This document shows, piece by piece, positions 1-64,000 of a DNA stretch of 64,000 nt. Under the pieces are notes generated by a model. The model worked only from the letters and a program-made list of their open reading frames with translations, made no database searches and had not been told where the DNA came from. The stretch spans positions 89,202 through 153,201 of the forward strand of contig CAWFKB010000007.1 of the NCBI GenBank assembly GCA_963816215.1, given 5' to 3'. The translations under genes were made by a program, and so were the position numbers. This stretch comes from an uncultured Chloroflexia bacterium. Lineage in GTDB: Bacteria > Chloroflexota > Limnocylindria > QHBO01. How positions within the stretch are numbered: the stretch's first letter is position 1; every line of letters begins with the position of its first letter.

Positions 1-966
1 GAAGATGGGCACGTAGAACCCGCCCAGGCGCGCCCAGTCGAACCAGACCGTCGGATAGGCCTCGAGATTGAACGCCTCGCTGTACGACCCCGAGGTGGCG
101 GGGGCCCGCAGGCCGAACGTGAATCGTCCGACGCCGTCCGGCGGGACGGAGGCCGGGTCGAGGTAGGTGGGGATCCAGGTTGCCGGCCAGTCCGCAGCGC
201 GGAACACGCTCGCGCGGCCAGCCGGATTCGTGGTTCCCAACAGGACGCGGTCGCCGGACCCGTCCCGCAGCCAGGTACGGCCGCCGGTGTTCCGGAAGTC
301 GACCCAGTGGGTTTTCGTGGTCAGGCGCTTGATGACCTCGGTCGACCCGTTGCTCTCGCCGACGTAGGCGGCCAGATACGCGACCCGTCCGGGCCAGGTG
401 GTCCACAAGTGCCCAGACATGGGATCCACCGACTGCCAGCCACCGCTCACCGGTCGCAGCAGCTCGAAGTGCAGGTGCGGCCCGGTGCAGATCCCGCTGC
501 ATCCGGACTTCGCGATGACCTGCCCCGACGCCACCGACTGGCCCACCGTGACCAGGGCTCCCTGCTGGGCAAGGTGGTAATAGAGGGTGTCGCGCCCGTC
601 CGCGTGGCGCACGCGCACGTAGTTGCCGTAGTCGCCGTGCTGACTGGTTCCGAATCCTTCTTCGAGTGACACGACGGTTCCGCTGCGGGCCGCGGCCACG
701 TTCGTCTGGAGAGGCATGCCGTAGTCCAGCCCCGTGTGCTGGTCGTACACCCGCCCGGCGTGGGCGACCGTGTCGACCCACACCTGGCCGGTCCAGTCGA
801 GCTGGTAGCCCACCCGCGAGTCGCGGTCCATGCCGTAGCCGAGGGTGATGCCCGGACTGAGGAAGGGGAGCGTGAAGTCGTCGGCAGCCGCCACCGGGCC
901 GCCGGTGAGCAGCACGGCGGCCACGCCGATGACCGAGACCAGGAACGACCGATGCCGGCGGGTCAT
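1..966 (-). CDS. M23/LytM-family metallopeptidase, secreted. The C-terminus is cut by the window edge.
   Basis: My translation of the minus strand from the ATG at 966 runs to the window edge without a stop. It has an N-terminal signal peptide and M23 signatures: HTGLDYGMP...GNYVRVRHADG...TGPHLHFEL. The start overlaps the upstream stop as ATGA at 963-966. Confidence 0.7.
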   Translation of the reverse strand, partial: MTRRHRSFLVSVIGVAAVLLTGGPVAAADDFTLPFLSPGITLGYGMDRDSRVGYQLDWTGQVWVDTVAHAGRVYDQHTGLDYGMPLQTNVAAARSGTVVSLEEGFGTSQHGDYGNYVRVRHADGRDTLYYHLAQQGALVTVGQSVASGQVIAKSGCSGICTGPHLHFELLRPVSGGWQSVDPMSGHLWTTWPGRVAYLAAYVGESNGSTEVIKRLTTKTHWVDFRNTGGRTWLRDGSGDRVLLGTTNPAGRASVFRAADWPATWIPTYLDPASVPPDGVGRFTFGLRAPATSGSYSEAFNLEAYPTVWFDWARLGGFYVPIF

Positions 967-1970
967 GGCCGGCACCCCCGTCCGTCGCCGAGCCAGCAAG
1001 CAGCTGCGGACGCCGGTCCGACCACGGCTCCCGATAGGTCGAGCATGGTCCCAACCTGCGGTGACGAAATGAGGAGCAACTGGCCGTCGGGCGAGAACCG
1101 GACGATGTCGCCCGGTCCAACGTCACGTCCGAACGCGGCCCGGCCGGCCGGCGCCAGGTGGATCCGGCCGGCGGCTGACCAGGCGACCCACCCACCGTCG
1201 GTCGAGACATCGACCGTCGCGGCGTGGTCCAGGTCCAGGATGGAAGGGCCGGCCGTGCCGTTCGCGACCGGGACCACCGATATGCCGCCCCCATCGCGGT
1301 GCCGGACGAGGGCCGCTGCGCCCGCCTCCAATGGGAGGGCCTGGTAGGTCAGAACGGAGCTGCCGCCATCGTCGGCGGTGACCGCCGTCTCAACGCCACT
1401 CTCGGCATCCACGAACACCGCCCGAGCCCAGGTCGGTGCCTCCACCGACGACAACCGGATGGCGAGGATCTGCCCATCGGGCAGGACGGCGGGGGACGAA
1501 CCGAATGGCCCGACCGAGAGCCTGGCCGCGAGGTTGGTTTCGGCGTCGATCCGCCAAAGGGCGCCCGCACCATCCACCGCCACCAGCCACGAACCATCAC
1601 CGGCAAACGCCGCTCCACGGGCTCCGGGCAGCGCGACGTCTGCCTGCGAACCGTCGGCCTGGCTGATGGTCAGCGGCGCGACCTGGCCGGCGGGCTGCTC
1701 CGCGAACGCGGCGCGCAGGCCATCCGGCGCGACCGCAACGACCGGGGCCGCGAACGCGCTGGCCCCGCGACGCGGCTCCACCAGGGCGAGGCCGCCCACC
1801 TCGCGGACGGGCAGCAACAGGCTCCGGCCACTGTCCCGAACGGCCGCGGGGTCCAACACGGTGACAAGGGGCGGTGGCCCGGCCTGCGCCTTTCCGGAAC
1901 AGCCGCTCACGGCCAGGGCACTGATGGCAAAGGGGAGAACGAGCAGGGGAAACTTCCGGTTCCGAAGCAC
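963..1970 (-). CDS. Lipoprotein, probably a beta-propeller/TolB-like repeat protein
   Basis: Minus ORF 963..2126. I picked the GTG start at 1970 because GGAGG lies 8 nt upstream and it gives a lipoprotein signal (KFPLLVLPFAISALAVSGC lipobox). The protein is rich in DG/SPDG repeats. Confidence 0.55.
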   Translation of the reverse strand: MLRNRKFPLLVLPFAISALAVSGCSGKAQAGPPPLVTVLDPAAVRDSGRSLLLPVREVGGLALVEPRRGASAFAAPVVAVAPDGLRAAFAEQPAGQVAPLTISQADGSQADVALPGARGAAFAGDGSWLVAVDGAGALWRIDAETNLAARLSVGPFGSSPAVLPDGQILAIRLSSVEAPTWARAVFVDAESGVETAVTADDGGSSVLTYQALPLEAGAAALVRHRDGGGISVVPVANGTAGPSILDLDHAATVDVSTDGGWVAWSAAGRIHLAPAGRAAFGRDVGPGDIVRFSPDGQLLLISSPQVGTMLDLSGAVVGPASAAACWLGDGRGCRP

Positions 1971-2107
1971 GGCAAACCTCCGAGACGACGTGGTGATACG
2001 GGGAGGCAGATCAACGGCGGTCTGGGCGGCGGCACGAGTCCTCGAGCGAAAGAGAGCCCCAGCCTGAGCGGCGTCGCTTACCAGGGACGTACCGCATACT
2101 CCCGGCC

Positions 2108-2863
2108 GTGACCGAGCTGGCCGCACCTCTCGCCGCCCTGGTCGTGGGCGGGCTCGCTGTCGTGTCCGGCACGTGGCTGATCCGTTCGAGCGGAGCCCGC
2201 ACGGGCATGGGTCGACGGCTCGCGGCGGCCCGCACGATTCCTCTGGGCGAGCTCAACCAGCTCGCGGCGGCGAACGCCCTCCCGGCCGAACCGATACGGA
2301 TCGAGGGCCGGGTTCGGTGCGCGAATCCAATCGAAACCCCGGAAGGCGATCGCCTGGCCGTCCTCCACCGCGACGTCGAGGTGGCGCTGCCCGATAGGCA
2401 ATGGCGGACGATCGAGCACCTGCGCGACGCGCGATCGGTGGACCTGTGGGAGCGGGCCAGCTCGGTGCGACTGGACCTGGGCACCGCGGCCGAACCCCTG
2501 ATCACGATCCCGCACGTATGGGACGGACGCCCCGACGAGCTCCCGGCCAGCTACCAGCCCGCGCTGGAACGCCTGGCCAAGGAGAAGGGGCCGCCAACCG
2601 CAGCACGGGCCACAACTCGGGAGATCACCCTCGTCGACCAGCTGACCGTGCTGGCCTTCGCGCGCCGGGGCCTGGCCGGTCAGCTTGAGCTCGCCCCGCC
2701 CGAGGGTGGGTTCGTCGTCTCGGCAGTCGATCTTGACGTCGCCATGCGCCTGCTGGCGGGTCCGCGCCGATCGCGAATGCTCACCGGCTATACGGTATCC
2801 GCGCTGGGCGGGGCGGCCATGGTCCTGGGACTCATCGGTCTGGTCGTCGCGCTGCTGGGATAG
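2108..2863 (+). CDS. Hypothetical membrane protein with N- and C-terminal transmembrane helices
   Basis: ORF with GTG start. Hydrophobic helices at both ends and a protein-like composition in between. Divergent from the lipoprotein gene. Confidence 0.4.
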   Translation: MTELAAPLAALVVGGLAVVSGTWLIRSSGARTGMGRRLAAARTIPLGELNQLAAANALPAEPIRIEGRVRCANPIETPEGDRLAVLHRDVEVALPDRQWRTIEHLRDARSVDLWERASSVRLDLGTAAEPLITIPHVWDGRPDELPASYQPALERLAKEKGPPTAARATTREITLVDQLTVLAFARRGLAGQLELAPPEGGFVVSAVDLDVAMRLLAGPRRSRMLTGYTVSALGGAAMVLGLIGLVVALLG

Positions 2864-2983
2864 GGGCGGTACCGGGGGGAGGTACGAACGGGGTATGGAG
2901 GCGCCGACCTGCCGTTTCTAGCATGGGCCACACGCCGCCTACCAGATCCTCCAGTGGGGTCGGGCGGTCCGAATCGGTGAACG

Positions 2984-5818
2984 ATGGCCTCATCCACGAC
3001 CTCGAGCGGCCGGACCGACGCGCTGATCAGCGTGGCGCAGGCGGCTGCCCTGCTCGGAGTCCATCCCAACACCGTTCGAGCGTGGACCGAGAGTGGCCGC
3101 CTCACCGCCTGGCGGATCAACCCTCGTGGCGACCGGCGTTACCGAAAGGCAGACGTCGAACGTCTCCTGGCCGAGGGAGCCGCCGCGACCGGGAGTGAGC
3201 CCGCAGGCTCGAGCGACGCCGGCCCGGGAAGCCCTCGCATCACCGATTCAGACGTCGAAACGGCGGTCTTGACCAGAATCTCGCAGGGCACCGTGGACGC
3301 CGGCAGCGTGGCCGCGGTGTGCCGCGTGACGGTCGAGTCGCTGCGCACGATCGAGGCCATCGCCCGGGTGGCGGTGTACCTCGTCCGCGACGACCGCCTC
3401 GTGCTCGAAACCCACGCTGGGCACAGCACGCCCCCACCGCCCACCATGGCCTGGCCAGGCGAAACCGACGAATTCGCGCCCGACGGGTCGATTCGCCTGC
3501 CGCTGACCATCGGGCAGGAGCGCATCGGCTTGCTGGTGGCCACCGATGATTCCGATGGCGCATTCCTCAAGTCTCGCCGCCGATTCATGTCCTCCGTGGC
3601 CGGGACCGCGAGCGTGGCCCTGCGCCATGCCCGAGTCATCGCCCGCGCTCGTCGCGAGCTGACCCGCGCTCGTGCTCTGGCCAGCGTCACCCGCGAGCTG
3701 ACCGGCCAGCTGGAGCTGGGCGCGGTCCTGAGCGACATCGCCGACCGGACCCGGGGTCTGTTCGACGCCGACCGGGTGGGCCTCTGGATGCTGACCGAGG
3801 AACGCGAGCATCCCTTCGACCTGGCCGCGGAACGGAGCATCAGCCCGGCGTTCCAGTCCATGGTCGGATCGCTCACCCTCAATTCCCCCTCGCTCGGCAC
3901 CCAGGCCGTCCGCGAACGGCGCACGTTCGTGGCGCGCCATGCCGACACCGACCCATCCGTGGGCGTGCTCCAGGAGGTCTACCGCGCCGAAGGGGTGAAG
4001 ACCGCGTGTCTCGTGCCCCTGGTTTCCCATGACCGGGCGGTGGGCGTCATCGGCCTGTATCACTCCCACGACCGCGAATGGCCCGACGACGAGCTGGCCC
4101 TGGCCCAGGCCTTCGCCAACCAGGCGGCGGTGGCCATCAGCAACGCCCGCCTGTACCGCTCGACCGCGGAGCAGGCCGCCCGCATGCGGTCCATTCACGA
4201 CCTGTCTGCCCGCCTGAACCGCCTGACCGACGTGCAGGCCATCGCCGACGCCATCGTGGCCGAGGCGAGCACGCTCGCCGCCTTCCACGACATCCGGATC
4301 TACACCGTGGACTGGGAGCACGGAACGTGCGAGCCCATCGCCTTCACCGACCGACTCCAGGGGGATGGTGACTTCCGCGACCTGCTGCGGGTCGACATCG
4401 GTGCCGGATCGTTCACTGGCTGGGTCGCCGCCAACGCGCAGCCCATCCTCAGCAACGACGCCCTGAATGACACGCGTGGCCACACGATCGAGGGCACTGA
4501 CGAGATCGAGGAGTCGATGCTGGTCGTGCCCATGGTCTACGAGGGCCGCTCGGTGGGCGTCATCGCCCTGTCCAAGCTGGGTGTCAACCAGTTCTCGACC
4601 GATGACCTGCAGACCATGATGATTTTCGCCGGCTACGCGGCCCAGGCCCTCGTCAATGCGCGCAGCTACCGTCGCCTGGAGGAGCAGTCGAGCCAGCTGG
4701 CTCGGCAGCTGGAATCGCAGCGCAAGCTCCTCGACGTGAGCGCGCACGTCATGGGCACCCTCGAGCAGGAGGACATCCTGGAGACCGTCGCCGACGGCCT
4801 CAAGGCGGTGGTCCACTACGACAACCTGTCGATCTACCGCGCCGACGTCGTCAAGCAGGTCCTCGTCCCGGTCCTGACCCGCGAGCAGCACGCAGAAGAG
4901 GTGATGCGCTACATCATCCCGTTCGGGCGGGGCCTCATGGGATGGGTGGTCCAGAACGCGCAGGCCGTGCTGGCCAACGACGCGCTGGCCGATCCGCGCG
5001 CGCTCCAGATCCCCGGCACCCCGGCGGACCAGGAGGCGCTGATCGTTGTCCCGCTCATCAGCGACGGCCAGGTCACGGGCTCCATGAACGTGAGCCGAAA
5101 TGGTGGCGAGGAGGTCTACTTCAGCGAAACCGATTTCGAGCTGGTCCAGCTGTTCGCCGCGCAGGCAGCCGTGGCCCTCCGCAACGCGGACGAGCACCAC
5201 GCCATGAGCCAGCGGGCGGAGACCGATGCCCTGACCGGGCTGGGCAACCACGGCGCCTTCCAGCGCGACCTGGCCACCTCGATCGACCTGGCCCGCGATG
5301 CCACGCCGGGCAATGGCCAGCTGGGCCTGTTGATGATGGACCTCGACCGCTTCAAGTCCTACAACGACCGATTCGGCCATCCGGCCGGCGACGCGCTGCT
5401 CCACGCCGTGGGCGAGGCGCTGTACGCCGCCACGCGCAGCGACGACCGCGTGTACCGATACGGTGGCGACGAGTTCACGGTCGTGCTGGCGGGCGTGGGG
5501 CTGCCCGAGGCCCAGCGGGTCGCCGAGCGCGCCCGACGCATGGTTGCCGCGGTGTCCATTGAGAGTGGGGCCGCCCCGGTCACGATCACCGTGGGCGTGG
5601 CCCTCTTCCCTGATCACGGGGCCGACAAAGACGCACTGATCGGCGCGGCCGACGCGGCGCTGTATACCGGCAAGCAGGCCGGTGGCGACCGGGTCGTGAT
5701 CCCCGGCGAGAAGCCGAAGACCCGCGCTCCCAAGGCGTCCGCCTCACGCGATCCGCGGCGTGCGGTAGAGCAGCGCCGACGCCGCAGCGACAACCGCACC
5801 AAAACGACCGCGGCCTGA
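2984..5818 (+). CDS. Diguanylate cyclase with N-terminal MerR/excisionase-type HTH and four GAF domains (HTH-GAFx4-GGDEF)
   Basis: 944-aa ORF. N-terminus LLGVHPNTVRAWTESGRL...RRYRKADVERLL (HTH_17-like), four GAF-like blocks, and a C-terminal GGDEF domain with RYGGDEF. Confidence 0.85.
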   Translation: MASSTTSSGRTDALISVAQAAALLGVHPNTVRAWTESGRLTAWRINPRGDRRYRKADVERLLAEGAAATGSEPAGSSDAGPGSPRITDSDVETAVLTRISQGTVDAGSVAAVCRVTVESLRTIEAIARVAVYLVRDDRLVLETHAGHSTPPPPTMAWPGETDEFAPDGSIRLPLTIGQERIGLLVATDDSDGAFLKSRRRFMSSVAGTASVALRHARVIARARRELTRARALASVTRELTGQLELGAVLSDIADRTRGLFDADRVGLWMLTEEREHPFDLAAERSISPAFQSMVGSLTLNSPSLGTQAVRERRTFVARHADTDPSVGVLQEVYRAEGVKTACLVPLVSHDRAVGVIGLYHSHDREWPDDELALAQAFANQAAVAISNARLYRSTAEQAARMRSIHDLSARLNRLTDVQAIADAIVAEASTLAAFHDIRIYTVDWEHGTCEPIAFTDRLQGDGDFRDLLRVDIGAGSFTGWVAANAQPILSNDALNDTRGHTIEGTDEIEESMLVVPMVYEGRSVGVIALSKLGVNQFSTDDLQTMMIFAGYAAQALVNARSYRRLEEQSSQLARQLESQRKLLDVSAHVMGTLEQEDILETVADGLKAVVHYDNLSIYRADVVKQVLVPVLTREQHAEEVMRYIIPFGRGLMGWVVQNAQAVLANDALADPRALQIPGTPADQEALIVVPLISDGQVTGSMNVSRNGGEEVYFSETDFELVQLFAAQAAVALRNADEHHAMSQRAETDALTGLGNHGAFQRDLATSIDLARDATPGNGQLGLLMMDLDRFKSYNDRFGHPAGDALLHAVGEALYAATRSDDRVYRYGGDEFTVVLAGVGLPEAQRVAERARRMVAAVSIESGAAPVTITVGVALFPDHGADKDALIGAADAALYTGKQAGGDRVVIPGEKPKTRAPKASASRDPRRAVEQRRRRSDNRTKTTAA

Positions 5819-5866
5819 CCACCTGATCCGGGTCGGCGGCGACCGGATGCTATCCTCGCCCCCTCC

Positions 5867-6580
5867 ATGCGCCAGCCTCGCCGGTTCCGCCTGCCCGTCG
5901 TGGTGGTCGCCGTCGCCCTGGCCCTGGCCACCGCCGGCTGCGCCTCGTCTCCCTCGCCATCTCCGAGTGCGGGCGCGTCCGAGTCGGCGGGGCCCACGCC
6001 CACCCCGCTTCCCACGCCCGAGCCCACGCCGCGGTTCACGAACGAGCCCGACCCGTCCCTGTCCGGACTGATCCCTGACGCGGTGGGCGCCGCGGCCGTC
6101 GACAAGCCGGACCCGGGCGATTACGGCCTCACCCCCGGCGACATCGGTCAGGCCGCCTACGGGGAGCTGGGCCTCCGATTCCAATCCCTGGTCATCGCCT
6201 TCGTGCGCGAGCCGCGGCTGAGCCTGTACGCCGTGCGGGTCGACGGCCCACCGGTCCAGACCGAGGACCTCGAGCCGTATCTCGCCACCGCCGGCCGCTA
6301 CGTGGGCATCGCGGGCCTGGAGCGCGAACCCTGGGAGCTGAAGGCCGTCGGCGATCGCTGGACCTGGGTCCGCCCATCGGACAGCGCCACCCTGGTCGGG
6401 ACCACGGTGTACACGTGGGCCGACGGGCACTACGTCTTCTTGATGATCGGCGTGGACGACGCCCAGAACCAGGCGATGCTGGCCCTGCTCCCCGGCGAAG
6501 CCCCGCCCAGCCCCAGCCCCGAGCCCAGCTCGACCGGGGAAAGCAGCCCCGTACCCTCGGCCCTTCCCAGCCCCTCCTAG
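5867..6580 (+). CDS. Lipoprotein with Pro/Ser-rich linkers
   Basis: ATG start, signal peptide with LATAGC lipobox, low-complexity PS/PT segments at both ends around a globular core. Confidence 0.6.
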   Translation: MRQPRRFRLPVVVVAVALALATAGCASSPSPSPSAGASESAGPTPTPLPTPEPTPRFTNEPDPSLSGLIPDAVGAAAVDKPDPGDYGLTPGDIGQAAYGELGLRFQSLVIAFVREPRLSLYAVRVDGPPVQTEDLEPYLATAGRYVGIAGLEREPWELKAVGDRWTWVRPSDSATLVGTTVYTWADGHYVFLMIGVDDAQNQAMLALLPGEAPPSPSPEPSSTGESSPVPSALPSPS

Positions 6581-6595
6581 ACTGTCGTCCAGCCC

Positions 6596-7600
6596 ATGGA
6601 CGACCACGAGGACCTGACCGGCTCAGCCCGGAAGCGCGACCGGCTCGCCCGCCTGCTGGCGGTGGCCTCGATCCTCTATGCCAAGGGCAGCACCGAGCAG
6701 GGCGTCCCGGTCACCGAGATTGCGAGCCTGACCGGCATGAACGTGCGGACCGTGTACCGCGACCTGCGCGCCCTCGAGGACGAGCTGTCGGTCCCGATCT
6801 TCCAGGCCGGCCGGGGCCGGTATGGGATTGAGCGCAAGTTCTTCCTGCCCCCGCTCCACCTGAGCGTGCCGGAGGCCATCGTCCTGTTCCTCGCCGCCCG
6901 CCTCATCGCGCGCTGGTCCGACGAGGCGGACCAGGTCGTCATCTCGACCTTCACCAAGATCGCGAGCGAGCTGCCGCAGCCCATCGCCCGCCACGTGACC
7001 GCGACCATGCTCGCGGTGGGGGCCCAGGGCGCGAACGAGCGCTTCACGGCCATCTTCAACAGCGTGGCCCGTGGCTGGGCCGAGGGCCGGGTGGTGGACA
7101 TCGTCTACGAGGGCACCAACGGCGAGACGCGCCAGACCCGGGTCCAGCCCTACGCCCTGGAGCCGTATGCGGAGGGGCGGAGCATCTATCTCATCGCTTT
7201 CGATGAGTCTGTCGGCGCCCTGCGCACGTTCAAGGTGGAGCGCATTCGGCAGGCCATCCTGACCCTGGATCCGTACGAGATCCCCGAGACCTTCGACCCC
7301 GACCAGTTCTTCGCCCACTCGTGGGGCATCTGGTCGGCGGAGGGCACGCCGATCGAGGACGTGCACCTGCGGTTCGAGAAGTCGGTCGCGCGGCGTGTGC
7401 GCGAGACGGTGTGGCATCGGTCCCAGGTCCTGACCGATCTGCCCGATGGGCGGATCGAGATGATGGTGCGGGTGGCGGGCATCGTCGAGATCCGACCCTG
7501 GATCCTGTCCTGGGGAGACCAGGTGGAGGTGCTGGAGCCGGCCAGCCTGCGCGAGGCCGTCTCGGCCGCGGTCCGGGGAGCGGCTGCCCGTTACGGCTGA
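6596..7600 (+). CDS. WYL-domain transcriptional regulator (HTH-WYL-WCX, PafC-like architecture)
   Basis: 334 aa. N-terminal DeoR-like HTH (VTEIASLTGMNVRTVYRDLRALE), central WYL-type block (YALEPYAEGRSIYLIAFDESVGALRTFKVERI), and a C-terminal WCX-like segment (WGDQVEVLEPASLREAV). Confidence 0.8.
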   Translation: MDDHEDLTGSARKRDRLARLLAVASILYAKGSTEQGVPVTEIASLTGMNVRTVYRDLRALEDELSVPIFQAGRGRYGIERKFFLPPLHLSVPEAIVLFLAARLIARWSDEADQVVISTFTKIASELPQPIARHVTATMLAVGAQGANERFTAIFNSVARGWAEGRVVDIVYEGTNGETRQTRVQPYALEPYAEGRSIYLIAFDESVGALRTFKVERIRQAILTLDPYEIPETFDPDQFFAHSWGIWSAEGTPIEDVHLRFEKSVARRVRETVWHRSQVLTDLPDGRIEMMVRVAGIVEIRPWILSWGDQVEVLEPASLREAVSAAVRGAAARYG

Positions 7601-8310
7601 GCGGACGCCCGGTCTGGCGTGTCGAGGGGGAGGCGGAGGATGAGGGCCAGGGTCGGCCGGTCGGGGAGCGGCGCTGGGACGAGGGGAGCACGCAACCAGG
7701 CTTCACCGGCCGGTCCGGAGCGGTAGCGGGACGACAGGCGACGCGCGGACAAGCCATCGATCCCGAGCCGCGCCAACGCCTCGGCCACCAGCGTCCCGTC
7801 GCTGCGATATCCGTGGCCAACGGTGATCCGATCGCCGGGGGCCAGGATCGCCGCAAGCCAGTCTCGGCGAACGGAGAACGACCGCCGCATGACCGATTCC
7901 CCGCCGGCCCATAACAGGTCAGCAGCGACGTATGCCGCCCGCCCGGGCCGCGGCTGACGACCTTCCAGGCGGGCACGCAGGAGGTCTGAATCGGGCCGAC
8001 CAGCGTCGTCCAGCACGAGCAGGGTCCCCTCCACGACCACCCCGTCCTCGCTCAGCTGGGCGGGCAGCTCCGCCAGCTCGGGGAACGCCGCTTCCGCATC
8101 GGCCAGCCCCGCCACCTGGAGGCGGACCCGGCCGCGCTCGGCGAAGGCCAACGCCCGCGCGCCGGGCCACCACGGCTCGAACAGGTAGTCGGGATCATCG
8201 AACGGCGCCGGGGCATCCGACGGTTGCATGAGCGCGATCCGGGCGGGGAGACGGGCCGGCCGCGGATCGAGGTCGGGCTCCGCCGGCAGGGGCAGCTGTT
8301 CGGCCGGCAC
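7591..8310 (-). CDS. ATP-dependent DNA ligase-like (LigD ligase-domain homolog) with motif-I lysine substituted. Probably non-catalytic.
   Basis: 239 aa, GTG start 8 nt after the Ku stop. Ligase motifs are recognisable but degenerate: motif I is EPWWPGAR instead of EPKWDGxR; motif IV is YVAADLLWAGGESVMRRSFSVRR; motif V is DGLSARRLSSRYRSGPAGEAWLRA with K->R. No OB domain. Confidence 0.6.
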   Translation of the reverse strand: MPAEQLPLPAEPDLDPRPARLPARIALMQPSDAPAPFDDPDYLFEPWWPGARALAFAERGRVRLQVAGLADAEAAFPELAELPAQLSEDGVVVEGTLLVLDDAGRPDSDLLRARLEGRQPRPGRAAYVAADLLWAGGESVMRRSFSVRRDWLAAILAPGDRITVGHGYRSDGTLVAEALARLGIDGLSARRLSSRYRSGPAGEAWLRAPLVPAPLPDRPTLALILRLPLDTPDRASAQP

Positions 8311-8318
8311 GCCGCGCG

Positions 8319-9224
8319 TCAGGCGGTCTTGCGCCGCCGGGTCTGACGCGTCTCGTCGGCCTCCGCCGGCTTGGCCGCGCGGCTGCGTTTCGCGGGCGCT
8401 GGCTTGCTCTCGGCCTGGGCGTCCCCGGCGGCCGCATCGCGCCGGGCCTCGCGGGCCGCGGCCACGCTCGCCTCGAGGGCGGCCATGAGGTCGCCGATGC
8501 GGGTGGGCTCGGCCTGGGCGATGGGCGTTGGCTCCTGGCCGGCGACCTTGGCCTCGATGACGCCCATCAGCGCCTCGCGGTATCCGTCGCGGTACTCGGA
8601 CGCGTCGAACGTGCCGGTCATGGACGCGATCAGCTGTTCCGCCATCTTCCGTTCCGAGGCCTTGATCTCGATCCCTTCCCGGTCCACCGCGATCTCCTCG
8701 ATCGGGCGCACCTCGTCGGGCCAGTGGAGGGTGGTCAGGAGCATCGACTCCGAATACGGGTTGATGGCGGCCAGCTGCTCGCGGTCCTTCATGACCACCT
8801 TGCAGATGGCGGTCTTGTTGGCATCGGCCAGGACCTCGCGCAGGAGGAAGAAGGCCTTCTTGCCGACCGGGTCGGGCTCGAGGTAGTAGGCGCTCTTCAC
8901 GAACTGCGCGCCATGGGCTTCCTCATCGGCATCGACGAAGGTCTCGATCTCGATGGCCCGGATCGTCTTGAGCGGCACGGCCTCCAGGTCGTCATCGGTC
9001 ACGACCACGTATCGGCCCTTGCTCCACTCATAACCGCGCACCGTTTCCGAGCGCGGCACGACCTCGTCGTGGAACGGGCAGTAGATCTTCATCTGGATCC
9101 GGTTCAGGCAGCTGGCATGCAGCATGTTGAAGCCGATGCCGCTGGACTCGGTCGCCAGGTACAGCTTGACGGGAATGGTCACCAATCCGAATTGGATGGC
9201 GCCCCGCCACATCGCGCGTGCCAT
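8319..9224 (-). CDS. ku: Ku protein (non-homologous end joining)
   Basis: Classic N-terminus MARAMWRGAIQFGLVTIPVKLY, followed by a Ku core and a basic C-terminal tail. I take the ATG at 9224, since the longer ORF upstream adds a junk-like extension. Confidence 0.85.
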   Translation of the reverse strand: MARAMWRGAIQFGLVTIPVKLYLATESSGIGFNMLHASCLNRIQMKIYCPFHDEVVPRSETVRGYEWSKGRYVVVTDDDLEAVPLKTIRAIEIETFVDADEEAHGAQFVKSAYYLEPDPVGKKAFFLLREVLADANKTAICKVVMKDREQLAAINPYSESMLLTTLHWPDEVRPIEEIAVDREGIEIKASERKMAEQLIASMTGTFDASEYRDGYREALMGVIEAKVAGQEPTPIAQAEPTRIGDLMAALEASVAAAREARRDAAAGDAQAESKPAPAKRSRAAKPAEADETRQTRRRKTA

Positions 9225-9276
9225 AGGGTCGGTGAGGATACACCCGGTCTTCCAGCCCCCCAAACCGGCCGTAGGG

Positions 9277-9717
9277 TCAGGACGGCCCGGTGACGACCAC
9301 GAGCGCCTGCTCCTCCGGCAGGCCAGGCCGATTGAGCCGATAGCGGTGCTCGATCCGGACCGAGTGGCTCAGCATCCGCGACACCGGGCAGTAGCGGGTC
9401 GCCGACAGCTCGACCGCGCGGCTGAGGGCCGCCGGTTCCACGGCGCCGGTTACCTGGTGCTCGACCACGATGGTGGTGAAGACGTGCGGCGGGGCCGGCG
9501 CCATCTCGGCCTGCACGGCGATCTCGTAGCGCTCGGGCACCTGGCGCTTCTTGGCCAGGATGCTGGCCACGTCCATGGCCGTGCAGCCCGCGAGGCCGAC
9601 CAGGACCGCTTCCCGGGGTGAGGCGCCAACCCGTTGGGCAGCGTCGGCCGAGTCGAGGACGATCGTGAAGCCCGAGCCGGTCGTGGCGTCGGTGCGCAGG
9701 GAGGCCGCCGGATCCAC
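9277..9717 (-). CDS. OsmC/Ohr-family peroxiredoxin-like protein
   Basis: 146 aa with the OsmC signature GASPREAVLVGLAGCTAMDVASIL. Confidence 0.8.
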   Translation of the reverse strand: MDPAASLRTDATTGSGFTIVLDSADAAQRVGASPREAVLVGLAGCTAMDVASILAKKRQVPERYEIAVQAEMAPAPPHVFTTIVVEHQVTGAVEPAALSRAVELSATRYCPVSRMLSHSVRIEHRYRLNRPGLPEEQALVVVTGPS

Positions 9718-9743
9718 GACCCGGGCCTGGACGCGGAGCCCGC

Positions 9744-10349
9744 TTACGGGTTGTCCTCCAGGGGCGTGGGAATCCAGCCGCGGACTTCCTCCTCGGGGAG
9801 GATGTCGGCCAGGAGGTTGTCGTGCTCGCGCTCGTCGGCGATCAGGAAGACCTGGGCCAGGGCCCGGTGCACGGCCACGACGTCGGCGGTCCCGTCCACG
9901 GCGGGGTAGGGCGCGCAGCTGACGGCGACATCGGTCAGGGGCACGAAGCGGTCGGACACGTTCATCAGGCCATCCATGGCCTGGCTGGCCTCGGGGACGT
10001 GGAACATGCCGGTCAGCCAGAACGGCGCGATCCCGACCTGGATCTTCACGGGGCGCTTCTGGACCTGGAACTCGTTGTCATCGTCCGGGGCGCCGCTGCT
10101 GATGCCGAACAGGATCTCGCTGATCGCGACCCGCACCTGCTGGCCGCCGCGGGCGGCGCCCTGATCGGCGTACTCCGTCACCGTCGCCTGGTCCACCGCG
10201 AGGTGGTCGGAGCCGGACAGGTTGAGGATGTCGGTGGCCTTGCGGAACCGGGTGGACATCGTGCCCGACACGCGGAAGCCGACCGTGTAGAGCTCGACCT
10301 GGACGGGGAGGGTCGGAGGTCCCAGCGATCCGGCGTCCCAGCTGCTCAC
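9744..10349 (-). CDS. Hypothetical protein (no family recognised)
   Basis: 201-aa ORF with GTG start and protein-like composition, packed tightly between the methyltransferase and OsmC genes on the same strand. Confidence 0.45.
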   Translation of the reverse strand: MSSWDAGSLGPPTLPVQVELYTVGFRVSGTMSTRFRKATDILNLSGSDHLAVDQATVTEYADQGAARGGQQVRVAISEILFGISSGAPDDDNEFQVQKRPVKIQVGIAPFWLTGMFHVPEASQAMDGLMNVSDRFVPLTDVAVSCAPYPAVDGTADVVAVHRALAQVFLIADEREHDNLLADILPEEEVRGWIPTPLEDNP

Positions 10350-10358
10350 ATACCGATG

Positions 10359-11129
10359 CTACCGCTTGCGCGCCTTCCAGACCTCCTCACTCGGCCAGTT
10401 TCGGGCCCACTCGAGGGTCGAGATGTTCGTGTACCGGGTCTCGGCGCCTTCGGGGGCGCGAATCTCGACCAGGTCGGTGACCTCGAATCCGCTGCTCACC
10501 AGCAACCGGATCATGTCGCCGTGGGACAGGTGGAACTCGACGCTGTCCTCATCGGTCCACTCGAATCGGTGCATCCCGAACTGGGGACGGATGAGCCTGT
10601 CGGTGGCAGGCCCGTCCACCTCGAGGTCGGGCACGCTCAGCATCAGCAGGACGCTGTTGCCCAGGAAGATGAGCTCGCCGCCCGGTCGCAGGAGGCGCGC
10701 CGCCTCGGGGATCCACTGGTACGGGTCGGCCCAGATGGCCGCGCCGTACTCGGAGATCGCCAGGTCGAAGCTCGCCTCGGGAAGCGGCACCTGTTCGGCG
10801 AATCCCAGGATGAGCGGGAACTCCAGCCCGTGCTCGGCCTGGAGGCGTCGCGCGGTCTCGAGCTGGCGGGGCGAGTTGTCGAGGCCCACCACCCGGGCGC
10901 CCCGTCGAGCGAGCCAGGCGGAGACGTAGCCCGTCCCGCAGCCCAGCTCGATGGCGTCCTTCCCCGCCAGGTCGTCCGGCAGGAGATGCAGCTCGGACTC
11001 GGGCACGCCCCAGATCCCCCACCCCGGCTCGTCCGACGCCCAGTTCCGCTCACCGGCCGCCACGTACTCCTCGGCGGCGGTATCCCACCAGGCGCGGTTG
11101 CGTCGGACGTGCTCGGGCAACTCTGCCAT
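10359..11129 (-). CDS. Class I SAM-dependent methyltransferase
   Basis: Motif I ELGCGTGYVSAWLARRGARVVGLD. ATG at 11129. The long N-terminal extension in the ORF track is Arg-rich junk. Confidence 0.75.
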   Translation of the reverse strand: MAELPEHVRRNRAWWDTAAEEYVAAGERNWASDEPGWGIWGVPESELHLLPDDLAGKDAIELGCGTGYVSAWLARRGARVVGLDNSPRQLETARRLQAEHGLEFPLILGFAEQVPLPEASFDLAISEYGAAIWADPYQWIPEAARLLRPGGELIFLGNSVLLMLSVPDLEVDGPATDRLIRPQFGMHRFEWTDEDSVEFHLSHGDMIRLLVSSGFEVTDLVEIRAPEGAETRYTNISTLEWARNWPSEEVWKARKR

Positions 11130-11187
11130 CAGGCGCCGGACGGTACCCGATCGGCCCCGGCCCCGCAGCGATGTGTACGATCGGCGC

Positions 11188-13536
11188 ATGGAGCCGTCCA
11201 CCGCCAACGTCCTGGGCGCGGACGCACCGACGTTCAGCGCCGAGCAGGCGCAGGACATCGTGGCGGCGGTGTGGGGTCGGCGCGGAACGGCGACGCCCCT
11301 CGTCTCCGAGCGGGACCAGAACTTCCGCCTGACCGATGAACACGGCACGTCGTGGGTCCTGAAGATCGCGAACGCGGTCGAGGACCCGGGCGTGGTGGAC
11401 ATGGAGGTCGAGGCCGTCCGCCACGTGGCACGGATGGACCCCGATCTCCCGGTCGCGGTCCCCATCCCGACCGATGACGGGCCGTCGGTTGTCTCGCTCC
11501 CCGGCCCACGTGGCGAGGTGCACCTGGTCCGGCTCCTGCCCTTCATGCCGGGGGCGCACGTCGATGCGGCCGACCTGGATCTCGACGCGATCACGGAGAT
11601 CGGACGGACAACGGCGCGCCTGGGGCGTGCCCTGCGCGGCTTCTTCCACCCGGCCGCGGGGCGCGTGATCCTGTGGGACATCAAGCATCTGGACGAGCTG
11701 CGTCCCCACCTGGGCGCCGTGGCCGACCCCGCGCGACGGGCGATGGTTGATCGGGCCCTGGAACGGTTCGACGTGCGGGTGGCGCCGGCCCTGCCCGGGC
11801 TGCGGGCGCAGGTCATCCACAACGACGCGACCCTGGACAACCTGCTGCTCGACGGCGGCCGCGTGTCAGGGATCGTGGACTTCGGGGACATGGCCCACAC
11901 CGCGCTGATCCTGGACCTGACCGCCATGCTGCAGTCCGTCCTGCGCGGTCGGGCCGACGTGTGGGAGGCCGCCGAGGCGGCCATCCAAGGCTACGGTTCG
12001 GTCATTCCCCTCGAAGCCGAGGAGGGCGACCTGCTGGCCGATCTGCTCGCCGCGCGGATGGTGCAGACCGTGCTCATCTCCGTGTGGCGCACCGCCCAGT
12101 ACCCCAACAACGAGTACATCCGAGGCTGGCTGGAACCGGCCTACGAGCTGCTCGATGCAATGGAGGCCTTCGGCTATGACGAGGCCGTTCGACGCCTGGC
12201 CGCCGCTGCGGGAAGCGCGGGCGCAGGAGCGCGCGATGCGCGCCGCACCATCATCCCGACCGAGGAGCTGCGGGAGCGCCGCCAACGGGTGCTCGGTTCC
12301 GCGCTGTCACCCCTGACCTACGACCGGCCACTGCATCTCGTCCGCGGTGACGGGGTGTGGCTGTACGACGCCGAGGACCGCGCCTACGTGGACGCCTACA
12401 ACAATGTGCCGGTCGTGGGCCACGCCCACCCGGTCGTGGTGGAGGCCATCGCCCGCCAGGCGGCAGACCTGAACACGAACACCCGCTACCTCCACGAGTC
12501 GGTCGTGCTCCTCGCCGAGCGCCTGACGGCCAGCATGCCCGAGGAGCTCGACACCGTCATGTTCGTGAACTCCGGGAGCGAGGCCAACGACCTGGCCTGG
12601 CGGCTGGCGACGGTGGCCACCGGCGGCACCGGCGGCATCTGCACCACCTGGTCGTACCACGGCCTGACCGCGGCCATCGCGGACCTGTCCTCCTCGGAGT
12701 GGCCGCGCGGGGAGCGGCCCGCATCGGTCGAAACGATCCCGGCTCCAGATCCGCTGCGCGGACCCCACCACGACCAGCTGGACGTGGACGTCGCCAGCGC
12801 CGCGGAGCTGGGCGCGGCCGCCGCGCGGCTGGTAGAGCAGGGCGTCACTCCGGCGGCCGTGTTCGTGGACGGGACGTTCACTGCCGATGGAATCTTCCCC
12901 ACCACGCCTGCGTACCTGGCCGAGCTCCGCCGCCAGACCACCGCCGCGAACGTGATCTACGTGGCGGACGAGGTCCAGGCCGGGCACGGTCGGACCGGGG
13001 ACCTGTGGAGCTTCGGGGCGTCGGGGGTCACGCCCGACCTGGTGACCCTGGGCAAGCCGATGGGCAACGGCCACCCGGTGGCGGCGGTCGTCGCCCGCTC
13101 GGAGATCGTGGATCGGTTCGCGGCGGAGCACGAGTACTTCAGCACCTTCGGCGGCAACCCCGTCGCGTGCGCCGCGGCGCTGGCGGTGCTGGACGTGATC
13201 GACGACGAGGGGTTGCTTCAGAACGCCGCGACCGTCGGTGGTCTCCTGCGGGACGCCGTGGAGGCCATGGCCGCCGACCACCCGGCCATCGGTGACGTCC
13301 GGGGCCGCGGCCTGATGGTCGGGGTGGACCTCATGGTCGACCGCGGGACGCGCGAGCCGGCCTCGGACCTGGCGCACCGGGTCATGAACGAGATGCGCGA
13401 GCGCGGAGTCCTGATCAGCACCACCGGGCGTTTGGGCAACGTCCTGAAGATCCGTCCCCCGCTGGTCCTGACCGCGTCCCAGGCCGAGCTGATCATCACC
13501 GCCCTGGACGACTCGCTGCGCGCCGCCGGCGCCTAG
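11188..13536 (+). CDS. Bifunctional fusion: APH/choline-kinase-fold phosphotransferase (N-terminus) + class-III PLP aminotransferase-like domain (C-terminus). Candidate aminoalcohol/hydroxylysine kinase + phospho-lyase.
   Basis: N-terminal half has the kinase catalytic loop [29 protein letters not shown]-terminal half has class-III aminotransferase motifs [16 protein letters not shown] and the PLP-lysine block [10 protein letters not shown]. Starts at ATG 11188. Confidence 0.85.
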
Positions 13537-13559
13537 GGAGGACCCGCCCGGGAGGGCCG

Positions 13560-15284
13560 CTACTCCGGGGGCAACGACCCGCGGGTCGCGATCCGCGCGT
13601 CCCGCCCGCCCTGCCCGGTGGCCAGCAGGATCCGACCGCTGGCCTGCGCCTCGAACAACGTTTCGACGGACGCCAGGTCGTCGATGTCGGCCACCGTCTT
13701 GTCCTCGCGGACGCGGACGATCCGCGGGAAGCGCAGCGCAAAGCCGCTCCCGTGGCGCGTGCTGCGCATGATCCGGTCGAACGCGATCTCGACCACGACC
13801 TCGGGCACCACGCTGCGGTAGCGGCCGAAGTCGCGGAGCGTGGTCTTCTGGAAATGCTCGGTGAAGGCGGCGATCTCCGCATCGGTCAGGCCGGTGTAGG
13901 CCTTGCCCACCACGGACAGGCCCGATCCATCGGTCTCGCGCACGGCAAAGGTGTAATCGGACAGCACGCCCCGGCGCTTGCCGTGGCCCCACTCGACGCC
14001 CACCACCACGCAGTCGAGGGTGGCGAGCGCCTTCTTGAGCTTCAGCCAGCCGAGCCCGCGACGACCCGGCTGATAGACCGATGCCGGGTCCTTGACCATG
14101 AGCCCCTCGTTGCGCCGCTCGCGAGCGGCGTCGAACAGAGCGTCCACCTCGTCCGTGCTCGTGGCCCGATCCAGGCGGGCGTACAGGAGCCGGCCATCGG
14201 TCTTGCCCGGCAGATCGAGCGCTTCCAGGGCCGCCCGGCGCTCGCGGAGCGGCGTCTCCAGCAGGTCGCGCCCGTCGACGTGTAGCACGTCGAACGCGAC
14301 CAGGACCACCGGTACGCGCTCCAGGAGTGCGGCGTCGGGATTGACCCGGCCAAGACGCCGCTGGAGGGCGGCGAAGTCCAGGACGGCGCCCGCCTTGAAC
14401 GGGATCAGCTCCCCGTCCAGGACCAGGTCATGGCCGAGGGAGGCAACCGAGCTGACGACCTCCGGGAAGGAGACGGTGATCTCCTTCAGGTCGCGGCTGA
14501 AGAGGCGCGCGGTGCCGCTGGCGAGATGGAGCTGAGCCCGGATGCCGTCGTACTTGTCCTCGATCCAGGCCTCGTCACCCACCCGGCGCACGACCTCCGC
14601 CGCGTCCCCGACCGGGGTCGCGAGCATGGGTCGGATGGGTCGTCCCAGGTGCAGGCCGGCGGTGTCGAGCTGGCCGCGCCGGGCCAGGGTGGCTGCCTCA
14701 CCGGGTTCGCCCAGGAGCATCAGCGCGCGTCGAACCGATGCCTGCGGCGCGTCGAAGGCGGCGGCAATGGCCTCCTCCAACAGGCCCTCACGCAGACCAA
14801 TGCGCGTTTCGCGTGCCGCGATCCGCGCGACGTATCGGGCTTCGTCAGGCGTGGCCCGCCGGAACAGCTCGGTCATGACCGCCACCCGGGCGTCGGTGGT
14901 CGGGGCATCGGCCATGGCCCGGTAGCCGTCGGCCACGTCGCCCACGGTCAGTACCGGGCCCGCGGGACGCTGGGCGGCAAGGAGGTCCGCCGCCGCATCC
15001 CCGAAGTCGGAGTGGCGGAGCCACGCGGCGGACATCGCTTCTTCTGCGGCCCCGCTGGCTGCGGCCAGGGCGGCGGCCTGCTGGACCCATCCCAGGCCGA
15101 GACGGTCCGCGGCGCCGGGGAGCGGCTTGCCCGACAGGAACGTTGCGGCGCGCGGCAGATCCGCGGCCGGCAGGTCATGCAGGTAGGCGGCCAGGATGTC
15201 GCGCTTGGCGAGCTTGGACCGGGTCGCCGCCACCGCGTCCGCGGTGGCGGCAAAGGCACTGAACGGGGAGCTTCGGGATGCCAT
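13560..15284 (-). CDS. lig: ATP-dependent DNA ligase (LigB/Lig1-like, with N-terminal DNA-binding domain)
   Basis: 574 aa. Motif I EDKYDGIRAQ, motif III LDGELI, motif V GLMVKDPASVY, motif VI WLKLK. Confidence 0.85.
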   Translation of the reverse strand: MASRSSPFSAFAATADAVAATRSKLAKRDILAAYLHDLPAADLPRAATFLSGKPLPGAADRLGLGWVQQAAALAAASGAAEEAMSAAWLRHSDFGDAAADLLAAQRPAGPVLTVGDVADGYRAMADAPTTDARVAVMTELFRRATPDEARYVARIAARETRIGLREGLLEEAIAAAFDAPQASVRRALMLLGEPGEAATLARRGQLDTAGLHLGRPIRPMLATPVGDAAEVVRRVGDEAWIEDKYDGIRAQLHLASGTARLFSRDLKEITVSFPEVVSSVASLGHDLVLDGELIPFKAGAVLDFAALQRRLGRVNPDAALLERVPVVLVAFDVLHVDGRDLLETPLRERRAALEALDLPGKTDGRLLYARLDRATSTDEVDALFDAARERRNEGLMVKDPASVYQPGRRGLGWLKLKKALATLDCVVVGVEWGHGKRRGVLSDYTFAVRETDGSGLSVVGKAYTGLTDAEIAAFTEHFQKTTLRDFGRYRSVVPEVVVEIAFDRIMRSTRHGSGFALRFPRIVRVREDKTVADIDDLASVETLFEAQASGRILLATGQGGRDARIATRGSLPPE

Positions 15285-15345
15285 GTCGGTCCGAGTCTAG
15301 GCGCCCGCTTGACGGGCGCCATCGGTCCGGCCACCCTTCGCGCCG

Positions 15346-15945
15346 ATGACGTCATGGAAGAGCCCGGTGACGCCCGAGGTGGCGCACCGGCTCCCCCCGG
15401 GCCAGGTGCTGACCGAGAAATTCCCCGTTCTCCAGTTCGGCCAGGTACCCTCGTACCCGGACCTTTCGACCTGGGACCTGCGGGTGTGGGGCGCGGTCGA
15501 GCAGCCGTTCACCCTGCGCTGGGCCGAGGTCCGCCAGCTCCCGGTGCGCGAGGTCACGCTCGACGTTCACTGCGTCACGCGCTGGTCCAAGCTGGGGACG
15601 ACCTGGGAGGGCGCGCCCATGACCCACATCGCGGAAGCAGCGACGGTCAAGCCCGAGGCACGGCACGTCATCTTCCATTCGGAGTACGGCTATACGACCA
15701 ATGTCCCGATGGAGGTGGCGCTCCAGGCCGATGCGCTCATCGCCTGGAACTTCGACGGCAAGCCCCTCGAGCCGGAGCACGGCTATCCCCTGCGCGGGCT
15801 GATGCCCGGCCGCTACTTCTGGAAGAGCGCCAAGTGGCTGCGCGGGATCGAGTTCAGCGTCGACGACCAGCCCGGCTTCTGGGAGCGCAACGGGTACAGC
15901 AACAACGCCGATCCGTGGCGCGAGGAACGCTACTCCGATGACTGA
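15346..15945 (+). CDS. Molybdopterin-dependent oxidoreductase, sulfite-oxidase family (YedY/MsrP-like catalytic subunit)
   Basis: DVHCVTRWSKLGTTWEG gives the Moco Cys ligand context, and GYPLRGLMPGRYFWKSAKWLRGIEF is family-typical. Confidence 0.75.
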   Translation: MTSWKSPVTPEVAHRLPPGQVLTEKFPVLQFGQVPSYPDLSTWDLRVWGAVEQPFTLRWAEVRQLPVREVTLDVHCVTRWSKLGTTWEGAPMTHIAEAATVKPEARHVIFHSEYGYTTNVPMEVALQADALIAWNFDGKPLEPEHGYPLRGLMPGRYFWKSAKWLRGIEFSVDDQPGFWERNGYSNNADPWREERYSDD

Positions 15946-16288
15946 GCAGCCGATGACCACCGCGGCCCGCGTTCGGCGCCTGTCCCCGATGTGGCAGACC
16001 GCGGTGATCTGCCTGGTCGGGGTGACGGTGTCCGGTGCCCTGGTCGCACTGTCGCTGTTCACCCAGAACGTGGGCCTGTTCGTGGCCCTCACCCTGGCCG
16101 CCACCGTGGTGGCCGCCGGAGTCGGGATCTACGCCGCCGTCCAGGGCTGGCGCGGGTCGCAGCGTGCCGCCGCTCGCGGGTCGCAGGGTCGAGCTGCGGG
16201 GATCGCGCTGGCGGCGGGAGCCATGATCATCGTCGCGGCGGTCGCCATCTCCGGCGCGATCTGGATCGTCCTGCTCTTCTTCCTCTAG
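15938..16288 (+). CDS. Small hypothetical membrane protein
   Basis: 116-aa ORF with three hydrophobic helices. Its ATG overlaps the stop of the upstream gene (ATGA). Confidence 0.3.
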   Translation: MTEQPMTTAARVRRLSPMWQTAVICLVGVTVSGALVALSLFTQNVGLFVALTLAATVVAAGVGIYAAVQGWRGSQRAAARGSQGRAAGIALAAGAMIIVAAVAISGAIWIVLLFFL

Positions 16289-16329
16289 ACCGTCGGCGGG
16301 CGGCCCTTCCGCCTACCATTGGAGCAGTC

Positions 16330-16406
16330 GCCCCCATCGTCTAGAGGCCTAGGACGCCACCCTTTCAAGGTGGAGATCACCGGTTCGAATCCGGTTGGGG
16401 GCGCCA
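16330..16406 (+). tRNA. tRNA-Glu (anticodon TTC)
   Basis: Hand-folded cloverleaf: acceptor GCCCCCA/TGGGGGC, anticodon stem CCACC/GGTGG with loop CTTTCAA, T-loop TTCGAAT, 3' GCCA encoded. Confidence 0.85.
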
Positions 16407-16421
16407 CTCATGCCCCGGCGT

Positions 16422-16601
16422 CTAGATATGGTGGATCTCCACTCGCTCGCCGCAGTCGGGGCAGTGGAGCAGCAGGAGCTTGGGATCGTCCTTGGTCGGG
16501 CGCCAGGTGTAGACGTCCGACTCCTTGACCATCTCCCCGCAGGTCGGGCACTCGGCGCCCAGGGCCAGCCACTGCTCGCGGGGGACAGACTGCCGGCCCA
16601 C
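16422..16601 (-). CDS. Small zinc-ribbon protein (two CxxC pairs), putative
   Basis: 59-codon minus-strand ORF starting at GTG. It contains ...CPTCGEMVKESDVYTWRPTKDDPKLLLLHCPDCGERVEIHHI. The GTG sits 1 nt after the TAG of the upstream ORF. Confidence 0.3.
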   Translation of the reverse strand: MGRQSVPREQWLALGAECPTCGEMVKESDVYTWRPTKDDPKLLLLHCPDCGERVEIHHI

Positions 16602-16602
16602 G

Positions 16603-17079
16603 CTACGGGTGCTCGGACGGAGCGTCGTCCGCCGCCGGCGCGACGGAATCGGCCGGGTCGGCGGGTGGTGCCGGAGGACCGGGGGGCTCCCAGCCGAGCA
16701 TCACGGCCGGGGATTCAGCCAGCGCCGCGCGGGCGGCGGCGGCTTCCTTCGGACCGGAAAGCATCGAGTACCGGCGCGAGTCGTAGCCGGGCCAATGGCC
16801 CACGTCGCCGTCGCGGATCATCACCGCCCGGCGCAGGTGGATCCCGGTCACGTCGCTGACGGATCGGTCCATGACCTCGAAGTCCCGACCGGTCACCTGG
16901 CGCAGGGCTGCGGGCAGGGTCTCGACCAGGTACGCCGGATCGGGGTTCACGGCCATGGCCAGGTCGAGGGCCTGGACGACCAGGTCGTCCGGAAGGTCGC
17001 GGGGCAGCGGGCGACTGATGTACCGCATCCGGGAGTCCCGACTGGGACCCATGAACGTCCGCCACAGGCTCCGCACCAT
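16603..17079 (-). CDS. Hypothetical protein
   Basis: Minus ORF 16603..17250 with protein-like composition in its C-terminal 150 aa. I chose the internal ATG at 17079 because the longer form would overlap the galU start region. The start is uncertain. Confidence 0.3.
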   Translation of the reverse strand: MVRSLWRTFMGPSRDSRMRYISRPLPRDLPDDLVVQALDLAMAVNPDPAYLVETLPAALRQVTGRDFEVMDRSVSDVTGIHLRRAVMIRDGDVGHWPGYDSRRYSMLSGPKEAAAARAALAESPAVMLGWEPPGPPAPPADPADSVAPAADDAPSEHP

Positions 17080-17221
17080 CGGTTCGGGATTGTACCGATG
17101 CCGGCTGGCGGGCGGCACCGGGGCCCATCGGTATACTTGCCGCCGCGTGAGGCCGTTCGTCCACCCGCCCGGCTGGACCGCCCCCCGCCTCTGACAGCCA
17201 CGCACCCGGAGGAACCCTCGC

Positions 17222-18100
17222 ATCAGCGCGCGCGTTCGAAAGGCGGTCATCCCGGCCGCCGGCTACGGAACCCGGTTCCTGCCCGCCACCAAGGCCATCC
17301 CCAAGGAGATCCTGCCGCTCGTTGACCGGCCCGTGATCCAGTACGCGGTCGAGGAGGCCGTCGCATCGGGGATCGAGCAGATCGTGATCGTGGTCGGCTC
17401 GGGGACGAGCGTGATCGAGGAGCACTTCGACTCCCATCCCGCCCTTGAGCGCTGGCTGGAGGACCGCGGCGACATCGAGCTCCTCCGTGCCGTTCGCAAG
17501 CAGTCCGAGTTCGCGGCCATCGCCTACGTCCGCCAGAAGGAGCCGCTGGGCCTGGGCCATGCGGTGCTCATGGCCAAGGAGCTCATCGGGGACGAGCCGT
17601 TTGCCATCCTGCTGCCCGACGACATCATGCTGAACCCCGGCGGGGCGCCGGTCCTCGCCCAGCTGATCGAGGCGCACGGGGCCCATCGAGGCTCGGTCAT
17701 CGCCATCACCAAGGTCCCGCGCTCGGAGGCCAGCCGGTATGGCATCGTCGAGACCCGGCGCGGAGAGGGCCGCGTCTGGGAGCTGGCAGACGTGGTCGAG
17801 AAGCCCCCGGTCGAGGAGGCCCCGTCCGACCTCGCGGTCCTGGGCCGCTACGTGCTGAGCCCGCGCATCTTCGACGAGCTGGAGCACACCCAGCAGGGTG
17901 CCGGGGGCGAAATCCAGCTGACCGATGCCATTCGCGCCCTGATCGCGGACCAGCCGGTGTACGGATACGAGTTCACCGGCCATCGCTACGACGCCGGGAC
18001 CCGGATCGGCTGGCTGGAGGCCAACGTGGCCCTGGCCCTGGAGTCGGACCTGGCGGACGAGTTCCGCGGATACCTCCGCGGGCTCGACCTGCGAGACTAG
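17222..18100 (+). CDS. galU: UTP--glucose-1-phosphate uridylyltransferase
   Basis: KAVIPAAGYGTRFLPATKAIPKEILPLVDRPVIQY plus the rest of the GalU core. There is no in-frame ATG/GTG/TTG between the stop at 17192-17194 and the conserved motif. A GGAGG at 17208-17212 is followed 9 nt later by ATC at 17222, so the start is non-canonical or an indel is hiding it. Confidence 0.7.
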   Translation: MSARVRKAVIPAAGYGTRFLPATKAIPKEILPLVDRPVIQYAVEEAVASGIEQIVIVVGSGTSVIEEHFDSHPALERWLEDRGDIELLRAVRKQSEFAAIAYVRQKEPLGLGHAVLMAKELIGDEPFAILLPDDIMLNPGGAPVLAQLIEAHGAHRGSVIAITKVPRSEASRYGIVETRRGEGRVWELADVVEKPPVEEAPSDLAVLGRYVLSPRIFDELEHTQQGAGGEIQLTDAIRALIADQPVYGYEFTGHRYDAGTRIGWLEANVALALESDLADEFRGYLRGLDLRD

Positions 18101-18104
18101 CCGC

Positions 18105-19643
18105 GTGAACGAGGCTCCCAACGGCCGCTTGATCGCGGGCCGATACCGGTTGATCAGCCCTATCGGCGAAGGCGGGATGGCCACGGTGTGGCGGGCCATG
18201 GACGAGCAGCTCGAGCGCGAGGTGGCGGTCAAGATCCTCCGTCCCCAATTCGGCGCGGACTCCGGATTCTCGGCCCGCTTCCGCAACGAGGCTCGGACAG
18301 CCGGCTCACTGAACAATCCGAACGTGGTCCAGATCTACGACTTCGGGACCGATGCCGAGGGCGGCGACCAGTACATCGTGATGCAGCTGGTGGACGGCCA
18401 GGACCTGGCCTCGGTCCTCCGCGAGCGCGGCGCCCTGCCGGTGGACGAGGCCGTTGCCATTGGGGCCGCGGTGGCCGATGCGCTCGACGCCGCGCATCAC
18501 CTCGGGCTCATCCACCGCGACGTAAAGCCAGCCAACATCCTCATCACCGCGAGTGGCCGAACGCTGGTCACCGACTTCGGCATCTCGCGGGCCATCACCG
18601 ATGCCTCGATGACCATGACCGGGACGACGATCGGCTCCGTCCACTACTTCAGCCCCGAGCAGGCCGCCGGGGAGGAGCTCGGCCCCCCGTCGGACATCTA
18701 TGCCCTGGGCATCGTCATGTACGAGATGCTCAGCGGCCGACGGCCGTTCGAGGGTGACTCGGCTGCCGGGGTGGCGCTCAAGCGTCTGAACGAACCACCG
18801 CCCCCGCTGTCTACCGGCATCCTCCCCATCCCCGGCGCACTCGAGGCCGTGGTCATGAAGGCACTTGCGCGCGATCCCGCCCAGCGGTACGCCACGGCGG
18901 CCGACTTCGGGCACGCCCTGCGGACCTGGGCCAGCGGGGAGGACACCGTGGTCGCAGCCATCGTTCCGCCACCGGTCGTCCCACCACCCGCCGAACCCGT
19001 CGCCCCGGTTCCCGTACCCCTGCCTCCCCCCAAGAAGGGGACGCCGTGGTGGATCTGGATCCTTGCCTTCCTGGCCGTCCTGATGCTGGGAGCGATGGGG
19101 TTCCTCGGCGCGCGCCTGCTGGGCGCCTTTGGTCCCGAGAACGAGCCGAGCCCAAGCGCGGACGTGTTCGCGATGCCCGACTGGGTAGGCCAACCGATTG
19201 CGGCCGTCCGGCTCGAAGCCGAAGACCTGAACGTGATTCTCGACGAGCAGCCCGAGGCGAGCACCGATGTCGAGAAGGACACCGTGATCTCGACGGATCC
19301 CCGGTCGGGTAAGGACGTCTCCGAGGGCGACACGATCATCGTCGTCGTCAGCGCGGGCGAGGAAACGGTCATGGTGCCAACCCTGGCCGGCCAGACGCGG
19401 GAGGAAGCCCGAGACACACTGCTTGCCGCTGACCTTCAGCTGGGGCTCGTATCGGTGGAGACGTCCGATCAGCCCGAGGGAACGGTCATCCGCAGCAATC
19501 CGGCCTCGGGGACCGAGGTGGCCACCGGCTCGCAGGTCGACATCGTCTTGTCCAGCGGTCCGACGCCGACCCCGCAACCGACACCAACGCCAGCCCCCAC
19601 GCCAACCCCGGCCCCAACGCCCACGCCGGCGCCTACCCCCTGA
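18105..19643 (+). CDS. Ser/Thr protein kinase with transmembrane segment and extracellular PASTA repeats (PknB-like)
   Basis: Kinase motifs GEGGMATVW, HRDVKPANIL, DFG; a TM helix; two PASTA-like repeats; C-terminal TPTPAPTP low-complexity tail. GTG start. Confidence 0.85.
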   Translation: MNEAPNGRLIAGRYRLISPIGEGGMATVWRAMDEQLEREVAVKILRPQFGADSGFSARFRNEARTAGSLNNPNVVQIYDFGTDAEGGDQYIVMQLVDGQDLASVLRERGALPVDEAVAIGAAVADALDAAHHLGLIHRDVKPANILITASGRTLVTDFGISRAITDASMTMTGTTIGSVHYFSPEQAAGEELGPPSDIYALGIVMYEMLSGRRPFEGDSAAGVALKRLNEPPPPLSTGILPIPGALEAVVMKALARDPAQRYATAADFGHALRTWASGEDTVVAAIVPPPVVPPPAEPVAPVPVPLPPPKKGTPWWIWILAFLAVLMLGAMGFLGARLLGAFGPENEPSPSADVFAMPDWVGQPIAAVRLEAEDLNVILDEQPEASTDVEKDTVISTDPRSGKDVSEGDTIIVVVSAGEETVMVPTLAGQTREEARDTLLAADLQLGLVSVETSDQPEGTVIRSNPASGTEVATGSQVDIVLSSGPTPTPQPTPTPAPTPTPAPTPTPAPTP

Positions 19644-19717
19644 TCGGCCGACCCGTCTGATCGGCGGTGCTAGGATGGCCGCCGCTTCCGTCCCACGAGC
19701 ATCGAGGAAACCCGCCC

Positions 19718-20038
19718 ATGTCCGCTGTCGCCGTAGACGACACGACGTTCGAAACCCAGGTCCTGAACAGCCCCAAGCCCGTCCTGGTGGACTTCTGGGC
19801 CCCCTGGTGCGGGCCCTGCCGGCTGGTCTCGCCGGTGGTCGAATCGCTCGGAGAGTCGCACGGCGACAAGATCGCGGTGGCCAAGCTCAACACCGATGAG
19901 AACCAGGATCTCGCGATGCGCTACAGCATCTTCAGCATCCCCACCCTGATCCTGTTCAAGGACGGACGCGAGGCTGCCCGCCTGGTCGGCTACATGCCCC
20001 AGCCGGTCATCGAGGAGCGCCTCAGGAACTGGCTGTAG
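19718..20038 (+). CDS. trxA: Thioredoxin
   Basis: WCGPC active site. ATG with GAGGAA 8 nt upstream. 106 aa. Confidence 0.85.
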   Translation: MSAVAVDDTTFETQVLNSPKPVLVDFWAPWCGPCRLVSPVVESLGESHGDKIAVAKLNTDENQDLAMRYSIFSIPTLILFKDGREAARLVGYMPQPVIEERLRNWL

Positions 20039-20169
20039 GCGACGAGCCGATGGAGGGACGGCCGCCCCCCCGCCAGATCGTCATCCGGCCCGAACGCCGG
20101 ACAGGTCCCGAGCGTCGCGAGACCGAAGCCCCGGCGCCGTCCGACCGCCGCCAGGGCGATCGGCGAACG

Positions 20170-20640
20170 ATGTGCTGGGAGGTCGAGAACTGCGACCTCG
20201 CCATCCGGTATCGGTGCCCCGCCTTCATCCTGCGCCGCCCCTGCTGGGAGCTGTGGGCGGTCGAGGGCCTGGGCCCGGCCCGGGCGTGCTGCCACAACGA
20301 CACCGACTGCGAGCCAGGCCGTTGCGCGATCGCCGAGAAGCGGTTCGCCGGGGCGCCGGCAGCGGAACCGCTGGCCGTCCACGTCGGCCGCCGCGGAGCG
20401 CCGCTGGGCTTCAGCCGGCCGCGACGGCACAGCTGCCCCAACTTCTTCGTGACCCACGGTTCGGGCGGTCGGATCCCGGTCGACGCACCGCACCTCCTGC
20501 GCTCCCTGGCCAAGCAGGAGGGCACGGTCTCCCGATGCCGGGTCCGCGGTGGGGTCCATCTCGACAGCGGCTACGTCACCGACCTGTGCCTGACCGGCCA
20601 GTACCGCGACTGCGTCTTCTTCGAGGACGAGCAGGGCTGA
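20170..20640 (+). CDS. Cysteine-rich hypothetical protein (12 Cys in about 156 aa)
   Basis: ATG ORF reading MCWEVENCDLAIRYRCPAF...CWELW...ACCHNDTDCEPGRCAIAE... with protein-like composition. It overlaps the 5' region of folC in another frame. Confidence 0.4.
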   Translation: MCWEVENCDLAIRYRCPAFILRRPCWELWAVEGLGPARACCHNDTDCEPGRCAIAEKRFAGAPAAEPLAVHVGRRGAPLGFSRPRRHSCPNFFVTHGSGGRIPVDAPHLLRSLAKQEGTVSRCRVRGGVHLDSGYVTDLCLTGQYRDCVFFEDEQG

Positions 20641-21995
20641 CCACGGCGCTCACCTACGCTGCGGCGATCGCGGCCATTCGGAGCCGAGGCCGATTTGGGG
20701 TGAGCCTGGGCCTGGAGCGCATCGACCGGATCCTGGCCGAGCTCGATCACCCCGAGCGATCCCTGCGCGGGGCGCTGGTGGCCGGCACCAATGGGAAGGG
20801 CAGCGTGGTGGCCCTCACCGCATCGGTGCTCCGCGCCGCCGGCCACCGGGTGGGAACCATGCCCAAGCCGCACCTCGTCACGTATCGCGAACGGATCACG
20901 GTGGACGGCAACCTGCTCAGTGAGTCGGCGTTTGCGTCTGTTGTTGAGACGGTCCTGAACGCGGTGGACCGAATCCAGACCGATGCCGGGGCGCCCACCG
21001 AGTTCGAGGTCCTGACCGCCGCCGGCTTCGTCGCGCTGGCCGATGCCAAGGTCGACGCCGCGGTGATCGAAGTCGGGCTCGGTGGGCGCCTCGATGCCAC
21101 GAATGCCGCTGACCTGGGCGTCGCGGTCGTGACCACCGTCCAGCACGACCACGAGCGGCACCTGGGGCGGACCCTGACCGCCATCGGTGGGGAGAAGGCG
21201 GCCATCATCAAGCGGGGTGACCTGGCGGTGACCGGGGCGATGGGCCGGGGGCTGGCGCCGGTGGTTGCCCGGGCCAAGGCCGTCCACGCGCCGCTCCATC
21301 GGGCCGGGCCGGGACAAGCCTGGCAGGCGCTGGTCACGGACGCGGGCTGGGACGGGATCATGGTCGACCTCCGGACGCCGGACGGGTGGCTGCGCGACGT
21401 CCGGGTCGGGCTGCTGGGCAGCCACCAGGGGCAGAATGCGGCGGTGGCCGCTGCCGTCCTCGACGCCATCCAGGCCGATGCAACGCGCGGCGGGCGTTCG
21501 CTCGCCGTGGCCGAGTCCCACCTGCGCGATGGCCTGGCCGCCGCTCGTTGGCCGGGGCGCCTGGAGTGGTTTCCCGACGCTGCCGGCGGGCGAGGCGTCC
21601 TGCTCGACGGGGCACACAACCCGGCGGGCGCCCGGGCGTTGGCTGCGGCCCTTGCCGAGCTCGGGGTGCGCAGGTTCCCACTCGTGTTCGGTGCCATGCG
21701 CGGCAAGCGGGTGAGCGCCGTGCTTCGAGCGCTGGCGCCGCTCGACCCCCGACCGGTCTTCACGTCGGTTGCGGATCCCCATGCCCACTCCCCGGAGGAA
21801 TTGCTCCGGACCTGGCGACGTGCCATTCCCCATGCACGAGGGACGGCGGCGGGCCGCGTTGTCGCCGATCCGGCCACCGCCCTTTCCGTGGCTACCAACC
21901 TCGCCCCGGTCCGAGGTCCGGTGGTGGTCGCCGGGTCGCTGTACCTGGTGGGCGCGGTCCGTGCCGCCCTGACCGGGGAGCGGGTCGACCCGTGA
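20538..21995 (+). CDS. folC: Dihydrofolate synthase / folylpolyglutamate synthase
   Basis: Mur-ligase fold with AGTNGKGS P-loop and FolC-like core. Start is uncertain: ATG at 20538, or a non-canonical start near 20637 just before LTTALTYAAAIAA. Confidence 0.75.
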   Translation, partial: PGPRWGPSRQRLRHRPVPDRPVPRLRLLRGRAGLTTALTYAAAIAAIRSRGRFGVSLGLERIDRILAELDHPERSLRGALVAGTNGKGSVVALTASVLRAAGHRVGTMPKPHLVTYRERITVDGNLLSESAFASVVETVLNAVDRIQTDAGAPTEFEVLTAAGFVALADAKVDAAVIEVGLGGRLDATNAADLGVAVVTTVQHDHERHLGRTLTAIGGEKAAIIKRGDLAVTGAMGRGLAPVVARAKAVHAPLHRAGPGQAWQALVTDAGWDGIMVDLRTPDGWLRDVRVGLLGSHQGQNAAVAAAVLDAIQADATRGGRSLAVAESHLRDGLAAARWPGRLEWFPDAAGGRGVLLDGAHNPAGARALAAALAELGVRRFPLVFGAMRGKRVSAVLRALAPLDPRPVFTSVADPHAHSPEELLRTWRRAIPHARGTAAGRVVADPATALSVATNLAPVRGPVVVAGSLYLVGAVRAALTGERVDP

Positions 21996-23261
21996 CCGCC
22001 GCCCGCGGCCGACCGATCCCGGACCTCGCCTGGGGAAGCCGGACCTTGGTGATGGGCGTCCTCAATGTGACGCCCGACTCGTTCTCGGGCGACGGGCTGG
22101 CTCCCGCCGGCCGCTCCAGGGCGGAGGTCGTGGAAGCGGCCGTCGCGCAGGCCCATGCCTTCGTCGCGTGCCGGCGCGGACATCCTCGATATCGGTGGAG
22201 AGTCGTCCCGCCCGGTCGCGGTGTACGGGGCTCACGACGCGGTGGACGCCGAAACCGAGATGGGGCTGGTCCTGCCGGTCATCGAAGCCCTGGCCACGAG
22301 CCTCGACCCACAGATCCTGATCAGCATCGACACGACCAAGGGCGTGGTCGCCCGCGCGGCACTCGCCGCCGGGGCGGGCATGGTCAACGACGTGTGGGCC
22401 GCTCGCCGGGACCCGGACACGGCCGTGGCCGCGGCCGAGGCGGGCGCCTACCTGGTCGTGATGCACAACAAGGACGTCGCCCAGTACGACCACGGCGTCC
22501 TGCCCGAGGTCGTCGAGTGGCTCCAATCTGCGGCAGAGGACGCAGCCGCGGCCGGGATCCGTGCCGACCGGCTGGTGGTCGATCCCGGCATCGGCTTCGG
22601 CAAGACCCCCGACCACAGCCTCGAGGTCCTCCACCGGCTCGCAGACCTGAAGGCGGCGCTCGGGCTGCCGCTCCTGATCGGGACCAGCCGCAAGCGGTTC
22701 ATCGGTGACGTCCTGGACGGCGCTCCACCGGACGACCGGCTGGAGGGCACGATCGCCAGCGTGGTGGCCGCCATCGCCGACGGGGCGGATGTCGTGCGGG
22801 TCCACGACGTGGCGCCGGTCGTCCGCGCCGTGCGCGTGGCGGACGCGATCGTCCGACGCGCGGACGCCTCCGCGGTCGCGACAGATCTACCCGGCGAAAT
22901 TCGCCTGACCGGCATCGCGGCCAGCGGCCGCCACGGTGTCAGCGACGAGGAACGGTCATCGGTCCAGCCCTTCGAGGTCGATGTGACCGCCCGGGCTGAT
23001 GTCGCACATGCGGCCGCCAACGACGACCTGGCCGCCACCGTGGACTACGCCGCGCTGCAGTCCCTCGTCATTGACCGCGTGGCGGGCCAGAGCTTCCGGT
23101 TGCTCGAATCCCTCGCCGCGGACATCGGCCGCGCGGCGCTGGACCGGTGGCCCGTGATCTCCGAGGTAGCGATCGCCGTCCGCAAGCCACAAGCGCCCAT
23201 GCCCGGACCGGTGGGCACCGTGGAGGTCAGGGTTCGACTCCCGCGCGACCTGCGCGGCTGA
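21992..23261 (+). CDS. folP: Dihydropteroate synthase fused to dihydroneopterin aldolase (FolP-FolB), with an apparent +1 frameshift near 22169
   Basis: The GTG at 21992 overlaps the folC stop (GTGA). N-terminus LVMGVLNVTPDSFSGDG...AQAHAFVA is in one frame; GADILDIGGESSRP...DTTK...VNDV...DPGIGFGK...GTSRKRFIG is in the next frame. The C-terminal about 120 aa is a FolB domain (GIAASGRHGV...FEVDV...TVDYAAL). Confidence 0.7.
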
Positions 23262-23264
23262 GGG

Positions 23265-24716
23265 CTAGACCTGGGCCGGAAGCGTCCCCAGGGTAACGTC
23301 GATGGCCAGCTGCTCGCCGTTGCGGAGCACGGTCAGGGTGACGACATCGCCGGGCCGATACGGGAGCAGCAGGGTCGCCAGGTCATGGTCGGCGTCCACC
23401 GTCCGCCCGGCCAGCTCGGTGATGATGTCGCCCACTTGGAGTCCAGCTTCGTCGGCAGGGCTGCCCGGGATGACCGCCGCTTCTCCGCTGCTTCCCTCGG
23501 CAATGAGGGCGCCTTCCTCGACCGACAGGTTGTTGTCGGCGGCCAGCTGCTTGTCGATCATCTGGTAGCGCACACCCACCCACGGCCGCGACAGCTCGTC
23601 GCCGTTCAGGGCCAGGGCCATGATCGGCTTGGCGAAGTCGATGGGGATGGCGAACCCGATCCCCTGCGCGCTCGTGTTGACGGCGGTATTGATCCCGATG
23701 ACCTGGCCCACGCTGTTGACCAGCGGGCCACCGGAGTTGCCCGGGTTGATGGCGGCATCGGTCTGGATCAGGTGGCTGAGGTCCTCGGAGCTCGTGCCGT
23801 TCCCGGCCGTGATCTGGCGACCCAGGCCGGACACGACGCCGGTGGTCACCGTGTCGCTGTACTGCGCCAGTGGGTTGCCAATGGCGATGGCCAGCTGACC
23901 CACCTCCAGCGCGGCAGAGGAGCCGATGGGCGCGGTCGGCAGGTCCGAGGCGTCGATCTTGATGATGGCCAGGTCGGTGAGGGTGTCCGTACCGATGAGT
24001 GTCGCATCGAAGACGCGCGAGTCGGCGAGCCGAACCTGGAGGCTCACCGCATCACCGGCGACGTGCTTGTTGGTCAGGATCCAGCCGTCGGGGTCAAAGA
24101 TGAAGCCCGAGCCTGTGCCCGACCCGCCGGTGGACAGGGTGGCTTCGATGGTCACGACCGCGGGTCCTACGCTGTCCACGGCGTTGATGACCGCCGATGA
24201 TTCGTCCAGGGTCACCTGGGACACGTTTTCGCCGGCCGGCGGCTGGGTCGTGGGGGTGGTGCCGGTCCCGACCAGGTTGACCACGGCCAGCCCGGACAGG
24301 GTCCCGGACACGATGCCCGCGGCCAGGGCAATGGCCACGAATCCGAGGAGTCGCGGCCGGTGCGGCGGCGCGGCTTCGGCGGGTTCGGGGGGAAGGCTGC
24401 GGCGCGTGGACCAGGCCGGCGCGGAAGACCAGGTGTCGGATGGTGGAATGGGGGCGCTGTCGCCGCTGGCACCATAGCGGTCGGTCTCGACCGCGGCCGG
24501 GGGCTCGGCCTCGAAGTCGGCGGACAGCGTCTCGGGAGTCTTGGGCTCGGCGGACGCGCTGGGCTGGTCGGGGGTCGCGGGCGTGGGATCGCCCGGCGCG
24601 TCTGCGGTTGGTTCGGTATCAGTCACAGGGCCAAGTGTCGAGGACCGAGGTTGCGGGCGCTGTCCGTCCCCGGTGAAGAATCGTTGATCAAGCGGGAGGC
24701 GCGCCGACCTCCACAT
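23265..24716 (-). CDS. HtrA/DegP-family serine protease (trypsin-like + PDZ) with disordered N-terminal region and TM anchor
   Basis: Catalytic block TDAAINPGNSGGPL, His context LTNKHV, C-terminal PDZ. ATG at 24716 with GGGGAG 7 nt upstream. Overlaps the 3' end of the upstream kinase gene by 29 nt. Confidence 0.8.
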   Translation of the reverse strand: MWRSARLPLDQRFFTGDGQRPQPRSSTLGPVTDTEPTADAPGDPTPATPDQPSASAEPKTPETLSADFEAEPPAAVETDRYGASGDSAPIPPSDTWSSAPAWSTRRSLPPEPAEAAPPHRPRLLGFVAIALAAGIVSGTLSGLAVVNLVGTGTTPTTQPPAGENVSQVTLDESSAVINAVDSVGPAVVTIEATLSTGGSGTGSGFIFDPDGWILTNKHVAGDAVSLQVRLADSRVFDATLIGTDTLTDLAIIKIDASDLPTAPIGSSAALEVGQLAIAIGNPLAQYSDTVTTGVVSGLGRQITAGNGTSSEDLSHLIQTDAAINPGNSGGPLVNSVGQVIGINTAVNTSAQGIGFAIPIDFAKPIMALALNGDELSRPWVGVRYQMIDKQLAADNNLSVEEGALIAEGSSGEAAVIPGSPADEAGLQVGDIITELAGRTVDADHDLATLLLPYRPGDVVTLTVLRNGEQLAIDVTLGTLPAQV

Positions 24717-26157
24717 TGGCCAGCTCCCCGGCCGCCGCGGCCCCCTGGCGGGGCAGGACGACCCGGAACACGGTGCCTTCCCCGAGCACGCTGGCGACCT
24801 CGATGAACCCGCCGTGCATCTCCACGATGGAGCGGGCGATGGCCAGTCCCAGCCCGCTGCCCGACGCCCGTGCCTCGCCCACGTTGGTGCCGCGATAGAA
24901 CCGATCGAAGATGCGTGGCAGCTCGGCCGGCGGAATGCCGGGACCGGTATCGGCGATCTCGATCACCGCGGCCTCCGGCTCGTCGCGGACCTCGAGGGCC
25001 ACCGTCCCGCCGGGGGCGGTGAACTTCACGGCGTTGCCCACCAGGTTGGTGATGAGCTGGACAATCCGCTCCCGGTCGAATCGGAGGGCCACCGTCGTCG
25101 ACGGCGCGGCGTAGGTCACGCTGATCTGGCGAGCCGCGGCGATCTCCGCGGTGGCCTCCACGGCGACCCGGACCGGCTCGCGCAGGTCGCCGATCTTCAC
25201 GTCCATGGGGAAGATGCCGGCGTCGATCCGCGACAGGTCCAGCAGGTTGGCGCTCATCCATTCGAGCCGGGTCAGCTGCTCGGTGGAGCGGTCCAGGAAC
25301 TCGGCTCGCGTCTCCTCGTCCACCCCGCCGTCGCGCTGCAGTTCGGTATATGTCCGCAGGGCGGCCAACGGAGTCCGCAGCTCGTGGCTGACATCCGCGA
25401 CGAACTCGCGCAGCCGGTCGCGGTCCGCCTCCAGCAGGTGCAGGGACTCCGTCAGACGGTCGGCCATCAGGTTGAACTGCTCCCCCAGCTGGTCGATCTC
25501 CTCCACCCCGGCCGGCGGGACGCGCGCGTCGAGATGGCCGTGGGCCAGCCGCCGCGAGAAGCTGCCCAGGCGGTCCAGCGGAATCGTGAGCCGCCGCGCA
25601 GCCCACACCCCGACGCCCAGGGACACGAGCAGGGCGAGGGCTCCGGCGCCGACCAGCGCCCCGCGGACCTGGGTCAGGGTCGCCTCGCGGGCCGTGTACG
25701 GCACCGACACGACGACCTCGAGCTGAAGCGTGCCACCGGGGGCGAGGGGTTCCGCGAACGGAAGCTCGACCGAGAACGGAAGGCGGGTGGTCGGCGCGAG
25801 GGCGTCGGGGGCCAGCCCCTGCGCTTCGGCGGCCTCGATGTCCGTTGGTTCCGCGAATGCGGCCTGCGACCCGTCCACCGCGTTGACGACCTCGACCGTC
25901 ACCAGGAGTCGGTTGGCCGCTTCCTCCGCGGCCGGCTGCATGATCCGCAGCTGCCGTTGCTCGGGGTCGTTGAGGAACTCGCCCAGCCCGCTGGTGGCTG
26001 CGCGGTTCACGGTGTCGATGATCAGCAGCGCGGTGGCCTGGGCCGACGCCTCGGTCCGGGCCCGGCCCTGCTGCTCGAAGTATCCGGGCAGGATCTGGTT
26101 CAGGGCCACGCCGCTGATGAGCAGCGCGATCAACGCGGTACTGGCAAGGGCAACCAC
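24688..26157 (-). CDS. Sensor histidine kinase (TM-HAMP-HisKA-HATPase)
   Basis: H-box VSHELRTPL, N/G boxes (GNAVKF, DTGPGI, GSGLGL), two TM segments. Confidence 0.8.
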   Translation of the reverse strand: MVALASTALIALLISGVALNQILPGYFEQQGRARTEASAQATALLIIDTVNRAATSGLGEFLNDPEQRQLRIMQPAAEEAANRLLVTVEVVNAVDGSQAAFAEPTDIEAAEAQGLAPDALAPTTRLPFSVELPFAEPLAPGGTLQLEVVVSVPYTAREATLTQVRGALVGAGALALLVSLGVGVWAARRLTIPLDRLGSFSRRLAHGHLDARVPPAGVEEIDQLGEQFNLMADRLTESLHLLEADRDRLREFVADVSHELRTPLAALRTYTELQRDGGVDEETRAEFLDRSTEQLTRLEWMSANLLDLSRIDAGIFPMDVKIGDLREPVRVAVEATAEIAAARQISVTYAAPSTTVALRFDRERIVQLITNLVGNAVKFTAPGGTVALEVRDEPEAAVIEIADTGPGIPPAELPRIFDRFYRGTNVGEARASGSGLGLAIARSIVEMHGGFIEVASVLGEGTVFRVVLPRQGAAAAGELANVEVGAPPA

Positions 26158-26202
26158 CAGGCGAACGTCGAGACGGCGGATGAATCGGCGAAGGTGGATC
26201 GG

Positions 26203-26886
26203 TCAGTCCTCGGCGAATGCGTAGCCCACGCCCCGGATGGTCCGGATGTAGCGCGGCTGGGCGGGATCGGGCTCGACCTTGTCACGGATATGGCTGATGT
26301 GGACGTTGATCGTGCGCTCGTCCTGCTCGATCGCGGCGTCGTAGTCGCGCACCAGCTCGAGCAGCTGCGACCGGGTGAAGACCCGGCCGGGGCGGGCAGC
26401 GAGGTGACGGAGCAGGTCGAACTCGGTGGTCGTGAGGCTGATCCGCTCCCCGTCGCGGGTCACGCGACGGCGCTCGAGGTCGATCACGAGGTCGCCCCGG
26501 CGCAGGGTGTCGGACGCCTGCACGTCGGCCAGCTCCCCGTAGGCGCGGCGCAGGAGCGCCTTCACCCGGCTCGTCAGCTCGCGAACGCTGAAGGGCTTCA
26601 CGAGATAGTCGTCGGCGCCGATCTCGAGCCCCACCACCTTGTCCACCTCGTCCGTGCGGGCGGTGAGGAACAGGATGGGAGCCCGGGTCTCGCGACGGAG
26701 CTGGCGGCAGACCTCGAACCCGTCGATGCCCGGGAGCCGGACGTCCAGTAGGACGAGGTCCGGGGCGAGCTCAGCAAAGCGGGCCACGGCCTCCTCGCCG
26801 GTCATGATCACCTTGACCCCGTAGCCCTCGCGCTCGAGGGCCACCTGGACGCCGCGCGCAACGGCGGGCTCATCCTCGACGATCAT
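26203..26886 (-). CDS. OmpR/PhoB-family response regulator
   Basis: Receiver domain (MIVEDEP...LLDVRLPGIDGF...) plus a winged-helix C-terminus. Internal ATG at 26886 is the most plausible start. Confidence 0.85.
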   Translation of the reverse strand: MIVEDEPAVARGVQVALEREGYGVKVIMTGEEAVARFAELAPDLVLLDVRLPGIDGFEVCRQLRRETRAPILFLTARTDEVDKVVGLEIGADDYLVKPFSVRELTSRVKALLRRAYGELADVQASDTLRRGDLVIDLERRRVTRDGERISLTTTEFDLLRHLAARPGRVFTRSQLLELVRDYDAAIEQDERTINVHISHIRDKVEPDPAQPRYIRTIRGVGYAFAED

Positions 26887-27026
26887 GATGGTGGCGGCCA
26901 CGGGGACCGATTCTAGACCGATGCCCAACCGACGCCCGGACGGGCGGCCAGAGCCTCGGTTCGAGATCGGTTCGGGCCGGCGGGCGTTTGCCGGCCTATC
27001 GGTCCCCCTGTACCATTCGCCACCCC

Positions 27027-27701
27027 ATGACCCTCGAACTCGCCGTCGACCCGCGCGCCGTGCTCGGCAAGCAGACCAAGCGTCTGCGCCGCACCGGTGC
27101 CGTGCCGGGCGTGGTGTTCGGCAAGAACACCGACTCCATCCCGGTCCAGGTCGATGCCAAGCGCTTCGAGGCCCTGTACCACGCCGCCGGGCGGACGACC
27201 ATCTTCCAGCTGACGGTCACCGGCAACGGGCCGTCGAGCGCGATCATCAAGTCGGTCCAGCGCCACCCGCTCAGCGGGCGCGCGGTCCACGTCGACTTCT
27301 TCCTCCCCGACCTCAAGGTCGAGATGCAGGTCGACGTCCCCATCGTCTTCACCGGGGAGGCGCCTGCCATCGAGGAGACCGGCGGATCCCTCTTCCAGTC
27401 CCTGTCCAGCGTCAAGGTCCGCGCCCTGCCGGCCGACCTGCCGCACGAGTTCTCGATCGACCTCTCGCCGCTGGTCGACCTCGAGGCCGCCATCCACGTC
27501 AGTGACATCGCCGTAGACCCCGAGCGGGTGCACATCCTCAACGACCCCGAGGAGCTGATCGCCAAGGTCATGCCGCCGCGCGTCGAGGAGGAGATCCCGG
27601 TCGTGGCCGAGGGCGAGGAGGGTGCCGAGGGCGAGGAGGGTGCCGAGGGCGAGGAGGGCGCCGAGGGCGCCGAGTCCGGTCCGACCGAGGACGAGGGCTA
27701 G
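27027..27701 (+). CDS. rplY: 50S ribosomal protein bL25 (Ctc form) with acidic EGEEGAEG-repeat tail
   Basis: LRRTGAVPGVVFG...HVDFF core of L25/Ctc. The C-terminus carries a repeated EGEEGAEG motif. Confidence 0.85.
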   Translation: MTLELAVDPRAVLGKQTKRLRRTGAVPGVVFGKNTDSIPVQVDAKRFEALYHAAGRTTIFQLTVTGNGPSSAIIKSVQRHPLSGRAVHVDFFLPDLKVEMQVDVPIVFTGEAPAIEETGGSLFQSLSSVKVRALPADLPHEFSIDLSPLVDLEAAIHVSDIAVDPERVHILNDPEELIAKVMPPRVEEEIPVVAEGEEGAEGEEGAEGEEGAEGAESGPTEDEG

Positions 27702-27716
27702 CTCAGCCCGCTCCGC

Positions 27717-28589
27717 TCAGCGTCTCCTGACGCGCGGGTCGAAGGCGTCCCGCATCCCGTCACCCAACAGGGTGAAGCCCACCAGCGCGATCCCCAGCGC
27801 GATCATGGGCGGGAACACGAGCCACGGCGCCTGGCCGAAGCGGTCGATCCCCTGATCGATCAGGCTGCCCCACGAGGCTCGGGGGATCTGCACCCCCAGG
27901 CCGAGGAACGACAATGTCGACTCGGCCAGAATGGCCATCGGGATCCCAAGGCTGATGGCGATGGCGATGGGCCCCATCGCCTGCGGCAGGATGTGGCTCC
28001 GGACGATGCGGCCGCCGGGGACACCGATGGCACGCGCCGCCTCGATGTCCTCGCGCTGCTTGAGGGACAGGGTCTGGGCTCGGACCAGGCGGGCGGTGCC
28101 GACCCACGCGATCAGACCGATGGCCACGAGCGTGGCGAGTAAGCCGTTGAGGATCGTGAAGAACGGGGTGTCGACGATCGCCGCCGAGATCATGATGATG
28201 AACAGCAGGTCGGGGAACGTCGCGATGATGTCGGTGAAGCGCATGAGCGCGGTCTCGGTCCTCCCGCCCCGCCAGCCGGCGGTCAACCCTACCGGGACGC
28301 CGATCGCGATCACCACCAGCTGGGCGACGAATGCCACCGTCAGCGAGACCCGGGCCCCGTCAACGGTGCGAGCCAGGAGGTCGCGGCCCAGGGTATCGGT
28401 GCCGAGTAGATGGTTCGGCGACAGCGGCGGGAGCGGGCCGTGGTTCTCCACGACCGCCGGGAGATCCTGGTCCTCGTAGGTCCATGGCAGGAGCGGCGGC
28501 ACGAAGACCGCGATGAACACGAGGCTCACCACGATCGCACTGCCCGCGATGCCTGCCGGACTGCTGATCAGCCGAGCGAGCGCATCCAT
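27717..28589 (-). CDS. ABC transporter permease (DppC/OppC-like)
   Basis: Multi-TM protein with the binding-protein-dependent transport signature around IEAARAIGVPGGRIVRSHILPQ. Confidence 0.8.
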   Translation of the reverse strand: MDALARLISSPAGIAGSAIVVSLVFIAVFVPPLLPWTYEDQDLPAVVENHGPLPPLSPNHLLGTDTLGRDLLARTVDGARVSLTVAFVAQLVVIAIGVPVGLTAGWRGGRTETALMRFTDIIATFPDLLFIIMISAAIVDTPFFTILNGLLATLVAIGLIAWVGTARLVRAQTLSLKQREDIEAARAIGVPGGRIVRSHILPQAMGPIAIAISLGIPMAILAESTLSFLGLGVQIPRASWGSLIDQGIDRFGQAPWLVFPPMIALGIALVGFTLLGDGMRDAFDPRVRRR

Positions 28590-28650
28590 CCAGAAGCCAC
28601 GGCTCCGCTCTCTCGGTCGGGACACTTCGCCGGCGCGGGCCGCTCGAGCA

Positions 28651-29649
28651 TCAGCCACCAGGAATCGCCTCCGGCGCGCCCATCGACCCGTCGCGGATCC
28701 GAGGGTCGATGACCCCATAGGCGATGTCGACGACCGCGTTGGCAATCGCAACCACGATCGCGTAGATGAGGGTGATGGCCATCAGCAGGGTGTAATCGCG
28801 GCCGCGAATCGCGAAGTAGTACAGGTTGCCAAGCCCCGGGATGTCGAACACACGCTCGACCACGATGGAGCCGGTGATCAGGAGGGCGAGGATCGATCCG
28901 GCAATGGTCACGATCGGGATGGCGGCGTTTCGAAGCAGGTGGACCCGCACGACCTGCTTCTCGGGCACGCCCTTGGAGTGCGCCGTGCGGATGTAGTCCG
29001 CCTGCAGGACCTCGAGCACGGCAGCCTTGGTGTGGCGCGCGATCTGGGCCATGGGCAAGCCGGCCAGGGCGAGGGTCGGCAGGATCCAGTGTCGCGGGGT
29101 TTCCCAGCCACTCCGCGGGAACAGGCCTTCCAGCGGTGGCAGCGGGGTCGAGCCGGGGAACACTGGGCCTCGGGCGGCACCCAGGGTGAGCTGGAGGAAG
29201 GCGGCCAGAGCGAAGGCGGGGAGTGCCATGCCGGCCAGAGCCAGGATGCTTGCCGCGTAGCCCGAGGGTCGTCGTTGGCGCAGGGCGGCTACCAGCCCGA
29301 GGGGGACACCGATCCCCACCGCGACGGCAAAGGCCAGGACGCACAGCAGGAGGGTCGGGCCGATCGCGGCCCCGACGGCATCGGCCACCTCGTACCGCTC
29401 GGTCGAGGTTCCGATACCAAAATCTCCCTGGAGCATGTGACCCAGCCACGCCAGGTACTGGATGGGGAGTGGCTGGTCGAGCCCGAGCTCCTCGGTCAGG
29501 CGCTCGACGACCGCCGGCTCGAGCTGGCGGCCCTCGCGGTTCCACGGGCTGCCGGGGGCGACGTGCATGATCGTGAAGGCGACGATCGAGGCGCCCAGCA
29601 CGATGGGAATGACCCATGCCAGCCGACGAACCGCGTAGCGAAGAAGCAC
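28651..29649 (-). CDS. ABC transporter permease (DppB/OppB-like)
   Basis: Multi-TM protein with the conserved DYIRTAHSKGVPEKQVVRVHLLRNA segment. Confidence 0.8.
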   Translation of the reverse strand: MLLRYAVRRLAWVIPIVLGASIVAFTIMHVAPGSPWNREGRQLEPAVVERLTEELGLDQPLPIQYLAWLGHMLQGDFGIGTSTERYEVADAVGAAIGPTLLLCVLAFAVAVGIGVPLGLVAALRQRRPSGYAASILALAGMALPAFALAAFLQLTLGAARGPVFPGSTPLPPLEGLFPRSGWETPRHWILPTLALAGLPMAQIARHTKAAVLEVLQADYIRTAHSKGVPEKQVVRVHLLRNAAIPIVTIAGSILALLITGSIVVERVFDIPGLGNLYYFAIRGRDYTLLMAITLIYAIVVAIANAVVDIAYGVIDPRIRDGSMGAPEAIPGG

Positions 29650-29706
29650 CTCACCTCCTGCCTAGTAGAACCCCGGGCCACCGGCGCGAGTTCAGATTGG
29701 CGACGT

Positions 29707-30729
29707 TCAGGGCTGGGCGGAAACGGCCCGCAGCTCCCCGGAAGGCCCGGTCACGACGATCGACTCGCCGCTGACGAAGGATCGCTCATCGGGCGGATGA
29801 GCCTCGTGGCGCTCCTCGCCCTGGAAGACGGCGAGGGTGAACACGCCGCGCTGGCGGAGTTCTCCGACGCTGCGTCCTTCGAGCCAGCTGCCCGCGGTCA
29901 CGGGCAGCTCCTCGATCGAGAAGTTGAGCTCGCCGTGGGACAGCGCGGCATCGATGAAGTCGATGACCCGCGGCCGCACCGCCAGCTCCGCGATCCGGCG
30001 GCCGGCGGTCCCATATGGCGAGACGACGCGATTCGCCCCTGCCCGGATGAGCTTGGCCTCCGACTCCACGGCGTTGGCGCGGGCAACGATGAACAGGTTC
30101 GGGTTGAGCTGACGGGCGGACAGGACGATGAACACGTTCTCGGAGTCCGTGTCGACGCAGGCAATCAGGCCGCGCGCGCGGGCCACGCCTGCCTCTTCGA
30201 GAACGTGGTCCGTCGTCGCATCGCCGGGGACGACCATGTGGCCATCGCCCGCCGCCCGCGCGCGCGAAGCCTCATCGGTGTCGATCACCACGACCGGGTG
30301 GCCGGCGTGGTTCAGCTCGCGGGCCACGGCCGCCCCGACCCGTCCGTATCCGCACAGGATCATGTGGCCTCGCGCCGCTTCGACCGACCGTGCCATGTTC
30401 CTCGCCTCCCGACGGCCGCTCGCGACCTCGTCCACCACGTACTCGCTGATGATCCCAATGGACCCAAAGATGATGGCCACCCCGGCGACCGACATGACCA
30501 TGGCCCACACCCGCCCGACGCTGTCGAGCTCGTGGACCTCGCGGAACCCGACCGTGGTCAGGGTCGTGATGGTCTGGTACAGCGCATCCTCGACAGTCCA
30601 GTGCTCGAGGAGCGCGAATCCCGCCGTCCCCACCACCACCGCGCTGATGGCCACCAGCAGGAGGGAGCGGACGTGACGCACGGTCACCCGGGCGGCGCCC
30701 GTCCAGGCGGCAACCGAGGGCTCAGTCAC
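29707..30729 (-). CDS. Potassium channel-like protein with RCK/TrkA domains (pore sequence TVGFRE)
   Basis: Two TM helices plus a pore helix with LTTVGFREV, followed by a TrkA-N Rossmann motif (ILCGYGRVG) and a TrkA-C domain. Confidence 0.75.
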   Translation of the reverse strand: MTEPSVAAWTGAARVTVRHVRSLLLVAISAVVVGTAGFALLEHWTVEDALYQTITTLTTVGFREVHELDSVGRVWAMVMSVAGVAIIFGSIGIISEYVVDEVASGRREARNMARSVEAARGHMILCGYGRVGAAVARELNHAGHPVVVIDTDEASRARAAGDGHMVVPGDATTDHVLEEAGVARARGLIACVDTDSENVFIVLSARQLNPNLFIVARANAVESEAKLIRAGANRVVSPYGTAGRRIAELAVRPRVIDFIDAALSHGELNFSIEELPVTAGSWLEGRSVGELRQRGVFTLAVFQGEERHEAHPPDERSFVSGESIVVTGPSGELRAVSAQP

Positions 30730-30967
30730 CGCCCGATCCTACGCGAGAGGAATCGGTCAGAAGGGCTGGTTTTGGGCATTCGAGGGGGATATAGTCGCCC
30801 GCGTCACGCCGCGCCGGCGCCCGTCCCGCGTCGCTCTCGCAGGTCCCGCCGCGCAGGAGAAAGGAGCCGCCCGCCGGCATCACTGTCCCTCGCAACTGCC
30901 TGTGTCCGCCCCGCCCGAACTCGCGGGGTGTTCGCCCCCTTCAGACCCAGCAACAGTGAGGTTTCGG

Positions 30968-32584
30968 ATGTCGCAGATGTCCAGCAAGGACGATGTGCTG
31001 GCGCAGGATCGCAGCGACCTGCACGGCCTCGGCTACGCCCAGGAGCTCCTTCGGTCCATGGGCGGATTCAGCAACTTCGCGATCAGCTTCTCAATCATTT
31101 CCATCCTGACCGGCGCGGTCATCCTCTACAACTACGGCCTCAATCTGGCCGGTCCGGCCGCGGTCGGCATCGGCTGGCCGCTTGTCACGTTCTTCACGCT
31201 GATGATCGCCGCCACCATGGCCGAGCTCGCATCGGCATACCCCACCGCCGGCGGTCTCTACTACTGGGCCAGCAAGCTCCGCAACAAGGACTGGGGCTGG
31301 TGGACGGCGTGGCTGAACCTGGGTGGCCAGGTCTCGATCGTGGCCGGCATCAACTACTCGGCGGCGTTCTTCCTGACAGCCACGATCATCAACCCCCTGC
31401 TCGGCGGGACGTTTGATCCCGCCGCCGATACACTCGGCGTCCAGAACGCCATCTGGATGACCGGCGTCCTCATCGCGATCGAAGTCGTATTCAACGTAGC
31501 CGGAACCCGGATCGTGGCGTTCATGAACGACCTGTCCGTGTGGTGGCACATCTTCTTCGTGGCCGCCATCGCCATCGCCCTGGTGACCATTGGCACGCAG
31601 CCGACCAATGACATCGACTTCCTGTTCACCGTCGCGCCGGCCGGAACGGCGGCGGATGGTACGCCGTGGGAACAGATCATCCCCTTCGGCATTGCGGGTG
31701 CGTTCGCCCTGAGCCTGCTGCAGGCGCAGTGGACATACACCGGGTACGACGCATCGGCCCACGTCGCCGAGGAGACCGTCTTCGCTCGGCGGGCTTCGGC
31801 CTGGGGCGTGTTCCTCTCGGTGGCCGTCTCCGCCATCGCGGGCTACGTCGTCCTCATGGCCCTGAACCTGAAGATGCCTCCGCCGGCTGACGTCATGGCC
31901 AACAGCGGCGGCTTGGGCATCAAGTACATCCTCGAGCAGAACCTGGGCGCGGGCCTCAACAACCTCGGCGGCCTCCTCGCGGCTGGCGTGGCGATCGCGA
32001 TGACGTTCTGCGGCTTCTCGTCGATCGCCTCGGCCGGGCGCATGCTGTTCGCCTTCAGCCGGGACGACGGTGTTCCCGGGAGTCGTTGGCTGAAGAATGT
32101 CAGCCACCGCTTCCGGACCCCGGCCAATTCGGTGATCGCGATCAGCCTCTTCTCGTGGTTGCTGATCATGCTGGTCTACCTGATCTTCACGCTGGCCGGC
32201 GCCGATCCGCTGTTCCTCATCGCCGGAATCGTCGGCGTGAGCACGGTGCTGCTCTACTGGGCCTACGGGCTCTGCATCCTGCTCGGCCTCATCGGCGATC
32301 AGTCATGGCGCGAGCGCCAGACCTGGAGCCTGGGCCGATGGAGCAAGCCGCTGGCCTGGATCTCGGTGATCTGGATCATCCTCATCACCCCGTTGTTCCT
32401 CTATCCGTTCGAGTTGAATGCAGCCTCCCTGGCGACCGTTGCCGGCTTCCTCGTGCTGCTGCTCGTCTACTACTTCGTATGGGCGCGGAGCCGGTTCAAG
32501 GGCCCGATCCCGCAGGGAACGGCCGAAGAGCTGGAAGCCATCGAACGCGAGTTCGAAGATGCGGCGACCGCTATCTCGACCTGA
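30968..32584 (+). CDS. APC-family amino acid/amine permease
   Basis: About 12-TM permease with APC-type segments. ATG at 30968. Confidence 0.8.
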   Translation: MSQMSSKDDVLAQDRSDLHGLGYAQELLRSMGGFSNFAISFSIISILTGAVILYNYGLNLAGPAAVGIGWPLVTFFTLMIAATMAELASAYPTAGGLYYWASKLRNKDWGWWTAWLNLGGQVSIVAGINYSAAFFLTATIINPLLGGTFDPAADTLGVQNAIWMTGVLIAIEVVFNVAGTRIVAFMNDLSVWWHIFFVAAIAIALVTIGTQPTNDIDFLFTVAPAGTAADGTPWEQIIPFGIAGAFALSLLQAQWTYTGYDASAHVAEETVFARRASAWGVFLSVAVSAIAGYVVLMALNLKMPPPADVMANSGGLGIKYILEQNLGAGLNNLGGLLAAGVAIAMTFCGFSSIASAGRMLFAFSRDDGVPGSRWLKNVSHRFRTPANSVIAISLFSWLLIMLVYLIFTLAGADPLFLIAGIVGVSTVLLYWAYGLCILLGLIGDQSWRERQTWSLGRWSKPLAWISVIWIILITPLFLYPFELNAASLATVAGFLVLLLVYYFVWARSRFKGPIPQGTAEELEAIEREFEDAATAIST

Positions 32585-32682
32585 GATCCATGCGACCCTG
32601 AACCAAGGACGGGCCGGCCGGGACAACCGGCCGGCCCGTCTCACCCGAGCGACCTGACACCGTGCCCGACGAGGACTTCGCG

Positions 32683-34062
32683 ATGACGACCACCAAGGAC
32701 CACCCCAGCAAAGCCGTCCTGACCCAGGCCATCCACGACGGGCAGATCGACACCCTGATCGTGGCCCTGACCGACATGCAGGGCCGCCTCATGGGCAAGC
32801 GGGTCCAGGGCCAGGCGTTCCTGAACGGCGCCATCGACCACGGCGCCCACTTCTGCACGTACCTCCTCGGCACGGACATGGAGATGAACACGCCCGATGG
32901 CTTCCAGCTCATGAACTGGGAGACGGGGTACGGCGACTGGATCGCCGATCCGCTATGGGACACCTACCGGGTGGTGCCGTGGCTGGAGAAGACGGCCATC
33001 GTCCTTTCCGACACGGTGGACCACCACGGGCACGAGATTGCCGTCTCGCCACGGACCATGCTCAAGCGCGTCGTCGAGAAGGCGACCGAGATGGGATTCC
33101 GGGCCATGGCCGGTTCGGAGTACGAGTACTACCTGCTGGCCGATACCTACGAGCAGGCCTGGGAGAAGGGCTACGTCGGGCTCAAGCGGTTCGGCTACTA
33201 CAACGAGGACTACCACCTCCTGCAGGCCACCAAGGGCGAGCCGATCCACGGCAAGCTGCGCAACCTCATGACCGAGGCCGGGATCCCGGTCGAGTTCAGC
33301 AAGGGCGAGGCGGCGCCCGGCCAGCACGAGGTCAACATCCACTACACCGACGTGCTGGAGATGGCCGACTGGTCGGTCCTCTTCAAGCACGGGGCCAAGG
33401 AGATCGCCTGGCTGAACGGGATGGGCCTGACCTTCATGGCCAAGCCCGATCACACCTGGACCGGCTCCAGCGGCCACCTGCACATGTCCCTGTGGGACAA
33501 GACCGGCAAGAAGGCGCTCTTCTACGACCCCAAGGCCGAGCCGTACGGCATGTCGAAGACCATGCGCCACTTCCTGGGCGGGATGATGAAGTACTCGCGC
33601 GAGCTCTCGATCTTCTGGGCCTGGAACGTGAACTCGTACAAGCGCTACGCCGTGGCGTCGTGGGCGCCGGTGAACGTGGTGTGGGGGCGGGACAACCGCA
33701 CCACCGGGTTCCGGATCGTGGGCGACGAGTCGGGGCTCCACGTCGAGAACCGCTTCCCCGGCGGCGACATGAACCCGTACCTGGCGTACGCCGCGGTGAT
33801 CGGGGCCGGGCTGCTGGGGATCGAGCGCGAGATCGAGCCGCCGGACGAATACGTGGGAAACGGGTACGTGGCCACCGGCTGCGACCGCATGCCGCGCGCG
33901 CTGCACGAGGCCATCCGCGAGCTCGAGGCCAGCGAGGCGGCAGCCGACATCTTCGGTCCCAACGTCGTGGCCCACTACCTCAACGCGGCGCGCGTGGAGC
34001 AGGAGACCTACGACGCGATCGTCCATCCGTGGGACCGCGAGCGCTACCTGGAACGGGGCTAA
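32683..34062 (+). CDS. Glutamine synthetase-like gamma-glutamyl-amine ligase (PuuA/GlnA3/GlnA4-type)
   Basis: GS catalytic-domain motifs (HYTDVLEMADW, GSSGHLHMSLW, NRFPGGDMNPYLA). I prefer the ATG at 32683 (AGGA 8 nt upstream) over the GTG at 32662. Confidence 0.8.
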   Translation: MTTTKDHPSKAVLTQAIHDGQIDTLIVALTDMQGRLMGKRVQGQAFLNGAIDHGAHFCTYLLGTDMEMNTPDGFQLMNWETGYGDWIADPLWDTYRVVPWLEKTAIVLSDTVDHHGHEIAVSPRTMLKRVVEKATEMGFRAMAGSEYEYYLLADTYEQAWEKGYVGLKRFGYYNEDYHLLQATKGEPIHGKLRNLMTEAGIPVEFSKGEAAPGQHEVNIHYTDVLEMADWSVLFKHGAKEIAWLNGMGLTFMAKPDHTWTGSSGHLHMSLWDKTGKKALFYDPKAEPYGMSKTMRHFLGGMMKYSRELSIFWAWNVNSYKRYAVASWAPVNVVWGRDNRTTGFRIVGDESGLHVENRFPGGDMNPYLAYAAVIGAGLLGIEREIEPPDEYVGNGYVATGCDRMPRALHEAIRELEASEAAADIFGPNVVAHYLNAARVEQETYDAIVHPWDRERYLERG

Positions 34063-34065
34063 CCG

Positions 34066-34833
34066 ATGCGATTGAGCGACAAGGTCGCCGTCATCACCGG
34101 CGCCGGAAGCGGGATGGGCCGCACGGCGGCCCTGATGTTCGCGGCCGAGGGCGCCAAGGTGGTGGTGGCCGAGTACGACGAGGCGGCCGGCGCCGAAACC
34201 CGCGACCAGGTGATGGCCGCGGGCGGGGACGCCGTGTTCGTGAAGACCGATGTCTCGTCAGAGACCGATGCGGCCGCCATGGTGGCGGCCGCCATGGATC
34301 GGTATGGGCGGCTGGACGTCCTCTACAACAATGCCGGGATCATGCCCGAGGCCGATCACTCGGTGACCGACACCGACGTCGAGACCTGGGACCAGGTGAT
34401 GGCCATCAACGTCCGTGGCGTGTTCCTGGGCTGCAAGTACGCGATCCCGCGCATGCTGGAGCAGGGGTCCGGATCGGTCATCAACATCAGCTCGTTCGTC
34501 GCCCTGCTCGGCTGCTCGGTCCCGCAGGACGCGTACACCGCCTCGAAGGGCGCCGTGCTGTCGCTGACCCGGTCATTGGCCGTCCAGTTCGGTCCCCAGG
34601 GAGTGCGCTCCAACGCCATCTGCCCCGGCCCCATCGAGACGCCGCTCCTCATGGACTGGCTGCTGAAGGACGAGGCGGCCAAGAACCTGCGCCTCGCCCG
34701 CAACCCCACCGGCCGGTTCGGCAAGCCCGAGGAGATCGTGAACGTGGCTGTCTACCTGGCCTCGGACGAGTCACGCTGGACGAACGGCGCCCATTTCGTC
34801 ATCGACGGCGGAATCAGCGTCAACTACTTCTAG
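34066..34833 (+). CDS. Short-chain dehydrogenase/reductase
   Basis: TGAGSGMG cofactor motif, NNAG, catalytic YTASK. Confidence 0.85.
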   Translation: MRLSDKVAVITGAGSGMGRTAALMFAAEGAKVVVAEYDEAAGAETRDQVMAAGGDAVFVKTDVSSETDAAAMVAAAMDRYGRLDVLYNNAGIMPEADHSVTDTDVETWDQVMAINVRGVFLGCKYAIPRMLEQGSGSVINISSFVALLGCSVPQDAYTASKGAVLSLTRSLAVQFGPQGVRSNAICPGPIETPLLMDWLLKDEAAKNLRLARNPTGRFGKPEEIVNVAVYLASDESRWTNGAHFVIDGGISVNYF

Positions 34834-34882
34834 GGCCGGGCAACAGGTCGCTCGCCTGACCGGGGATATACTCGGGCCCCTG

Positions 34883-36373
34883 ATGACGACCGAAACGACC
34901 GCCGCCGCTGACCTTGCCCCGAGCGTGGGCGCGATGCAGATGATCATTGGTGGCGAGCACGTGGACGCCGCTGACGGGCAAACGTTCGAGGTCATCAACC
35001 CGGCCACCGGAGCGGTACTGGCGACGGCCCCCATGGGCGGCCCCGAGGACGTCAACCGGGCGGTCGCCGCGGCCCAGAAGGCCCTGGACGACCCGAAGGG
35101 CTTCTCGTCCTGGTCAGCAGCCAAGCGCGGCCGCGCCCTCCAGAAGCTGAGCAACCTGGTCAAGGATCACCTGGAGGAGCTGGCTCAGCTCGAGAGCCGC
35201 AACGTGGGCAAGCCCATCTCCGGCGCCCGCGGCGAGGCCTTGGGGGTCAGCCTCGTGTTCGAGTACTACGCCGGCGCGGCCAACAAGCATTTTGGCCAGA
35301 CCATCCCAACCAGCAAGCCGGGGCTCGACTTCACGCTGCGCGAGCCCATCGGCGTGGTGGGCCTGATCGTGCCCTGGAACTTCCCGATGAACATGGCGTC
35401 CTGGAAGCTGGGGCCTGCCCTGGCCACCGGCAACGCCTGCATCCTCAAGCCGGCCTCCTACACGCCGCTCACCGCGCTGCGACTCGGGGAGCTGGCGCTG
35501 GAAGCCGGGTTCCCGCCGGGCATCGTGAACGTGGTCACCGGTCCGGGCGGCACCGCGGGTGCGGCCATCGCCGCCCATCCAGGGGTTGGCAAGGTGGCCT
35601 TCACCGGCGAGACGACGACCGGCCAGGAGATCCTGCGCCTGGCGGCGGGGAACGTGAAGAAGGTGAGCCTCGAGCTGGGCGGAAAGAGCCCGAACATCGT
35701 GTTCGCCGACGCCGACCTGGACCGATTCGCCCGCGAGTCGCCCTACGCGGTGTTCGACAACGCCGGCCAGGACTGCTGTGCGCGGAGCCGGATCTTCGTC
35801 GAGGCATCGGTTCACGACCAGGTCGTGGCCGCCTTCATCGAGGCCACGCGCAACGTCAAGGTCGGTGACCCCGCCGACGAGGGGACTGAGATGGGGAGCC
35901 TCGTCAGCCAGCGCCAGCGCGAGCGGGTGGCGGACTACATCCAGGTCGGCCGGGACGAGGGAGCGGAGCTGGCGTATGGCGGGGAGGCCCCGACCGGTGA
36001 TCCGTTCGACGACGGCGCATACCTGATGCCCACCATCTTCGACGGCTGCCGGACCGACATGCGGATCGTGCGCGAGGAGATCTTTGGTCCGGTGGTTGCC
36101 ATCATCCCGTTCGCGGACGAAGCGGAGGCCGTGCGCCTGGCCAACGACACGCCGTATGGGCTGTCGGGATCGGTCTGGAGCCGGGACATCGGCAAGGCGA
36201 TCCGGGTCGCCAAGGGCCTCAAGGCGGGCGTCCTGTCGGTGAACTCCAACAGCAGCGTGCACACCGAGGCGCCCTTCGGCGGCTACAAGATGAGCGGGAT
36301 CGGGCGCGAGCTGGGAATGGGGGCGCTCGACCTGTTCACCGAGGTCAAGAACGTCTTCGTCGACCTGACCTGA
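34883..36373 (+). CDS. NAD(P)-dependent aldehyde dehydrogenase
   Basis: 496 aa. ELGGKSP and the Cys context QDCCARSRIFVEAS. Full-length ALDH. Confidence 0.85.
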   Translation: MTTETTAAADLAPSVGAMQMIIGGEHVDAADGQTFEVINPATGAVLATAPMGGPEDVNRAVAAAQKALDDPKGFSSWSAAKRGRALQKLSNLVKDHLEELAQLESRNVGKPISGARGEALGVSLVFEYYAGAANKHFGQTIPTSKPGLDFTLREPIGVVGLIVPWNFPMNMASWKLGPALATGNACILKPASYTPLTALRLGELALEAGFPPGIVNVVTGPGGTAGAAIAAHPGVGKVAFTGETTTGQEILRLAAGNVKKVSLELGGKSPNIVFADADLDRFARESPYAVFDNAGQDCCARSRIFVEASVHDQVVAAFIEATRNVKVGDPADEGTEMGSLVSQRQRERVADYIQVGRDEGAELAYGGEAPTGDPFDDGAYLMPTIFDGCRTDMRIVREEIFGPVVAIIPFADEAEAVRLANDTPYGLSGSVWSRDIGKAIRVAKGLKAGVLSVNSNSSVHTEAPFGGYKMSGIGRELGMGALDLFTEVKNVFVDLT

Positions 36374-36374
36374 G

Positions 36375-37807
36375 TTGACTCCGCCTCCGTTCCAGCTCCC
36401 CGAGACCCGCCCCGCTCCCCTCACCATTCGCCGGTTCGCCGCGCTCGTGGCGGGCAAGGCGGCGGCCAGCGCCACCCGTCTCACCGGTCGAGGCGGCGGA
36501 ACCTCGCTGCCGGGGATGGTCGCCCGGCGGCTGGACCCCGGCATCCTGTCGGACCTGGTCGGGGACCGGGGGGTGCCGGTCCTGGCCATCACCGGGTCCA
36601 ATGGCAAGACCACGACCGCCCGGTTCACCGCTGCCCTCCTCCGGGCGGCCGGCCTCCCGGTTGCTCATAACCAGGCGGGCGCGAACCTCGTCCAGGGGGT
36701 GACCTCTCTGGCGGTAGCAACGGCCGATCTCCGGGGCCGTATGCCGCCAGTGGTGCTGGTGAGCGAGATCGACGAGGGCGCGCTCCCGCTGGTGGCGCCC
36801 GAGATCCGGCCCCGTGCCATCCTCGTGACGAACCTCTTCCGCGACCAGCTGGATCGGTACGGCGAGATCTATGCCGTGGCCGACCTCTTCGAGTCGGTCG
36901 CGGCTGGGCTGCCGGCGGACAGCGTGCTGGTCGTGAATGCCGATGATCCGATCGTGGCCGGGCTGGCGCCGGGTCGTCTCGGGACGCTGCGTCACGTTCG
37001 GCATGGACCTCGCCGAGTCGACGGACACCATCACCCGGGCCGCGGACACGATCCGCTGCCCGGTGTGTCGGGCGGACCTCGTCTACGACAAGGTCTACCT
37101 CTCGCACATGGGCGCGTGGCACTGCGATGCCTGCGGCCTGACCCGCCGCGAGCTGGACGTGGCGGTGACCGCGGTCGAGGTCCGCGGACTGGCCGAGACG
37201 CGCTTCACCGTCCGCACGCCGGATCGCGTCCTGGAGCTGACGGTCCCCCAGTCGGGCGTGCACGTCGCCTACGACGCGGCGGCGGCCATCGCCCTGGCCT
37301 ACGGCCTGGGCGTCGTCCCTGGATCACGCGGCAGAGGCGCTGGCGGCGGTCGGCCCTGCCTTCGGACGGCTGGAACGGATCACGGCCGGCGACCGCCAGA
37401 TCGTGCTGGGCTTTGCGAAGAACCCCACCTCGTACAACACGACCCTGCGCGCCCTCGCCACCGAGGGCCTGCCCGAGCAGCTGCTGATCGCGGCCAGCAA
37501 CACGCTCGTTGACGGCGAAGACTTCGGGTGGCTGTGGGACGTGGAGTTCGAGGGCGCGGTCCCACGGATCAAGGCCGCCACGGTCTCCGGCCTCCGCGCC
37601 GACGAGCTGGCCAACCGGCTGAAGTACGCGGGGCTGGACCCGGCGCGCATCACCGTGGTCGAGGACCGCGTCCCGGCCCTGGACCACGCCCTGGCCGGAC
37701 TCGAGCCCGGCGGCGTGCTCACCGTGCTGGCGGGCTACACCCCGACCATCGAGCTCCGCGAGGAGATGCGCCGTCGCGGCTGGGTTGGGCGATACTGGGC
37801 CGCATGA
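36375..37807 (+). CDS. murT: Lipid II isoglutaminyl synthase subunit MurT (Mur-ligase-like + DUF1727), with two apparent frameshifts
   Basis: TTG start 1 nt after the ALDH stop. AITGSNGKTTT P-loop, Cys4 zinc ribbon CPVCRADL...HCDACG, and C-terminal LGFAKNPTSYNTTLRAL. The gene is spread over three frames, with shifts near 36981 and 37318. Confidence 0.7.
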
Positions 37808-38606
37808 CCGAGTCCGGGTACCCCACCCTGCGCATCGCCCACCTCTACCCGTCGCTGCTTAACGTGGCCGGTGACGGAGGCAACGTGATGGCCCTCGTCC
37901 AGCGCTGCGCCTGGCGCGGCATCCCGACCGAGGTCGTCGACGTCGAGCAGGGGGACAAGCCCGACTTCACGACCTTTGACCTGATCCTGTTCCATGGCGG
38001 GCAGGACGTGGAGATGGAGGTCGTGGCGGCCGACCTGGGGCTCAAAGTGCCGTCCCTGCGGGAGGCCGCTGACCAGGGCGTCGTGATCTTCGCGGTGTGC
38101 GCAGGCCTTCAGTTGCTCGGCAACCGGTACACCCCGTCCGACGGCGAGGCCCTGGAGGGCGCGGCCATCCTCGACCTGGAAACCCACGGAGGACCGGAGC
38201 GCTTCATGCAGCACGCGGCGGTCGAGGTGACCCTCAACGGCGAGACGGGCACGGTCGTGGGGTTCGAGAACCATTCAGCGGCCAGACCATCCTCGGCCCC
38301 GGCGCCCAGCCCTTCGGGACCATGGTCGCCGGCGCCGGCAACAACGGCAGCGACGGGACCGAGGGCGCCGTGCGCGACCACGTGTACGCCACCTACCTCC
38401 ACGGACCGGTGCTGCCCAAGAACCCGTGGCTGGCCGACCAGCTCATCAAGATCGCCCTCGAGCGACGGATGGGCCACCCGGTGGAGCTCGCTCCCCTCGA
38501 CGACGAGGCGGAGACGCGCGCCCACGAGGTGACCCTGGCCAAGGCCCTTCGCAATCGCGGTCAGCGGACGGCGCTCACCCCGGCCGAACTGGTCCGCAAC
38601 CGGTAG
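37804..38606 (+). CDS. gatD: Lipid II isoglutaminyl synthase glutaminase subunit GatD (CobQ-type GATase), with one apparent frameshift
   Basis: ATG overlaps the murT stop (ATGA). VIFAVCAGLQLLG carries the Cys nucleophile. The C-terminal half (GAGNNGSDGTEGAV...HGPVLPKNPW) is in another frame from about 38280. Confidence 0.7.
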
Positions 38607-38627
38607 TTCCGGGCCAAAAAAAACTCG

Positions 38628-38657
38628 TTGACGGCGCCGAAAGGCGGCGCCCATACT
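38628..38657 (+). promoter_or_regulatory. Candidate sigma70-type promoter (TTGACG-N18-CATACT) preceded by an A8 tract, upstream of the permease/kinase/oxidase operon
   Basis: TTGACG at 38628-38633 and CATACT at 38652-38657. A8 run at 38616-38623, unusual in a 70% GC sequence. About 100 nt upstream of the TTG start at 38757, which has an AAGGAGA RBS. Confidence 0.35.
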
Positions 38658-38756
38658 CGCGCCCGAATTGCACCCGCGGGCTGCTTCCGCGGGTCGGTGA
38701 TCCTTGTGTCCCTTGCGTCTGTGCCATCGCCCAGAAACGGATGAAGGAGACTCGCC

Positions 38757-40385
38757 TTGACCGCGGATCAGACCCACGCCGAGCAGGTCGCCAAGGATGA
38801 CGCGCACCTCGAGTCGCTCGGCATCAAGCCCCAGCTGAGCCGGCGGCTCGGCTACTTCTCCAGCTTCGCAGTGGCGTTCAGCTACATCAGCGTCGCGACT
38901 GGTTCGTTCACCCAGCAAGCAGTCGCCATTGGAGTGGGCGGCCCGCCCTTCATCTGGGGCTGGTTCCTCGTCATCCTCGGTCAGACGTTCGTGGCCCTGA
39001 ACTTTGCCGAACTGTCGAGCCATTTCCCGGTGGCTGGATCGATTTATCAGTGGTCGAAACGACTTTCGAACAAGACCCTGGGCTGGTTCACCGGCTGGTT
39101 CTACTTCTGGGCCGGTGTCCTGACCGTGACCGCCGTCGCCGCCACCGTCCCGTACGTGATGTCGCCGCTGTTCGGAATCGACCTGTCCGCCGCGAGTCCG
39201 ATCCCGTTCCTCAATACGTGGTCGTTCCTGTCGATCATCGCGCTCCTGGTTTCGACGACCATCAACGCGTTCGGCGTGCGGCTCTTGACCTTCCTGAACA
39301 ACCTCGGTGTCGCCGCCGAGATCCTGGGCATGATCGTGTTCGCCCTGGTCCTGCTGATCTTCGCCAATCACCAGCCGATCTCGGTCATCTTTGACACGTC
39401 GTACACGGCCAACCTGGCTGGTGGGAACTACTTCGCCGTGTTCCTGGTGGGCATGTTCCTCGCCCTGTTCGTGGTCTATGGATTCGACACGGCCGGAACC
39501 TTTGGTGAGGAGACCGTCAACGCCAGCAAGCACGCCCCGCGCGGTGTCCTCGCGGCGATCTGGCTGTCTGGCATCGCCGGGTTCCTGTTCCTGCTCGGCG
39601 TGATTCTGTCCTTCAAGGACATCGGGGCCGCCGTCGCCGAAGGGCAGGCGTTTGGCTTTCCCTTCGCAACCACCATCAAAGAGAACCTGAACCAGGAGTT
39701 AGTCGGGGGAGTGACGCTCGGTGACGTCTATCTGGTGGTCATCCTGATCGCAGTCTCCGTCTGCACCCTGGCCATTCAGGGCGCGACGACCCGCCTGATG
39801 TTCTCGATGGGACGCGACGGCCGCCTGCCGTTCGGGAAGACCTGGGCCCACGTCAACAAGTCCTTCAAGACCCCAACCAATGCCGCGCTCGGAGTGGGCG
39901 TCCTCTCCGTGGTGCCCTTGCTCGTCACCGGCGCGCTGGCGGCGTTCTACCTCGCCATTGCGGCCACCGGAACGATCTACATCAGCTACTTCCTGTGCAA
40001 CTGGGGAGTCCTGCGCGCCCGACGACGCGGCTGGCCGCACAAGGCTGCCTGGTTCAAGCTCGGCAGTTGGGGAACGATCCTCAACTTCCTGGCCCTGGTG
40101 TGGGGCGGGCTGATGATCATCAACATCGGTATCTGGGAGAGCCCGATCTTCGGAGACTTCGGCAACGAACTCCGGAGCATCTGGTCCAACCCGCCGATCA
40201 ACACCTTCCTCCAATGGAACGGTGAGACGCTGTCCGACCTTCCCGCAATCCCGGTGTTCGAGTTCTTCGTCGGCTCGGTCCTGACCATCGGCGTGCTGTA
40301 CTACGTTCTGAGCGGTCAGCGCCGCAAGGAGGACGTCGTCCAACTCGAGGCGGATACCGCCACCGGCGAGACGATGATCGCGTAA
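38757..40385 (+). CDS. APC-family amino acid/amine (choline/ethanolamine-type) permease
   Basis: 542 aa, about 12 TM. TTG start with AAGGAGA 6 nt upstream. Confidence 0.8.
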   Translation: MTADQTHAEQVAKDDAHLESLGIKPQLSRRLGYFSSFAVAFSYISVATGSFTQQAVAIGVGGPPFIWGWFLVILGQTFVALNFAELSSHFPVAGSIYQWSKRLSNKTLGWFTGWFYFWAGVLTVTAVAATVPYVMSPLFGIDLSAASPIPFLNTWSFLSIIALLVSTTINAFGVRLLTFLNNLGVAAEILGMIVFALVLLIFANHQPISVIFDTSYTANLAGGNYFAVFLVGMFLALFVVYGFDTAGTFGEETVNASKHAPRGVLAAIWLSGIAGFLFLLGVILSFKDIGAAVAEGQAFGFPFATTIKENLNQELVGGVTLGDVYLVVILIAVSVCTLAIQGATTRLMFSMGRDGRLPFGKTWAHVNKSFKTPTNAALGVGVLSVVPLLVTGALAAFYLAIAATGTIYISYFLCNWGVLRARRRGWPHKAAWFKLGSWGTILNFLALVWGGLMIINIGIWESPIFGDFGNELRSIWSNPPINTFLQWNGETLSDLPAIPVFEFFVGSVLTIGVLYYVLSGQRRKEDVVQLEADTATGETMIA

Positions 40386-40406
40386 GTTCCCGTTGCGCCC
40401 GCCCAG

Positions 40407-40443
40407 GCGAGCGGCTCGGCGCCCCGGCGCTCGAGCCGCTCGC
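40407..40443 (+). repeat. Strong GC-rich inverted repeat/hairpin between the permease and kinase genes
   Basis: GCGAGCGGCTCG GCGCC CC GGCGC TCGAGCCGCTCGC: arms of about 17 bp with a single bulge. Confidence 0.5.
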
Positions 40444-40475
40444 GCATTTCCGCACGAGATTCGAGGGCCGCTGGA

Positions 40476-41444
40476 TTGACCGATCCCCCCTTTCCCCCGC
40501 CCGATGACGAACCGCTCCACGGCGAGCTGGCGGAGCACCTGTCTGACGCCCTCCAGCGCGTCCCGGAGACGGCCGGGCGCGACCTCACTTTCACCCCGCT
40601 CTCGGGCGGGATCACGAACCGGAACTTCCTGATCACCGTCGCCGGCGAGGCGGATCGGTACGTCATCCGCCTGGCAGGCAACGACACCTTCCTGCTGGGC
40701 ATCAGCCGCGAGGTGGAGCACGCCGCCACCGTGGCCGCCGCCGGCGTGGGGGTGGGCCCCGAGGTGGTCGCCTTCATCAAGCCCGAGGGCTACCTCGTCA
40801 CCCGCTTCATCATCGGTCAGCCGGTCAGCGACGACGCCGTGCGCGATCCCGCCACCCTGGCCCGGGTGGCCGACTCCATCCGCCGGGTCCACGGCGGGCC
40901 GGCCATCCCCGGCCTGTTCGTTCCGTTGCGGATCTGCGACGCGTACCACGCCCTCGCATCGGCCCGCGGCGTCCCGGACCCGGCCGGCTGGGACGCGGCG
41001 CTGGCCGCGGGACGGCGGATCGAGCGCGCCCTGCTGGATGCGCCGCTCCCCCTGGCGCCGTGCCACAACGACCTGCTCAACGCGAACTTCATCGACGACG
41101 GCGAGCGGATCCGGATCGTGGACTGGGAGTACGCCGGCATGGGCGACCTGTTCTTCGACCTGGGCAACTTCAGCATCAACCACGAGCTGAGCCCCGAGCA
41201 GGACGTCACCTTCCTGTGTGCCTACGACCAGACCGATGCGCCTGACCCCGCGCGCCTCGCGCGGCTGACGCTCATGCGCGTGGTGTCCGACTTCCGCGAG
41301 GCAATGTGGGGCGTCCTCCAGCAGGCGATCAGCACCCTGGACGTGGACTTCGTGGAATACGCCGACGAGCACTTCGACCGGCTGCTGCGCCATGCCGCGG
41401 AGCCGCGCTTCGAGGACGCCCTGCGCGAGGTCGCCGGTGGCTGA
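40476..41444 (+). CDS. Choline/ethanolamine kinase-family phosphotransferase (LicA-like)
   Basis: TPLSGGITNRNFLI (Brenner-type) and HNDLLNANFIDDGERIRIVDWEYAGMGDLFFDLGNF. TTG start with GAGGG 9 nt upstream. Confidence 0.75.
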   Translation: MTDPPFPPPDDEPLHGELAEHLSDALQRVPETAGRDLTFTPLSGGITNRNFLITVAGEADRYVIRLAGNDTFLLGISREVEHAATVAAAGVGVGPEVVAFIKPEGYLVTRFIIGQPVSDDAVRDPATLARVADSIRRVHGGPAIPGLFVPLRICDAYHALASARGVPDPAGWDAALAAGRRIERALLDAPLPLAPCHNDLLNANFIDDGERIRIVDWEYAGMGDLFFDLGNFSINHELSPEQDVTFLCAYDQTDAPDPARLARLTLMRVVSDFREAMWGVLQQAISTLDVDFVEYADEHFDRLLRHAAEPRFEDALREVAGG

Positions 41445-43864
41445 CGCCGCGCGCGTCGTGATCATCGGCGGGGGCGTGGGCGGAACAGCCATCGCCTATC
41501 ACCTCGCCCGACTGGGCTGGACCGAGGTCGTGCTCCTCGAACGATCGGAACTGACCAGCGGATCCACGTTCCACTCCGCGGGTCTGGTGGGCCAGCTCCG
41601 CGCCAGCCCGACCTTGACCCGGATGATGGTCGACTCAGTGGATACCTACCGCCAGCTCCAGGCCGAGACCGGCGTGGATCCCGGCTGGCGCGAGGTTGGA
41701 TCGCTCCGCCTGGCCTCCAGCGCCGAACGGATGGAGGAGCTGCGCCGCCAGGCCGGCTGGGCCAAGGCCTATGGGCTCGAGATGGCGCTCGTCTCCGCCG
41801 ACGAGGCGCAGGCCCGCTTCCCGCTCATGTCAACCGCGGGCGTGCTCGGCGCGGCCTGGCTCCCCACCGACGGCTACCTCGACCCCTCGGGTCTGACCCA
41901 GGCCCTCGCCGCGGGCGCCCGCCAGCGCGGAGTGGACATTCGGACCCGGACCCGGGTCACCGCCATCACGGTCGTGAACGGGCGCGTGACCGGGGTGGAG
42001 ACCGATGCCGGACCGATCCAGGCCGAATTCGTCGTCAACGCGGCGGGCATGTTCGCGCCGGAGGTCGGCCGCCTGGCCGGAGTCGCCGTCCCGATCATCC
42101 CGTTCGCGCACCAGTACCTCGTGACCGAGCCCATCGACGGCGTGACCCCGGATCTGCCCGCAGCTGCGTGACCCCGATCATCTGGTCTACTTCCGGCCCG
42201 AGGTCGGCGGCCTGGTGATGGGCGGCTACGAGCGCGATCCGGCCGCGTGGGGACTGGACGGCATCGCCCCCGACTTCAACGGCAAGCTCCTGCCGCCCGA
42301 CTGGCCGCGCTTCGAGGAGATCAGCCGCGGCGCGGTCCTCCGGGTGCCTGCCATGGCCACCGCCGGCGTGCGGCAGCTGATCAACGGCCCGGAGGGCTTC
42401 ACTCCCGACAACGAGTTCATCCTGGGCGAGACCGAGGTGCGCGGCTTCTGGGTCGCCGCCGGCTTCTCGGCCCACGGGATCGCCGGCGCGGGCGGGATGG
42501 GCCGCCAGGTCGCGCACTGGATCGTGGACGGCGAGCCGGAGTACGACCTGTGGAAGATGGACATCCGCCGGTTCGGGGCGCAGTACCGGTCACGAACCGT
42601 CGTCCAGGCGCGGGCCACCGAGAACTACGCGACCTACTACGACATCCACTACCCCAACGAGGAACGGCAGTCCGCCCGGGCGCTGCGCCTCTCCCCAACG
42701 TACGGGCGCCTGGCCGAGCTGGGCTGCGCGTTCGGCGAGAAGTCCGGCTGGGAGCGACCGAACTGGTTCGACAGCAATGCCCCGCCGGGCGACCCGGCGC
42801 TCCGCCCGCGCGGATGGGCGGGCCACCACTGGTCACCGGCCATCGAGGCCGAGGCCCTGGCCACCCGCACGACCGCCGCCCTGTTCGACGAGACGAGCTT
42901 CTCGAAGATCGAGATCAGCGGGTCGGGCGCGCTCGCCTTCCTGCAGCGCCTGTGCGCCAACGACATGGACCGACCCATCGGTCGAATCACGTACACCCAG
43001 ATGCTCAACCGCCGGGGCGGGATCGAGTGCGACTTCACCGTCACCCGCCTCGCGGCGGATCGGTTCTTCATCGTCACCGGCACCGCGTTCGGGAATCACG
43101 ACCTGGGCTGGATCCGGTCGCATGCCCCCGACGACGGCAGCGTGACCCTGACCGATGTGACCTCGGCCCGGGCGTGCCTCGGCATCTGGGGTCCGCGCGC
43201 GCGCGACATCGTGGCCTCGACCAGCACCGATGACTGGTCGAACGACGCATTCCCCTACCTGAGCGCCCGCCAGGTGAGCGTCGGCCCGGTTCCCGTCCTG
43301 GCGCTGCGGGTCACGTATGTCGGGGAGCTGGGCTGGGAGCTCTACGCCCCCATGGAATACGGCCTCGTCCTGTGGGACACGCTGTGGGCCGCCGGGAAAC
43401 CGCACGGCATGGTGGCCGGCGGCTACCGGGCGATCGAGGCACTGCGTCTGGAGAAGGGTTACCGGGTGTGGTCGAGCGACATCACGCCCGACGACTCCCC
43501 GGACCAGGCGGGTTTGGGGTTCGCGGTCCGGATGGGCAAGGCCGAGCTGTTCATCGGCCGCGACGCGCTCGAAGCCGCCCGGGCGGGCGGGGTGGATCGG
43601 CGCCTGTGCTGCCTGGTCCTCGACGAGCCGCTGGCCGTGGCGCTGGGCAACGAGCCGATCCGGATCGGGCAGCAGGTCGTGGGACGCGTGACGTCCGGTG
43701 GCTACGGGTACACGGTCGGGGCCAGCATCGCCTACGGCTACCTCCCCGCGGCGCAGGCCGACGTGAATCAGCGGGTCGAGGTCGAGATCTTCGGGGAGTG
43801 GGTAGGCGGAACGGTGAGCGCCGAGCCGTTGTTCGACCCCAGCGGGGAGCGGATCCGGGCCTGA
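41437..43864 (+). CDS. Dimethylglycine/sarcosine dehydrogenase-family FAD oxidoreductase fused to a GcvT-like aminomethyltransferase domain, with one apparent frameshift
   Basis: GTG overlaps the kinase stop. N-terminal FAD motif VVIIGGGVGGTAIAYHL and a DAO domain. HQYLVTEPIDGV, then a stop in this frame, while LRDPDHLVYFRPEVGGLVMGGYE continues in the next frame from about 42158. C-terminal GcvT-like folate-binding domain. Confidence 0.7.
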
Positions 43865-43865
43865 C

Positions 43866-44618
43866 CTACTGCGCGGCGGCGCGGCGGATGGCCGCGTGGG
43901 CCCGGGCCGCCTCGACGAACGAGGCCCACAGCCGCTCGAACTCGGGGGAGGTGAACTCCGTCCGCTCGGGATGGCTCTGGATGCCCATCACCCAGCGGCT
44001 CGGGTTCGCGTCCTCGAGCGCCTCCACCAGGTCGCCTTCCGGATGCGCGCTATAGCCGCTGACGGTGAGCCCGGTCCCCACCTGGTCCGGACGGACGGCC
44101 TGGTGGTGGTACGTGTTCACCGAGGCGATCGACTCGCCCAGCACCTCGGCCAGTCGCGTTCCGGCCTCGATCTCCATGTCATGGGCCTTGGCCTCGGGCG
44201 CAGGGTACGCCGGGCTGGTGTGGCCCTCGATGTCCTGCACGAGCGCGCCGCCACGGAACACGTTGATGGCCTGCATCCCGCGGCACACGCCAAAGATCGG
44301 GACGTCCTGCGCTTCGGCGGCGGCGAAGGCCGCCTGCTCAAGGGCGTCGCGGCCGGGTTCCACCACGGTCGTGGGATGGGGCTCCTCTCCGTACAGGGCA
44401 GGGGCCAGGTCCGCGCCACCGGACAGCAGCAGGCCGTCCATCGTGTCAAAGGCGGCCTCGCGCTCGGCGGCGCTGCTGTCCTCGTTGAGCGCGATCACGT
44501 CGCCACCGTGTCGCGCCACGGCCTCGAAGTAGCGGTCGTTCTTCTGCCAGGCCACTTCCTCGTTCGCCGCGTGCTCGGGCGACTGGACGGTGACCACGAT
44601 CCGCGGCGGACGATCCAT
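43866..44618 (-). CDS. Gamma-glutamyl-GABA hydrolase-family protein (PuuD-like, class I GATase/peptidase C26)
   Basis: GVCRGMQ nucleophile elbow and a His context near the C-terminus. 250 aa. Confidence 0.75.
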   Translation of the reverse strand: MDRPPRIVVTVQSPEHAANEEVAWQKNDRYFEAVARHGGDVIALNEDSSAAEREAAFDTMDGLLLSGGADLAPALYGEEPHPTTVVEPGRDALEQAAFAAAEAQDVPIFGVCRGMQAINVFRGGALVQDIEGHTSPAYPAPEAKAHDMEIEAGTRLAEVLGESIASVNTYHHQAVRPDQVGTGLTVSGYSAHPEGDLVEALEDANPSRWVMGIQSHPERTEFTSPEFERLWASFVEAARAHAAIRRAAAQ

Positions 44619-44698
44619 GTTTCGATGGTACGCCGGCGTCGTCCCGCCAGACCGGCCGACGGGCAGATTCCTGCCACTCCGCTAGGCTGTCCCGACAT

Positions 44699-45688
44699 AT
44701 GACCGATTCGCGTCGTCTTCGACTTCCCGTGGTCCTGCTCGTCGTTGGCCTGCTGGCCATCGCGACCGCCTGTCAGCCGCCGAGCGCCTCCGCGTGCGGG
44801 CTGGTCGACTACGCGACGACCATCCAGACCGATCTCGACACCCTGACGGCACTGGACGCCACCCAGGTCGCGACGGCCGGGACACCCGACAACGTCACCG
44901 CGCTGGCCACCCTGGACACGCTCGACGCCACGGTGGTCGAAGCCCAGGCGGCCCTCGACGCGGCATCGGACGACGAGGTCAACACCGTGACGCGGACCTC
45001 CTTCCAGGCCGTGCTGGACGCAACCTCGGCCGCAACGTCATCGATGCGGACGGCCATCGAATCCGGAGACGCGGGTCAGGTCAGTTCGGCCATAACCGGT
45101 CTCCAGGTTGCTTCGGCGGCCATCGGCGCGTTCACCGGCCTGGTGAACGGGCTCGGGGAGGACTGCCCGACCGCCTCACCGAGCGAGTCGACAGCCGCGA
45201 GCGCCTCCGCGGAGGCAACGCTCGAACCGACCCTGGCCCCGACCGTCGCACCCACCGCCACCCCCGTCCCACCCACGGACACCCCTGCGCCGACGGCAAC
45301 CCCAGCGGAAACCGAGTCCGAGACGGAGGCTGAAGCCACCCCGACCGCCACGCCTGCGCCGACCGCGACACCTACCCCAACGCCCACCCCCACGCCAACG
45401 CCGAGCCCGTCCCCCACTCTGAGCCCGACTATCGAGCCGAGCCCTTCTGCCTCCGAGCCACCTACGCCGGATGACGAGGGCAGCGGGCTACTGCCGTGGA
45501 TCCTGGTCCTGGGTGTCGGTGGCCTGGGTGCCGCCATCGTCGTCCTGTGGTACGCCAACCGCAACGACGAGGGCGAGCCGCCCGACGAGTTCGGGACGCC
45601 GCCCGACGAGTTCGGTGGACCGGACCAGGGGACCTCCGCACCGCCGCCTGTCGGTGGTGCGCCGCCACCGACCGCGCCGCAGTCCTAG
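44699..45688 (+). CDS. Lipoprotein with Pro/Thr-rich spacer and C-terminal TM anchor
   Basis: LAIATAC lipobox, long TPTPAPTATP low-complexity region, C-terminal hydrophobic helix, PPDEFG repeats. Confidence 0.55.
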   Translation: MTDSRRLRLPVVLLVVGLLAIATACQPPSASACGLVDYATTIQTDLDTLTALDATQVATAGTPDNVTALATLDTLDATVVEAQAALDAASDDEVNTVTRTSFQAVLDATSAATSSMRTAIESGDAGQVSSAITGLQVASAAIGAFTGLVNGLGEDCPTASPSESTAASASAEATLEPTLAPTVAPTATPVPPTDTPAPTATPAETESETEAEATPTATPAPTATPTPTPTPTPTPSPSPTLSPTIEPSPSASEPPTPDDEGSGLLPWILVLGVGGLGAAIVVLWYANRNDEGEPPDEFGTPPDEFGGPDQGTSAPPPVGGAPPPTAPQS

Positions 45689-45755
45689 GTCGCGCCCACC
45701 GGATCCGGCGATTTCGCCAGTTTCGGGCGCGCCCTAACCGGCTCGGTGACCCGGT

Positions 45756-46745
45756 CTACCCGCTGACCGTTGCCTGGGCCGTCGAAGCCTTGAACGTCAG
45801 CCCCCGCTCGAGTTTGGCCTGCACGACGTGGTACGCGATGAGCAGCTGGGTGAGGGCCAACGGGTCGGAGTGCCTCTCGACGCTGCCGTCGAGGTAACTG
45901 CCGATCTCGTCCGGTCGCAGATGACGATGGGTCTCCATGTGCGCCCAGATCCGCTCGTCGAGCTCGAGAGCGCGCGAGGGTGAAACGGTCCCGTCGATCT
46001 CCAGGATCGAGGTACCCGGAGCGTCCGCCTCCGGCTCGAGGCGAATCGGAGGCGGGTCGTCCCGCCCAGCGCTCGCCAGCACGTCCTCGAGGTCGAGATG
46101 CGGCAGCCCGGCGCCGAGCCGCAAACGCACATTCAGATGGGCATCGTCATCGACCGCCGTGCCCGCAAGGAAATAGCCGGGTGGCGGGTAGAACTGGACG
46201 AGCAGGTCGGCGCGCTCGCGCTGAGGTGCGAGGTACAGCCGGTGGTCATCGAGCCTGTCGACGATCTGGCGAATCACCTGCGGCACGCTGTACCCACGCT
46301 CCGCGCAGTCCCGCTTCACCTTCCATGCCCACTTCAGCTCCTCCTGCGGCTGGAGCCACACCCGAACGTCGAACGCGCTCCGGAGGCTCGCCGTCAGCAG
46401 GGGGAAGAGGCCGCGGATGACGACGATCTCCCGCGGGTCGACCTCCTCGCGCGGGCCGAAGGTCCCCGTCGAGTGGTCGTACGTTGGCTTCGAGACGATC
46501 TCGCCGCGCGCGATGGCTGCAACCTGCCGCTCCATCAACTCGATGTCATTGGCAGCCGGGTTGAGGGCCGTCACGCCGAGCCGCTTCCGTTCAGCCCGAT
46601 CCAGCTTGTGATAGTCGTCCAGGCACAGGTTCGTGATCCGTTCCGCGCCGAAGATCCGATACAGGCCCCTGACCAGGGTGGTCTTGCCGCTGCCGCTGTC
46701 GCCTCCGACGGCCACCATCACGGGACGGCCGGTCGTCGTCGCCAC
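45756..46745 (-). CDS. prk: Phosphoribulokinase
   Basis: PRK/uridine-kinase fold with VMVAVGGDSGSGKTT P-loop and ITNLCLDDYHKLDRAERK. GTG start 2 nt after the RuBisCO stop. Confidence 0.75.
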   Translation of the reverse strand: MATTTGRPVMVAVGGDSGSGKTTLVRGLYRIFGAERITNLCLDDYHKLDRAERKRLGVTALNPAANDIELMERQVAAIARGEIVSKPTYDHSTGTFGPREEVDPREIVVIRGLFPLLTASLRSAFDVRVWLQPQEELKWAWKVKRDCAERGYSVPQVIRQIVDRLDDHRLYLAPQRERADLLVQFYPPPGYFLAGTAVDDDAHLNVRLRLGAGLPHLDLEDVLASAGRDDPPPIRLEPEADAPGTSILEIDGTVSPSRALELDERIWAHMETHRHLRPDEIGSYLDGSVERHSDPLALTQLLIAYHVVQAKLERGLTFKASTAQATVSG

Positions 46746-46747
46746 GG

Positions 46748-48085
46748 TCAGAACCTCACGTCCGACCACAGGTCGAGGGCCTGGCGCAACTCGGGACAGC
46801 TCTGTGCCGCATGCTGGAGTGTCTGCCCGGCAGCGACCGCCTCGACCGCGGCGCGCGCCGCAACTGCGCCGGCTCGGCTCCCTCCGGGATGCCCATGCAC
46901 GCCGCCGCCGAACAGGAAGAAGGCATCCGTGCCGAAGACCGCGTGGAGCTGGGGGAGGTGGCCCGGGTGCAGGCCGCCCGAGGCCACGGGCACGACAGGT
47001 TTGATCGCACCCCACTCCTGGTCGAACAGCGTCCCGCCGCCGGCGGGTGCAAATGCGGCGGTCATCATGCGGCGCCGTTCGCCCATCTCCTCGATCGTTC
47101 CTTCGAGCTTCCCCACGCCCGTGCCGACATGGAGATGATCAACGCCCATCAACCGCGCCCACTTTGCGATGACCAGGAAGTCCACGCCGTGATCGGGGTG
47201 ACGATCCATGACCGCGTGCATGGCCCGGTGTGCGTGCAGCGCCAGTCCCAGGCGCTCAGCCTCCGCACGGAGAGACGCGGTCGCCGCAAAACCCGCCGTC
47301 AGAAAGTCGACCATCACGAAACGTCCCCCCCGATCGGCGACCACGTTGGCGCGGCGAAGCATCTCCTCGGTGTTGGCGGCGGTGACGTTGGCCCAGTAGC
47401 CCTTGCGCTCTCCGGTCTCGGCCTCGGCGCGCTGCACGAGCTCAAGTGTTCGCTCGATGCGTTCGTCAAAGGGAGACCACGCCTGACTGTTGAGGTTCTC
47501 GTCGTCCTTGATGGTGTCGATCCCGCCGCTCAGGGTCTCGTAGGCGCGTCGTGCATGCTCAGCCGGCGAGAGTCCCAGCTTCGGCTTAATGGTTGAGCCC
47601 GTGAGCGCCCTGCCATGCACGTTCAGCTTCTCCCGAACGCCCGCCATGCCGAAGGCCGGCCCCGGGAAGGAATCGACCAGGGGGAGCGGGATGCGCATGT
47701 CGAGCAGGCGGAGCGCGCTCACCGCCTTGAAGCCGAACACATTGCCGACCACGCTGGACAGGATGTTCGGAATGCTGCCGAACTCGAACAGGTCGATCGG
47801 GTACGCGATCCAGACGAGGCCGTTGGCGATCCGGTACACGCGCGCCCGAAGCTCGTAGGCCAGACCTTCGTCGTCCTCGCCGACCTCGGTCCACGTCCCG
47901 GTCGAGGATTCGGCCGCCACCGCAGCCGCGGCCTCTTCCATCGACGTGTCCGCCCGCGGAGCGACCTTGAACGCGACCAGCAGATCCGTCGCAATCGGCA
48001 CGTAGTCGAGGGCCAGGTACAGCTCCTGGTACGAGTGGACTCCACGGGTCCGCTCAGGTCCTGTCCGCGCGGTGGTCTGGCTCAC
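46748..48085 (-). CDS. rbcL: Ribulose-1,5-bisphosphate carboxylase/oxygenase large subunit (no small subunit nearby; form II/III-like)
   Basis: 445 aa with the active-site residues of a genuine RuBisCO: GSTIKPKLGLS, GGIDTIKDDENLNSQ, HAHRAMHAV, HLHVGTGVGKLEG, PVASGGLHPG, LFGGGVHGHPGG. N-terminal GTWTEV and VGNVFGF. Confidence 0.85.
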   Translation of the reverse strand: MSQTTARTGPERTRGVHSYQELYLALDYVPIATDLLVAFKVAPRADTSMEEAAAAVAAESSTGTWTEVGEDDEGLAYELRARVYRIANGLVWIAYPIDLFEFGSIPNILSSVVGNVFGFKAVSALRLLDMRIPLPLVDSFPGPAFGMAGVREKLNVHGRALTGSTIKPKLGLSPAEHARRAYETLSGGIDTIKDDENLNSQAWSPFDERIERTLELVQRAEAETGERKGYWANVTAANTEEMLRRANVVADRGGRFVMVDFLTAGFAATASLRAEAERLGLALHAHRAMHAVMDRHPDHGVDFLVIAKWARLMGVDHLHVGTGVGKLEGTIEEMGERRRMMTAAFAPAGGGTLFDQEWGAIKPVVPVASGGLHPGHLPQLHAVFGTDAFFLFGGGVHGHPGGSRAGAVAARAAVEAVAAGQTLQHAAQSCPELRQALDLWSDVRF

Positions 48086-48190
48086 GGCACGCTCATGCCT
48101 CGGATGTTTGAGTCAGCCTCGCAAACCACCGGCCCGCTGGCATAGGGCCATTTGTACCGAAAACGCCGAACTACCCGCTGACCGGCACGA

Positions 48191-48265
48191 TGGAGCCGAA
48201 GGTGGGATTCGAACCCACGACCGACGGTTTACGAAACCGTTGCTCTACCCCTGAGCTACTTCGGC
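48191..48265 (-). tRNA. tRNA-Thr (anticodon CGT)
   Basis: Hand-folded: acceptor GCCGAAG/CTTCGGC, anticodon stem ACGGT/ACCGT with loop TTCGTAA, T-loop TTCGAAT, discriminator T + CCA encoded. Confidence 0.85.
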
Positions 48266-48331
48266 CTGGCGCCGCGCGATTCTACCGCCTGATCCTTCGG
48301 ACGCCAGATCGGTCCGCTACCCTCGGATCGC

Positions 48332-48823
48332 ATGACTGACGAAGCGCCTGTCCTTCGCGCGCCCACATCGTCGGACTACGACATCCTGATCGGTCAGATC
48401 AATGACTGGTGGGGCGGCCGCGAGATGCGCCACCTGCTGCCGCGCCTCTTCTTCCAGCATTTCGCCCCGCTTTCGTTCGTCGTGGACGGAGATGGCGACG
48501 CGGGACCCATCGCGTTCCTCATCGGCTTCGTGTCGCAGACGGACCCGGACCTGGGCTACATCCACTTCGTGGGCGTCCACCCAAATCGCCGCCGCGAGGG
48601 ATTGGCCGGACTGATGTACGAGACGTTCTTCGCGAAGGCTCGGGCGCGCGGCGTCCGGCGGGTGATGGCCCTCACCTCCCCGGTGAACCGCACGTCCATC
48701 GCCTTCCATCGGTCGATGGGCTTCACCCCGCACCCGGGCCCGGCCGAAGCGGACGGGATCCCGTACCAGCCGGACTACGACGGACCGGGCGACGACCGGG
48801 TGGTGTTCGAGCGACCGGTCTGA
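48332..48823 (+). CDS. GNAT-family N-acetyltransferase
   Basis: 163 aa, with an acetyl-CoA-binding-like segment HPNRRREGLAGLMYETF. Confidence 0.7.
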   Translation: MTDEAPVLRAPTSSDYDILIGQINDWWGGREMRHLLPRLFFQHFAPLSFVVDGDGDAGPIAFLIGFVSQTDPDLGYIHFVGVHPNRRREGLAGLMYETFFAKARARGVRRVMALTSPVNRTSIAFHRSMGFTPHPGPAEADGIPYQPDYDGPGDDRVVFERPV

Positions 48824-48824
48824 C

Positions 48825-49679
48825 TCAGGCCGTGGGCGCGGCCCAGCCGTGGAGCAGCTCGTCGTGGTACCGCGGCCCCCGATCCAGGGTCTTGGGGATG
48901 GGCGCCATCCTGGCCCGGCCCCGCTGGACGAGGGCGAAGTAGGGACACAGGTCGGTGAGCGGGCACAGGCCGCAGATGGGGCGCGGAGCACGGCACACCT
49001 CCCGTCCATGGCGAATGAGCAGGACGTGGCCCGCGTACATGGACTCCGGCGGGACGACCTCCTCGAGCAGGTCGTGAGCTCGGGTCAGATCGGTCCGCTT
49101 GGGGATGAGGCCCAGCCGCTCGGCGACGCGATAGACGTGGGTGTCCACCGGCAGCGCGGGCCGGCCGAACGCGAACAGGAGCACGATCGAGGCGGTCTTG
49201 CGCCCGATGCCCGGCAGTGCCACCAGCCAGTCCCGCGCCTGGTCGAGCGGCCACTCGGCCAGGAATCCCAGGTCCCAGGTCCCGTTGGTGGCGTCGCTGA
49301 CCTCGGCCAGGACCTGCTGGATGCGCCGCGACTTGGTTGGCGCAAGGCCGCCGGCACGGATCACGTCCTCCAGCTCGTCGGTTGGGGCGGCGAGGACCGC
49401 GTCCCAGCCGGGATAGGCGGCCTGCAGCGCGACGAACGCGCGGTGCGAGTTCGTGTCGGCCGTGTTCTGGGCCAGGATGGTGAGGACCAGCTCGGCCACG
49501 GGGTCCAGGCGCGGGCCCGACCAGGTGGGCCAGCCGTATCGCTCGGCCAGGCGGTCGAGGATGGGACCGATCCGCTCGCGCCGCACCCGGCGCTGCGCGG
49601 TGAGCCGGCGCCGTTTGGCGGCCGCCTTGGCAGCCTTCGCGGCTTTCGCGGTCGCCTTGGCCGAGGCCTTGGTGGCCAC
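48825..49679 (-). CDS. nth: Endonuclease III (HhH-GPD, 4Fe-4S) with Lys/Ala-rich N-terminal tail
   Basis: LPGIGRKTA HhH motif and FeS cluster C-x6-C-x2-C-x5-C. N-terminal ATKASAKATAKAAKAAAKRRR tail. GTG start 2 nt after the glycerate kinase stop. Confidence 0.8.
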   Translation of the reverse strand: MATKASAKATAKAAKAAKAAAKRRRLTAQRRVRRERIGPILDRLAERYGWPTWSGPRLDPVAELVLTILAQNTADTNSHRAFVALQAAYPGWDAVLAAPTDELEDVIRAGGLAPTKSRRIQQVLAEVSDATNGTWDLGFLAEWPLDQARDWLVALPGIGRKTASIVLLFAFGRPALPVDTHVYRVAERLGLIPKRTDLTRAHDLLEEVVPPESMYAGHVLLIRHGREVCRAPRPICGLCPLTDLCPYFALVQRGRARMAPIPKTLDRGPRYHDELLHGWAAPTA

Positions 49680-49681
49680 CC

Positions 49682-50857
49682 TCAGCGACGGGCGCCGAGG
49701 CGTCGGCCGATTCCGATGGTGCGGGCAACCCGGGCTGCGGCGTTGGCCAGGAGGCGCTCGGTGTCGGCCATGGCGGAGTCCAGCTCGACCGGTCGATCGA
49801 TGATCGGCTGGACCACGGCGAAGGCACCAGATGCCTCCAGGATCTCGGCCCCGGGGCCGAGGCCGCCGCACAGGAGGGCCACGGGGATGCCGCGCGCGTA
49901 GTGAGCCACGCCCAGCGCCGCCTTGCCGGCCAGGGTCTGCTCGTCGGCTCGTCCCTCGCCGGTGAGGACGAGATCCGCGTCCTGGAGGGCGGCGGGCAGC
50001 CCCACCAGCTCGGCCACCTCCTCGACTCCCGGAAGGACGACCGCTGACGTGAAGCCCAGCAGGCCGGCGGTCGTGCCGCCCGCGGCGCCGGCCCCCGGAA
50101 CGTCGGTGACGTCGCGACCGGTTGCCCGCCGGATCTCGGCGCCCCAGCGGACGAGCGCGGCATCGAGCTCCGCCACGGTGGCCGCATTGGCGCCCTTCTG
50201 GGGGGCGAAGGTCGCAGCCGCCCCGGCAGGCCCGGTCAGCGGGTTGGTGACATCCGAGGCGATCACGATCTCCGTCCCCGCCAGCCGTGGATCGAGTTCG
50301 TCCACCTCGACGTGATCGAGGTTCGACAACGCGGCGCCGCCATCGGGCAGCGGCTCGCCCCGCGCGTCCAGCAGCCGCAATCCGAGTTCCACCAGCAGGC
50401 CGGCGCCCCCGTCTGTCGTCGCCGAGCCACCGAGGCCCACCACGATCCGGCGTGCGCCCGCATCGAGGGCGGCGCGGATGACCCGGCCCGTCCCGCGTGT
50501 GGACGCCGTGCGCGCGTTGGCCGGCGTGCGCTCGGCAGCCGAGAGCCGTGCCAGGCCGCTGGCCTCGGCCATCTCCACGAACGCGGACGATCCAGAGTCC
50601 ATGGACAGCCAGGCGGCCTCCACCGGACGGCCCAGCGGGTCCACCGTGGTGCACACCTGCCGCGTGACCTGCTCCCCGTTGGCCGCGGCGATGGCCGTCA
50701 GCGTTCCCTCCCCGCCGTCCGCCATCGGGATCTGCAGGATCGTGTCGTCGGGTCGGATCGAAGCCCAGCCACGAGCGATGGCCTCGGCCGCGGCCACCGA
50801 GTCCAGCGCGCCGCCGAACGAGTCGGGAGCGACCACCACCCGCAGGGCGGGGCTCAC
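49682..50857 (-). CDS. Glycerate kinase (GlxK/GarK family)
   Basis: 391 aa, glycerate-kinase family throughout (VVAPDSFGG..., GGGAGLL...). ATG overlaps the upstream stop (ATGA). Confidence 0.8.
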   Translation of the reverse strand: MSPALRVVVAPDSFGGALDSVAAAEAIARGWASIRPDDTILQIPMADGGEGTLTAIAAANGEQVTRQVCTTVDPLGRPVEAAWLSMDSGSSAFVEMAEASGLARLSAAERTPANARTASTRGTGRVIRAALDAGARRIVVGLGGSATTDGGAGLLVELGLRLLDARGEPLPDGGAALSNLDHVEVDELDPRLAGTEIVIASDVTNPLTGPAGAAATFAPQKGANAATVAELDAALVRWGAEIRRATGRDVTDVPGAGAAGGTTAGLLGFTSAVVLPGVEEVAELVGLPAALQDADLVLTGEGRADEQTLAGKAALGVAHYARGIPVALLCGGLGPGAEILEASGAFAVVQPIIDRPVELDSAMADTERLLANAAARVARTIGIGRRLGARR

Positions 50858-52767
50858 GAGCTGAGCTCCTTGCGCCGGGCCAGGTAGGCGGGGATGGTGT
50901 TCATCGGCGGACGAATGGCGTCACCCACCTCGCGCACGTCCAGGGTGAATCGGCCGTTCTCCTGGCGGATCTGCTTCATGCGCTCCCCCATATCGGTCAG
51001 CAGCTCCAGGCGCTGGCGTTCCTCGAGCTTGGTGATGGCCGCCTTGAGGATGACGAACGCCATCCGGGACAGGTCAGGCAGGGACTGGTTGCGGTGGATG
51101 CGGCGCTCGAGGTCCACCTGGCCGATCCCGGACAGGCCCACGCGGTCGGCAATGTCGATGAGAAGACCGATTTCGACAGCGTAGCCGGTGAAGAACGGCA
51201 CCGATTCGAGCAGCTCGCGCCGTCCGGCGTATTCGCCCGACAGGGGCTGGATGACCCCGGACAGCTCGGGGAAGAACAGGTTGATCAGGGGCCGCGCCGT
51301 CAGCTCGGTGACCCGCCCACCCTGGTCCGGCTGGAGCTGCCCGCCAGTGACGATGGGACGCTGGTAGAAGCCCTTCACGTACTGGATCCGCGGCTCGCGG
51401 AGCAGTGGCCCCAGCAGGCCGTACACGAACCGGGGCTGGATGTTGCGGATGTCGGTGTCGACCCACACCACCAGGTCGCCGCGCAGCTCGTACAGGCTCT
51501 TCCAGAGCGCCTCGCCCTTCCCCACGTATGCGCCCAGCTCGGGGAGGATCTCGTCGTGCTGGCGGACGGCGGCGCCGAGCTCGCGGGCAATCTCGACCGT
51601 GCGGTCGGTGGAGGCCGAGTCGACGACCAGGAGCTCATCAACCAGCGGGACTCGGTCCATGAGCGCCTCTCGAATGCGGCGTATGGTCAGGCCAATCGTC
51701 TTCTCCTCGTTGAGGGTCGGGAGGCCCACGCTGACGGTCAGGGCCTGCCGTTCCTTGAGATCGACCAGCCGATGGAGGTCGCGGAACTCGCTGGCGTGGA
51801 ACGTGTTCTCCGCGAACCAGCGGTCAACAACAGTCGGCAGGGTGTTGCTCTCCTCGAACGCGGCATCGGCCGCCGGGAGGCTCCCGGCCTCGGCCCGCAG
51901 GTGCTCGAAGGTCCCCGCGGTCACGGGCTGTCGCGACTTCACCACCATCACCGTGGGGCGGGCGCGGGATGCCACCGTCTCCGCCAGGCGCCCGAACAGG
52001 CGACGCCCGGTGCCGCTCCCCGTGGGCTCCGCCGCGGCCCCGACCACCACCAGGTCGTGGTGGGCCGACTCGCGCAGGATGGCGCCGCGCACGGTCGGTG
52101 CCTCGATCACGAGCGGCTTGACCGTCACGCCCCGGGCATGCCGTTTGACGAGCCCGCTCAACGCCGCCTGGCTGCGGGCCAGCGCGTCGGGACCGCCCCC
52201 CGGCGGGACGACGTGAAGGGCCACCAGCTGGGCACCAAATCCGCGGGCCAGGTCCGCCGCGAGGGTCAGGGCCAGCTCGGCGTTGGGGCCGCCACGGACC
52301 GGGACCAGGATGGAGCTCACGCTCCCGAGGCCGCGCTGCTTGACCACGGCGATGTCACATGGCGCGTCGCGGACCACGTCGTCGATCGTGGTCGAGAACA
52401 CCGCTCTCCCGCGTTGTCCCTGTCGCGGAGGTCCGCCCCAGCCGAAGATGACGAGATCGGCCCCGATCTCGGCCACCGCCTCCACGATCCCGTCCGATGC
52501 CTGGCGGCCGATCCGAACCGCGGTCCGGACCTCGACCGACGCGTCATCGCGGAAGTTCGGCACCCGCTGCAGGAGGCGCCGCGCCTCACGAGCGCGGTTG
52601 GCGCCCTCGGCCAGGGACACGCCCTCGGGCACCTCGACGATGCCCAGGGCCGTGATCTCGGTCGCCCGCCGATGGGCCAGGTGCGAGCCGATCCGGACCA
52701 GGTCGCGCGCCGTCCGCGGGTTGGCCAGGGGCATGAGGATCCGATACGGCCCCCGGCGGCGCGCCAT
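50854..52767 (-). CDS. gpgS: Fusion of tandem universal stress protein (UspA) domains with glucosyl-3-phosphoglycerate synthase (GpgS)
   Basis: N-terminal about 300 aa are two Usp-like domains. C-terminal about 320 aa match GpgS closely: LPTLNEE, LVVDSASTDRT, GKGEALWKSL, GGRVTELTARPL, QPLSGEYA, GYAVEIGLLID, HRN. The ATG at 52767 overlaps the upstream stop (TGATG). Confidence 0.7.
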   Translation of the reverse strand: MARRRGPYRILMPLANPRTARDLVRIGSHLAHRRATEITALGIVEVPEGVSLAEGANRAREARRLLQRVPNFRDDASVEVRTAVRIGRQASDGIVEAVAEIGADLVIFGWGGPPRQGQRGRAVFSTTIDDVVRDAPCDIAVVKQRGLGSVSSILVPVRGGPNAELALTLAADLARGFGAQLVALHVVPPGGGPDALARSQAALSGLVKRHARGVTVKPLVIEAPTVRGAILRESAHHDLVVVGAAAEPTGSGTGRRLFGRLAETVASRARPTVMVVKSRQPVTAGTFEHLRAEAGSLPAADAAFEESNTLPTVVDRWFAENTFHASEFRDLHRLVDLKERQALTVSVGLPTLNEEKTIGLTIRRIREALMDRVPLVDELLVVDSASTDRTVEIARELGAAVRQHDEILPELGAYVGKGEALWKSLYELRGDLVVWVDTDIRNIQPRFVYGLLGPLLREPRIQYVKGFYQRPIVTGGQLQPDQGGRVTELTARPLINLFFPELSGVIQPLSGEYAGRRELLESVPFFTGYAVEIGLLIDIADRVGLSGIGQVDLERRIHRNQSLPDLSRMAFVILKAAITKLEERQRLELLTDMGERMKQIRQENGRFTLDVREVGDAIRPPMNTIPAYLARRKELSS

Positions 52768-54065
52768 CAGGACGGTTCCCTTTGCGCGCCAGCGGCCTGC
52801 GCCTGCCAGGCGCGCACGAGCCACGGCTTGAGGTCCTCGAACTCGCGCGCCTGGGCTTCGACCAGCCGCTCGGCCTGGTCGTCGGTCAGGTCACGGACCT
52901 CGTTGATGAATCCCGCCGTGCGCCCGAAGTACAGCCCCGTCAGCCCGGCCAGCAGGGCCTCGCGGTCCATCCCGGAGCGCTGGAAGGCCAGCAGCGCGTC
53001 GAACAGGCAGCGGATCCAGAGCTCCGAGGGAAAGGCGAAGGTGGACGGATCGTCCACGGACAGGGCCCGGACTCGCTCGAGCTGCTCCCCGGCCAGCACC
53101 CGCTTCCAGACCGTTCCCTCGGCCAGCCGCGCGTTGTCGAAGCCATGAACGAGCGCGGCCTGGTCCACCGTGATCGGCTCCGGGGCGATGACCCGCTCGA
53201 AACCGTACTCGGGCACCGGTTCGGAGCCCTTGATCGGCAGCCACTCGGCGGCCTGCTCTCCGGCCAGCCGGAAGAGGGTCCCGACCACCTGGCGGAACAT
53301 CGGTCCCAGGTCGCCGGCGGGGTCCTTGGGGTCGTGGACCTTGGCCCCCAGCCGGGTCTGGCACACCGCGAACCCGCCGGCCAGGGCGTGGTGGGTCATC
53401 CAGATGTCGATCCCGAACCGCGCCGTGCCCTCGTCCCAGTCGGGCAGCTCGAGCAGCGCCTTGACCAGGTCGCGGCTGATGGCGAACTCCCCGCCGATCG
53501 GCTGCCGCAGGCGACGCCCGTACAGGGTCCGGGTCAGCGGGTAGGCGATGTGGTTGGTGATCGTGCCGTCGTACTTGTGGCGGGCGTAGAGCGGCGCGAC
53601 GTAGTCGTAGCCGCCCTTCAGGATCGGTCCGGCCAGGAGCTCGATCCACTCGGGCACGATGCTGCGCAGGTCGGAGTCGACGAGGACGAGCGCCTCGACC
53701 TTCAGCTCGTGCGCGACCTCCAGCAGGGCGCGCACCGCCGATCCCTTCCCGCTGGGTCCCCGGTAGGTGACCGCGATCCGCCGCAGCCGGTGCGGGGGCC
53801 GGATGAGGATCATCTGCTCCAGGTAGTCGGGGCTCTCGGTCGTGACCGCCACCCGGGGCGTGTCGTCGGCGGAGCCGCCGTCCGCGTTCACGAGCACCGG
53901 TTTGAGGTCGGTGAAGTACTGGACCATGCCCGCCGTCGCGGCCCGCACCACGTACCCGATCGTGTCCGCATTCCCGAAGGACGGGATGCCCACCATGAGA
54001 TCCGCCTGGCCCACCCGGCGCACCGCGTTCCATCCGCGTGCGTCCAGAGCGGAGGCGACCTTCAC
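52767..54065 (-). CDS. GT-A-fold glycosyltransferase (GpgS/MpgS-like), specificity unknown
   Basis: GIPSFGNADTIGYVV and VNADGGSADDTP glycosyltransferase motifs. The GTG overlaps the upstream stop (GTGA). Confidence 0.6.
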   Translation of the reverse strand: MKVASALDARGWNAVRRVGQADLMVGIPSFGNADTIGYVVRAATAGMVQYFTDLKPVLVNADGGSADDTPRVAVTTESPDYLEQMILIRPPHRLRRIAVTYRGPSGKGSAVRALLEVAHELKVEALVLVDSDLRSIVPEWIELLAGPILKGGYDYVAPLYARHKYDGTITNHIAYPLTRTLYGRRLRQPIGGEFAISRDLVKALLELPDWDEGTARFGIDIWMTHHALAGGFAVCQTRLGAKVHDPKDPAGDLGPMFRQVVGTLFRLAGEQAAEWLPIKGSEPVPEYGFERVIAPEPITVDQAALVHGFDNARLAEGTVWKRVLAGEQLERVRALSVDDPSTFAFPSELWIRCLFDALLAFQRSGMDREALLAGLTGLYFGRTAGFINEVRDLTDDQAERLVEAQAREFEDLKPWLVRAWQAQAAGAQREPS

Positions 54066-54757
54066 CGGTTGATCACGCGCTTCTTGCGTCCCTTCCAGAA
54101 CAGGTTGGTGGGCCCGGGCGCCCGGTCGGGCTGGATGGCGATCACGATCCAGTCCTCGGTCGCGGTCCCCGGCTGGTAGCGCGAGTTGGCGTGCTTGGCC
54201 ACCGCCTGGCGGAAGCCGTTCTCGTGCCAGGCGTGGAACCACGACCCGAGCGGCATCTTGACCGATGGCGTGACTCGCACGCGGACACTCTCCGAGACCA
54301 GGCCCGACAGGAGCCGGCGCCGCTCCTGGTACGGCACGTCCCCCAGGAATTCGCCGTCGATCTCGACCACGTCCACCACCACGAACGCGCGCCGCTTCTC
54401 GAGCTCCGCGGGATCAGGCCCCTCTTCAGGCAGGTCGCCGGCCTCGTCGGCCAACGCCTCCGACCATCGCTCGGCCGCCGACCCATGGCCCAGGAAGGGC
54501 TGGGCGCTCCAGATCCCGTCGAGCACCGCCTGATCGGCGTCAACCGACACGGCGAGGACCTCGGCCAGCTCGTGGTAGAAGTCGTCGACCGGCACCCCCG
54601 ACCCATCGGTCAGGCGGACGGTCCCGTCGCTGATGGAAGCCACCAGGCGATCCCCGGTCCAGTACGGCTCGAACGACCAGTGCGGGCTGTTGATGCTCAC
54701 TCTCGACTCGGTCGCGAGCTGGGGAAGGATGGGCCCGACGCCGCGCTCGGTGGTCAT
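54062..54757 (-). CDS. ATP-dependent DNA ligase-like protein (second paralog) with motif-I Lys and motif-III Glu substituted. Probably non-catalytic.
   Basis: ILPQLAT...HWSFEPYWTGDR (motif I, K->Y); VLDGIWS (motif III, E->I); FVVVDVVEIDGEFLGDVPYQERRRLL (motif IV); NGFRQAVAKHANSRYQPGTATEDWIVIA (motif V/VI). ATG overlaps the helicase stop (ATGA). Confidence 0.55.
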   Translation of the reverse strand: MTTERGVGPILPQLATESRVSINSPHWSFEPYWTGDRLVASISDGTVRLTDGSGVPVDDFYHELAEVLAVSVDADQAVLDGIWSAQPFLGHGSAAERWSEALADEAGDLPEEGPDPAELEKRRAFVVVDVVEIDGEFLGDVPYQERRRLLSGLVSESVRVRVTPSVKMPLGSWFHAWHENGFRQAVAKHANSRYQPGTATEDWIVIAIQPDRAPGPTNLFWKGRKKRVINR

Positions 54758-56025
54758 CGGTACAGGTTGAGCTCGCCTTCCTCGACCTCCATCCCGACCT
54801 CGGTCTTGATGGCCTGCCAGGCGTCGAGGTCCCACTCCGCGACGAAGGTGATGGCCGTCCCCGCCTTGCCGGCCCGACCGGTGCGGCCCACGCGGTGGAT
54901 ATACGTGTCGGCGTCCTCGGGGATGTCGTAGCTCAGGACGTAGGGCAGGTCCATGATGTCGAGCCCCCGGCTGGCGACGTTGGTCGCCACCAGGAACTGG
55001 ATCTGGCCCGCCTTGAACGCCGCGAGCGTCTTCTCGCGCTCGCGCTGCGACAGCCCGCCGTGGAGGGCGGCCACGTTGCGCCCACGGCGCTTGAGGGACA
55101 TCGTCAGCCGGTCGACCCCGATCTGGGTGTGGCGGAAGACGAGGAGCCGATCGAACCCGAACGTATCGGCCAGCTCGACCATGGCCGCCACCTTGTCCTG
55201 CTCGGCCACGAAGTACACCAGCTGGCGGGTGGTCGCCACCGTGCGCAGCTCCGGCCGGATGGCCACGTGGTCCGCGTCACGGCGCATGAACCGGTCGCAG
55301 ATGCGCAGGATGGCGTACGGCATGGTGGCGCTGAAGAGGGCGGTCTGGCGCTGGCGCGGACAGCGGGCCAGGATCGTCTCCACGTCGACGATGAAGCCCA
55401 TGTCCAGCATCCGGTCCGCCTCGTCCAGGATCACGATCTGGACCGATTCCAGCCGCAGCTCCCCGCGTCGGATGAGGTCCAGGACACGCCCGGGGGTGCC
55501 GACCACGACCTGCGTCCCGCGGTGGAGGGCGGAGACCTGGCGGTCCATGGCCGCCCCGCCGTAGATGGCGACCGTTTTCACGTTCCGGAAACGACCGATG
55601 GCCGCGATCTCGGCGGTGACCTGCTGGCACAGCTCGCGGGTGGGGGTCAGGACCAGGGCCTGCACCGATTTCGACCCGGGGTCTACCTGCTCCACGATGG
55701 GAATGCCAAAGGCCGCGGTCTTGCCGGTGCCCGTCTGGGCCTGGCCGATGAGGTCATGGCCGGCCCGCAGCGACGGGATGGTGCGGGCCTGGACCTCGGT
55801 GGGGGTGACGTAGCCCATCTGCTCCAGGGCCCGGGCGATGGTGACCGGGACCTCGATCTCGCCGAACCGATAGCCCGCCGCGGCCGCGAGGACCGCGGCG
55901 GTCAGGGCCGAGGGGGGCTCGGCCGGCAGGTCGGTGGCGGGGGACGGACGGCCGTCAACGGCTGTCGGTGTGGTGGAAGCGCGGCGTCGGGTGCGGCGGC
56001 GAGGCGTGGTGGGAGTTTGCGGCAA
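54754..56025 (-). CDS. DEAD-box ATP-dependent RNA helicase
   Basis: Q-motif TPTEVQ, AQTGTGKT, DEAD (ILDEADRM), SAT, HRVGRTGR. I chose the TTG at 56025 (GGAG 7 nt upstream) because longer starts would overlap the divergent znuA. Confidence 0.75.
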   Translation of the reverse strand: MPQTPTTPRRRTRRRASTTPTAVDGRPSPATDLPAEPPSALTAAVLAAAAGYRFGEIEVPVTIARALEQMGYVTPTEVQARTIPSLRAGHDLIGQAQTGTGKTAAFGIPIVEQVDPGSKSVQALVLTPTRELCQQVTAEIAAIGRFRNVKTVAIYGGAAMDRQVSALHRGTQVVVGTPGRVLDLIRRGELRLESVQIVILDEADRMLDMGFIVDVETILARCPRQRQTALFSATMPYAILRICDRFMRRDADHVAIRPELRTVATTRQLVYFVAEQDKVAAMVELADTFGFDRLLVFRHTQIGVDRLTMSLKRRGRNVAALHGGLSQREREKTLAAFKAGQIQFLVATNVASRGLDIMDLPYVLSYDIPEDADTYIHRVGRTGRAGKAGTAITFVAEWDLDAWQAIKTEVGMEVEEGELNLYR

Positions 56026-56134
56026 CGAGGGCTCCGGTTCGAAAAACAGTGGTCGTGGGCCGATCGTAGCACGGGGTTCGGCGACTGGCCTGTCGCAGCC
56101 TGAACGCTTGACGAGACCGGGTATCATCCTCGTC

Positions 56135-57041
56135 ATGAGACACGGTTTCATCTCGGTTGGAGTCGCATCGGCCCTCACGGTCGGGATGCTCGCCGGCTGC
56201 ACGTCGTCTGCCAGCCCGTCGCCCGACGCCGCCTTGCACGTCGTTGCCACCACGACCGTGTTCGCAGACCTCGTGGCCCAGGTCGGCGGCGACCGGGTCG
56301 TCGTCCGATCCCTGGTCCCGGCCGGCGGAGAGCCCCATACCTTCGATCCGCGACCGTCGGACGTGATCGCGTTCGCCGATGCCGACCTCGTAGTCATGAA
56401 CGGGCTGGGACTCGATGACTGGGTGGTGGATCTCATGAGCGAGGCCGGCAGTGAGGCGCCGGTTCTCGTCCTGGGCGAGGACCTGCCCGGGTGCGGACTA
56501 CATCACCGACCCCGCTGAGGGCAGCACCAACCCCCACCTGTGGCTGAACGTCGCGTACGCCATCGGCTACGTCGATCGCATCGAGAGCGCACTCGCCGAC
56601 GCCGATCCGGACGGGACCGACGCCTACGCCCAGCGGGCCGACGCGTACCGGGCGGAGCTCGGCGACCTGGACACCTTCGCCCGATCGGAGCTGGCCGCCA
56701 TCCCAGAATCGCAGCGTCGGGTCGTTTCGTTCCATGACGCGTTCCCCTATTTCGCGGCGGCATACGGACTGGAGGTGGTTGGCACTGTGGTCGAGGCGCC
56801 AGGCCAGGACCCGAGCGCAGGGCAGGTGACGGCGCTGATCGACGCGATCCACGATTCCGGGGTCAGCGCCATCTTGAGCGAGGCTCAGTTCCCCGCCGAC
56901 CTCGTGGAGCAGATCGCCGCCGAAACGGGCGTGGAGGTCGTTTCGGACCTGTACAGCGACAGCCTGGGCGACCCGCCGGGTAACTCGTATGCGGGACTCA
57001 TGCGATGGGACGTGGAACGGATCAGCGAGGCGCTTCGATGA
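56135..57041 (+). CDS. znuA: Metal (zinc) ABC transporter substrate-binding lipoprotein, ZnuA/TroA family, with one apparent frameshift
   Basis: Lipoprotein signal MRHGFISVGVASALTVGMLAGC. TroA-fold N-half ends in-frame at about 56518, and the C-half (ADYITDPAEG...HLWLN...) continues in another frame from about 56490 (extra G in CCCGGG). Confidence 0.7.
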
Positions 57042-57871
57042 GCACGGACAATGACGCCGTGACATCCGACGTCGTGCTCCGGGACATCGACGCCGGCTAC
57101 GGCGAAACGGTCGCGCTCGAGCACATCAGCCTCGACGTCCCCGCCGGATCGCTGGTGGCGGTGGTCGGCCCGAACGGAGCCGGAAAGAGCACCCTCCTCA
57201 AGCTGATCGCGGGCCTGCTCAAGCCGTGGAGCGGTGACATCACGGTGCTCGGTGCCGTCCCCGGCGAACACGCCCATCGGGTGGCCTACGTCCCCCAGGC
57301 CGAGATGGTCGACTGGGCGTTCCCGGTCACGGTTTCGCAGGTCGTGATGATGGGTCGATATCCGCTCCTCGGCCCGTGGCACAGGCCCGGACGAGAGGAC
57401 ACTGCAGCCACGGAGCGCGCGCTTGACCGGATGGGCATGCAGGGCCTCCGCGACCGCCAGATTGGAGCGCTGTCAGGAGGGCAGCGGCGGCGGGTGTTCC
57501 TGGCCCGCGCCATGGCGGCCGATGCCCAGCTGTTCCTCCTTGACGAGCCGGTCACCGCCATCGACCCGGTGACCCAGGACGACATCATGGACGTGCTCGG
57601 GGAGGAGGCGGCCGCGGGGCGAACCGTGATCGCGAGCACCCACGACCTGGCCTGCGCCGCGGAGTGCTTCCAGCGGGTGGTGGCCGTGAATCGGACCATC
57701 GTCGCCGACGGCCCATCGTCCATTGCCCTCGACGCGGAGGTCCTGGCCCGCGCCTACGGCGGCCACCTGCTCCGCCTGGAAGGCGGGCGCGTGCTCGTCG
57801 ACGACGCCCACCATCACGACGAGCCGCCGGCCCACGAGCGCCACTTCCACGAAGGCGGTCGCGAGTCGTGA
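57038..57871 (+). CDS. znuC: Metal ABC transporter ATP-binding protein
   Basis: Walker A GPNGAGKST, signature LSGGQRRR, Walker B LFLLDEP. ATG overlaps the znuA stop (ATGA). Confidence 0.8.
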   Translation: MSTDNDAVTSDVVLRDIDAGYGETVALEHISLDVPAGSLVAVVGPNGAGKSTLLKLIAGLLKPWSGDITVLGAVPGEHAHRVAYVPQAEMVDWAFPVTVSQVVMMGRYPLLGPWHRPGREDTAATERALDRMGMQGLRDRQIGALSGGQRRRVFLARAMAADAQLFLLDEPVTAIDPVTQDDIMDVLGEEAAAGRTVIASTHDLACAAECFQRVVAVNRTIVADGPSSIALDAEVLARAYGGHLLRLEGGRVLVDDAHHHDEPPAHERHFHEGGRES

Positions 57872-58728
57872 TCGATCTCATCCTGAGCCCGCTCGGCTAC
57901 GACATCTTCCTGCGCTCGCTGTTGGCGGTGGTCATGGTCGGCATCGTGTGCGCGGTCGTGGGCACATACGTCGTGCTCAAAGGCCTGGCATTCATCGGTG
58001 ACGCGATCAGCCACGCCGCTTTCCCCGGGGTGGTGGCTGCATACATCCTCGGTGGGTCGTACTTCATCGGGGCGGCCGTCGCCGCGGTCTCCACGGCCCT
58101 CGCGACTCGGTACATCACCCGTCGCGGAGATCTCCGCTCCGACACCTCGATCGGGGTTCTGTTCGCCGGCATGTTCGCACTCGGGATCTTCATGTTCAGC
58201 ACGATCCGAGGCTACGTCGGGGACCTGTTCGCATTCTTGGTGGGCAACGTATTGGCGATCAGTCCCACCGACCTGGTAGCCCTCGTCCTGCTGGCCACCG
58301 CCACCCTGGCCATCGTGGCCATCCTCTGGAAGGAGCTGCTGTACGCCACGTTCGATCCCCTGGGAGCCGCCGCCTCGGGCCTGAAGGTCGAGGCGCTGGA
58401 GTACCTCTTCCTGGCGCTGGTGGCGATGACTATCGTCATCAGCCTCCAGGCCGTCGGCATCATCCTGGTGGTGGCCATGCTCGTCACCCCGCCAGCCGCC
58501 GCGCAATTGCTGACCGTGCGCTTCGGGCGGCTGGTCGGCCTGGCGATCGCGATCAGTGTCCTGTCATCGGTCGTTGGCCTCTACCTCAGCTTCTGGCTCG
58601 ACGTCGCGAGCGGGGCCACCATCGTCCTCACCCAGACCGTGGTCTTCCTGCTGGCTCTATTCCTCGGACCGCGTCGCGGCCTGCTGTCGCGGCGCCAGCC
58701 TGCCGCCCAGGCCCTGGTCGCGGAATGA
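57868..58728 (+). CDS. znuB: Metal ABC transporter permease
   Basis: Multi-TM ZnuB/MntB-like. GTG overlaps the znuC stop (GTGA). Confidence 0.8.
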   Translation: MIDLILSPLGYDIFLRSLLAVVMVGIVCAVVGTYVVLKGLAFIGDAISHAAFPGVVAAYILGGSYFIGAAVAAVSTALATRYITRRGDLRSDTSIGVLFAGMFALGIFMFSTIRGYVGDLFAFLVGNVLAISPTDLVALVLLATATLAIVAILWKELLYATFDPLGAAASGLKVEALEYLFLALVAMTIVISLQAVGIILVVAMLVTPPAAAQLLTVRFGRLVGLAIAISVLSSVVGLYLSFWLDVASGATIVLTQTVVFLLALFLGPRRGLLSRRQPAAQALVAE

Positions 58729-59174
58729 CCGCCACCGCCGCCCGCCGGCTCCGCAAGGCAGGCCACCGCGTCACCAGCCAGCGCCTCGCGGTGGCCGACG
58801 CCCTGGCCGCCGTGCCCCGCCAGGTCACGGCGCAGGAACTCTGGGAAGGCATGCGCCCTCGATACCCGGCCATCGGCCGGGCGACCGTCTTCCGCACGCT
58901 CGAGGCCCTCAGCGAGGCCGGCCTGGCCCGGCGCCTCGAGCGGGACGGGCACGTGTACGCGTACGTCGCCTGCCGCCCGGCGCATCACCATCACCTGTCG
59001 TGCCGGGTGTGCGGCACCGTGACCGAGGTGGGCGAGGAGCTGGTGGCGGACCTCAGCCGTCGGGCACGGCAGGACCTCGGCTTCCAGATCGAAGACGCGA
59101 GGCTGGACTTCTATGGCGTGTGCCGCGCCTGCGCGGCAGCCGGCCTGGCGTCGAGAGCGAGCCCTAGGGGCTGA
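58725..59174 (+). CDS. zur: Fur-family regulator, Zur-like
   Basis: Fur fold with HHHHLSCRVCG...CRAC metal sites. ATG overlaps the znuB stop. Confidence 0.8.
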   Translation: MTATAARRLRKAGHRVTSQRLAVADALAAVPRQVTAQELWEGMRPRYPAIGRATVFRTLEALSEAGLARRLERDGHVYAYVACRPAHHHHLSCRVCGTVTEVGEELVADLSRRARQDLGFQIEDARLDFYGVCRACAAAGLASRASPRG

Positions 59175-60270
59175 CCCGGCCCGTCGCGACCTCGCGCATG
59201 GCGTCGGGGTCGCCGGCACCCGGGCCTACCCCATCGGTCTCGCCGGAGCCGGAGCGGCCGAGGTTGCGCGGCGGTCGCGGCTTGCGCTTGGCGTACCCCG
59301 TGGGATGGGACAGCTTCCAGGCCCATGCGTCGGCCAGCATCTGCTCCAGCGACGATTCGCGCGGGCTCCAGCCCAGGTCTCGACGGGCGCGGCGGGAGGA
59401 GGCCACCAGGCGCGGCGGGTCGCCCACCCGTCGACGGACGACGCGGGCCGGGATCGCTCGACCGGTGACCTTGCGGGCGGCCTCGATCACCTCGCGGACG
59501 GAGAATCCGGCCGCGGAACCGAGGTTGTAGACCTCGAACGAGGGCTCCGCCTCGCCGGTGGCCTCGAGGGCCAGCAGGTGGGCGGTGGCCAGGTCGCGGA
59601 CGTGGATGAAGTCCCGAATGCAGGTCCCGTCGGGGGTGTTGTAGTCCTGGCCGAAGATCCGGACGTCGGGATGCTCACCGGCGGCGACCTTGAGGATGAG
59701 CGGGATGATGTGCGTCTCCGGGTCGTGGTCCTCCCCGTTGCGCTCGGTGGCGCCGGCCACGTTGAAGTAGCGCAGGCTGATCGCCCGGAAGCCGTGGCAC
59801 GCCGCGTACCAGCGCATGGCGCCCTCGAACGCGAGCTTCGTCTCGCCGTACGGGTTGATCGGCTCGGTCCGGTCCGCCTCGGCGATGGGGACCCGCTTGG
59901 GCTCTCCGTACACCGCGGCGGTGGACGAGAACACGATCCGGGGCACCCGACGCTCGCGGAGTGCCTCGAGCAGCTTCACGCCGTTGCTGACGTTCTCGCG
60001 GTAGTACAGCTCCGGGTGCTCCATGGACTCGCTGACCAGGGAGCGAGCGGCGCAGTGGAGGACGGCCTGGATACGGTGCTCGCGAAGGACGCGCTCGACC
60101 CGGTTCTGATCGCTCAGGCTGCCCACCACCAGTCGCGCGCCGCGGACGACCGCGTCGCGGTGGCCGGTCTTCAGGTTGTCGTAGACGGTGACGTCATGGC
60201 CGGCGTCGATGAAGGTCTCGACGCTCGTCGAGCCCACGTATCCGGCGCCACCGACAACCAGGATCCGCAC
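59164..60270 (-). CDS. galE: UDP-glucose 4-epimerase
   Basis: VVGGAGYVGS Rossmann motif, catalytic YGETK, full-length NAD-dependent epimerase. Confidence 0.85.
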   Translation of the reverse strand: MRILVVGGAGYVGSTSVETFIDAGHDVTVYDNLKTGHRDAVVRGARLVVGSLSDQNRVERVLREHRIQAVLHCAARSLVSESMEHPELYYRENVSNGVKLLEALRERRVPRIVFSSTAAVYGEPKRVPIAEADRTEPINPYGETKLAFEGAMRWYAACHGFRAISLRYFNVAGATERNGEDHDPETHIIPLILKVAAGEHPDVRIFGQDYNTPDGTCIRDFIHVRDLATAHLLALEATGEAEPSFEVYNLGSAAGFSVREVIEAARKVTGRAIPARVVRRRVGDPPRLVASSRRARRDLGWSPRESSLEQMLADAWAWKLSHPTGYAKRKPRPPRNLGRSGSGETDGVGPGAGDPDAMREVATGRVSP

Positions 60271-60456
60271 GCAACCAACCTACTCGGCAGACCGAGGTGA
60301 CCGAAGCACGGGCGTGTCAACCCGTGGGGCACTGACACTCATGCGGGGAAGGGCTCCTCCGATGGGTCCGGGTCGCCGATTGTAGCAGCGGGTCGAGCGC
60401 ATTCCGATGGGGGCAGCCGGCCCGGTGGTGCGTCGGCGCACCACCGGCGAGGGTCG

Positions 60457-61813
60457 TCAGTCCTTGTTCGCGGCGAGGCGGTCCCGGGCGAGGGACAGCA
60501 GCGCGTCCCGCTCGTTGACCGATGGATCGTCCAGGGCCGCCTGGAGCAGGTCTTCGAGCAGCTGGCCGACCTGGGGTCCTGGCGCGAGGCCAAGCTCGCG
60601 CATGAGGTCCTCGCCGTTGACCGCCAAGCCACGGACCGACAAGACCGCGCCGGGTCGGAGAGCCGCGATCCGGTTCTCCAGCTCGTCGGCGGGGGCGTCG
60701 CCCGCCTCGGGGCCGGCCGATGCGGCCGTGTCCGCGCGACGGAGGGCCAGCACGTCGGCGAGCGGCTGCCCGGGACCGATGCGCTTGATGAACCGCCGCA
60801 CGGCGGCATCGGTCCATTCGGGGCCGTACTGGATGAGGTGGTGCCGGACGAGGTGCCGGACGCGTTCCACGTCGGCGCGTGAGAACGCGAGGTCTCGCAT
60901 CCGGGCCTCGACCAGGACGGCGCCCTCCGACTCGTGACCGATGAAGTGGCCATCCGCCGCGGTGGGCGCCTTGCCCACGTCGTGCAGGAGCCCGGCCAGG
61001 CGAAGGATCGGGTCCGCCGCCGGCAGGGCATCCACCGTCCGCAGCGAGTGGTCCAGTGCGTCGCCGGCCAGTGCCTTGCCCTGGGCAATGCCGCGCAGCG
61101 CGGCGAGCTCGGGGAGAACCACGGCCAGCAGCCGGAGACGCTCCAGGAGCGCGAAACCGCGCGAGGGGACCGGCACCGCCAGCAGGCGGACGAGCTCGTC
61201 GCGCACCCGTTCACCGGAGAGCCGTTCCGCGGAGGGGGCCAGCCGGCGGATGGCGGCTTCGGTGGGCGGGTCGATGGTCAGATCCAGGGTCGTCGCGAAC
61301 CGCGCGGCGCGCAGGAGGCGCAGCGCGTCCTCGGCGAATCGCTCCTCGGGATCTCCCACCGCGCGGAGAACGCCGGCCGCCAGGTCCGCCTGTCCCCCGT
61401 ACGGGTCGACCAGGTGCCCGCGCCGCGCCTCCAGGTCATCGGGAACCCAGGCCATGGCGTTGATCGTGAAGTCGCGCCGCGCGAGGTCATCGGTCAGGCT
61501 GGAGCCCCAGATGACCTCGTCGGGATGGCGCCGGTCGCGGTAGCCGCCCTCGGATCGGTAGGTCGTGATCTCGACGGCCATGTCGTCGGAGCGGACGGTC
61601 ACCGTCCCGAACGGGTTGGCCCAGGTGGAATCGGGGAAGAGCGCGGCGACGACCTCCGGGTGGGCAGAGGTCGCCACGTCCCAGTCACGGGCGGCTCCCC
61701 CCGCGGACCAGGTCGCGAACGCAGCCACCGACAAGGGCGGCCTCGTGGCCATCCGAGTTGAGGACCCGAAGGATCCGAGCGACGTCTCCCGGGAGTTGGA
61801 GGAACGGTTCCAC
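60457..61813 (-). CDS. cca: CCA-adding enzyme / tRNA nucleotidyltransferase (Pol-beta NTase + HD domain), with one apparent frameshift
   Basis: The N-terminus from GTG 61813 (ILRVLNSDGHEAALVGGCVRDLVRGG) then hits a stop. RDWDVATSAHPEVVAALF... and the HD domain (LHDVGK) continue in the next frame. The shift lies at a C6 run at 61696-61701. Confidence 0.7.
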
Positions 61814-61861
61814 CTCCGGATCGTGCGCCTCGAGGACGAGACTGCGCAACGCGAGCGACGC

Positions 61862-61890
61862 TTGACAGGTATCGGAATCCGTCGTAGTAC
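61862..61890 (+). promoter_or_regulatory. Candidate promoter TTGACA-N17-TAGTAC in the cca/protease divergent intergenic region
   Basis: Perfect -35 hexamer at 61862-61867 and a weak -10 at 61885-61890, about 110 nt upstream of the protease GTG. Confidence 0.25.
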
Positions 61891-62002
61891 GGCTCCCTCG
61901 ATTGGCCGGGGCGCGCGGCCGTTCACACCGTACCTGAAGGGGAGTGGCATCCGACAGATTGCAACGGGGCGTAGTTCCTCGAGCATCTGCCGAAGCCGTG
62001 CA

Positions 62003-64000
62003 GTGTCCGTGCGGCAACGTTCGCTTGTTTTCGTGTCCGCGGTCGCGGTGACCGTGGTCGGGTTCTGGGTCCCGCTGGGCGCTCCCGGCGCAGTCATGGC
62101 CGGAGGACCTCCCCTCGTCCAGGGGCAACCCTCAGGGCTATCGATTCCGCAAACGGTCCCCAACGGGAGGACCTTGCTGCCGAGTCCTGAGGCACCGCCG
62201 CCTGCCGAAAGGACTGGTCGGATTCTCGTCCAGCGTCGAGCGGGCATTGCCTTGAGTGCCTACAGCGCGCTGCTTGGACGAAATGGGGTCACGCCCGCAG
62301 CACCCCCGCGCACCAGCGGCCGCTGGTCGGTGGTGATTCCCGCCAACGGGGACGTAGATACGGCTCTGACCGCGCTTCGCCACGACCAGGAGGTGGCCTG
62401 GGCGGAGCCCGAATATCGACGGCAGCCATCGGTCAACCCGGTAAGCGAGCCCTTTTTCGGGGACGAGTGGGGACTCCACAACACCGGACAGGTGGTCGGG
62501 AACTTCGACGGAGCCCCGAATGTCGATATGAACCTGCCCGAGGCGTGGCAGATCGGACTAGGCAGCTCGTCCATCGTCGTGGCTGTGATCGACACCGGGG
62601 TCGACTTCACGAACCCCGACCTCGTCGGGACTGCCTGGACCAACCCGGGTGAGTCGGGGAACGGCAAGGAGACCAACGATTTCGACGACGACGGAAACGG
62701 ATACAAGGACGACGTCCACGGTTGGGACTTCTGCCACAACGACAACAGCGTATTCGAGGTCGAGGACGGTTGGCACGGAACCGCCATGGCGAGCGTCATT
62801 GCCGCTCAAGCGAACGGATTGGGGATCGCCGGTGTGGCGCCGGGCGTCCGGATCATGGCGCTCAAATTCCTCGACCAATCCGGCACCAGCTGTGGAATGG
62901 TTGGTGACGAGATCGCGGCGATTGAATATGCCGCGGCAATGGGCGCGCAAATTGCGAACGCGTCGTTTAGTGGGTCAGCCTCCAACCAGGCTGAGCACGA
63001 CGCGATTGCCGATGCGCAGGCGGCAGGAATGCTCGTAGTCGCCTCAGCGGGCAATTCGTCAGCCGACCTCGACACCACGCCGGTCTACCCTGCCGCCTAC
63101 GACCTGGACAACATCGTGTCCGTCGCATCGGTAAGCAATGAGGGCTTGATCTCCGAGGACTGCGGCGGCGTGGGGTCCTGCTCCAACTACGGCGCCACGA
63201 CCGTCGACCTCGCCGCACCGGGCGAGGCCGTCATGGTGGCCGCAACCGTGGATACGGCCGGGAACTACATCTGGGGGACCGTTTCGGGGACCTCGCCGGC
63301 CGCCGCGAACTGTCTCCGGCGTAGCCGCGCTTGTCGCGTCAAACCGCTCCGACCTCCAAGGATGGGAGCTTCTGAAGCAGACCCTTATGGCCACAGGGAA
63401 GCCAGTTCCGTGGTTGCGCGGGCTCACCGTCACCGGGCGAATGCCGGATGCGCGCGCCGCGTTGGTCGCATCCCCAGATATCGTCCGGCTCAGCGGCGCG
63501 AACAGGTACTCGACGGCAGCAGCAATCTCCGCTGCGACCTACTTCCGGTACCCGCCGTTCGTCTTCATCGCGACCGGGGCGACCTATCCCGACGCGCTCA
63601 GTGGTGGGGCGCCGGCAGCGCAGTTCGGCCTCCCTCTGCTGCTTGCTCAGAAGACGGGCATTCCCGCCCCAACGGCGGCCGAGCTCGTCCGCCTGCGGCC
63701 GCTCAACATCGCGGTCCTTGGCGGAGCAGGAGTCATTCCCGATGCCGTCGGCGTGCAGTTCTACAACTACGTCCCAGACGATGGAGTGGTGGTCCGGGTA
63801 TCCGGTCCCGACCGATACAGCACCTCGGCAGCTGTCTCGCTCTTCTCCTACGACCCGGGCGTGGACACGGTGTTCATCGCCACCGGGACGAATTTCCCTG
63901 ACGCCCTCGGCGCGGCGCCGCCTTCGGCGTTCGGCTTCGGTCCCCTGCTGCTGGTCACCCCAACCTCGATCCCATCGGTCATCGCCTACGAGCTCGCTCG
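62003..64000 (+). CDS. Secreted subtilisin-like (S8) serine protease with C-terminal cell-wall-binding (CW_binding_2-type) repeats. It runs off the window end and has one apparent frameshift.
   Basis: Signal peptide after the GTG start. Catalytic D (VAVIDTGVD), H (HGTAMAS), S (GTSPAAA). A frameshift lies near 63311. Downstream are three repeats of RLSGANRYSTAAAIS...FPDALSG type. No stop before 64000. Confidence 0.7.

Follow-up and report, generated by a model that had tools for sequence, protein, structure and literature searches.

The window analysed here is a 64-kb stretch of DNA from Candidatus Limnocylindria (Chloroflexota), uncultured soil bacteria that form a large group. Directly downstream of Ku it encodes a protein that derives from the ligase domain of LigD but contains no lysine. 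We call this ligase-like pseudoenzyme of 239 amino acids (7591–8310, minus strand) psiLig, a label of our own. It is a conserved protein and not a decayed ligD, and it is probably a non-enzymatic helper of Ku. Neither the window nor the loci L001–L007 contain a match to a LigD POL or PE domain. We lean towards a LigD-less Ku module at these loci, driven by its own promoter, in which psiLig would serve as a non-catalytic adaptor. The initial annotation had all six open reading frames at the right coordinates; its attribution to Actinobacteria was mistaken.

The Ku–psiLig cistron

Ku (8319–9224, minus strand, 301 aa) is recognised by TIGR02772 (269.8 bits, cutoff 150) and by PF02735, and its C-terminal tail is basic, ending in RRRKTA. 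Alignment of orthologues places its start at ATG 9224 (MARAMWRG, common to all of them) rather than at TTG 9263, where the original frame (8319–9263) began. The gap between OsmC and Ku therefore amounts to 52 nt; the other gaps in the minus-strand array measure 9, 26 and 8 nt.

A conserved promoter-like element occupies the 52-nt gap (9235–9255, minus strand, CTGGAAGACCGGGTGTATCCT; family consensus TTGc-N6-ccGGTGTAnnaT). Its −10-like TATCCT ends 10 nt upstream of the Ku ATG, so that the mRNA would have no leader or a very short one. It is the sole match within the window. With a relaxed pattern, 80 related loci yield 52 matches, about 2 being expected by chance, and all 52 lie upstream of Ku. 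The single five-gene operon proposed at first is thus not borne out.

The GTG start of psiLig is located 8 nt past the Ku stop codon. Of 78 species, about 70 show a distance of 4–16 nt, most commonly 8 nt, and Ku is found directly upstream of psiLig in every locus having upstream DNA. The pair also occurs, at 43–49% identity, in three loci that share no further genes with the window. Its conservation, the short spacing and these three non-syntenic loci mark Ku–psiLig as the core unit, a two-gene cistron with its own promoter-like element.

Relatives of psiLig, counted by a search pattern in which FEPWW[PG]G replaces KxDG, are encoded in 398 species genomes; more than 800 homologues span 203–239 aa. 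The dN/dS values of psiLig (0.04–0.21) fall in the same range as those of Ku (0.06–0.38) and of the intact three-domain ligase (0.06–0.32), indicating purifying selection.

Domain make-up and motifs of psiLig

psiLig consists of a nucleotidyltransferase (NTase) domain of LigD type, without an OB domain and flanked by two conserved terminal peptides. Its profile match to the ligase domain of Mycobacterium tuberculosis LigD (6nhx/1vs0, E ~3e-20) covers the NTase part only. TIGR02779 aligns over model positions 8–182 of 302, so the OB half is absent; PF01068 gives 24.2 bits, under its cutoff of 26.2. As the AlphaFold2 model is poor (pLDDT 41.6), the fold assignment is based on sequence alignment only.

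At motif I, psiLig has FEPWWPG (residues 44–50; 8161–8181, minus strand) where M. tuberculosis LigD has FEG[K481]WDG. This stretch replaces the ligase adenylation site (F)E-x-K-x-D-G and is invariant in a 25-sequence alignment. Besides the change of KxDG to WWPG, the DGE of motif III becomes (D/E)GT, the aromatic residue of motif IIIa Ala or Ser, the lysine of motif IV Arg, and the lysines of motif V Arg and Pro. With every adenylation residue lost, psiLig is non-catalytic as judged by its sequence. The motif-I lysine is indeed missing, as first reported: all 239 residues are free of lysine. This is less remarkable than it may seem, because lysine is scarce genome-wide (1.9%; the probability of zero lysines in 239 aa is ~0.01).

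The arrangement recalls the Ku–LigD systems of M. tuberculosis, Pseudomonas and Bacillus subtilis: within one transcription unit, Ku is followed by a gene that derives from LigD's ligase domain; among NCBIfam and PDB entries, psiLig matches M. tuberculosis-type LigD best; and the C-terminal tail of Ku is basic, as usual. However, psiLig lacks the catalytic lysine as well as the OB, polymerase and phosphoesterase domains, and it bears two family-specific terminal peptides. The initial annotation rightly set the cluster apart from the usual ku–ligD pair.

In M. tuberculosis, the residues of the LigD ligase domain that the Ku C-terminus touches are D522, K579 and L580 (bioRxiv 10.64898/2025.12.12.693941). 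On alignment, the invariant E88 of psiLig takes the place of D522 and its invariant W151 that of L580; K579 falls on a variable position. We propose that psiLig arose from the NTase half of a ligase domain of LigD type and was retained to partner Ku without catalysis. Its dead NTase fold would keep the Ku-tail-binding surface of LigD, and perhaps the DNA-end-binding surface too. The mildly acidic character of psiLig (pI ~5.1) counts against strong DNA binding by psiLig alone. We infer Ku binding, and likewise the clamp binding and the identity of the sealing ligase discussed below.

In concept, such a protein would be analogous to XRCC4, XLF and PAXX, the non-catalytic NHEJ scaffolds of eukaryotes, as a non-enzymatic factor that partners Ku or a ligase at DNA ends. 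There is no homology between them and psiLig, a pseudoenzyme whose origin is the ligase itself.

Terminal peptides and possible partners

Close to its N-terminus psiLig carries the hexapeptide QLPLPA (residues 5–10; 8281–8298, minus strand), part of the family consensus [ED]-Q-L-x-L-[PS]-[VI]-P. Among 78 species, L6 is kept in all, L8 in 77 and the glutamine in 73, with arginine in its place in five. The motif forms an island of conservation, its leucines encoded by synonymous codons, and the rest of the N-terminus is variable. It is also rare: six-frame open reading frames of at least 150 aa contain three matches in the window.

QL[SP]LPL is the sliding-clamp-binding hexapeptide at the N-terminus of Hda/HdaA (PMC3836487, PMC12309361). 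The psiLig peptide resembles it in its Q-L-x-L-P-hydrophobic form within the first 10–20 residues and in being conserved while its flanks vary; in one species it reads exactly QLSLPL. The consensus may be a docking site for a second partner, of which the beta sliding clamp is the most plausible. Hda itself differs as an AAA+ regulator of DnaA with another fold and in another pathway.

Alternatively, psiLig could partner Ku while its N-terminal peptide has a target other than the clamp, such as Ku itself, DUF6812 or the three-domain ligase; we consider this unlikely. The copy in the window ends in Ala, not in a large hydrophobic residue, some lineages have Arg for Gln, and the most divergent ones carry weaker forms (RLSLGL, RLTLAE). 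Short peptides rich in Leu and Pro are common interaction modules, and neither the 80 loci nor the non-syntenic ones show a clamp gene linked to the Ku–psiLig module. Yet the near-N-terminal position, the Q-L-x-L-P-hydrophobic spacing and the free third position all mirror Hda/HdaA. Moreover, the forms QLSLDI and QLDLAL persist in Ku–psiLig loci that have neither the ligase nor DUF6812, which makes these two unlikely as the obligatory partner.

At the other end, the 12-mer RPTLALILRLPL (residues 218–229; 7624–7659, minus strand) is identical in 44 of 78 species, with close variants in the others. Its motif, RPxLALxxRLPL, is also found in distant RWGG/WWGG cousins of psiLig; in the adaptor model that we favour, it would dock a third partner.

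These cousins bear on whether psiLig might be an enzyme of new chemistry, using another ligand or a non-lysine nucleophile on Ku-bound ends or on Ku. Lysine-less FEPRWGG cousins with the same C-terminal motif adjoin PPK2 and further polyphosphate genes, not Ku, a context that may point to a role linked to nucleotides or phosphate in the wider family. At the would-be active site of psiLig, the polar residues E45, R52, D101, R105, D107 and D131 are invariant, as are R148/R149, D171, R190 and R207. However, all five nucleotide-contacting motif positions are substituted together, the two tryptophans in motif I are more typical of a pocket that is filled and holds no ligand, and 61 of 78 orthologues contain no lysine at all. 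The searchable literature yielded no precedent for such an activity, which we regard as quite unlikely.

Neighbouring genes and the WYL regulator

With psiLig non-catalytic, sealing must fall to another enzyme; this would be the syntenic three-domain ATP ligase and/or clamp-bound enzymes. The former, intact and ATP-dependent (13560–15284, minus strand; PF04675, PF01068 and PF04679 all above cutoff), is LigB/Lig1-like, with an N-terminal DNA-binding domain, an NTase domain with KYDG and an OB domain. The window had suggested that it stands on its own, 4 kb away. In most related genomes it is contiguous with DUF6812, which follows directly downstream in the same orientation. The 4-kb separation stems from an insertion, specific to a subclade, of a methyltransferase gene and of a gene for an APH-type kinase fused to a class-III aminotransferase (11188–13536, plus strand, profile match). 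The latter lies between ligase and cluster only in L008, L011, L013–L016, L027 and L033; elsewhere it sits beyond the ligase, on its far side. Linkage of ligase and Ku is synteny inside one class, missing from the three divergent loci.

Ku accompanied by a separately encoded ATP-dependent ligase, with variable gene content around the core, is also a feature of non-conventional NHEJ (LigC/LigB back-up ligases; Streptomyces multi-gene sets). The difference is that here the LIG match adjoining Ku appears dead and a competent Lig1/LigB-type ligase is encoded a few genes off. The NHEJ categories of Sharda et al. 2020 count any LIG-domain match as a ligase, inactive ones not being considered (PMC7719229).

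The 201-aa protein (9744–10349, minus strand), at first assigned to no known family, just reaches Pfam DUF6812 (27.6 vs 27.1 bits). It is predicted to form two tandem Sm/LSm-like beta-barrels and may be an accessory of the three-domain ligase. The OsmC/YhfA-like protein (9277–9717, minus strand; PF02566 64.2 bits; NF008009 74 bits, below cutoff) keeps both family cysteines (GC...YCP). It is a variable neighbour outside the core, missing in several of the nearest relatives and in all in L013–L016, L027 and L033. The class I SAM-dependent methyltransferase (10359–11129, minus strand; profile matches to Methyltransf_11/25) is found, between ligase and DUF6812, in about one third of the 80 loci. 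The five-gene content is therefore not fixed.

On the opposite strand, an HTH-WYL-WCX regulator (6596–7600, plus strand; WYL 49.5 bits, WCX 67.7 bits, HTH matches weak) overlaps the 3' end of psiLig by 10 bp, as first noted. The damage-responsive regulators PafBC and DriD have this HTH-WYL-WCX architecture, and the three domains are shared with BrxR and CapW as well. A PafBC-like WYL protein governing a DNA-damage operon that comprises methyltransferase, DUF6812, OsmC, Ku and pseudo-ligase, as initially suggested, would fit the adjacent, closely spaced genes of the window. The regulator also stays within a few genes of Ku–psiLig throughout the syntenic Limnocylindria block.

The association is, however, confined to that block: the three non-syntenic Ku–psiLig loci have no WYL gene, and in most relatives CYTH and Wzy_C, on the WYL strand, intervene between it and psiLig. 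WYL is convergent with the Ku cluster, neither upstream of nor divergent from it, and is the last gene of a plus-strand unit (GAF-GGDEF, 237-aa ORF, WYL). The Ku promoter element is not common to any other cluster gene, and methyltransferase and OsmC are facultative. Near the cluster we found neither a LexA box nor a PafBC-type RecA-NDp motif, and the HTH_PafC match of the regulator, at 19.2, stays below the cutoff of 32. Control of the cluster by WYL is thus very unlikely; the gene adjoins the Ku module and most likely belongs to the neighbouring operon.

That 7591–8310 is a functionless, decaying leftover of a full-length ligD, frameshifted or truncated, is scarcely conceivable: the PF01068 score below cutoff, the coverage of the first 60% of TIGR02779 and the label 'LigD' given to relatives by JGI pipelines could be read that way, but length and substitutions are the same across the 398 species, no orthologues have dN/dS near 1 or scattered frameshifts, the invariant residues and terminal motifs specific to the family represent gains and not losses, tblastn with full-length LigD proteins returns no POL, PE or OB coding sequence near psiLig in any frame, in agreement with the initial annotation, and WYL or Wzy_C occupies the DNA downstream. 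A second lysine-deficient ligase-like gene is present in the window at 54062–54757.

A conserved ligase pseudoenzyme beside Ku

On the minus strand of the window (about 70% G+C), the gene directly after Ku (7591-8310) encodes psiLig, a 239-aa protein weakly similar, by Pfam and NCBIfam, to the adenylation (NTase) domain of ATP-dependent ligases. The initial annotation reported that it lacks the motif-I lysine; psiLig indeed has no lysines at all. In a profile alignment its motif I, FEPWWPG, falls on FEG-K481-WDG of M. tuberculosis LigD, with the lysine replaced by tryptophan and the aspartate by proline, and this motif is invariant across a 25-sequence psiLig alignment. The nucleotide-contacting side chains of motifs III, IIIa, IV and V are all replaced as well: DGE becomes (D/E)GT in motif III, the aromatic residue gives way to Ala or Ser in motif IIIa (YVA(A/S)DLL), EGxxxK becomes DGLSAR in motif IV, Lys changing to Arg, and WxKxK becomes AWLRAP in motif V.

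The protein stops about 30 residues past motif V and is therefore devoid of an OB domain: PF04679 has no match in it, TIGR02779 covers it at model positions 8-182 of 302 only, and the DNA downstream codes for a WYL regulator. It stays below the curated cutoffs of PF01068 (24.2 vs 26.2 bits), TIGR02779 (74.8 vs 227.75) and NF007210 (92.2 vs 989), the last of these, for M. tuberculosis-type LigD, being its best model. Homology to the NTase domain is clear nonetheless (PDB 6nhx, E = 3e-20). As an AlphaFold2 model made from the 25-sequence alignment was too poor for a fold search (pLDDT 41.6), the fold assignment rests on the HMM alignment to LigD in the PDB. Judged by its sequence, psiLig fails every defining test of a DNA ligase and so should not carry a LigD annotation; the automated ones in psiLig-bearing genomes are wrong. 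The protein is mildly acidic (pI about 5.1). Its lack of lysine was also considered as a special adaptation, a reading we downgraded: lysine amounts to only 1.9% genome-wide, and a second local protein is devoid of it too.

A word-indexed search returned 885 relatives of psiLig, the best 120 of which are 67-100% identical to it and 201-239 aa long. In a scan with the pattern [FL]FEPWW[PG]G, each GTDB species being represented by a single genome, 398 species genomes encoded a relative. The named close homologues all come from Candidatus Limnocylindria or Chloroflexota MAGs and none from Actinobacteria, the taxon to which the initial annotation had assigned the relatives. Against 14 orthologues, the pairwise dN/dS of psiLig is 0.04-0.21, indistinguishable from that of Ku (0.06-0.38) and of the intact three-domain ligase nearby (0.06-0.32).

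The gene might instead be a fragment of a frameshifted full-length ligD, whose polymerase or phosphoesterase domains would then lie in adjacent frames. With seven full-length LigD proteins as tblastn queries against the window and seven related loci (L001-L007), only ligase-segment matches were obtained, with no polymerase (PrimPol), phosphoesterase or OB remnants in any frame, and the frameshift explanation therefore fails. The ligase-like gene is thus a conserved pseudoenzyme, not a wreck.

The Ku-psiLig transcription unit and its neighbours

The initial annotation placed psiLig at the end of a WYL-controlled five-gene operon. All the ORFs it named are present, with their families confirmed by Pfam and NCBIfam, and the spacings and the 10-bp convergent overlap of the WYL gene with psiLig are as described. 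On the minus strand, psiLig is preceded by Ku, an OsmC-family protein (9277-9717), a 201-aa DUF6812 protein (9744-10349) and a class I SAM methyltransferase (10359-11129). An APH-kinase/class-III aminotransferase fusion on the plus strand (11188-13536) separates the methyltransferase from a complete three-domain ATP-dependent ligase (13560-15284, minus strand). The observation is thus confirmed and its interpretation partly supported.

Comparison of loci leads us to reject the five-gene operon and its control by WYL. Ku itself is a full-length match over curated cutoff (TIGR02772, 269.8 vs 150 bits; PF02735, 143.3 bits); the gene, called at 8319-9263 on the minus strand, stands, and its start moves from TTG 9263 to ATG 9224. 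In all of the 80 species loci that reach far enough upstream, it is the next gene upstream of psiLig and has the same orientation. The start codon of psiLig is a GTG 4-16 nt past the Ku stop codon in about 70 of 78 loci, most commonly at 8 nt, as in the window. Three more divergent psiLig members (43-49% identity) all follow Ku directly, too, in loci that otherwise have no genes in common with the window; among the neighbours there are MoxR/DUF58 genes, carbamoyl-phosphate synthase, a GDSL lipase and a TetR regulator. psiLig is therefore obligatorily coupled to Ku at the genetic level.

Upstream of Ku we found a conserved promoter-like element with the consensus TTGc-N6-ccGGTGTAnnaT. In the window it reads CTGGAAGACCGGGTGTATCCT (9235-9255), and 10 nt separate the end of its -10-like hexamer from the ATG. 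The core SGGTGTANNNT occurs once in 64 kb, and a relaxed pattern gives 52 matches in 80 loci, each in front of Ku, where about two would be expected by chance. With this private element, Ku-psiLig is a transcription unit of its own rather than the tail of a five-gene operon. The object is smaller and sharper than first proposed: a Ku-psiLig cistron in some 400 species. A sigma-70 promoter and intrinsic-terminator scan was uninformative in the 70% GC DNA of the window.

In L012, L019-L026 and most of L029-L087 the Ku element is preceded, at a distance of 20-60 nt, by conserved blocks specific to individual clades, among them AATGGCG(G/T)GATGGTCCTAG, GCGTCCTTTCGTCGAGATCGG, repeated GGTAC(C) units and a CCAGTAGTACTGG palindrome. 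They may be operator sites; the shorter OsmC-Ku spacer of the window has no evident equivalent. At its extreme C-terminus, Ku carries RRRK(T/V)A (window 8319-8340), which even the divergent loci L090-L092 preserve with little or no change; this hints at a conserved terminal interaction peptide. In L008, the closest relative (psiLig 96% identical), Ku and psiLig look fused at about 7026-8690, where the reading frame, past a frameshift in the C-terminal tail of Ku, continues into psiLig; this is probably an indel error of long-read assembly rather than a true fusion.

The intact ligase was first described as lying on its own. It has all three domains (PF04675, 84 bits; PF01068, 152.8 bits; PF04679, 47.4 bits) and KYDG; the equivalog models NF002868 and TIGR04120 stay below cutoff, which leaves its Lig1/LigB-type subtype unassigned. 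The usual order in relatives is ligase, (methyltransferase), DUF6812, an opposite-strand gene of about 250 aa, OsmC, Ku and psiLig, with a ligase-DUF6812 gap of 20-31 nt in three of four annotated examples. The window layout, with the APH-aminotransferase gene inserted and the opposite-strand gene absent, is confined to one subclade (L008, L011, L013-L016, L027, L033), several members of which also miss OsmC; there, the stop codon of DUF6812 leads directly into the Ku promoter. Therefore the ligase is not evolutionarily isolated, and neither the methyltransferase nor the OsmC gene is an obligatory member of the group. As the ligase/DUF6812/OsmC linkage, a synteny within one class, disappears in the divergent loci, it counts for less as evidence than the pairing of Ku with psiLig.

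The OsmC protein (PF02566, 64.2 vs 27.5 bits) has both cysteines (GC, YCP) and stays below the YhfA-like equivalog cutoff (NF008009, 74 vs 138). The DUF6812 match barely reaches its Pfam cutoff; the predicted fold of the protein resembles Sm/LSm barrels, and a search for DUF6812 in the literature found nothing. The opposite-strand gene, 185-253 aa long, sits between DUF6812 and OsmC in most relatives (minus strand; L001 7734-8291, L004 7578-8339, L005 7242-7991). Two of three scanned copies have no Pfam match and the third a weak LPXTG-anchor match; the L004 copy has no lysines.

The WYL protein (6596-7600, plus strand) has an HTH-WYL-WCX architecture by Pfam and NCBIfam, with WYL (49.5 bits) and WCX (67.7 bits) over cutoff and HTH_11, HTH_23 and HTH_PafC (19.2 vs 32) below it. 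This architecture fits the PafBC-type damage regulator proposed initially, but the PafC HTH model is below cutoff and no mycobacterial RecA-NDp motif lies near the cluster, the only match in the window being at chance level (60235, one mismatch). LexA boxes (GAAC-N4-GTTC) are likewise absent near the cluster and not above chance. The gene closes a plus-strand series that begins with a 944-aa protein of MerR-type HTH, triple GAF and GGDEF domains (2984-5818) and continues with a 237-aa ORF. In most relatives (for instance L004 12855-14539, L005 12919-14576 and L006 12849-14524) CYTH and Wzy_C genes follow on the WYL strand, between WYL and psiLig, Wzy_C coding for a large, O-antigen-ligase-like membrane protein. 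This suggests that WYL-CYTH-Wzy_C is a unit downstream of the GAF-GGDEF protein. WYL is missing from the non-syntenic Ku-psiLig loci, and no finding supports a regulatory link between WYL and Ku. The GAF-GGDEF protein is syntenic in nearly all related loci; the lineage of the window lost the two distal genes, CYTH and Wzy_C.

A reading as a defence system was dropped, PADLOC giving generic matches only (WYL regulator models and a mad2-resembling methyltransferase). An Rfam scan of the window found nothing besides a tRNA gene (16330-16403, plus strand; RF00005, 64 bits), which lies just past a molybdopterin oxidoreductase gene, itself divergent from the intact ligase.

Terminal peptides and a proposed role in end joining

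Both termini of psiLig bear short conserved peptides amid varying flanks. The N-terminal one follows V-x-x-[ED]-Q-L-x-L-[PS]-[VI]-P, and its Q, L and L are each at least 90% conserved in 78 species (Q in 73, L6 in 78, L8 in 77). The codons of the two leucines interchange freely between CTC, CTT and CTG, so that selection acts on the peptide. Its most frequent hexapeptides are QLPLPV (20 species), QLDLPI (9) and QLPLSI (8), with QLSLPL in a single species; the window has QLPLPA, within the N-terminal peptide VPAEQLPLPAEP. The pattern is rare: the six-frame ORFs of the window that are 150 aa or longer contain it three times in all.

E. coli Hda has, at its N-terminus, a clamp-binding hexapeptide of the same form and position, QL[SP]LPL, and its counterpart in Caulobacter HdaA is QFKLPL (PMC3836487); QLSLPL serves as a tight-binding reference peptide for the clamp (PMC12309361). 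A clamp motif is recognized as QL[SD]LF or QL[SP]LPL at a terminus, conserved against variable flanks, and this is what psiLig presents. From pattern, position and conservation, it is quite possible, if somewhat short of an even chance, that the N-terminal peptide is a binding motif for the beta clamp. It offers a directly testable hypothesis tying Ku to the replication clamp. The C-terminal peptide, RPxLALxxRLPL, is identical in 44 of 78 species and matches no peptide known to us.

In M. tuberculosis, the Ku C-terminal arm contacts the LigD ligase domain at D522, K579 and L580 (preprint, 10.64898/2025.12.12.693941). Aligned to M. tuberculosis LigD, psiLig has an invariant E88 at D522 and an invariant W151 at L580, K579 falling on a variable position. 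Because psiLig descends from this very domain, we infer that it binds Ku, and it is likely to be a non-catalytic Ku partner, either a subunit or an adaptor. Sealing must then fall to another enzyme, for which the syntenic three-domain ligase is the obvious candidate.

We tentatively propose a LigD-less end-joining pathway for Limnocylindria, which as a whole is rather unlikely to hold in every part. Ku would recruit the dead-ligase adaptor psiLig. Through its N-terminal peptide, psiLig would link the DNA ends bound by Ku to the beta sliding clamp, and through its C-terminal peptide to one more partner, after which the break would be filled and sealed by polymerases on the clamp and a separate ligase of the Lig1 type. 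If true, bacteria would here gain their first non-catalytic NHEJ accessory factor, and Ku its first connection to the clamp. Being small, the proteins could be tested in vitro although the organisms are uncultured.

Bacterial NHEJ is taught as a two-protein system of Ku and a multifunctional LigD, and genome surveys count any LigD-ligase-domain match next to Ku as a working ligase. Published surveys class NHEJ states by domain matches, inactive ligase domains not being considered (PMC7719229), and a metagenomic ligase survey does not mention such domains (PMC10140301). Our search of the literature for lysine-less or pseudo-ligases linked to Ku found nothing. Ku-psiLig can be likened to a variant of bacterial NHEJ in which Ku is partnered by a LigD-derived protein that is not itself a ligase. 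What appears new is a ligase pseudoenzyme that is coupled to Ku and carries candidate docking peptides. In at least 398 species genomes, from a class of abundant soil and freshwater bacteria, a dead, OB-less ligase domain is kept in translational coupling to Ku. In concept psiLig may be a bacterial counterpart of the eukaryotic XRCC4 and XLF, and bacteria, too, may employ such non-enzymatic scaffolds in end joining.

Other ligase relatives without the motif-I lysine

At 50% identity, an exhaustive profile search yielded about 35 clusters that have both FEPWWPG and the C-terminal motif, as well as many further LigD-like proteins without the motif-I lysine, for instance with FEPRWGG, FEVLWDG or FEIDWDG. 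Two distant, lysine-less cousins with FEPRWGG and FEPWWGG (P0327 and P0336; L088 8001-8744 and L093 3383-4174) share RPxLALxxRLPL with psiLig yet do not adjoin Ku. P0327, the RWGG cousin, is directly downstream of PPK2. A PPK1 polyphosphate kinase gene lies a few kilobases downstream of both, followed in L088 by a CYTH-CHAD gene.

The window holds a second NTase-only ligase-like protein, distinct from psiLig (54062-54757, minus strand; 231 aa, lysine-poor), with FEPYWTG as motif I, the motif IV Lys kept and a basic C-terminus, FWKGRKKR. An upstream DEAD-box helicase gene (ORF end at 54754) shares 4 nt at its stop codon with the ATG of this second gene, and both the family and its pairing with the helicase are conserved in Limnocylindria (L094). 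The same region has a glycosyltransferase-like ORF (52767-54242). In this lineage, nucleic-acid enzymes thus seem to be partnered repeatedly by dead ligase NTase domains.

Follow-up and report, generated by a model that had tools for sequence, protein, structure and literature searches.

The gene studied here lies on the reverse strand at 7591..8310 of the window, as the whole analysed stretch of 64,000 nucleotides is called in the following, and encodes a lysine-less LigD-like protein (pLig1) of 239 amino acids, with a GTG start, a TGA stop and a GC3 of 0.83. The exact protein is already present in NCBI/ENA (entry P0001), where NCBI labels it as hypothetical. Upstream on the same strand follow a bacterial Ku gene (8319..9263; TIGR02772 E 2e-80, Pfam Ku E 1e-41), whose stop codon precedes the start of pLig1 by 8 nt, directly upstream of it an OsmC-like gene (9277..9717), a DUF6812 gene (9744..10349) and, at 13560..15284, an intact three-domain ATP-dependent DNA ligase of the LigB/Lig1-like type (PF04675, PF01068 with 152.8 bits, PF04679), the motif I of which is unbroken (EDKYDGIR). 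Downstream, an HTH-WYL-WCX regulator gene (6596..7600, forward strand; Pfam WYL and WCX) runs convergently and overlaps the 3' end of pLig1 by 10 nt. A scan of 7000..11000 for sigma-70 promoters and terminators found nothing, and the mycobacterial PafBC-type promoter motif (TGTCGGTG-N8-TANNNT) was matched at chance level only and never upstream of the Ku-pLig1 operon. A defence or phage origin was considered and rejected, with zero hits in PADLOC, zero in PHROG and zero homologs on viral contigs.

In the AF2 model of pLig1 (pLDDT 90, pTM 0.82) residues 20-210 (7681..8253, reverse strand) form an ordered nucleotidyltransferase (NTase, adenylation) domain with pLDDT mostly >90; the model was built from an alignment of 110 sequences, and 37 close homologs alone yielded a pLDDT of 42. 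Foldseek matched it to solved ligases, i.e. archaeal ATP-dependent ligases and the LIG domain of M. tuberculosis LigD, with a probability of 1.0 and an rmsd of 2.2-2.5 Å, and the fold present is that of the covalent nucleotidyltransferase superfamily. With LigD LIG (Rv0938; PDB 1vs0, 6nhx, 6nhz) and the stand-alone LigC the protein shares this fold at ~27-28% identity and an rmsd of ~2.3-2.5 Å; phmmer against PDB retrieved 1vs0 with E 6e-15. The earlier note had suggested a profile search and an alignment with LigD as checks, and the best NCBIfam matches were indeed LigD-type models, covering residues 28-207, with W47 standing opposite Lys481 in the alignment. All curated family thresholds are nevertheless missed (PF01068 24.2 vs 26.2 bits; TIGR02779 74.8 vs 227.75; NF007210 (PRK09632) 92.2 vs 989). 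Differing from LigD, pLig1 possesses neither a POL nor a PE domain, and the OB domain with motif VI is absent as well, the protein ending 30 residues past motif V and showing no PF04679 match.

The motifs of the domain, all on the reverse strand, are degenerate from I to V. Motif I (codons 45-52, 8155..8178) reads EPWWPGAR in place of the canonical ExKWDGxR, and because FEPWWPGAR stands without a gap against FEGKWDGYR in the phmmer alignment to 1vs0 (M. tuberculosis LigD), Lys481 corresponds to W47 and the next Asp to P49. Ser-Arg of motif Ia has become V66-A67. Contrasting 25 members of the pLig1 family with 57 lysine-containing relatives motif by motif, motif III is E94-G95-T96 (8023..8031; canonical D-G-E), with Glu in 55 of 57 relatives vs Thr in 21 of 25 family members, and motif IIIa is A130-D-L-L (7912..7923; canonical F-D-L-L), with Phe/Tyr in 57/57 vs Ser/Ala in 23/25. 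Motif IV, D185-G-L-S-A-R190 (7741..7758; canonical E-G-[VIM]-[VIM]-A-K), has Arg in 24/25 family members where the relatives have Lys in 57/57, and its S188 is specific to the family; in motif V, W205-L-R-A-P209 (7684..7698; canonical W-[LV]-K-x-K), the first Lys is replaced by R207 and the second by P209. Glu of motif III, the aromatic residue of IIIa, Glu and Lys of IV and Lys-x-Lys of V are kept in 41-57 of the 57 catalytic relatives and all replaced in pLig1. The earlier note had claimed the changes of Lys to W and of the next Asp to Pro in motif I as well as the exchange of Lys for Arg in motif V, all of which translation of the open reading frame and the LigD alignment bore out; its list of altered motifs was right in this respect, but missed the losses in Ia, III, IIIa and IV and of the OB domain. 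No lysine at all is encoded in pLig1, nor in 62 of 77 orthologs, and none of the alignment columns of these 77 is a conserved Lys or His. Since the protein has no lysine, an alternative motif I elsewhere, which the note had named as a possible refutation, does not exist.

The altered motif is no peculiarity of this genome. Among 885 database homologs, FEPWWPG was found in 119 of the 120 closest, so that orthologs share the change from Lys to W, and the two tryptophans are encoded by TGG TGG in 81/81 orthologous loci. It follows that the W-W substitution is not an error, and the unambiguous coding DNA stressed in the earlier note reflects real substitutions. A pLig1 relative is encoded in 218 species genomes, almost all of them Limnocylindria (Chloroflexota). 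Conserved residues show synonymous codon variation, dN/dS amounts to ~0.17-0.30, and median identity to the window copy is 68% for pLig1, 73% for Ku and 72% for the intact ligase. Purifying selection acts on the gene in >200 species. A non-functional relic, be it a pseudogene or a sequencing or assembly artefact, might be suspected from the Pfam score below the gathering threshold (24.2 vs 26.2) and from the hypothetical label of NCBI, yet the reading frame is intact in 78/81 loci of independent assemblies, dN/dS is ~0.2-0.3, TGG TGG is invariant and pLig1 is conserved about as well as Ku; the comparative data refute this explanation, to which we give next to no credence.

Because the lysine nucleophile, residues contacting nucleotide and DNA, and the OB domain are lost, pLig1 is predicted to be unable to self-adenylate or to seal DNA. 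With its catalytic residues lost and its fold and purifying selection kept, it is, judged from its sequence, a pseudoenzyme that goes back to the adenylation domain of an end-joining ligase of the LigD type. The view of the earlier note that the product is a non-catalytic ligase homolog is thereby strongly supported, as lysine is missing, all nucleotide-contacting motif residues are replaced and selection has preserved the gene in >200 species. No description of a pLig1-type protein was found in the literature or in curated family libraries, and a literature search on inactive or pseudo-ligases in NHEJ returned nothing relevant.

It could be argued that the reshaped domain performs another chemistry, e.g. 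as half of a split ligase borrowing an OB domain or a nucleophile in trans, or as an AMP/ATP-binding sensor. The invariant new residues W47, P49, T96, S188, R190 and R207 suggest a remodelled pocket more than decay; against this stand the lack of Lys and of a prominent conserved His, Ser or Cys candidate for a nucleophile, the loss of the adenine-stacking aromatic residue and the ribose-binding Glu, and the lack of an OB-only partner gene in the conserved neighbourhood, which together render a non-canonical enzyme highly improbable.

Ligases hold DNA by the Arg of motif Ia and the lysines of motifs IV and V. The earlier note supposed that a nick- or DNA-binding scaffold had been kept, and the dead domain might accordingly clamp a 5'-phosphate nick or an end and shield or mark the DNA. 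The NTase fold of ligases is intact and the Gly of motif I and Arg52 are kept in close family members, which would suit such a protector. However, the Arg of motif Ia, which 52/57 catalytic relatives possess, is replaced together with the lysines of motifs IV and V, Arg52 gives way to P, A or Q in distant family members, an OB or other DNA-binding domain is missing, and the protein is acidic (pI 5.1 as a whole, 5.55 in the core); this part of the note found no support, and we regard a role in protecting DNA as improbable.

As LigD does, pLig1 has Ku as a genomic partner. In all 78 loci having upstream sequence (78/78) Ku is located immediately upstream on the same strand, and the pairing recurs in the distant members P0130 and P0122, within unrelated neighbourhoods. 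In most loci the QLxL motif at the N-terminus of pLig1 (see below) starts 17-27 nt past the Ku stop, which places the pLig1 start ~8 nt past the stop, as in every inspected row; this arrangement suggests that pLig1 is probably translationally coupled with Ku. The wider neighbourhood is also retained, with the OsmC-like gene in 63/80 loci, the DUF6812 gene in 51/80 and the WYL regulator downstream and convergent in 73/80. In all loci that extend far enough (52/52), the intact ligase is encoded on the same strand 2.3-8.2 kb upstream, a linkage limited to Limnocylindria and absent around P0130 and P0122, and it is likely the catalytic ligase of the cluster. A canonical LigD with polymerase domain was detected by tblastn neither in the window nor within ~10 kb in 80 loci. 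The queries were 11 long LigD-like representatives, several of which open with a phosphoesterase signature, as assigned by the start of the sequence only, and every match in the 80 loci starts inside the ligase portion of the query. No Prim-Pol or phosphoesterase domain is fused or adjacent to pLig1, and the matches in the window covered only ligase adenylation and OB regions.

Exchange of D522 for Arg in M. tuberculosis LigD abolishes Ku binding (bioRxiv 10.64898/2025.12.12.693941), and this contact aligns with E88 of pLig1, in an acidic E88-D89 pair which is specific to the family, the position being variable in catalytic relatives. The same data are compatible with an inhibitory role of pLig1. 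The dead domain would in this case be a decoy or negative regulator that fills the ligase-docking site on Ku or on Ku-bound ends and restrains joining for as long as no signal dislodges it. The coupling to Ku, the loss of catalysis and the acidic patch at the Ku-contact position of LigD all agree with this, and stoichiometric co-expression from a gene pair spaced by 8 nt would suit a stable Ku-bound cap. A pure competitor would, on the other hand, have no need of the two additional conserved terminal docking peptides described below, the window and the flanks of 80 loci yielded no canonical LigD as a possible rival, and the constant linkage to an intact ligase fits cooperation equally well. 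We consider a decoy unlikely, if less so than the readings weighed above.

Both ends of pLig1 carry a short conserved peptide, a further difference from LigD. The first, Q5-L-P-L-P-A10 (8281..8298, reverse strand; family consensus QLxL[PS][VIL]), sits within a low-pLDDT tail in the first 10 residues, the window copy having Ala at motif position 6 vs V/I/L in the consensus. In 74 aligned orthologs bearing the motif, Q is conserved in 97% and L6 and L8 in 100%, whereas the linker behind the motif varies in both length and sequence; these statistics partly rest on the choice of the orthologs, which were picked by a QLxL-type pattern that 78/81 loci match. A QLxLx-type N-terminus was present in 15/46 lysine-less representatives vs 0/57 lysine-containing ones; the remaining 46 proteins predicted in the window all lack it. 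Many pLig1 database entries begin at Met28, and the N-terminal motif is missing from them. QLSLPL of Hda is a tight clamp-binding peptide, the clamp-binding consensus being QL[S/D]LF (PMC12309361). The N-tail of the pLig1 family, Q-L-x-L-[PS]-[VIL] ahead of a flexible linker, resembles the N-terminal hexapeptide of Hda and fits the pattern QL[S/D]LF or QLxLxL of clamp-binding peptides, which are terminal or embedded in a linker; candidate peptides are MPAEQLPLPAEP and, in the consensus version, EQLPLPV. The remainder of pLig1 is unrelated to Hda, and the putative tie to DnaN consists in this short motif. A literature search for a connection of the clamp with the Ku pathway of bacteria turned up none.

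The second peptide, R218-PTLALILRLP-L229 (7624..7659, reverse strand; family RPxLALI[LQ]RLPL), again of low pLDDT, is preceded by a variable linker; in 77 orthologs R218, P219, L221, L223 and L227 never vary, P228 and L229 are conserved in 96%, and the motif is retained in representatives at 50% identity. Its codons, like those of the conserved residues in the first peptide, vary synonymously. The idea that the RLPL tail is what is left of a first OB strand was discarded, since an LPL-type tail also stands at the extreme C-terminus of longer lysine-less relatives such as P0161 (352 aa, with a weak OB-domain match) and P0198 (362 aa, long enough for an OB domain). P0161 adjoins Ku and P0198 lies directly upstream of a full LigD. 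The assumption that all lysine-less RLPL-tailed relatives are linked to Ku was likewise rejected: P0392 and P0407 carry the tail without an adjacent Ku, and the tail may therefore not be a Ku-docking peptide. Other families of lysine-less LigD-like proteins, OB-less or OB-containing, occur in metagenomes, P0161 and P0198 among them, and several of these proteins have the N-terminal QLxLxL and the RLPL tail in common with pLig1. A second paralog in the window (54062..54757, reverse strand) is likewise a LigD-like protein without the motif I lysine, but is only ~26% identical to pLig1; it differs in a variable residue at the Lys position of motif I (Y/A/S/F/C), a retained Lys in motif IV, a basic tail and the lack of an adjacent Ku.

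Ku coupling, the two tail peptides and the acidic patch at the Ku-contact position of LigD are conserved features that point to protein-protein docking, and the predicted inability of pLig1 to ligate implies that it probably assists the repair of DNA breaks in bacteria without enzymatic activity of its own. The reading we prefer, at a probability of roughly 60%, is that of a non-catalytic, Ku-coupled end-joining adaptor. Such an adaptor would be co-transcribed with Ku and would dock on it by its folded domain and/or one of the tail peptides. The remaining peptide would serve to bring in a further partner, which may be the beta sliding clamp (by the N-terminal QLxLP[VIL]) or the intact three-domain ligase, and the latter, encoded a few kb upstream, would do the chemistry.

 

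XRCC4, XLF and PAXX of eukaryotes are non-enzymatic, Ku-dependent end-joining factors which dock on Ku via short terminal peptides on flexible tails and aid a separate catalytic ligase. The likeness of pLig1 to them is a functional analogy only, its Ku binding and ligase support being hypothetical; homology is lacking, the fold is another, and pLig1 derives from the ligase itself. Bacterial NHEJ is usually pictured as a minimal two-protein machine of Ku and the multifunctional ligase LigD. Throughout a class of Chloroflexota from soil and freshwater, Ku is paired with a ligase-derived protein predicted to be unable to ligate, with an ordinary three-domain ligase nearby. JGI pipelines annotate hundreds of pLig1-type proteins as "bifunctional NHEJ protein LigD", and inferences on end joining drawn from metagenomes of these lineages therefore assign ligase activity to the wrong gene. 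If pLig1 is an adaptor, it would correspond in bacteria to the non-catalytic scaffolds of eukaryotes, having arisen independently from the ligase itself, and would show a route by which a LigB/Lig1-type ligase reaches double-strand breaks. More tentatively, and with doubt prevailing, Limnocylindria and probably other uncultured Chloroflexota might possess a three-part NHEJ, in which a ligase-derived pseudoenzyme similar to XRCC4, XLF or PAXX, tethered to the Ku ring and, by its Hda-like QLxLP[VIL], to the beta clamp, brings a replicative-type three-domain ligase to breaks. Were this so, prokaryotic NHEJ would have in pLig1 its first described core accessory factor without catalytic activity, and in the tie to the clamp its first described connection of that kind.

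The pLig1 gene (7591..8310, minus strand), encoding a LigD-like protein without lysine, is an intact ORF of 239 aa with a GTG start. In a phmmer search of all PDB chains the best match was the ligase domain of M. tuberculosis LigD (1vs0, 6nhx, 6nhz; E ~6e-15), and FEPWWPGAR of pLig1 paired without gaps with FEGKWDGYR, so that W47 stands in place of the adenylated Lys481 and P49 in place of the following Asp. The replacement of the motif I lysine, proposed in the earlier note, was thereby confirmed from this alignment and from codons 45-52 of the degenerate EPWWPGAR (8155..8178, minus strand). Degeneracy proved greater than listed there: alignment with the PDB chains and of 110 sequences placed V66-A67 at the canonical Ser-Arg of motif Ia, T96 at the Glu of motif III, A130 at the Phe of motif IIIa, D185 and R190 at the Glu and Lys of motif IV and R207-A-P209 at the Lys-x-Lys of motif V, where besides the reported change of the first lysine to Arg the second is also gone. 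The protein ends 30 residues past motif V and hence lacks an OB domain, and as it contains no lysine at all, a real motif I cannot lie elsewhere.

The contrast set of 57 lysine-containing relatives retains each of ten tabulated catalytic positions in 52-57 members: Lys, Asp, Gly and Arg of motif I, Asp and Glu of motif III, the aromatic residue of motif IIIa, and Glu, Gly and Lys of motif IV. The motif Ia Arg is present in 52 of them, and of the two motif V lysines the first in 50 and the second in 41. The PF01068 score of pLig1 (24.2 bits) is under the Pfam threshold of 26.2, and all NCBIfam ligase models remain far under their own cut-offs, with a match restricted to aa 28-207. Judged by its residues, ligation chemistry by pLig1 is excluded, and the earlier view of a non-catalytic ligase homolog was borne out by the zero lysine count and the replacement of motifs Ia, III, IIIa, IV and V. 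The family has near-invariant residues of its own (W47, P49, T96, S/A130, S188, R190, R207, P209), which indicates a re-purposed pocket under selection. Such a pocket might belong to a non-canonical enzyme; among 77 orthologs no conserved His column was found, 62 have no Lys and the other 15 have one at unconserved sites, and this explanation is ranked near the bottom, above only that of a relic.

A non-functional relic is the least likely reading, given how the gene is maintained. Among 5.8 billion proteins searched, 885 homologs of pLig1 were found, and FEPWWPG is present in 119 of the 120 closest (identity at least 67%). The codons of W47-W48 are TGG TGG in 81/81 loci, while adjacent conserved Pro and Gly codons vary synonymously, so that K->W is common to orthologs and a local sequencing error was not borne out. 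Pairwise dN/dS is 0.17-0.23 between the window copy and its 12 closest scored relatives (median 0.30 across ~2,900 pairs). Measured against the window copy, median identity is 68% for pLig1, 73% for Ku and 72% for the intact ligase nearby. On these sequence data the motif changes are neither error nor gene decay. Relatives occur in 218 genomes (scanned with one genome per species), the best 80 of which are nearly all Candidatus Limnocylindria / Chloroflexota MAGs. Five loci (L006, L021, L034, L035, L051) labelled Pleomorphomonadaceae, Methylomirabilota, Steroidobacteraceae, Zixiibacteriota or Dormiibacterota carry the same genes as Limnocylindria in the same order at 68-76% identity, and are probably mis-binned contigs and not horizontal transfers. 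In the closest relative (L005, contig CAWEPF010000008.1, 10001..10690; 96% identity) the match is limited to residues 1-230 and the frame is still open beyond the position of the window stop codon, which may reflect stop loss or an assembly difference.

An AF2 model built from 110 diverse sequences reached pLDDT 90 and pTM 0.82, a confidence that depends on the alignment (pLDDT 42 with a shallow one). It is ordered over residues ~20-210, with low confidence in both tails (1-20 and 211-239), and its Foldseek matches in the PDB were exclusively ATP-dependent DNA ligases, led by archaeal ligases and M. tuberculosis LigD LIG (probability 1.0, rmsd 2.2-2.5 A).

The stop of Ku (8319..9263, minus strand; TIGR02772, E 2e-80) is separated from the pLig1 start by 8 nt. 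Of the 80 loci compared, 78 have upstream sequence, and in each of these Ku is the immediate upstream neighbour in the same orientation. The N-terminal QLxL motif begins 17-27 nt past the Ku stop in most loci, which places the pLig1 start codon ~8 nt after the stop, as seen in every row inspected. Even the distant homologs P0130 and P0122 (44-49% identity) directly follow Ku, one with a 4-nt overlap, in neighbourhoods that are otherwise unrelated, so that Ku-pLig1 is the conserved unit. The Limnocylindria block runs: intact three-domain ligase, DUF6812, OsmC, Ku, pLig1, a convergent HTH-WYL-WCX regulator and a MerR-HTH/GAF/GGDEF protein. The OsmC-like and DUF6812 genes (9277..10349, minus strand), directly upstream of Ku with gaps of 13 and 26 nt, are probably transcribed as a single unit together with Ku and pLig1. 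The regulator, of PafBC-like architecture (6596..7600, plus strand), overlaps the 3' end of pLig1 by 10 nt and recurs downstream in 73/80 loci; a promoter motif of the mycobacterial PafBC type was not found near the Ku-pLig1 operon. The intact LigB/Lig1-like ATP-dependent ligase (13560..15284, minus strand; PF04675, PF01068 at 152.8 bits, PF04679) has an intact motif I, EDKYDGIR. In every Limnocylindria locus with enough sequence (52/52) it lies 2.3-8.2 kb upstream, in the same orientation. In the window a methyltransferase gene (10359..11102, minus strand) and an APH-aminotransferase fusion gene (10951..13536, plus strand) are inserted between this ligase and DUF6812. A LigD polymerase or phosphoesterase domain was found neither in the 64-kb window nor in the flanks of the 80 loci, and no association of pLig1 with defence systems or phages was found.

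Alignment of 77 orthologs, with coding sequences anchored by a QLxL-type pattern present in 78/81 loci and frames open from the pLig1 start codon, revealed two conserved islands set off from the domain by linkers variable in length and sequence: Q5 (97%), L6 (100%), x, L8 (100%), P/S9, V/I/L10 at the N-terminus and R218-P-[TR]-L-A-L-I-[LQ]-R-L-P-L229 at the C-terminus. Both lie within the low-confidence AF2 tails, and their codons vary synonymously. Many public gene calls (203-207 aa; among homologs P0019-P0120) start at M28 (8227..8229), an internal Met of the ligase "PML" strand, and thus cut off the conserved QLxLP motif. In its residues the N-terminal peptide resembles bacterial sliding-clamp-binding motifs, with the consensus QL[S/D]LF and the Hda peptide QLSLPL as a tight binder (PMC12309361); in the window copy, position 6 is Ala. 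When representatives at 50% identity are compared, 15/46 lysine-less proteins carry a QLxLx-type motif at the N-terminus, versus 0/57 lysine-containing ones; one Dehalococcoidia protein begins MPQLSLF, and among the predicted proteins of the window pLig1 alone has a motif of this kind. An OB remnant was rejected as the origin of the C-terminal tail, which longer lysine-less relatives, P0198 and P0161 among them, also possess; two other tailed lysine-less forms are not Ku-linked.

In M. tuberculosis the Ku C-terminus touches the ligase domain of LigD, and LigD with the substitution D522R no longer binds Ku (bioRxiv 10.64898/2025.12.12.693941). The pLig1 residue aligned with D522 is E88, in an acidic pair, E88-D89, particular to the family and variable in catalytic relatives; the window Ku has a basic C-terminal tail. 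What is conserved in pLig1, a folded domain and two docking-type peptides always encoded together with Ku, favours an adaptor, as do the acidic patch at the D522 position and the basic Ku tail. We put the probability that pLig1 is a non-catalytic Ku-coupled accessory factor at roughly 0.6. As a Ku-bound adaptor it would recruit a second partner: the clamp, the intact ligase nearby or both. The ligase would do the sealing, and each named partner is less certain than the accessory role itself. A decoy or gatekeeper, equally non-catalytic, would fit almost as well. Protection of DNA ends comes after the decoy, though ahead of an enzyme: the nick- or DNA-binding scaffold suggested earlier is doubtful for the domain alone, given the lost DNA-contact residues, the missing OB or DNA-binding domain and a pI of 5.1.

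A second lysine-less, OB-less LigD-like gene, paralog 2 (54062..54757, minus strand; ORF open to 54835; motif I FEPYWTGDR), is only ~26% identical to pLig1 and does not adjoin Ku. Its family is kept in Limnocylindria; the lysine position holds Y/A/S/F/C, the motif IV Lys is still present, and the C-terminal tail, LFWKGRKKR, is basic. With the intact ligase and pLig1 this gives one live and two dead ligase-fold genes within 64 kb. In its surroundings (49682..56436, minus strand) an upstream DEAD-box helicase gene (54754..56436, minus strand) overlaps the long form of the ORF with its 3' end, and a mannosylglycerate-synthase-like glycosyltransferase, a USP-GT2 fusion and a glycerate kinase downstream look like a compatible-solute (stress) set. 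A RuBisCO large-chain homolog (PF00016 + PF02788) lies at 46748..48085 (minus strand).

Further lysine-less LigD-like proteins adjoin NHEJ genes (L086 1585..5476; L090 2..1683; P0137, which looks like a read-through of a pLig1-family member into canonical LigD). The gene of P0198 (K->S, N-terminal QLTLQL, RLPL tail) immediately precedes that of a full PE-LIG-POL LigD, and the gene of P0161 (K->D, weak OB-domain match) directly follows Ku. A GBBH-like_N gene (PF06155) recurs near several different lysine-less ligase-like genes (L086 5839..6270; L091 8115..9236; L092 6033..7154; L093 9404..10523), followed in L091-L093 by YbjQ_1 (PF01906) and a ~114-aa gene; in L091 and L092 a PPK2 gene precedes the ligase-like gene, and PPK1 and CYTH-CHAD are close by.

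By homology pLig1 is a LigD-type adenylation domain, but it fails each catalytic criterion and each curated threshold of the ligase family and should therefore not be annotated as LigD or ligase; its family is currently "hypothetical" at NCBI and "bifunctional NHEJ protein LigD" at JGI. Eukaryotic non-catalytic NHEJ scaffolds dock on Ku via tail peptides and, by analogy, may be its nearest functional counterparts. Literature searches turned up neither lysine-less ligase paralogs in Ku operons nor a connection between the clamp and NHEJ. Known solely from uncultured organisms, pLig1 would represent a clear and widespread exception to the two-component view of bacterial end joining, the mechanism of which we infer.

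Follow-up and report, generated by a model that had tools for sequence, protein, structure and literature searches.

In animals, hydroxylysine kinase (HYKK, also AGPHD1) feeds the 5-phosphohydroxy-L-lysine phospho-lyase PHYKPL (AGXT2L2) only, while the phosphoethanolamine consumed by a second phospho-lyase, the ethanolamine-phosphate phospho-lyase ETNPPL (AGXT2L1), is supplied by ethanolamine kinases, which belong to the choline-kinase family. An earlier note on the DNA studied here had cited HYKK as the kinase precedent for both lyases; this holds for PHYKPL, but HYKK is not the source of phosphoethanolamine. In bacteria, bi- and tri-functional fusions of kinases with AGXT2L-type domains were reportedly described by Veiga-da-Cunha et al. 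(J Biol Chem 2012), and are said to have provided a clue to the functions of the human enzymes. Our literature search for a characterised fused bacterial kinase-lyase enzyme found none. A 2025 review cites Veiga-da-Cunha et al. 2012 in one passage, on gene fusions that reveal enzyme functions (PMC12138971), and the mycobacterial RMM amino-alcohol locus has been described with a GntR-SDR-kinase-lyase-transporter gene set (PMC4207490). Here we analyse a gene from a Limnocylindria-like Chloroflexota lineage, located in a 64,000-nucleotide stretch of DNA (the window), in which a kinase and a phospho-lyase-type domain are fused. Bacterial fusions of this architecture are already described, and the protein is a further member.

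The fused open reading frame is intact by direct translation (11188..13536, plus strand), with an ATG at 11188-11190, 782 codons and a TAG at 13534-13536. The start at 11188 is supported by full-length homologues (754-785 aa), whose alignments span 97-100% of the 782-aa product and the best of which reach 92-94% identity. A longer mechanical ORF from 10951 was rejected as an artefact that overlaps the divergent methyltransferase gene (start at 11129, minus strand). The intergenic region between the two starts is 58 bp long (11130..11187). It contains TACGAT at 11176-11181, six bases 5' of the ATG, and reading of 11130-11187 found no Shine-Dalgarno-like purine run, suggesting that the transcript may be leaderless. 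A promoter and terminator scan gave nothing informative, and no site matching the sigma-70 consensus was found.

The product contains an APH domain (PF01636, residues 36-270, E 3.8e-22) followed by an Aminotran_3 domain (PF00202, residues 382-775, E 1.3e-77), confirming the earlier claim that both folds are present in one polypeptide. Residues 1-345 (11188..12222, plus strand; N-domain) form an APH-fold small-molecule kinase domain with end-to-end homology to HYKK, and PDB phmmer searches, Foldseek and a neighbour-joining tree identify residues ~359-782 (12262..13533, plus strand; C-domain) as a PLP-dependent domain of class-III aminotransferase fold and phospho-lyase type. The short, flexible Ala/Gly/Arg-rich linker between them (residues 346-358; 12223..12261, plus strand) is poorly conserved in the homologue alignment, and the same place holds an M23 domain in tri-domain relatives. 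In the full-length predicted model, linker residues 347-356 have pLDDT below 50 and the overall pTM is 0.57, yet each domain folds well. Both Pfam domains occur in one protein in 120 of the 120 homologues listed, so the fusion is not an assembly artefact, and the architecture of a kinase and a phospho-lyase-type domain in one chain is real.

All the catalytic residues of the kinase are present (K59, E73, H211, D213, N218, D231 and D234), comprising the Lys-Glu pair, HxDxxxxN loop and DFG-type metal site of APH/eukaryotic-like kinases. Lys59, the nucleotide-phosphate-binding lysine (11362..11364, plus strand), lies in a VLKI motif that aligns with VLKI of HYKK, and is invariant in alignments of 17 and 33 sequences. 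The catalytic loop H211-N-D213-A-T-L-D-N218 (11818..11841, plus strand), which is the HxDxxxxN motif of the APH fold, pairs with HGDLNDHN of HYKK, while the metal-binding motif D231-F-G-D234 (11878..11889, plus strand) aligns with DFGD of human HYKK. The seven kinase residues listed first, together with D594, Q597 and the PLP lysine K623 of the C-domain, are invariant across 33 full-length homologues, bearing out the earlier statement that the kinase catalytic loop and the PLP lysine are intact. The motifs of both domains are likewise conserved in a 121-sequence alignment, where 75 of the 345 positions of the kinase domain show 98% conservation or more.

Alignment of the N-domain with vertebrate HYKK runs end to end (hhalign 99.94%, E 8.5e-37, 319 columns), and BLASTP against Papio HYKK gives 128 bits (E 2e-38, 27% identity). 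The human HYKK query has 100% identity to database entry P0121, and the primate orthologues are named hydroxylysine kinase. At 27% identity, the specificity of HYKK (5-hydroxy-L-lysine, GTP) cannot be transferred to the N-domain. Structurally, the N-domain is matched best by metabolite kinases, among them the aminopropanol kinase 6EF6 of a microcompartment; 6EF6 is also the top PDB sequence match, but a weak one (34 bits, 17% identity). The possibility raised earlier that the N-terminal half is closer to antibiotic APHs was checked and rejected, the resemblance being marginal (19 bits to the NCBIfam APH(3') model, cut-off 205, compared with 128 bits to HYKK).

In the C-domain, the PLP lysine K623 (within the 11-residue segment T620 to P630) and D594-EVQ597 are present, and K623 and D594 align with their counterparts in 5G4I and 6TOR, corresponding to the Schiff-base lysine and the Asp paired with the pyridine nitrogen in fold type I class-III enzymes. 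The earlier note had also asked whether this half is closest to genuine transaminases, which it is not. In phmmer searches of the PDB, it scores 323 bits with the Arthrobacter aurescens phospho-lyase A1RDF1 (5G4I) and 303 bits with human ETNPPL (6TOR), compared with at most 202 bits for dialkylglycine decarboxylase (DGD) and at most 192 for GABA-AT. The A1RDF1 and ETNPPL structures also rank first in Foldseek, with TM-scores of 0.91-0.92 normalised to the target. Sequence identity is 40-41% to A1RDF1 and ETNPPL, 38% to PHYKPL, and 29-32% to AGXT2, GabT and DGD, and the lyase-type set including the C-domain is monophyletic in 157 of 200 bootstraps of the neighbour-joining tree. The NCBIfam GABA-AT models give 200-222 bits against cut-offs of 506-724. 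Membership of the PbfA family ((R)-1-hydroxy-2-aminoethylphosphonate ammonia-lyase, NF049939) was rejected, the score of 224 bits lying below the cut-off of 525.

Four sequence signatures separate the phospho-lyases from the controls: a shortened [NS]NV loop, an Arg in [TS]R[YF]L, the motif GK[PS][MI]GNGHP, and a Lys in place of an Arg conserved in the controls. They are an in-house derivation, not a published definition, from a small set of three characterised lyases (A1RDF1, ETNPPL and PHYKPL, the human PHYKPL query being confirmed by exact database match) and four transaminase or decarboxylase controls (AGXT2 from two species, DGD and GabT). All four are common to the three lyases and absent from the controls, and all four are found in the C-domain (Y404-H412, R433, K623-P630 and K754), where they are invariant in homologues. 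In the monomer model, pLDDT is low for the signature loops. The loop Y404-NNVPVVGH412 (12397..12423, plus strand) is two residues shorter than in transaminases; the short form is shared by A1RDF1, ETNPPL, PHYKPL and the split proteobacterial genes, while AGXT2, DGD and GabT have SG-x6-GH. Arg433 in NTNTRYL (12484..12486, plus strand) is an Arg in all lyase-type sequences and not in AGXT2, DGD or GabT, and is a candidate phosphate-binding residue. The third signature (T620 to P630; 13045..13077, plus strand) includes the PLP-binding Lys623 and His629, and is identical to the GKPMGNGHP of ETNPPL and A1RDF1; PHYKPL has GKSIGNGHP, and the controls have AK/SK..G.G[FL]P, with F or L where the C-domain has His629. 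Lys754 in NVLKIRPP (13447..13449, plus strand) is a Lys in all lyase-type sequences and an Arg in AGXT2, DGD and GabT. In class-III transaminases, the Arg at this position binds the carboxylate of the substrate or acceptor.

The kinase-lyase pair is fused in Chloroflexota and haloarchaea, and also occurs as APH-M23-lyase tri-domain proteins. In many Proteobacteria, the same kinase and lyase are encoded by adjacent genes (42-46% identity); these kinases share 33-40% identity with the N-domain, and these lyases 48-50% with the C-domain. By size, 96 of the best 150 representatives of the kinase family fit a standalone protein, 28 a two-domain protein and 4 a three-domain protein. The NCBIfam model PRK06148 matches the N-domain at its positions 6-341 (249 bits) and the C-domain at 579-1011, while its positions ~342-578 (the M23 domain) have no counterpart in the fused protein. 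The whole protein scores below the curated cut-offs of both PRK06148 (713 versus 1128) and PRK06149 (556 versus 973), because this middle segment of ~240 residues is missing.

The fused gene is monocistronic and has no metabolic neighbours. It is surrounded by genes for Ku, OsmC, DUF6812, a methyltransferase, a DNA ligase and a molybdopterin oxidoreductase, of which Ku, OsmC, the methyltransferase and the DNA ligase are lineage-conserved immediate neighbours with housekeeping or DNA repair roles. At the locus and in related genomes, no permease, aldehyde dehydrogenase or regulator lies beside the fused gene, nor does any gene of lysine or aminoadipate catabolism. No recurrent metabolic partner was found for fused relatives in Limnocylindria, a contig labelled Verrucomicrobiia and Streptomyces, and neither the fused gene nor the fused relatives examined have an SDR, a GntR regulator or shell genes nearby. 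Since the neighbourhood consists of housekeeping and DNA repair genes, the context lends no support to any substrate. The earlier note had seen a fit with an ethanolamine/choline theme in the window; the ethanolamine/choline-like clusters are 17-27 kb away and separated from the fused gene by unrelated housekeeping genes. Linkage to them was rejected on account of this distance, and the N-domain shows no relationship to the window's second APH. The window encodes a kinase of choline/ethanolamine-kinase type at 40476-41444. The Streptomyces relative sits in an unusual row of aconitase, metallo-beta-lactamase-fold and fusion genes.

The lyase signatures and the homology to HYKK support the earlier proposal of a bifunctional enzyme that converts an amino alcohol to an aldehyde, ammonia and phosphate, and the protein probably degrades a vicinal (1,2-) amino alcohol with a terminal primary amine. 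The recurrence of the kinase and lyase in fused form and as neighbouring genes is Rosetta-stone evidence in favour of this proposal. We infer its activities, nucleotide and substrate from sequence comparison. In the first step, the HYKK-like kinase would phosphorylate the hydroxyl group using ATP or GTP, with Asp213 as the catalytic base, Asn218 and Asp231 holding Mg2+, and Lys59 and Glu73 holding the nucleotide phosphates. In the second step, by homology, the PLP domain would bind the O-phospho-aminoalcohol through its amine as an external aldimine and remove the proton alpha to the nitrogen, leading to elimination of phosphate from the neighbouring carbon. The enamine released would then tautomerise and hydrolyse to the aldehyde and ammonium. 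The predicted net reaction is aminoalcohol + NTP + H2O -> aldehyde + NH4+ + Pi + NDP, with no need for vitamin B12. Fusion would guarantee that the two domains are made in a 1:1 ratio, and it may help to pass on the phosphorylated intermediate; channelling is a possibility only, because the model gives no fixed arrangement of the domains.

The substrate tentatively favoured is ethanolamine, which would yield acetaldehyde, with a probability somewhat short of even. It is followed by 1-amino-2-propanol and then 5-hydroxylysine, with another amino alcohol making up the rest. ETNPPL and PHYKPL share 67% identity and lie equally far from the C-domain, so homology cannot separate phosphoethanolamine from other phospho-aminoalcohols, and a substrate assignment based on their relative similarity was rejected. 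At the NNV and GKPM positions, the C-domain is the same as ETNPPL and A1RDF1, both phosphoethanolamine lyases, while PHYKPL has SNV and GKSI. The nearest characterised relative of the kinase acts on 5-hydroxylysine, not ethanolamine. The same chemistry might instead convert 1-amino-2-propanol, derived from aminoacetone, threonine or cobalamin breakdown, to propionaldehyde, the product of the RMM microcompartment pathway in mycobacteria. This is a possible reading, considerably short of an even chance, suggested by the aminopropanol kinase 6EF6 as top PDB match of the N-domain and by the split proteobacterial relatives, which occur in GntR-SDR-kinase-lyase-transporter modules like the RMM locus, one of them (in Shinella) adjoining a diol dehydratase. 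Against it, the 6EF6 match is weak beside that of HYKK, the fused locus and its fused relatives lack the SDR, regulator and shell genes, and the NNV and GKPM positions match the two phosphoethanolamine lyases. It is unlikely that the protein unites the functions of animal HYKK and PHYKPL in a single bacterial chain, acting on 5-hydroxylysine to give 2-aminoadipate semialdehyde. Among characterised enzymes, HYKK alone resembles the kinase domain strongly from end to end, and PHYKPL has the same lyase signatures, but the kinases are only 27% identical, the C-domain follows the phosphoethanolamine enzymes at the two signature positions where PHYKPL differs, and lysine and aminoadipate catabolic genes are lacking next to the gene. 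Free 5-hydroxylysine is also mainly a product of collagen, and an unlikely staple for soil or freshwater Chloroflexota.

Two further readings depart from a kinase-lyase pair acting in sequence. Pfam and public annotations say just 'aminotransferase class III', and racemases, a decarboxylase and transaminases share the fold of the C-domain (Foldseek E near 1e-26), as would be expected if it were a genuine aminotransferase or another PLP enzyme (a racemase or decarboxylase, for instance) with a phosphorylated amine as substrate, maybe in biosynthesis; the unusual gene row of the Streptomyces relative could also be read in this way. We consider this very unlikely, given that all transaminases score more than 100 bits behind the phospho-lyases, and that Lys754 replaces the control Arg, with the three remaining lyase-only signatures present as well. 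A1RDF1 carries these signatures too and reportedly lacks transaminase activity (Cuetos 2016), which also counts against a transaminase. It is scarcely credible that the N-domain is a dead or regulatory pseudokinase and that the lyase uses a phospho-aminoalcohol made elsewhere: the choline/ethanolamine-kinase-type kinase of the window could supply such compounds, but K59, E73, H211, D213, N218 and D231 are present and invariant in homologues, and over a fifth of the kinase-domain positions (75/345) are almost fully conserved.

If the proposed bifunctional activity is correct, a single protein would strip both nitrogen and carbon from ethanolamine-type compounds independently of B12, in a poorly studied, uncultured lineage of soil and freshwater. 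Thousands of proteins labelled only 'aminotransferase class III-fold PLP-dependent enzyme' would gain a specific annotation, and the four signatures, which told phospho-lyases and transaminases apart within the small comparison set, are candidates for an annotation rule. A wider reading, which has in its favour just the fusion and the fact that it is conserved as a gene on its own, is that this is the main B12-independent, NTP-driven route for ethanolamine or another abundant amino alcohol in Limnocylindria-type Chloroflexota and haloarchaea, or acts on a substrate new to the family, and that direct hand-over might occur; we regard this as speculative and rather improbable. The gain is incremental, since the conceptual point that kinase and lyase fusions reveal a pathway was reportedly made in 2012.

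Compared with known systems, the order of reactions proposed for the fused protein is that of animal HYKK and PHYKPL, which act in sequence but are encoded by separate genes in vertebrates, with 27% (kinase) and 38% (lyase) identity to the fused protein. The N-domain matches the HYKK motifs PLxSxxDQNF, VLKI, VRLLxxxPG, HxDxxxxN and SGIxDFGDM. ETNPPL and A1RDF1 share the GKPMGNGHP motif, the shortened NNV loop, and the equivalents of Arg433 and Lys754 with the C-domain, but are stand-alone enzymes without a kinase domain. AGXT2, GabT and DGD have the fold, PLP lysine and DE[VA]Q motif in common with the C-domain, but differ in their longer SG-x6-GH loop and in having no equivalent of Arg433. 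The mycobacterial RMM and proteobacterial modules follow the same logic of a kinase followed by a class-III-fold lyase, but use separate genes accompanied by an SDR dehydrogenase, a GntR regulator and a transporter, with shell proteins in mycobacteria. The PRK06148 and PRK06149 proteins (kinase-M23-aminotransferase, ~1000 aa) have the same order of an N-terminal APH-fold kinase and a C-terminal phospho-lyase-type domain, but carry a Peptidase_M23 middle segment that is absent from the fused protein of the Limnocylindria-like Chloroflexota.

The fusion gene is an uninterrupted open reading frame of 782 codons with a TAG stop (11188-13536, + strand; window G+C ∼70%). The window's closest genomic relative, a Chloroflexia / Candidatus Limnocylindria-type metagenome-assembled genome, encodes a protein 92% identical to the product. 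Homologues 754-785 aa long align across 97-100% of the 782 residues encoded from 11188, which places the start there. An upstream start at 10951 from a mechanical ORF list was rejected, as it overlaps the divergent SAM-methyltransferase gene (start codon 11129). The 58-bp divergent intergenic region (11130-11187) contains no Shine-Dalgarno-like run, and a TACGAT hexamer within it ends six bases ahead of the fusion ATG, which suggests that the mRNA may be leaderless. A consensus promoter scan returned no site.

The protein comprises an N-terminal APH domain (PF01636, residues 36-270, E 3.8e-22) and a C-terminal class-III aminotransferase domain (Aminotran_3, PF00202, residues 382-775, E 1.3e-77). 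A full-length alignment of 33 sequences shows no variation at the kinase residues K59, E73, H211, D213, N218, D231 and D234 or at the lyase residues D594, Q597 and K623, and the same motifs are conserved in a 121-sequence alignment, confirming in every detail the observation in the earlier note that both folds occur in one chain with intact catalytic residues. AlphaFold models residues 1-345 confidently (pLDDT 89.5). In the full-length model both domains are well folded and joined by a linker with pLDDT below 50 (residues 347-356), but with a pTM of just 0.57 the model does not define how the two domains are placed relative to each other. In this monomer model, the sole low-confidence segments of the lyase domain (residues 369-376, 406-409, 429-433, 624-628 and 650-655; window 12292-12315, 12403-12414, 12472-12486, 13057-13071 and 13135-13152) coincide with the phospho-lyase signature loops, which would fit an active site that is completed only in the PLP-bound dimer.

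The alternatives to a kinase/phospho-lyase are a C-terminal half closest to genuine transaminases with an amino-acceptor site, and an N-terminal half closest to antibiotic APHs. A search of all PDB sequences with the C-domain ranks two phospho-lyases first, A1RDF1 from Arthrobacter aurescens (5G4I, 323 bits) and the human enzyme acting on O-phosphoethanolamine (ETNPPL, 6TOR, 303 bits), followed by dialkylglycine decarboxylase (DGD, 202 bits), racemases and GABA aminotransferase (192 bits), which argues against the transaminase. Foldseek, run on the structural model, ranks them alike, and the two phospho-lyases reach TM-scores of 0.91-0.92. The joint alignment includes human 5-phosphohydroxy-L-lysine phospho-lyase (PHYKPL; the sequence used matches Q8IUZ5 exactly) and AGXT2, added as a genuine transaminase; C-domain identity is 41.4% to A1RDF1, 39.7% to ETNPPL and 38.1% to PHYKPL, compared with 29.4% to AGXT2, 32.4% to DGD and 29.3% to the transaminase GabT. 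All three characterised phospho-lyases carry four local features that recur in the query, in its fused homologues and in the split proteobacterial genes, and none of the four occurs in AGXT2 (two species), DGD or GabT: a loop shorter by two residues with the motif [NS]NV[PA]-x-VGH (query 404-412), an Arg within [TS]-R-[YF]-L (R433), GK[PS][MI]GNGHP surrounding the PLP lysine (K623, H629), and Lys754 within [VI]LK[IFM][RK]PP, which is Arg in the transaminases and DGD. In class-III transaminases this Arg binds the carboxylate of the substrate or acceptor. A neighbour-joining tree places AGXT2 as sister to the lyase-type set, which is itself recovered as a clade in 157 of 200 bootstraps. The C-terminal domain is thus predicted to be of the phospho-lyase type, and not a transaminase.

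The N-domain is likewise distant from the antibiotic enzymes, scoring 19 bits with the APH(3') NCBIfam model (cut-off 205) and 128 bits with Papio hydroxylysine kinase (HYKK; 27% identity, E 2e-38). Once the fusion models are set aside, homoserine kinase is the strongest NCBIfam hit of the N-domain (55 bits), and its PDB matches include no HYKK structure. The human HYKK sequence used was validated by 100% identity to a database protein, and proteins 94-95% identical to it bear the name hydroxylysine kinase. Profile-profile comparison of the N-domain and HYKK families gives 99.94% probability (E 8.5e-37); the 319 aligned columns span nearly the whole of both, with common motifs including PLxSxxDQNF, VLKI, VRLLxxxPG, FHP, HxDxxxxN and SGIxDFGDM. 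Judged by sequence, the N-terminal half is a metabolite kinase resembling hydroxylysine kinase, and the proposal of an aminoalcohol kinase fused to a phospho-lyase is supported in both halves.

In the predicted reaction, the kinase would phosphorylate the hydroxyl of a 1,2-amino alcohol bearing a terminal amine. The PLP domain would then form the external aldimine and deprotonate the nitrogen-bearing carbon, with expulsion of phosphate from the adjacent carbon, and the released enamine would be hydrolyzed to an aldehyde and ammonium. Such phospho-lyase chemistry is established for ETNPPL, PHYKPL and A1RDF1, and is predicted for the fusion enzyme by homology. R433, H629 and K754 (replacing Arg) are candidates for accommodating phosphate over carboxylate.

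The fusion gene is flanked by genes for the methyltransferase and an ATP-dependent DNA ligase, with Ku, OsmC and DUF6812 nearby, an arrangement kept in related genomes; in a third relative the gene instead lies among CoA and fatty-acid genes. Non-homologous end-joining genes occur on both sides (7591-9263 and 13560-15284, both - strand), namely Ku (8319-9263, -) with a short ATP-dependent-ligase-domain ORF under the Pfam cut-off (7591-8310, -), and the full three-domain ligase (13560-15284, -); this arrangement is conserved with small rearrangements in Limnocylindria-type relatives (L008, L009).

The earlier note also drew support from an ethanolamine/choline theme in the window. Two clusters that are amine-catabolic in flavour do exist, but they lie 17-27 kb from the fusion gene with unrelated genes between, and the theme is at most a coincidence and not evidence. 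The first (30956-36373, +) encodes an APC-type amino-acid permease, a glutamine-synthetase-family ligase (best NCBIfam matches type III GS and gamma-glutamylputrescine synthetase, all under cut-off), an SDR dehydrogenase and an aldehyde dehydrogenase (best match betaine-aldehyde dehydrogenase, under cut-off). Its gene content resembles a gamma-glutamylation pathway that breaks down ethanolamine, a polyamine or a similar amine; if so, this genome would contain a second amine route. The second (38757-43864, +) encodes another APC permease followed by a 322-aa APH / choline-ethanolamine-kinase-like protein (38757-41444, +), unrelated to the fusion's N-domain and best matched in NCBIfam by GntI, the guanitoxin pre-guanitoxin N-oxide kinase (266 bits, cut-off 357). 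These are followed by a dimethylglycine/sarcosine-dehydrogenase-like gene (DAO, FAO_M, GCV_T and GCV_T_C; 41392-43864, +). A +1 frameshift near 42150-42170 divides this gene into two ORFs: frame 0 stops at '...DLPAAA*', and the next frame holds the expected continuation 'LRDPDHLVYFRPEVGGLVMGGYE', reflecting either a sequencing error or a pseudogene.

ETNPPL and PHYKPL share 67% identity and are equally distant from the query, so overall similarity is uninformative on the substrate. Where their signatures differ (NNV vs SNV, GKPM vs GKSI), the query has the state of ETNPPL and A1RDF1, and this agreement with phosphoethanolamine enzymes is a weak hint. The split proteobacterial pairs are accompanied by genes for a GntR regulator, an SDR dehydrogenase and an ABC transporter, and the Shinella module abuts diol dehydratase genes, the same gene complement as described for the mycobacterial RMM amino-alcohol locus (PMC4207490). 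By analogy, this points to 1-amino-2-propanol for the split branch; none of these genes is among the neighbours of the fusion gene. No shell genes are annotated in the 7-8 kb flanks of four split modules (L011, L012, L014, L015), one of which is on a mobilizable plasmid of E. coli, sampled from a human rectal swab (IncFIB, NZ_CP107722.1; L011 3651-11219). For the fusion enzyme, ethanolamine is the favoured but tentative candidate, aminopropanol a rather unlikely one and 5-hydroxylysine an improbable one, with the remainder left to other compounds. In Streptomyces sulfonofaciens, a fused homologue (44% identical) ends a tightly spaced gene row (L006 4443-10307), preceded by genes for an aconitase-family protein and a metallo-beta-lactamase-fold protein, with gamma-glutamyltranspeptidase upstream. 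Because this context is unlike all others, the enzyme of that branch may act on another substrate.

Both domains are present in all 120 full-length homologues listed (59-94% identity), and a tblastn search of plasmids gives 145 records covering at least 80% of the fusion protein. The kinase-lyase is a single gene in haloarchaea and two adjacent genes, annotated 'phosphotransferase' then 'aminotransferase class III-fold', in Azospirillum, Shinella, Chelatococcus, Variovorax, Pseudomonas, Agrobacterium and the E. coli IncFIB plasmid. Across the whole N-domain, identity to the separate kinases is 33-40%; the separate lyases share 48-50% identity with the C-domain. HMMER, run exhaustively with the N-domain, gives 1023 cluster representatives at E ≤ 1e-30, the best 150 including 96 of standalone size, 28 of two-domain size and 4 of ∼1000 aa (APH-Peptidase_M23-Aminotran_3). 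This Rosetta-stone pattern of fused, adjacent and tri-domain forms indicates that both activities serve the same pathway.

Veiga-da-Cunha and co-workers (J Biol Chem, 2012) reportedly took as a clue the occurrence of bacterial AGXT2L1/2 homologues in bi- and tri-functional proteins with an APH-family kinase, and are said to have identified AGPHD1 as hydroxylysine kinase and AGXT2L1 and AGXT2L2 as phospho-lyases. Their paper is cited in a passage of a 2025 review on gene fusions revealing enzyme functions (PMC12138971). PDB descriptions and citations confirm 5G4I as a phospho-lyase (Cuetos et al. 2016) and 6EF6 as an aminopropanol kinase (Mallette and Kimber 2018). Given these precedents, the architecture is already known, and a literature search found no report of an assay on any fused bacterial member. 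The protein is a new, predicted member of a recognised bacterial and archaeal kinase/phospho-lyase fusion class, which deserves specific annotation and would not surprise a specialist. The ∼1000-aa tri-domain forms correspond to NCBIfam PRK06148 and PRK06149; the fusion protein matches both ends of these models, falling below their cut-offs because it lacks the middle segment.
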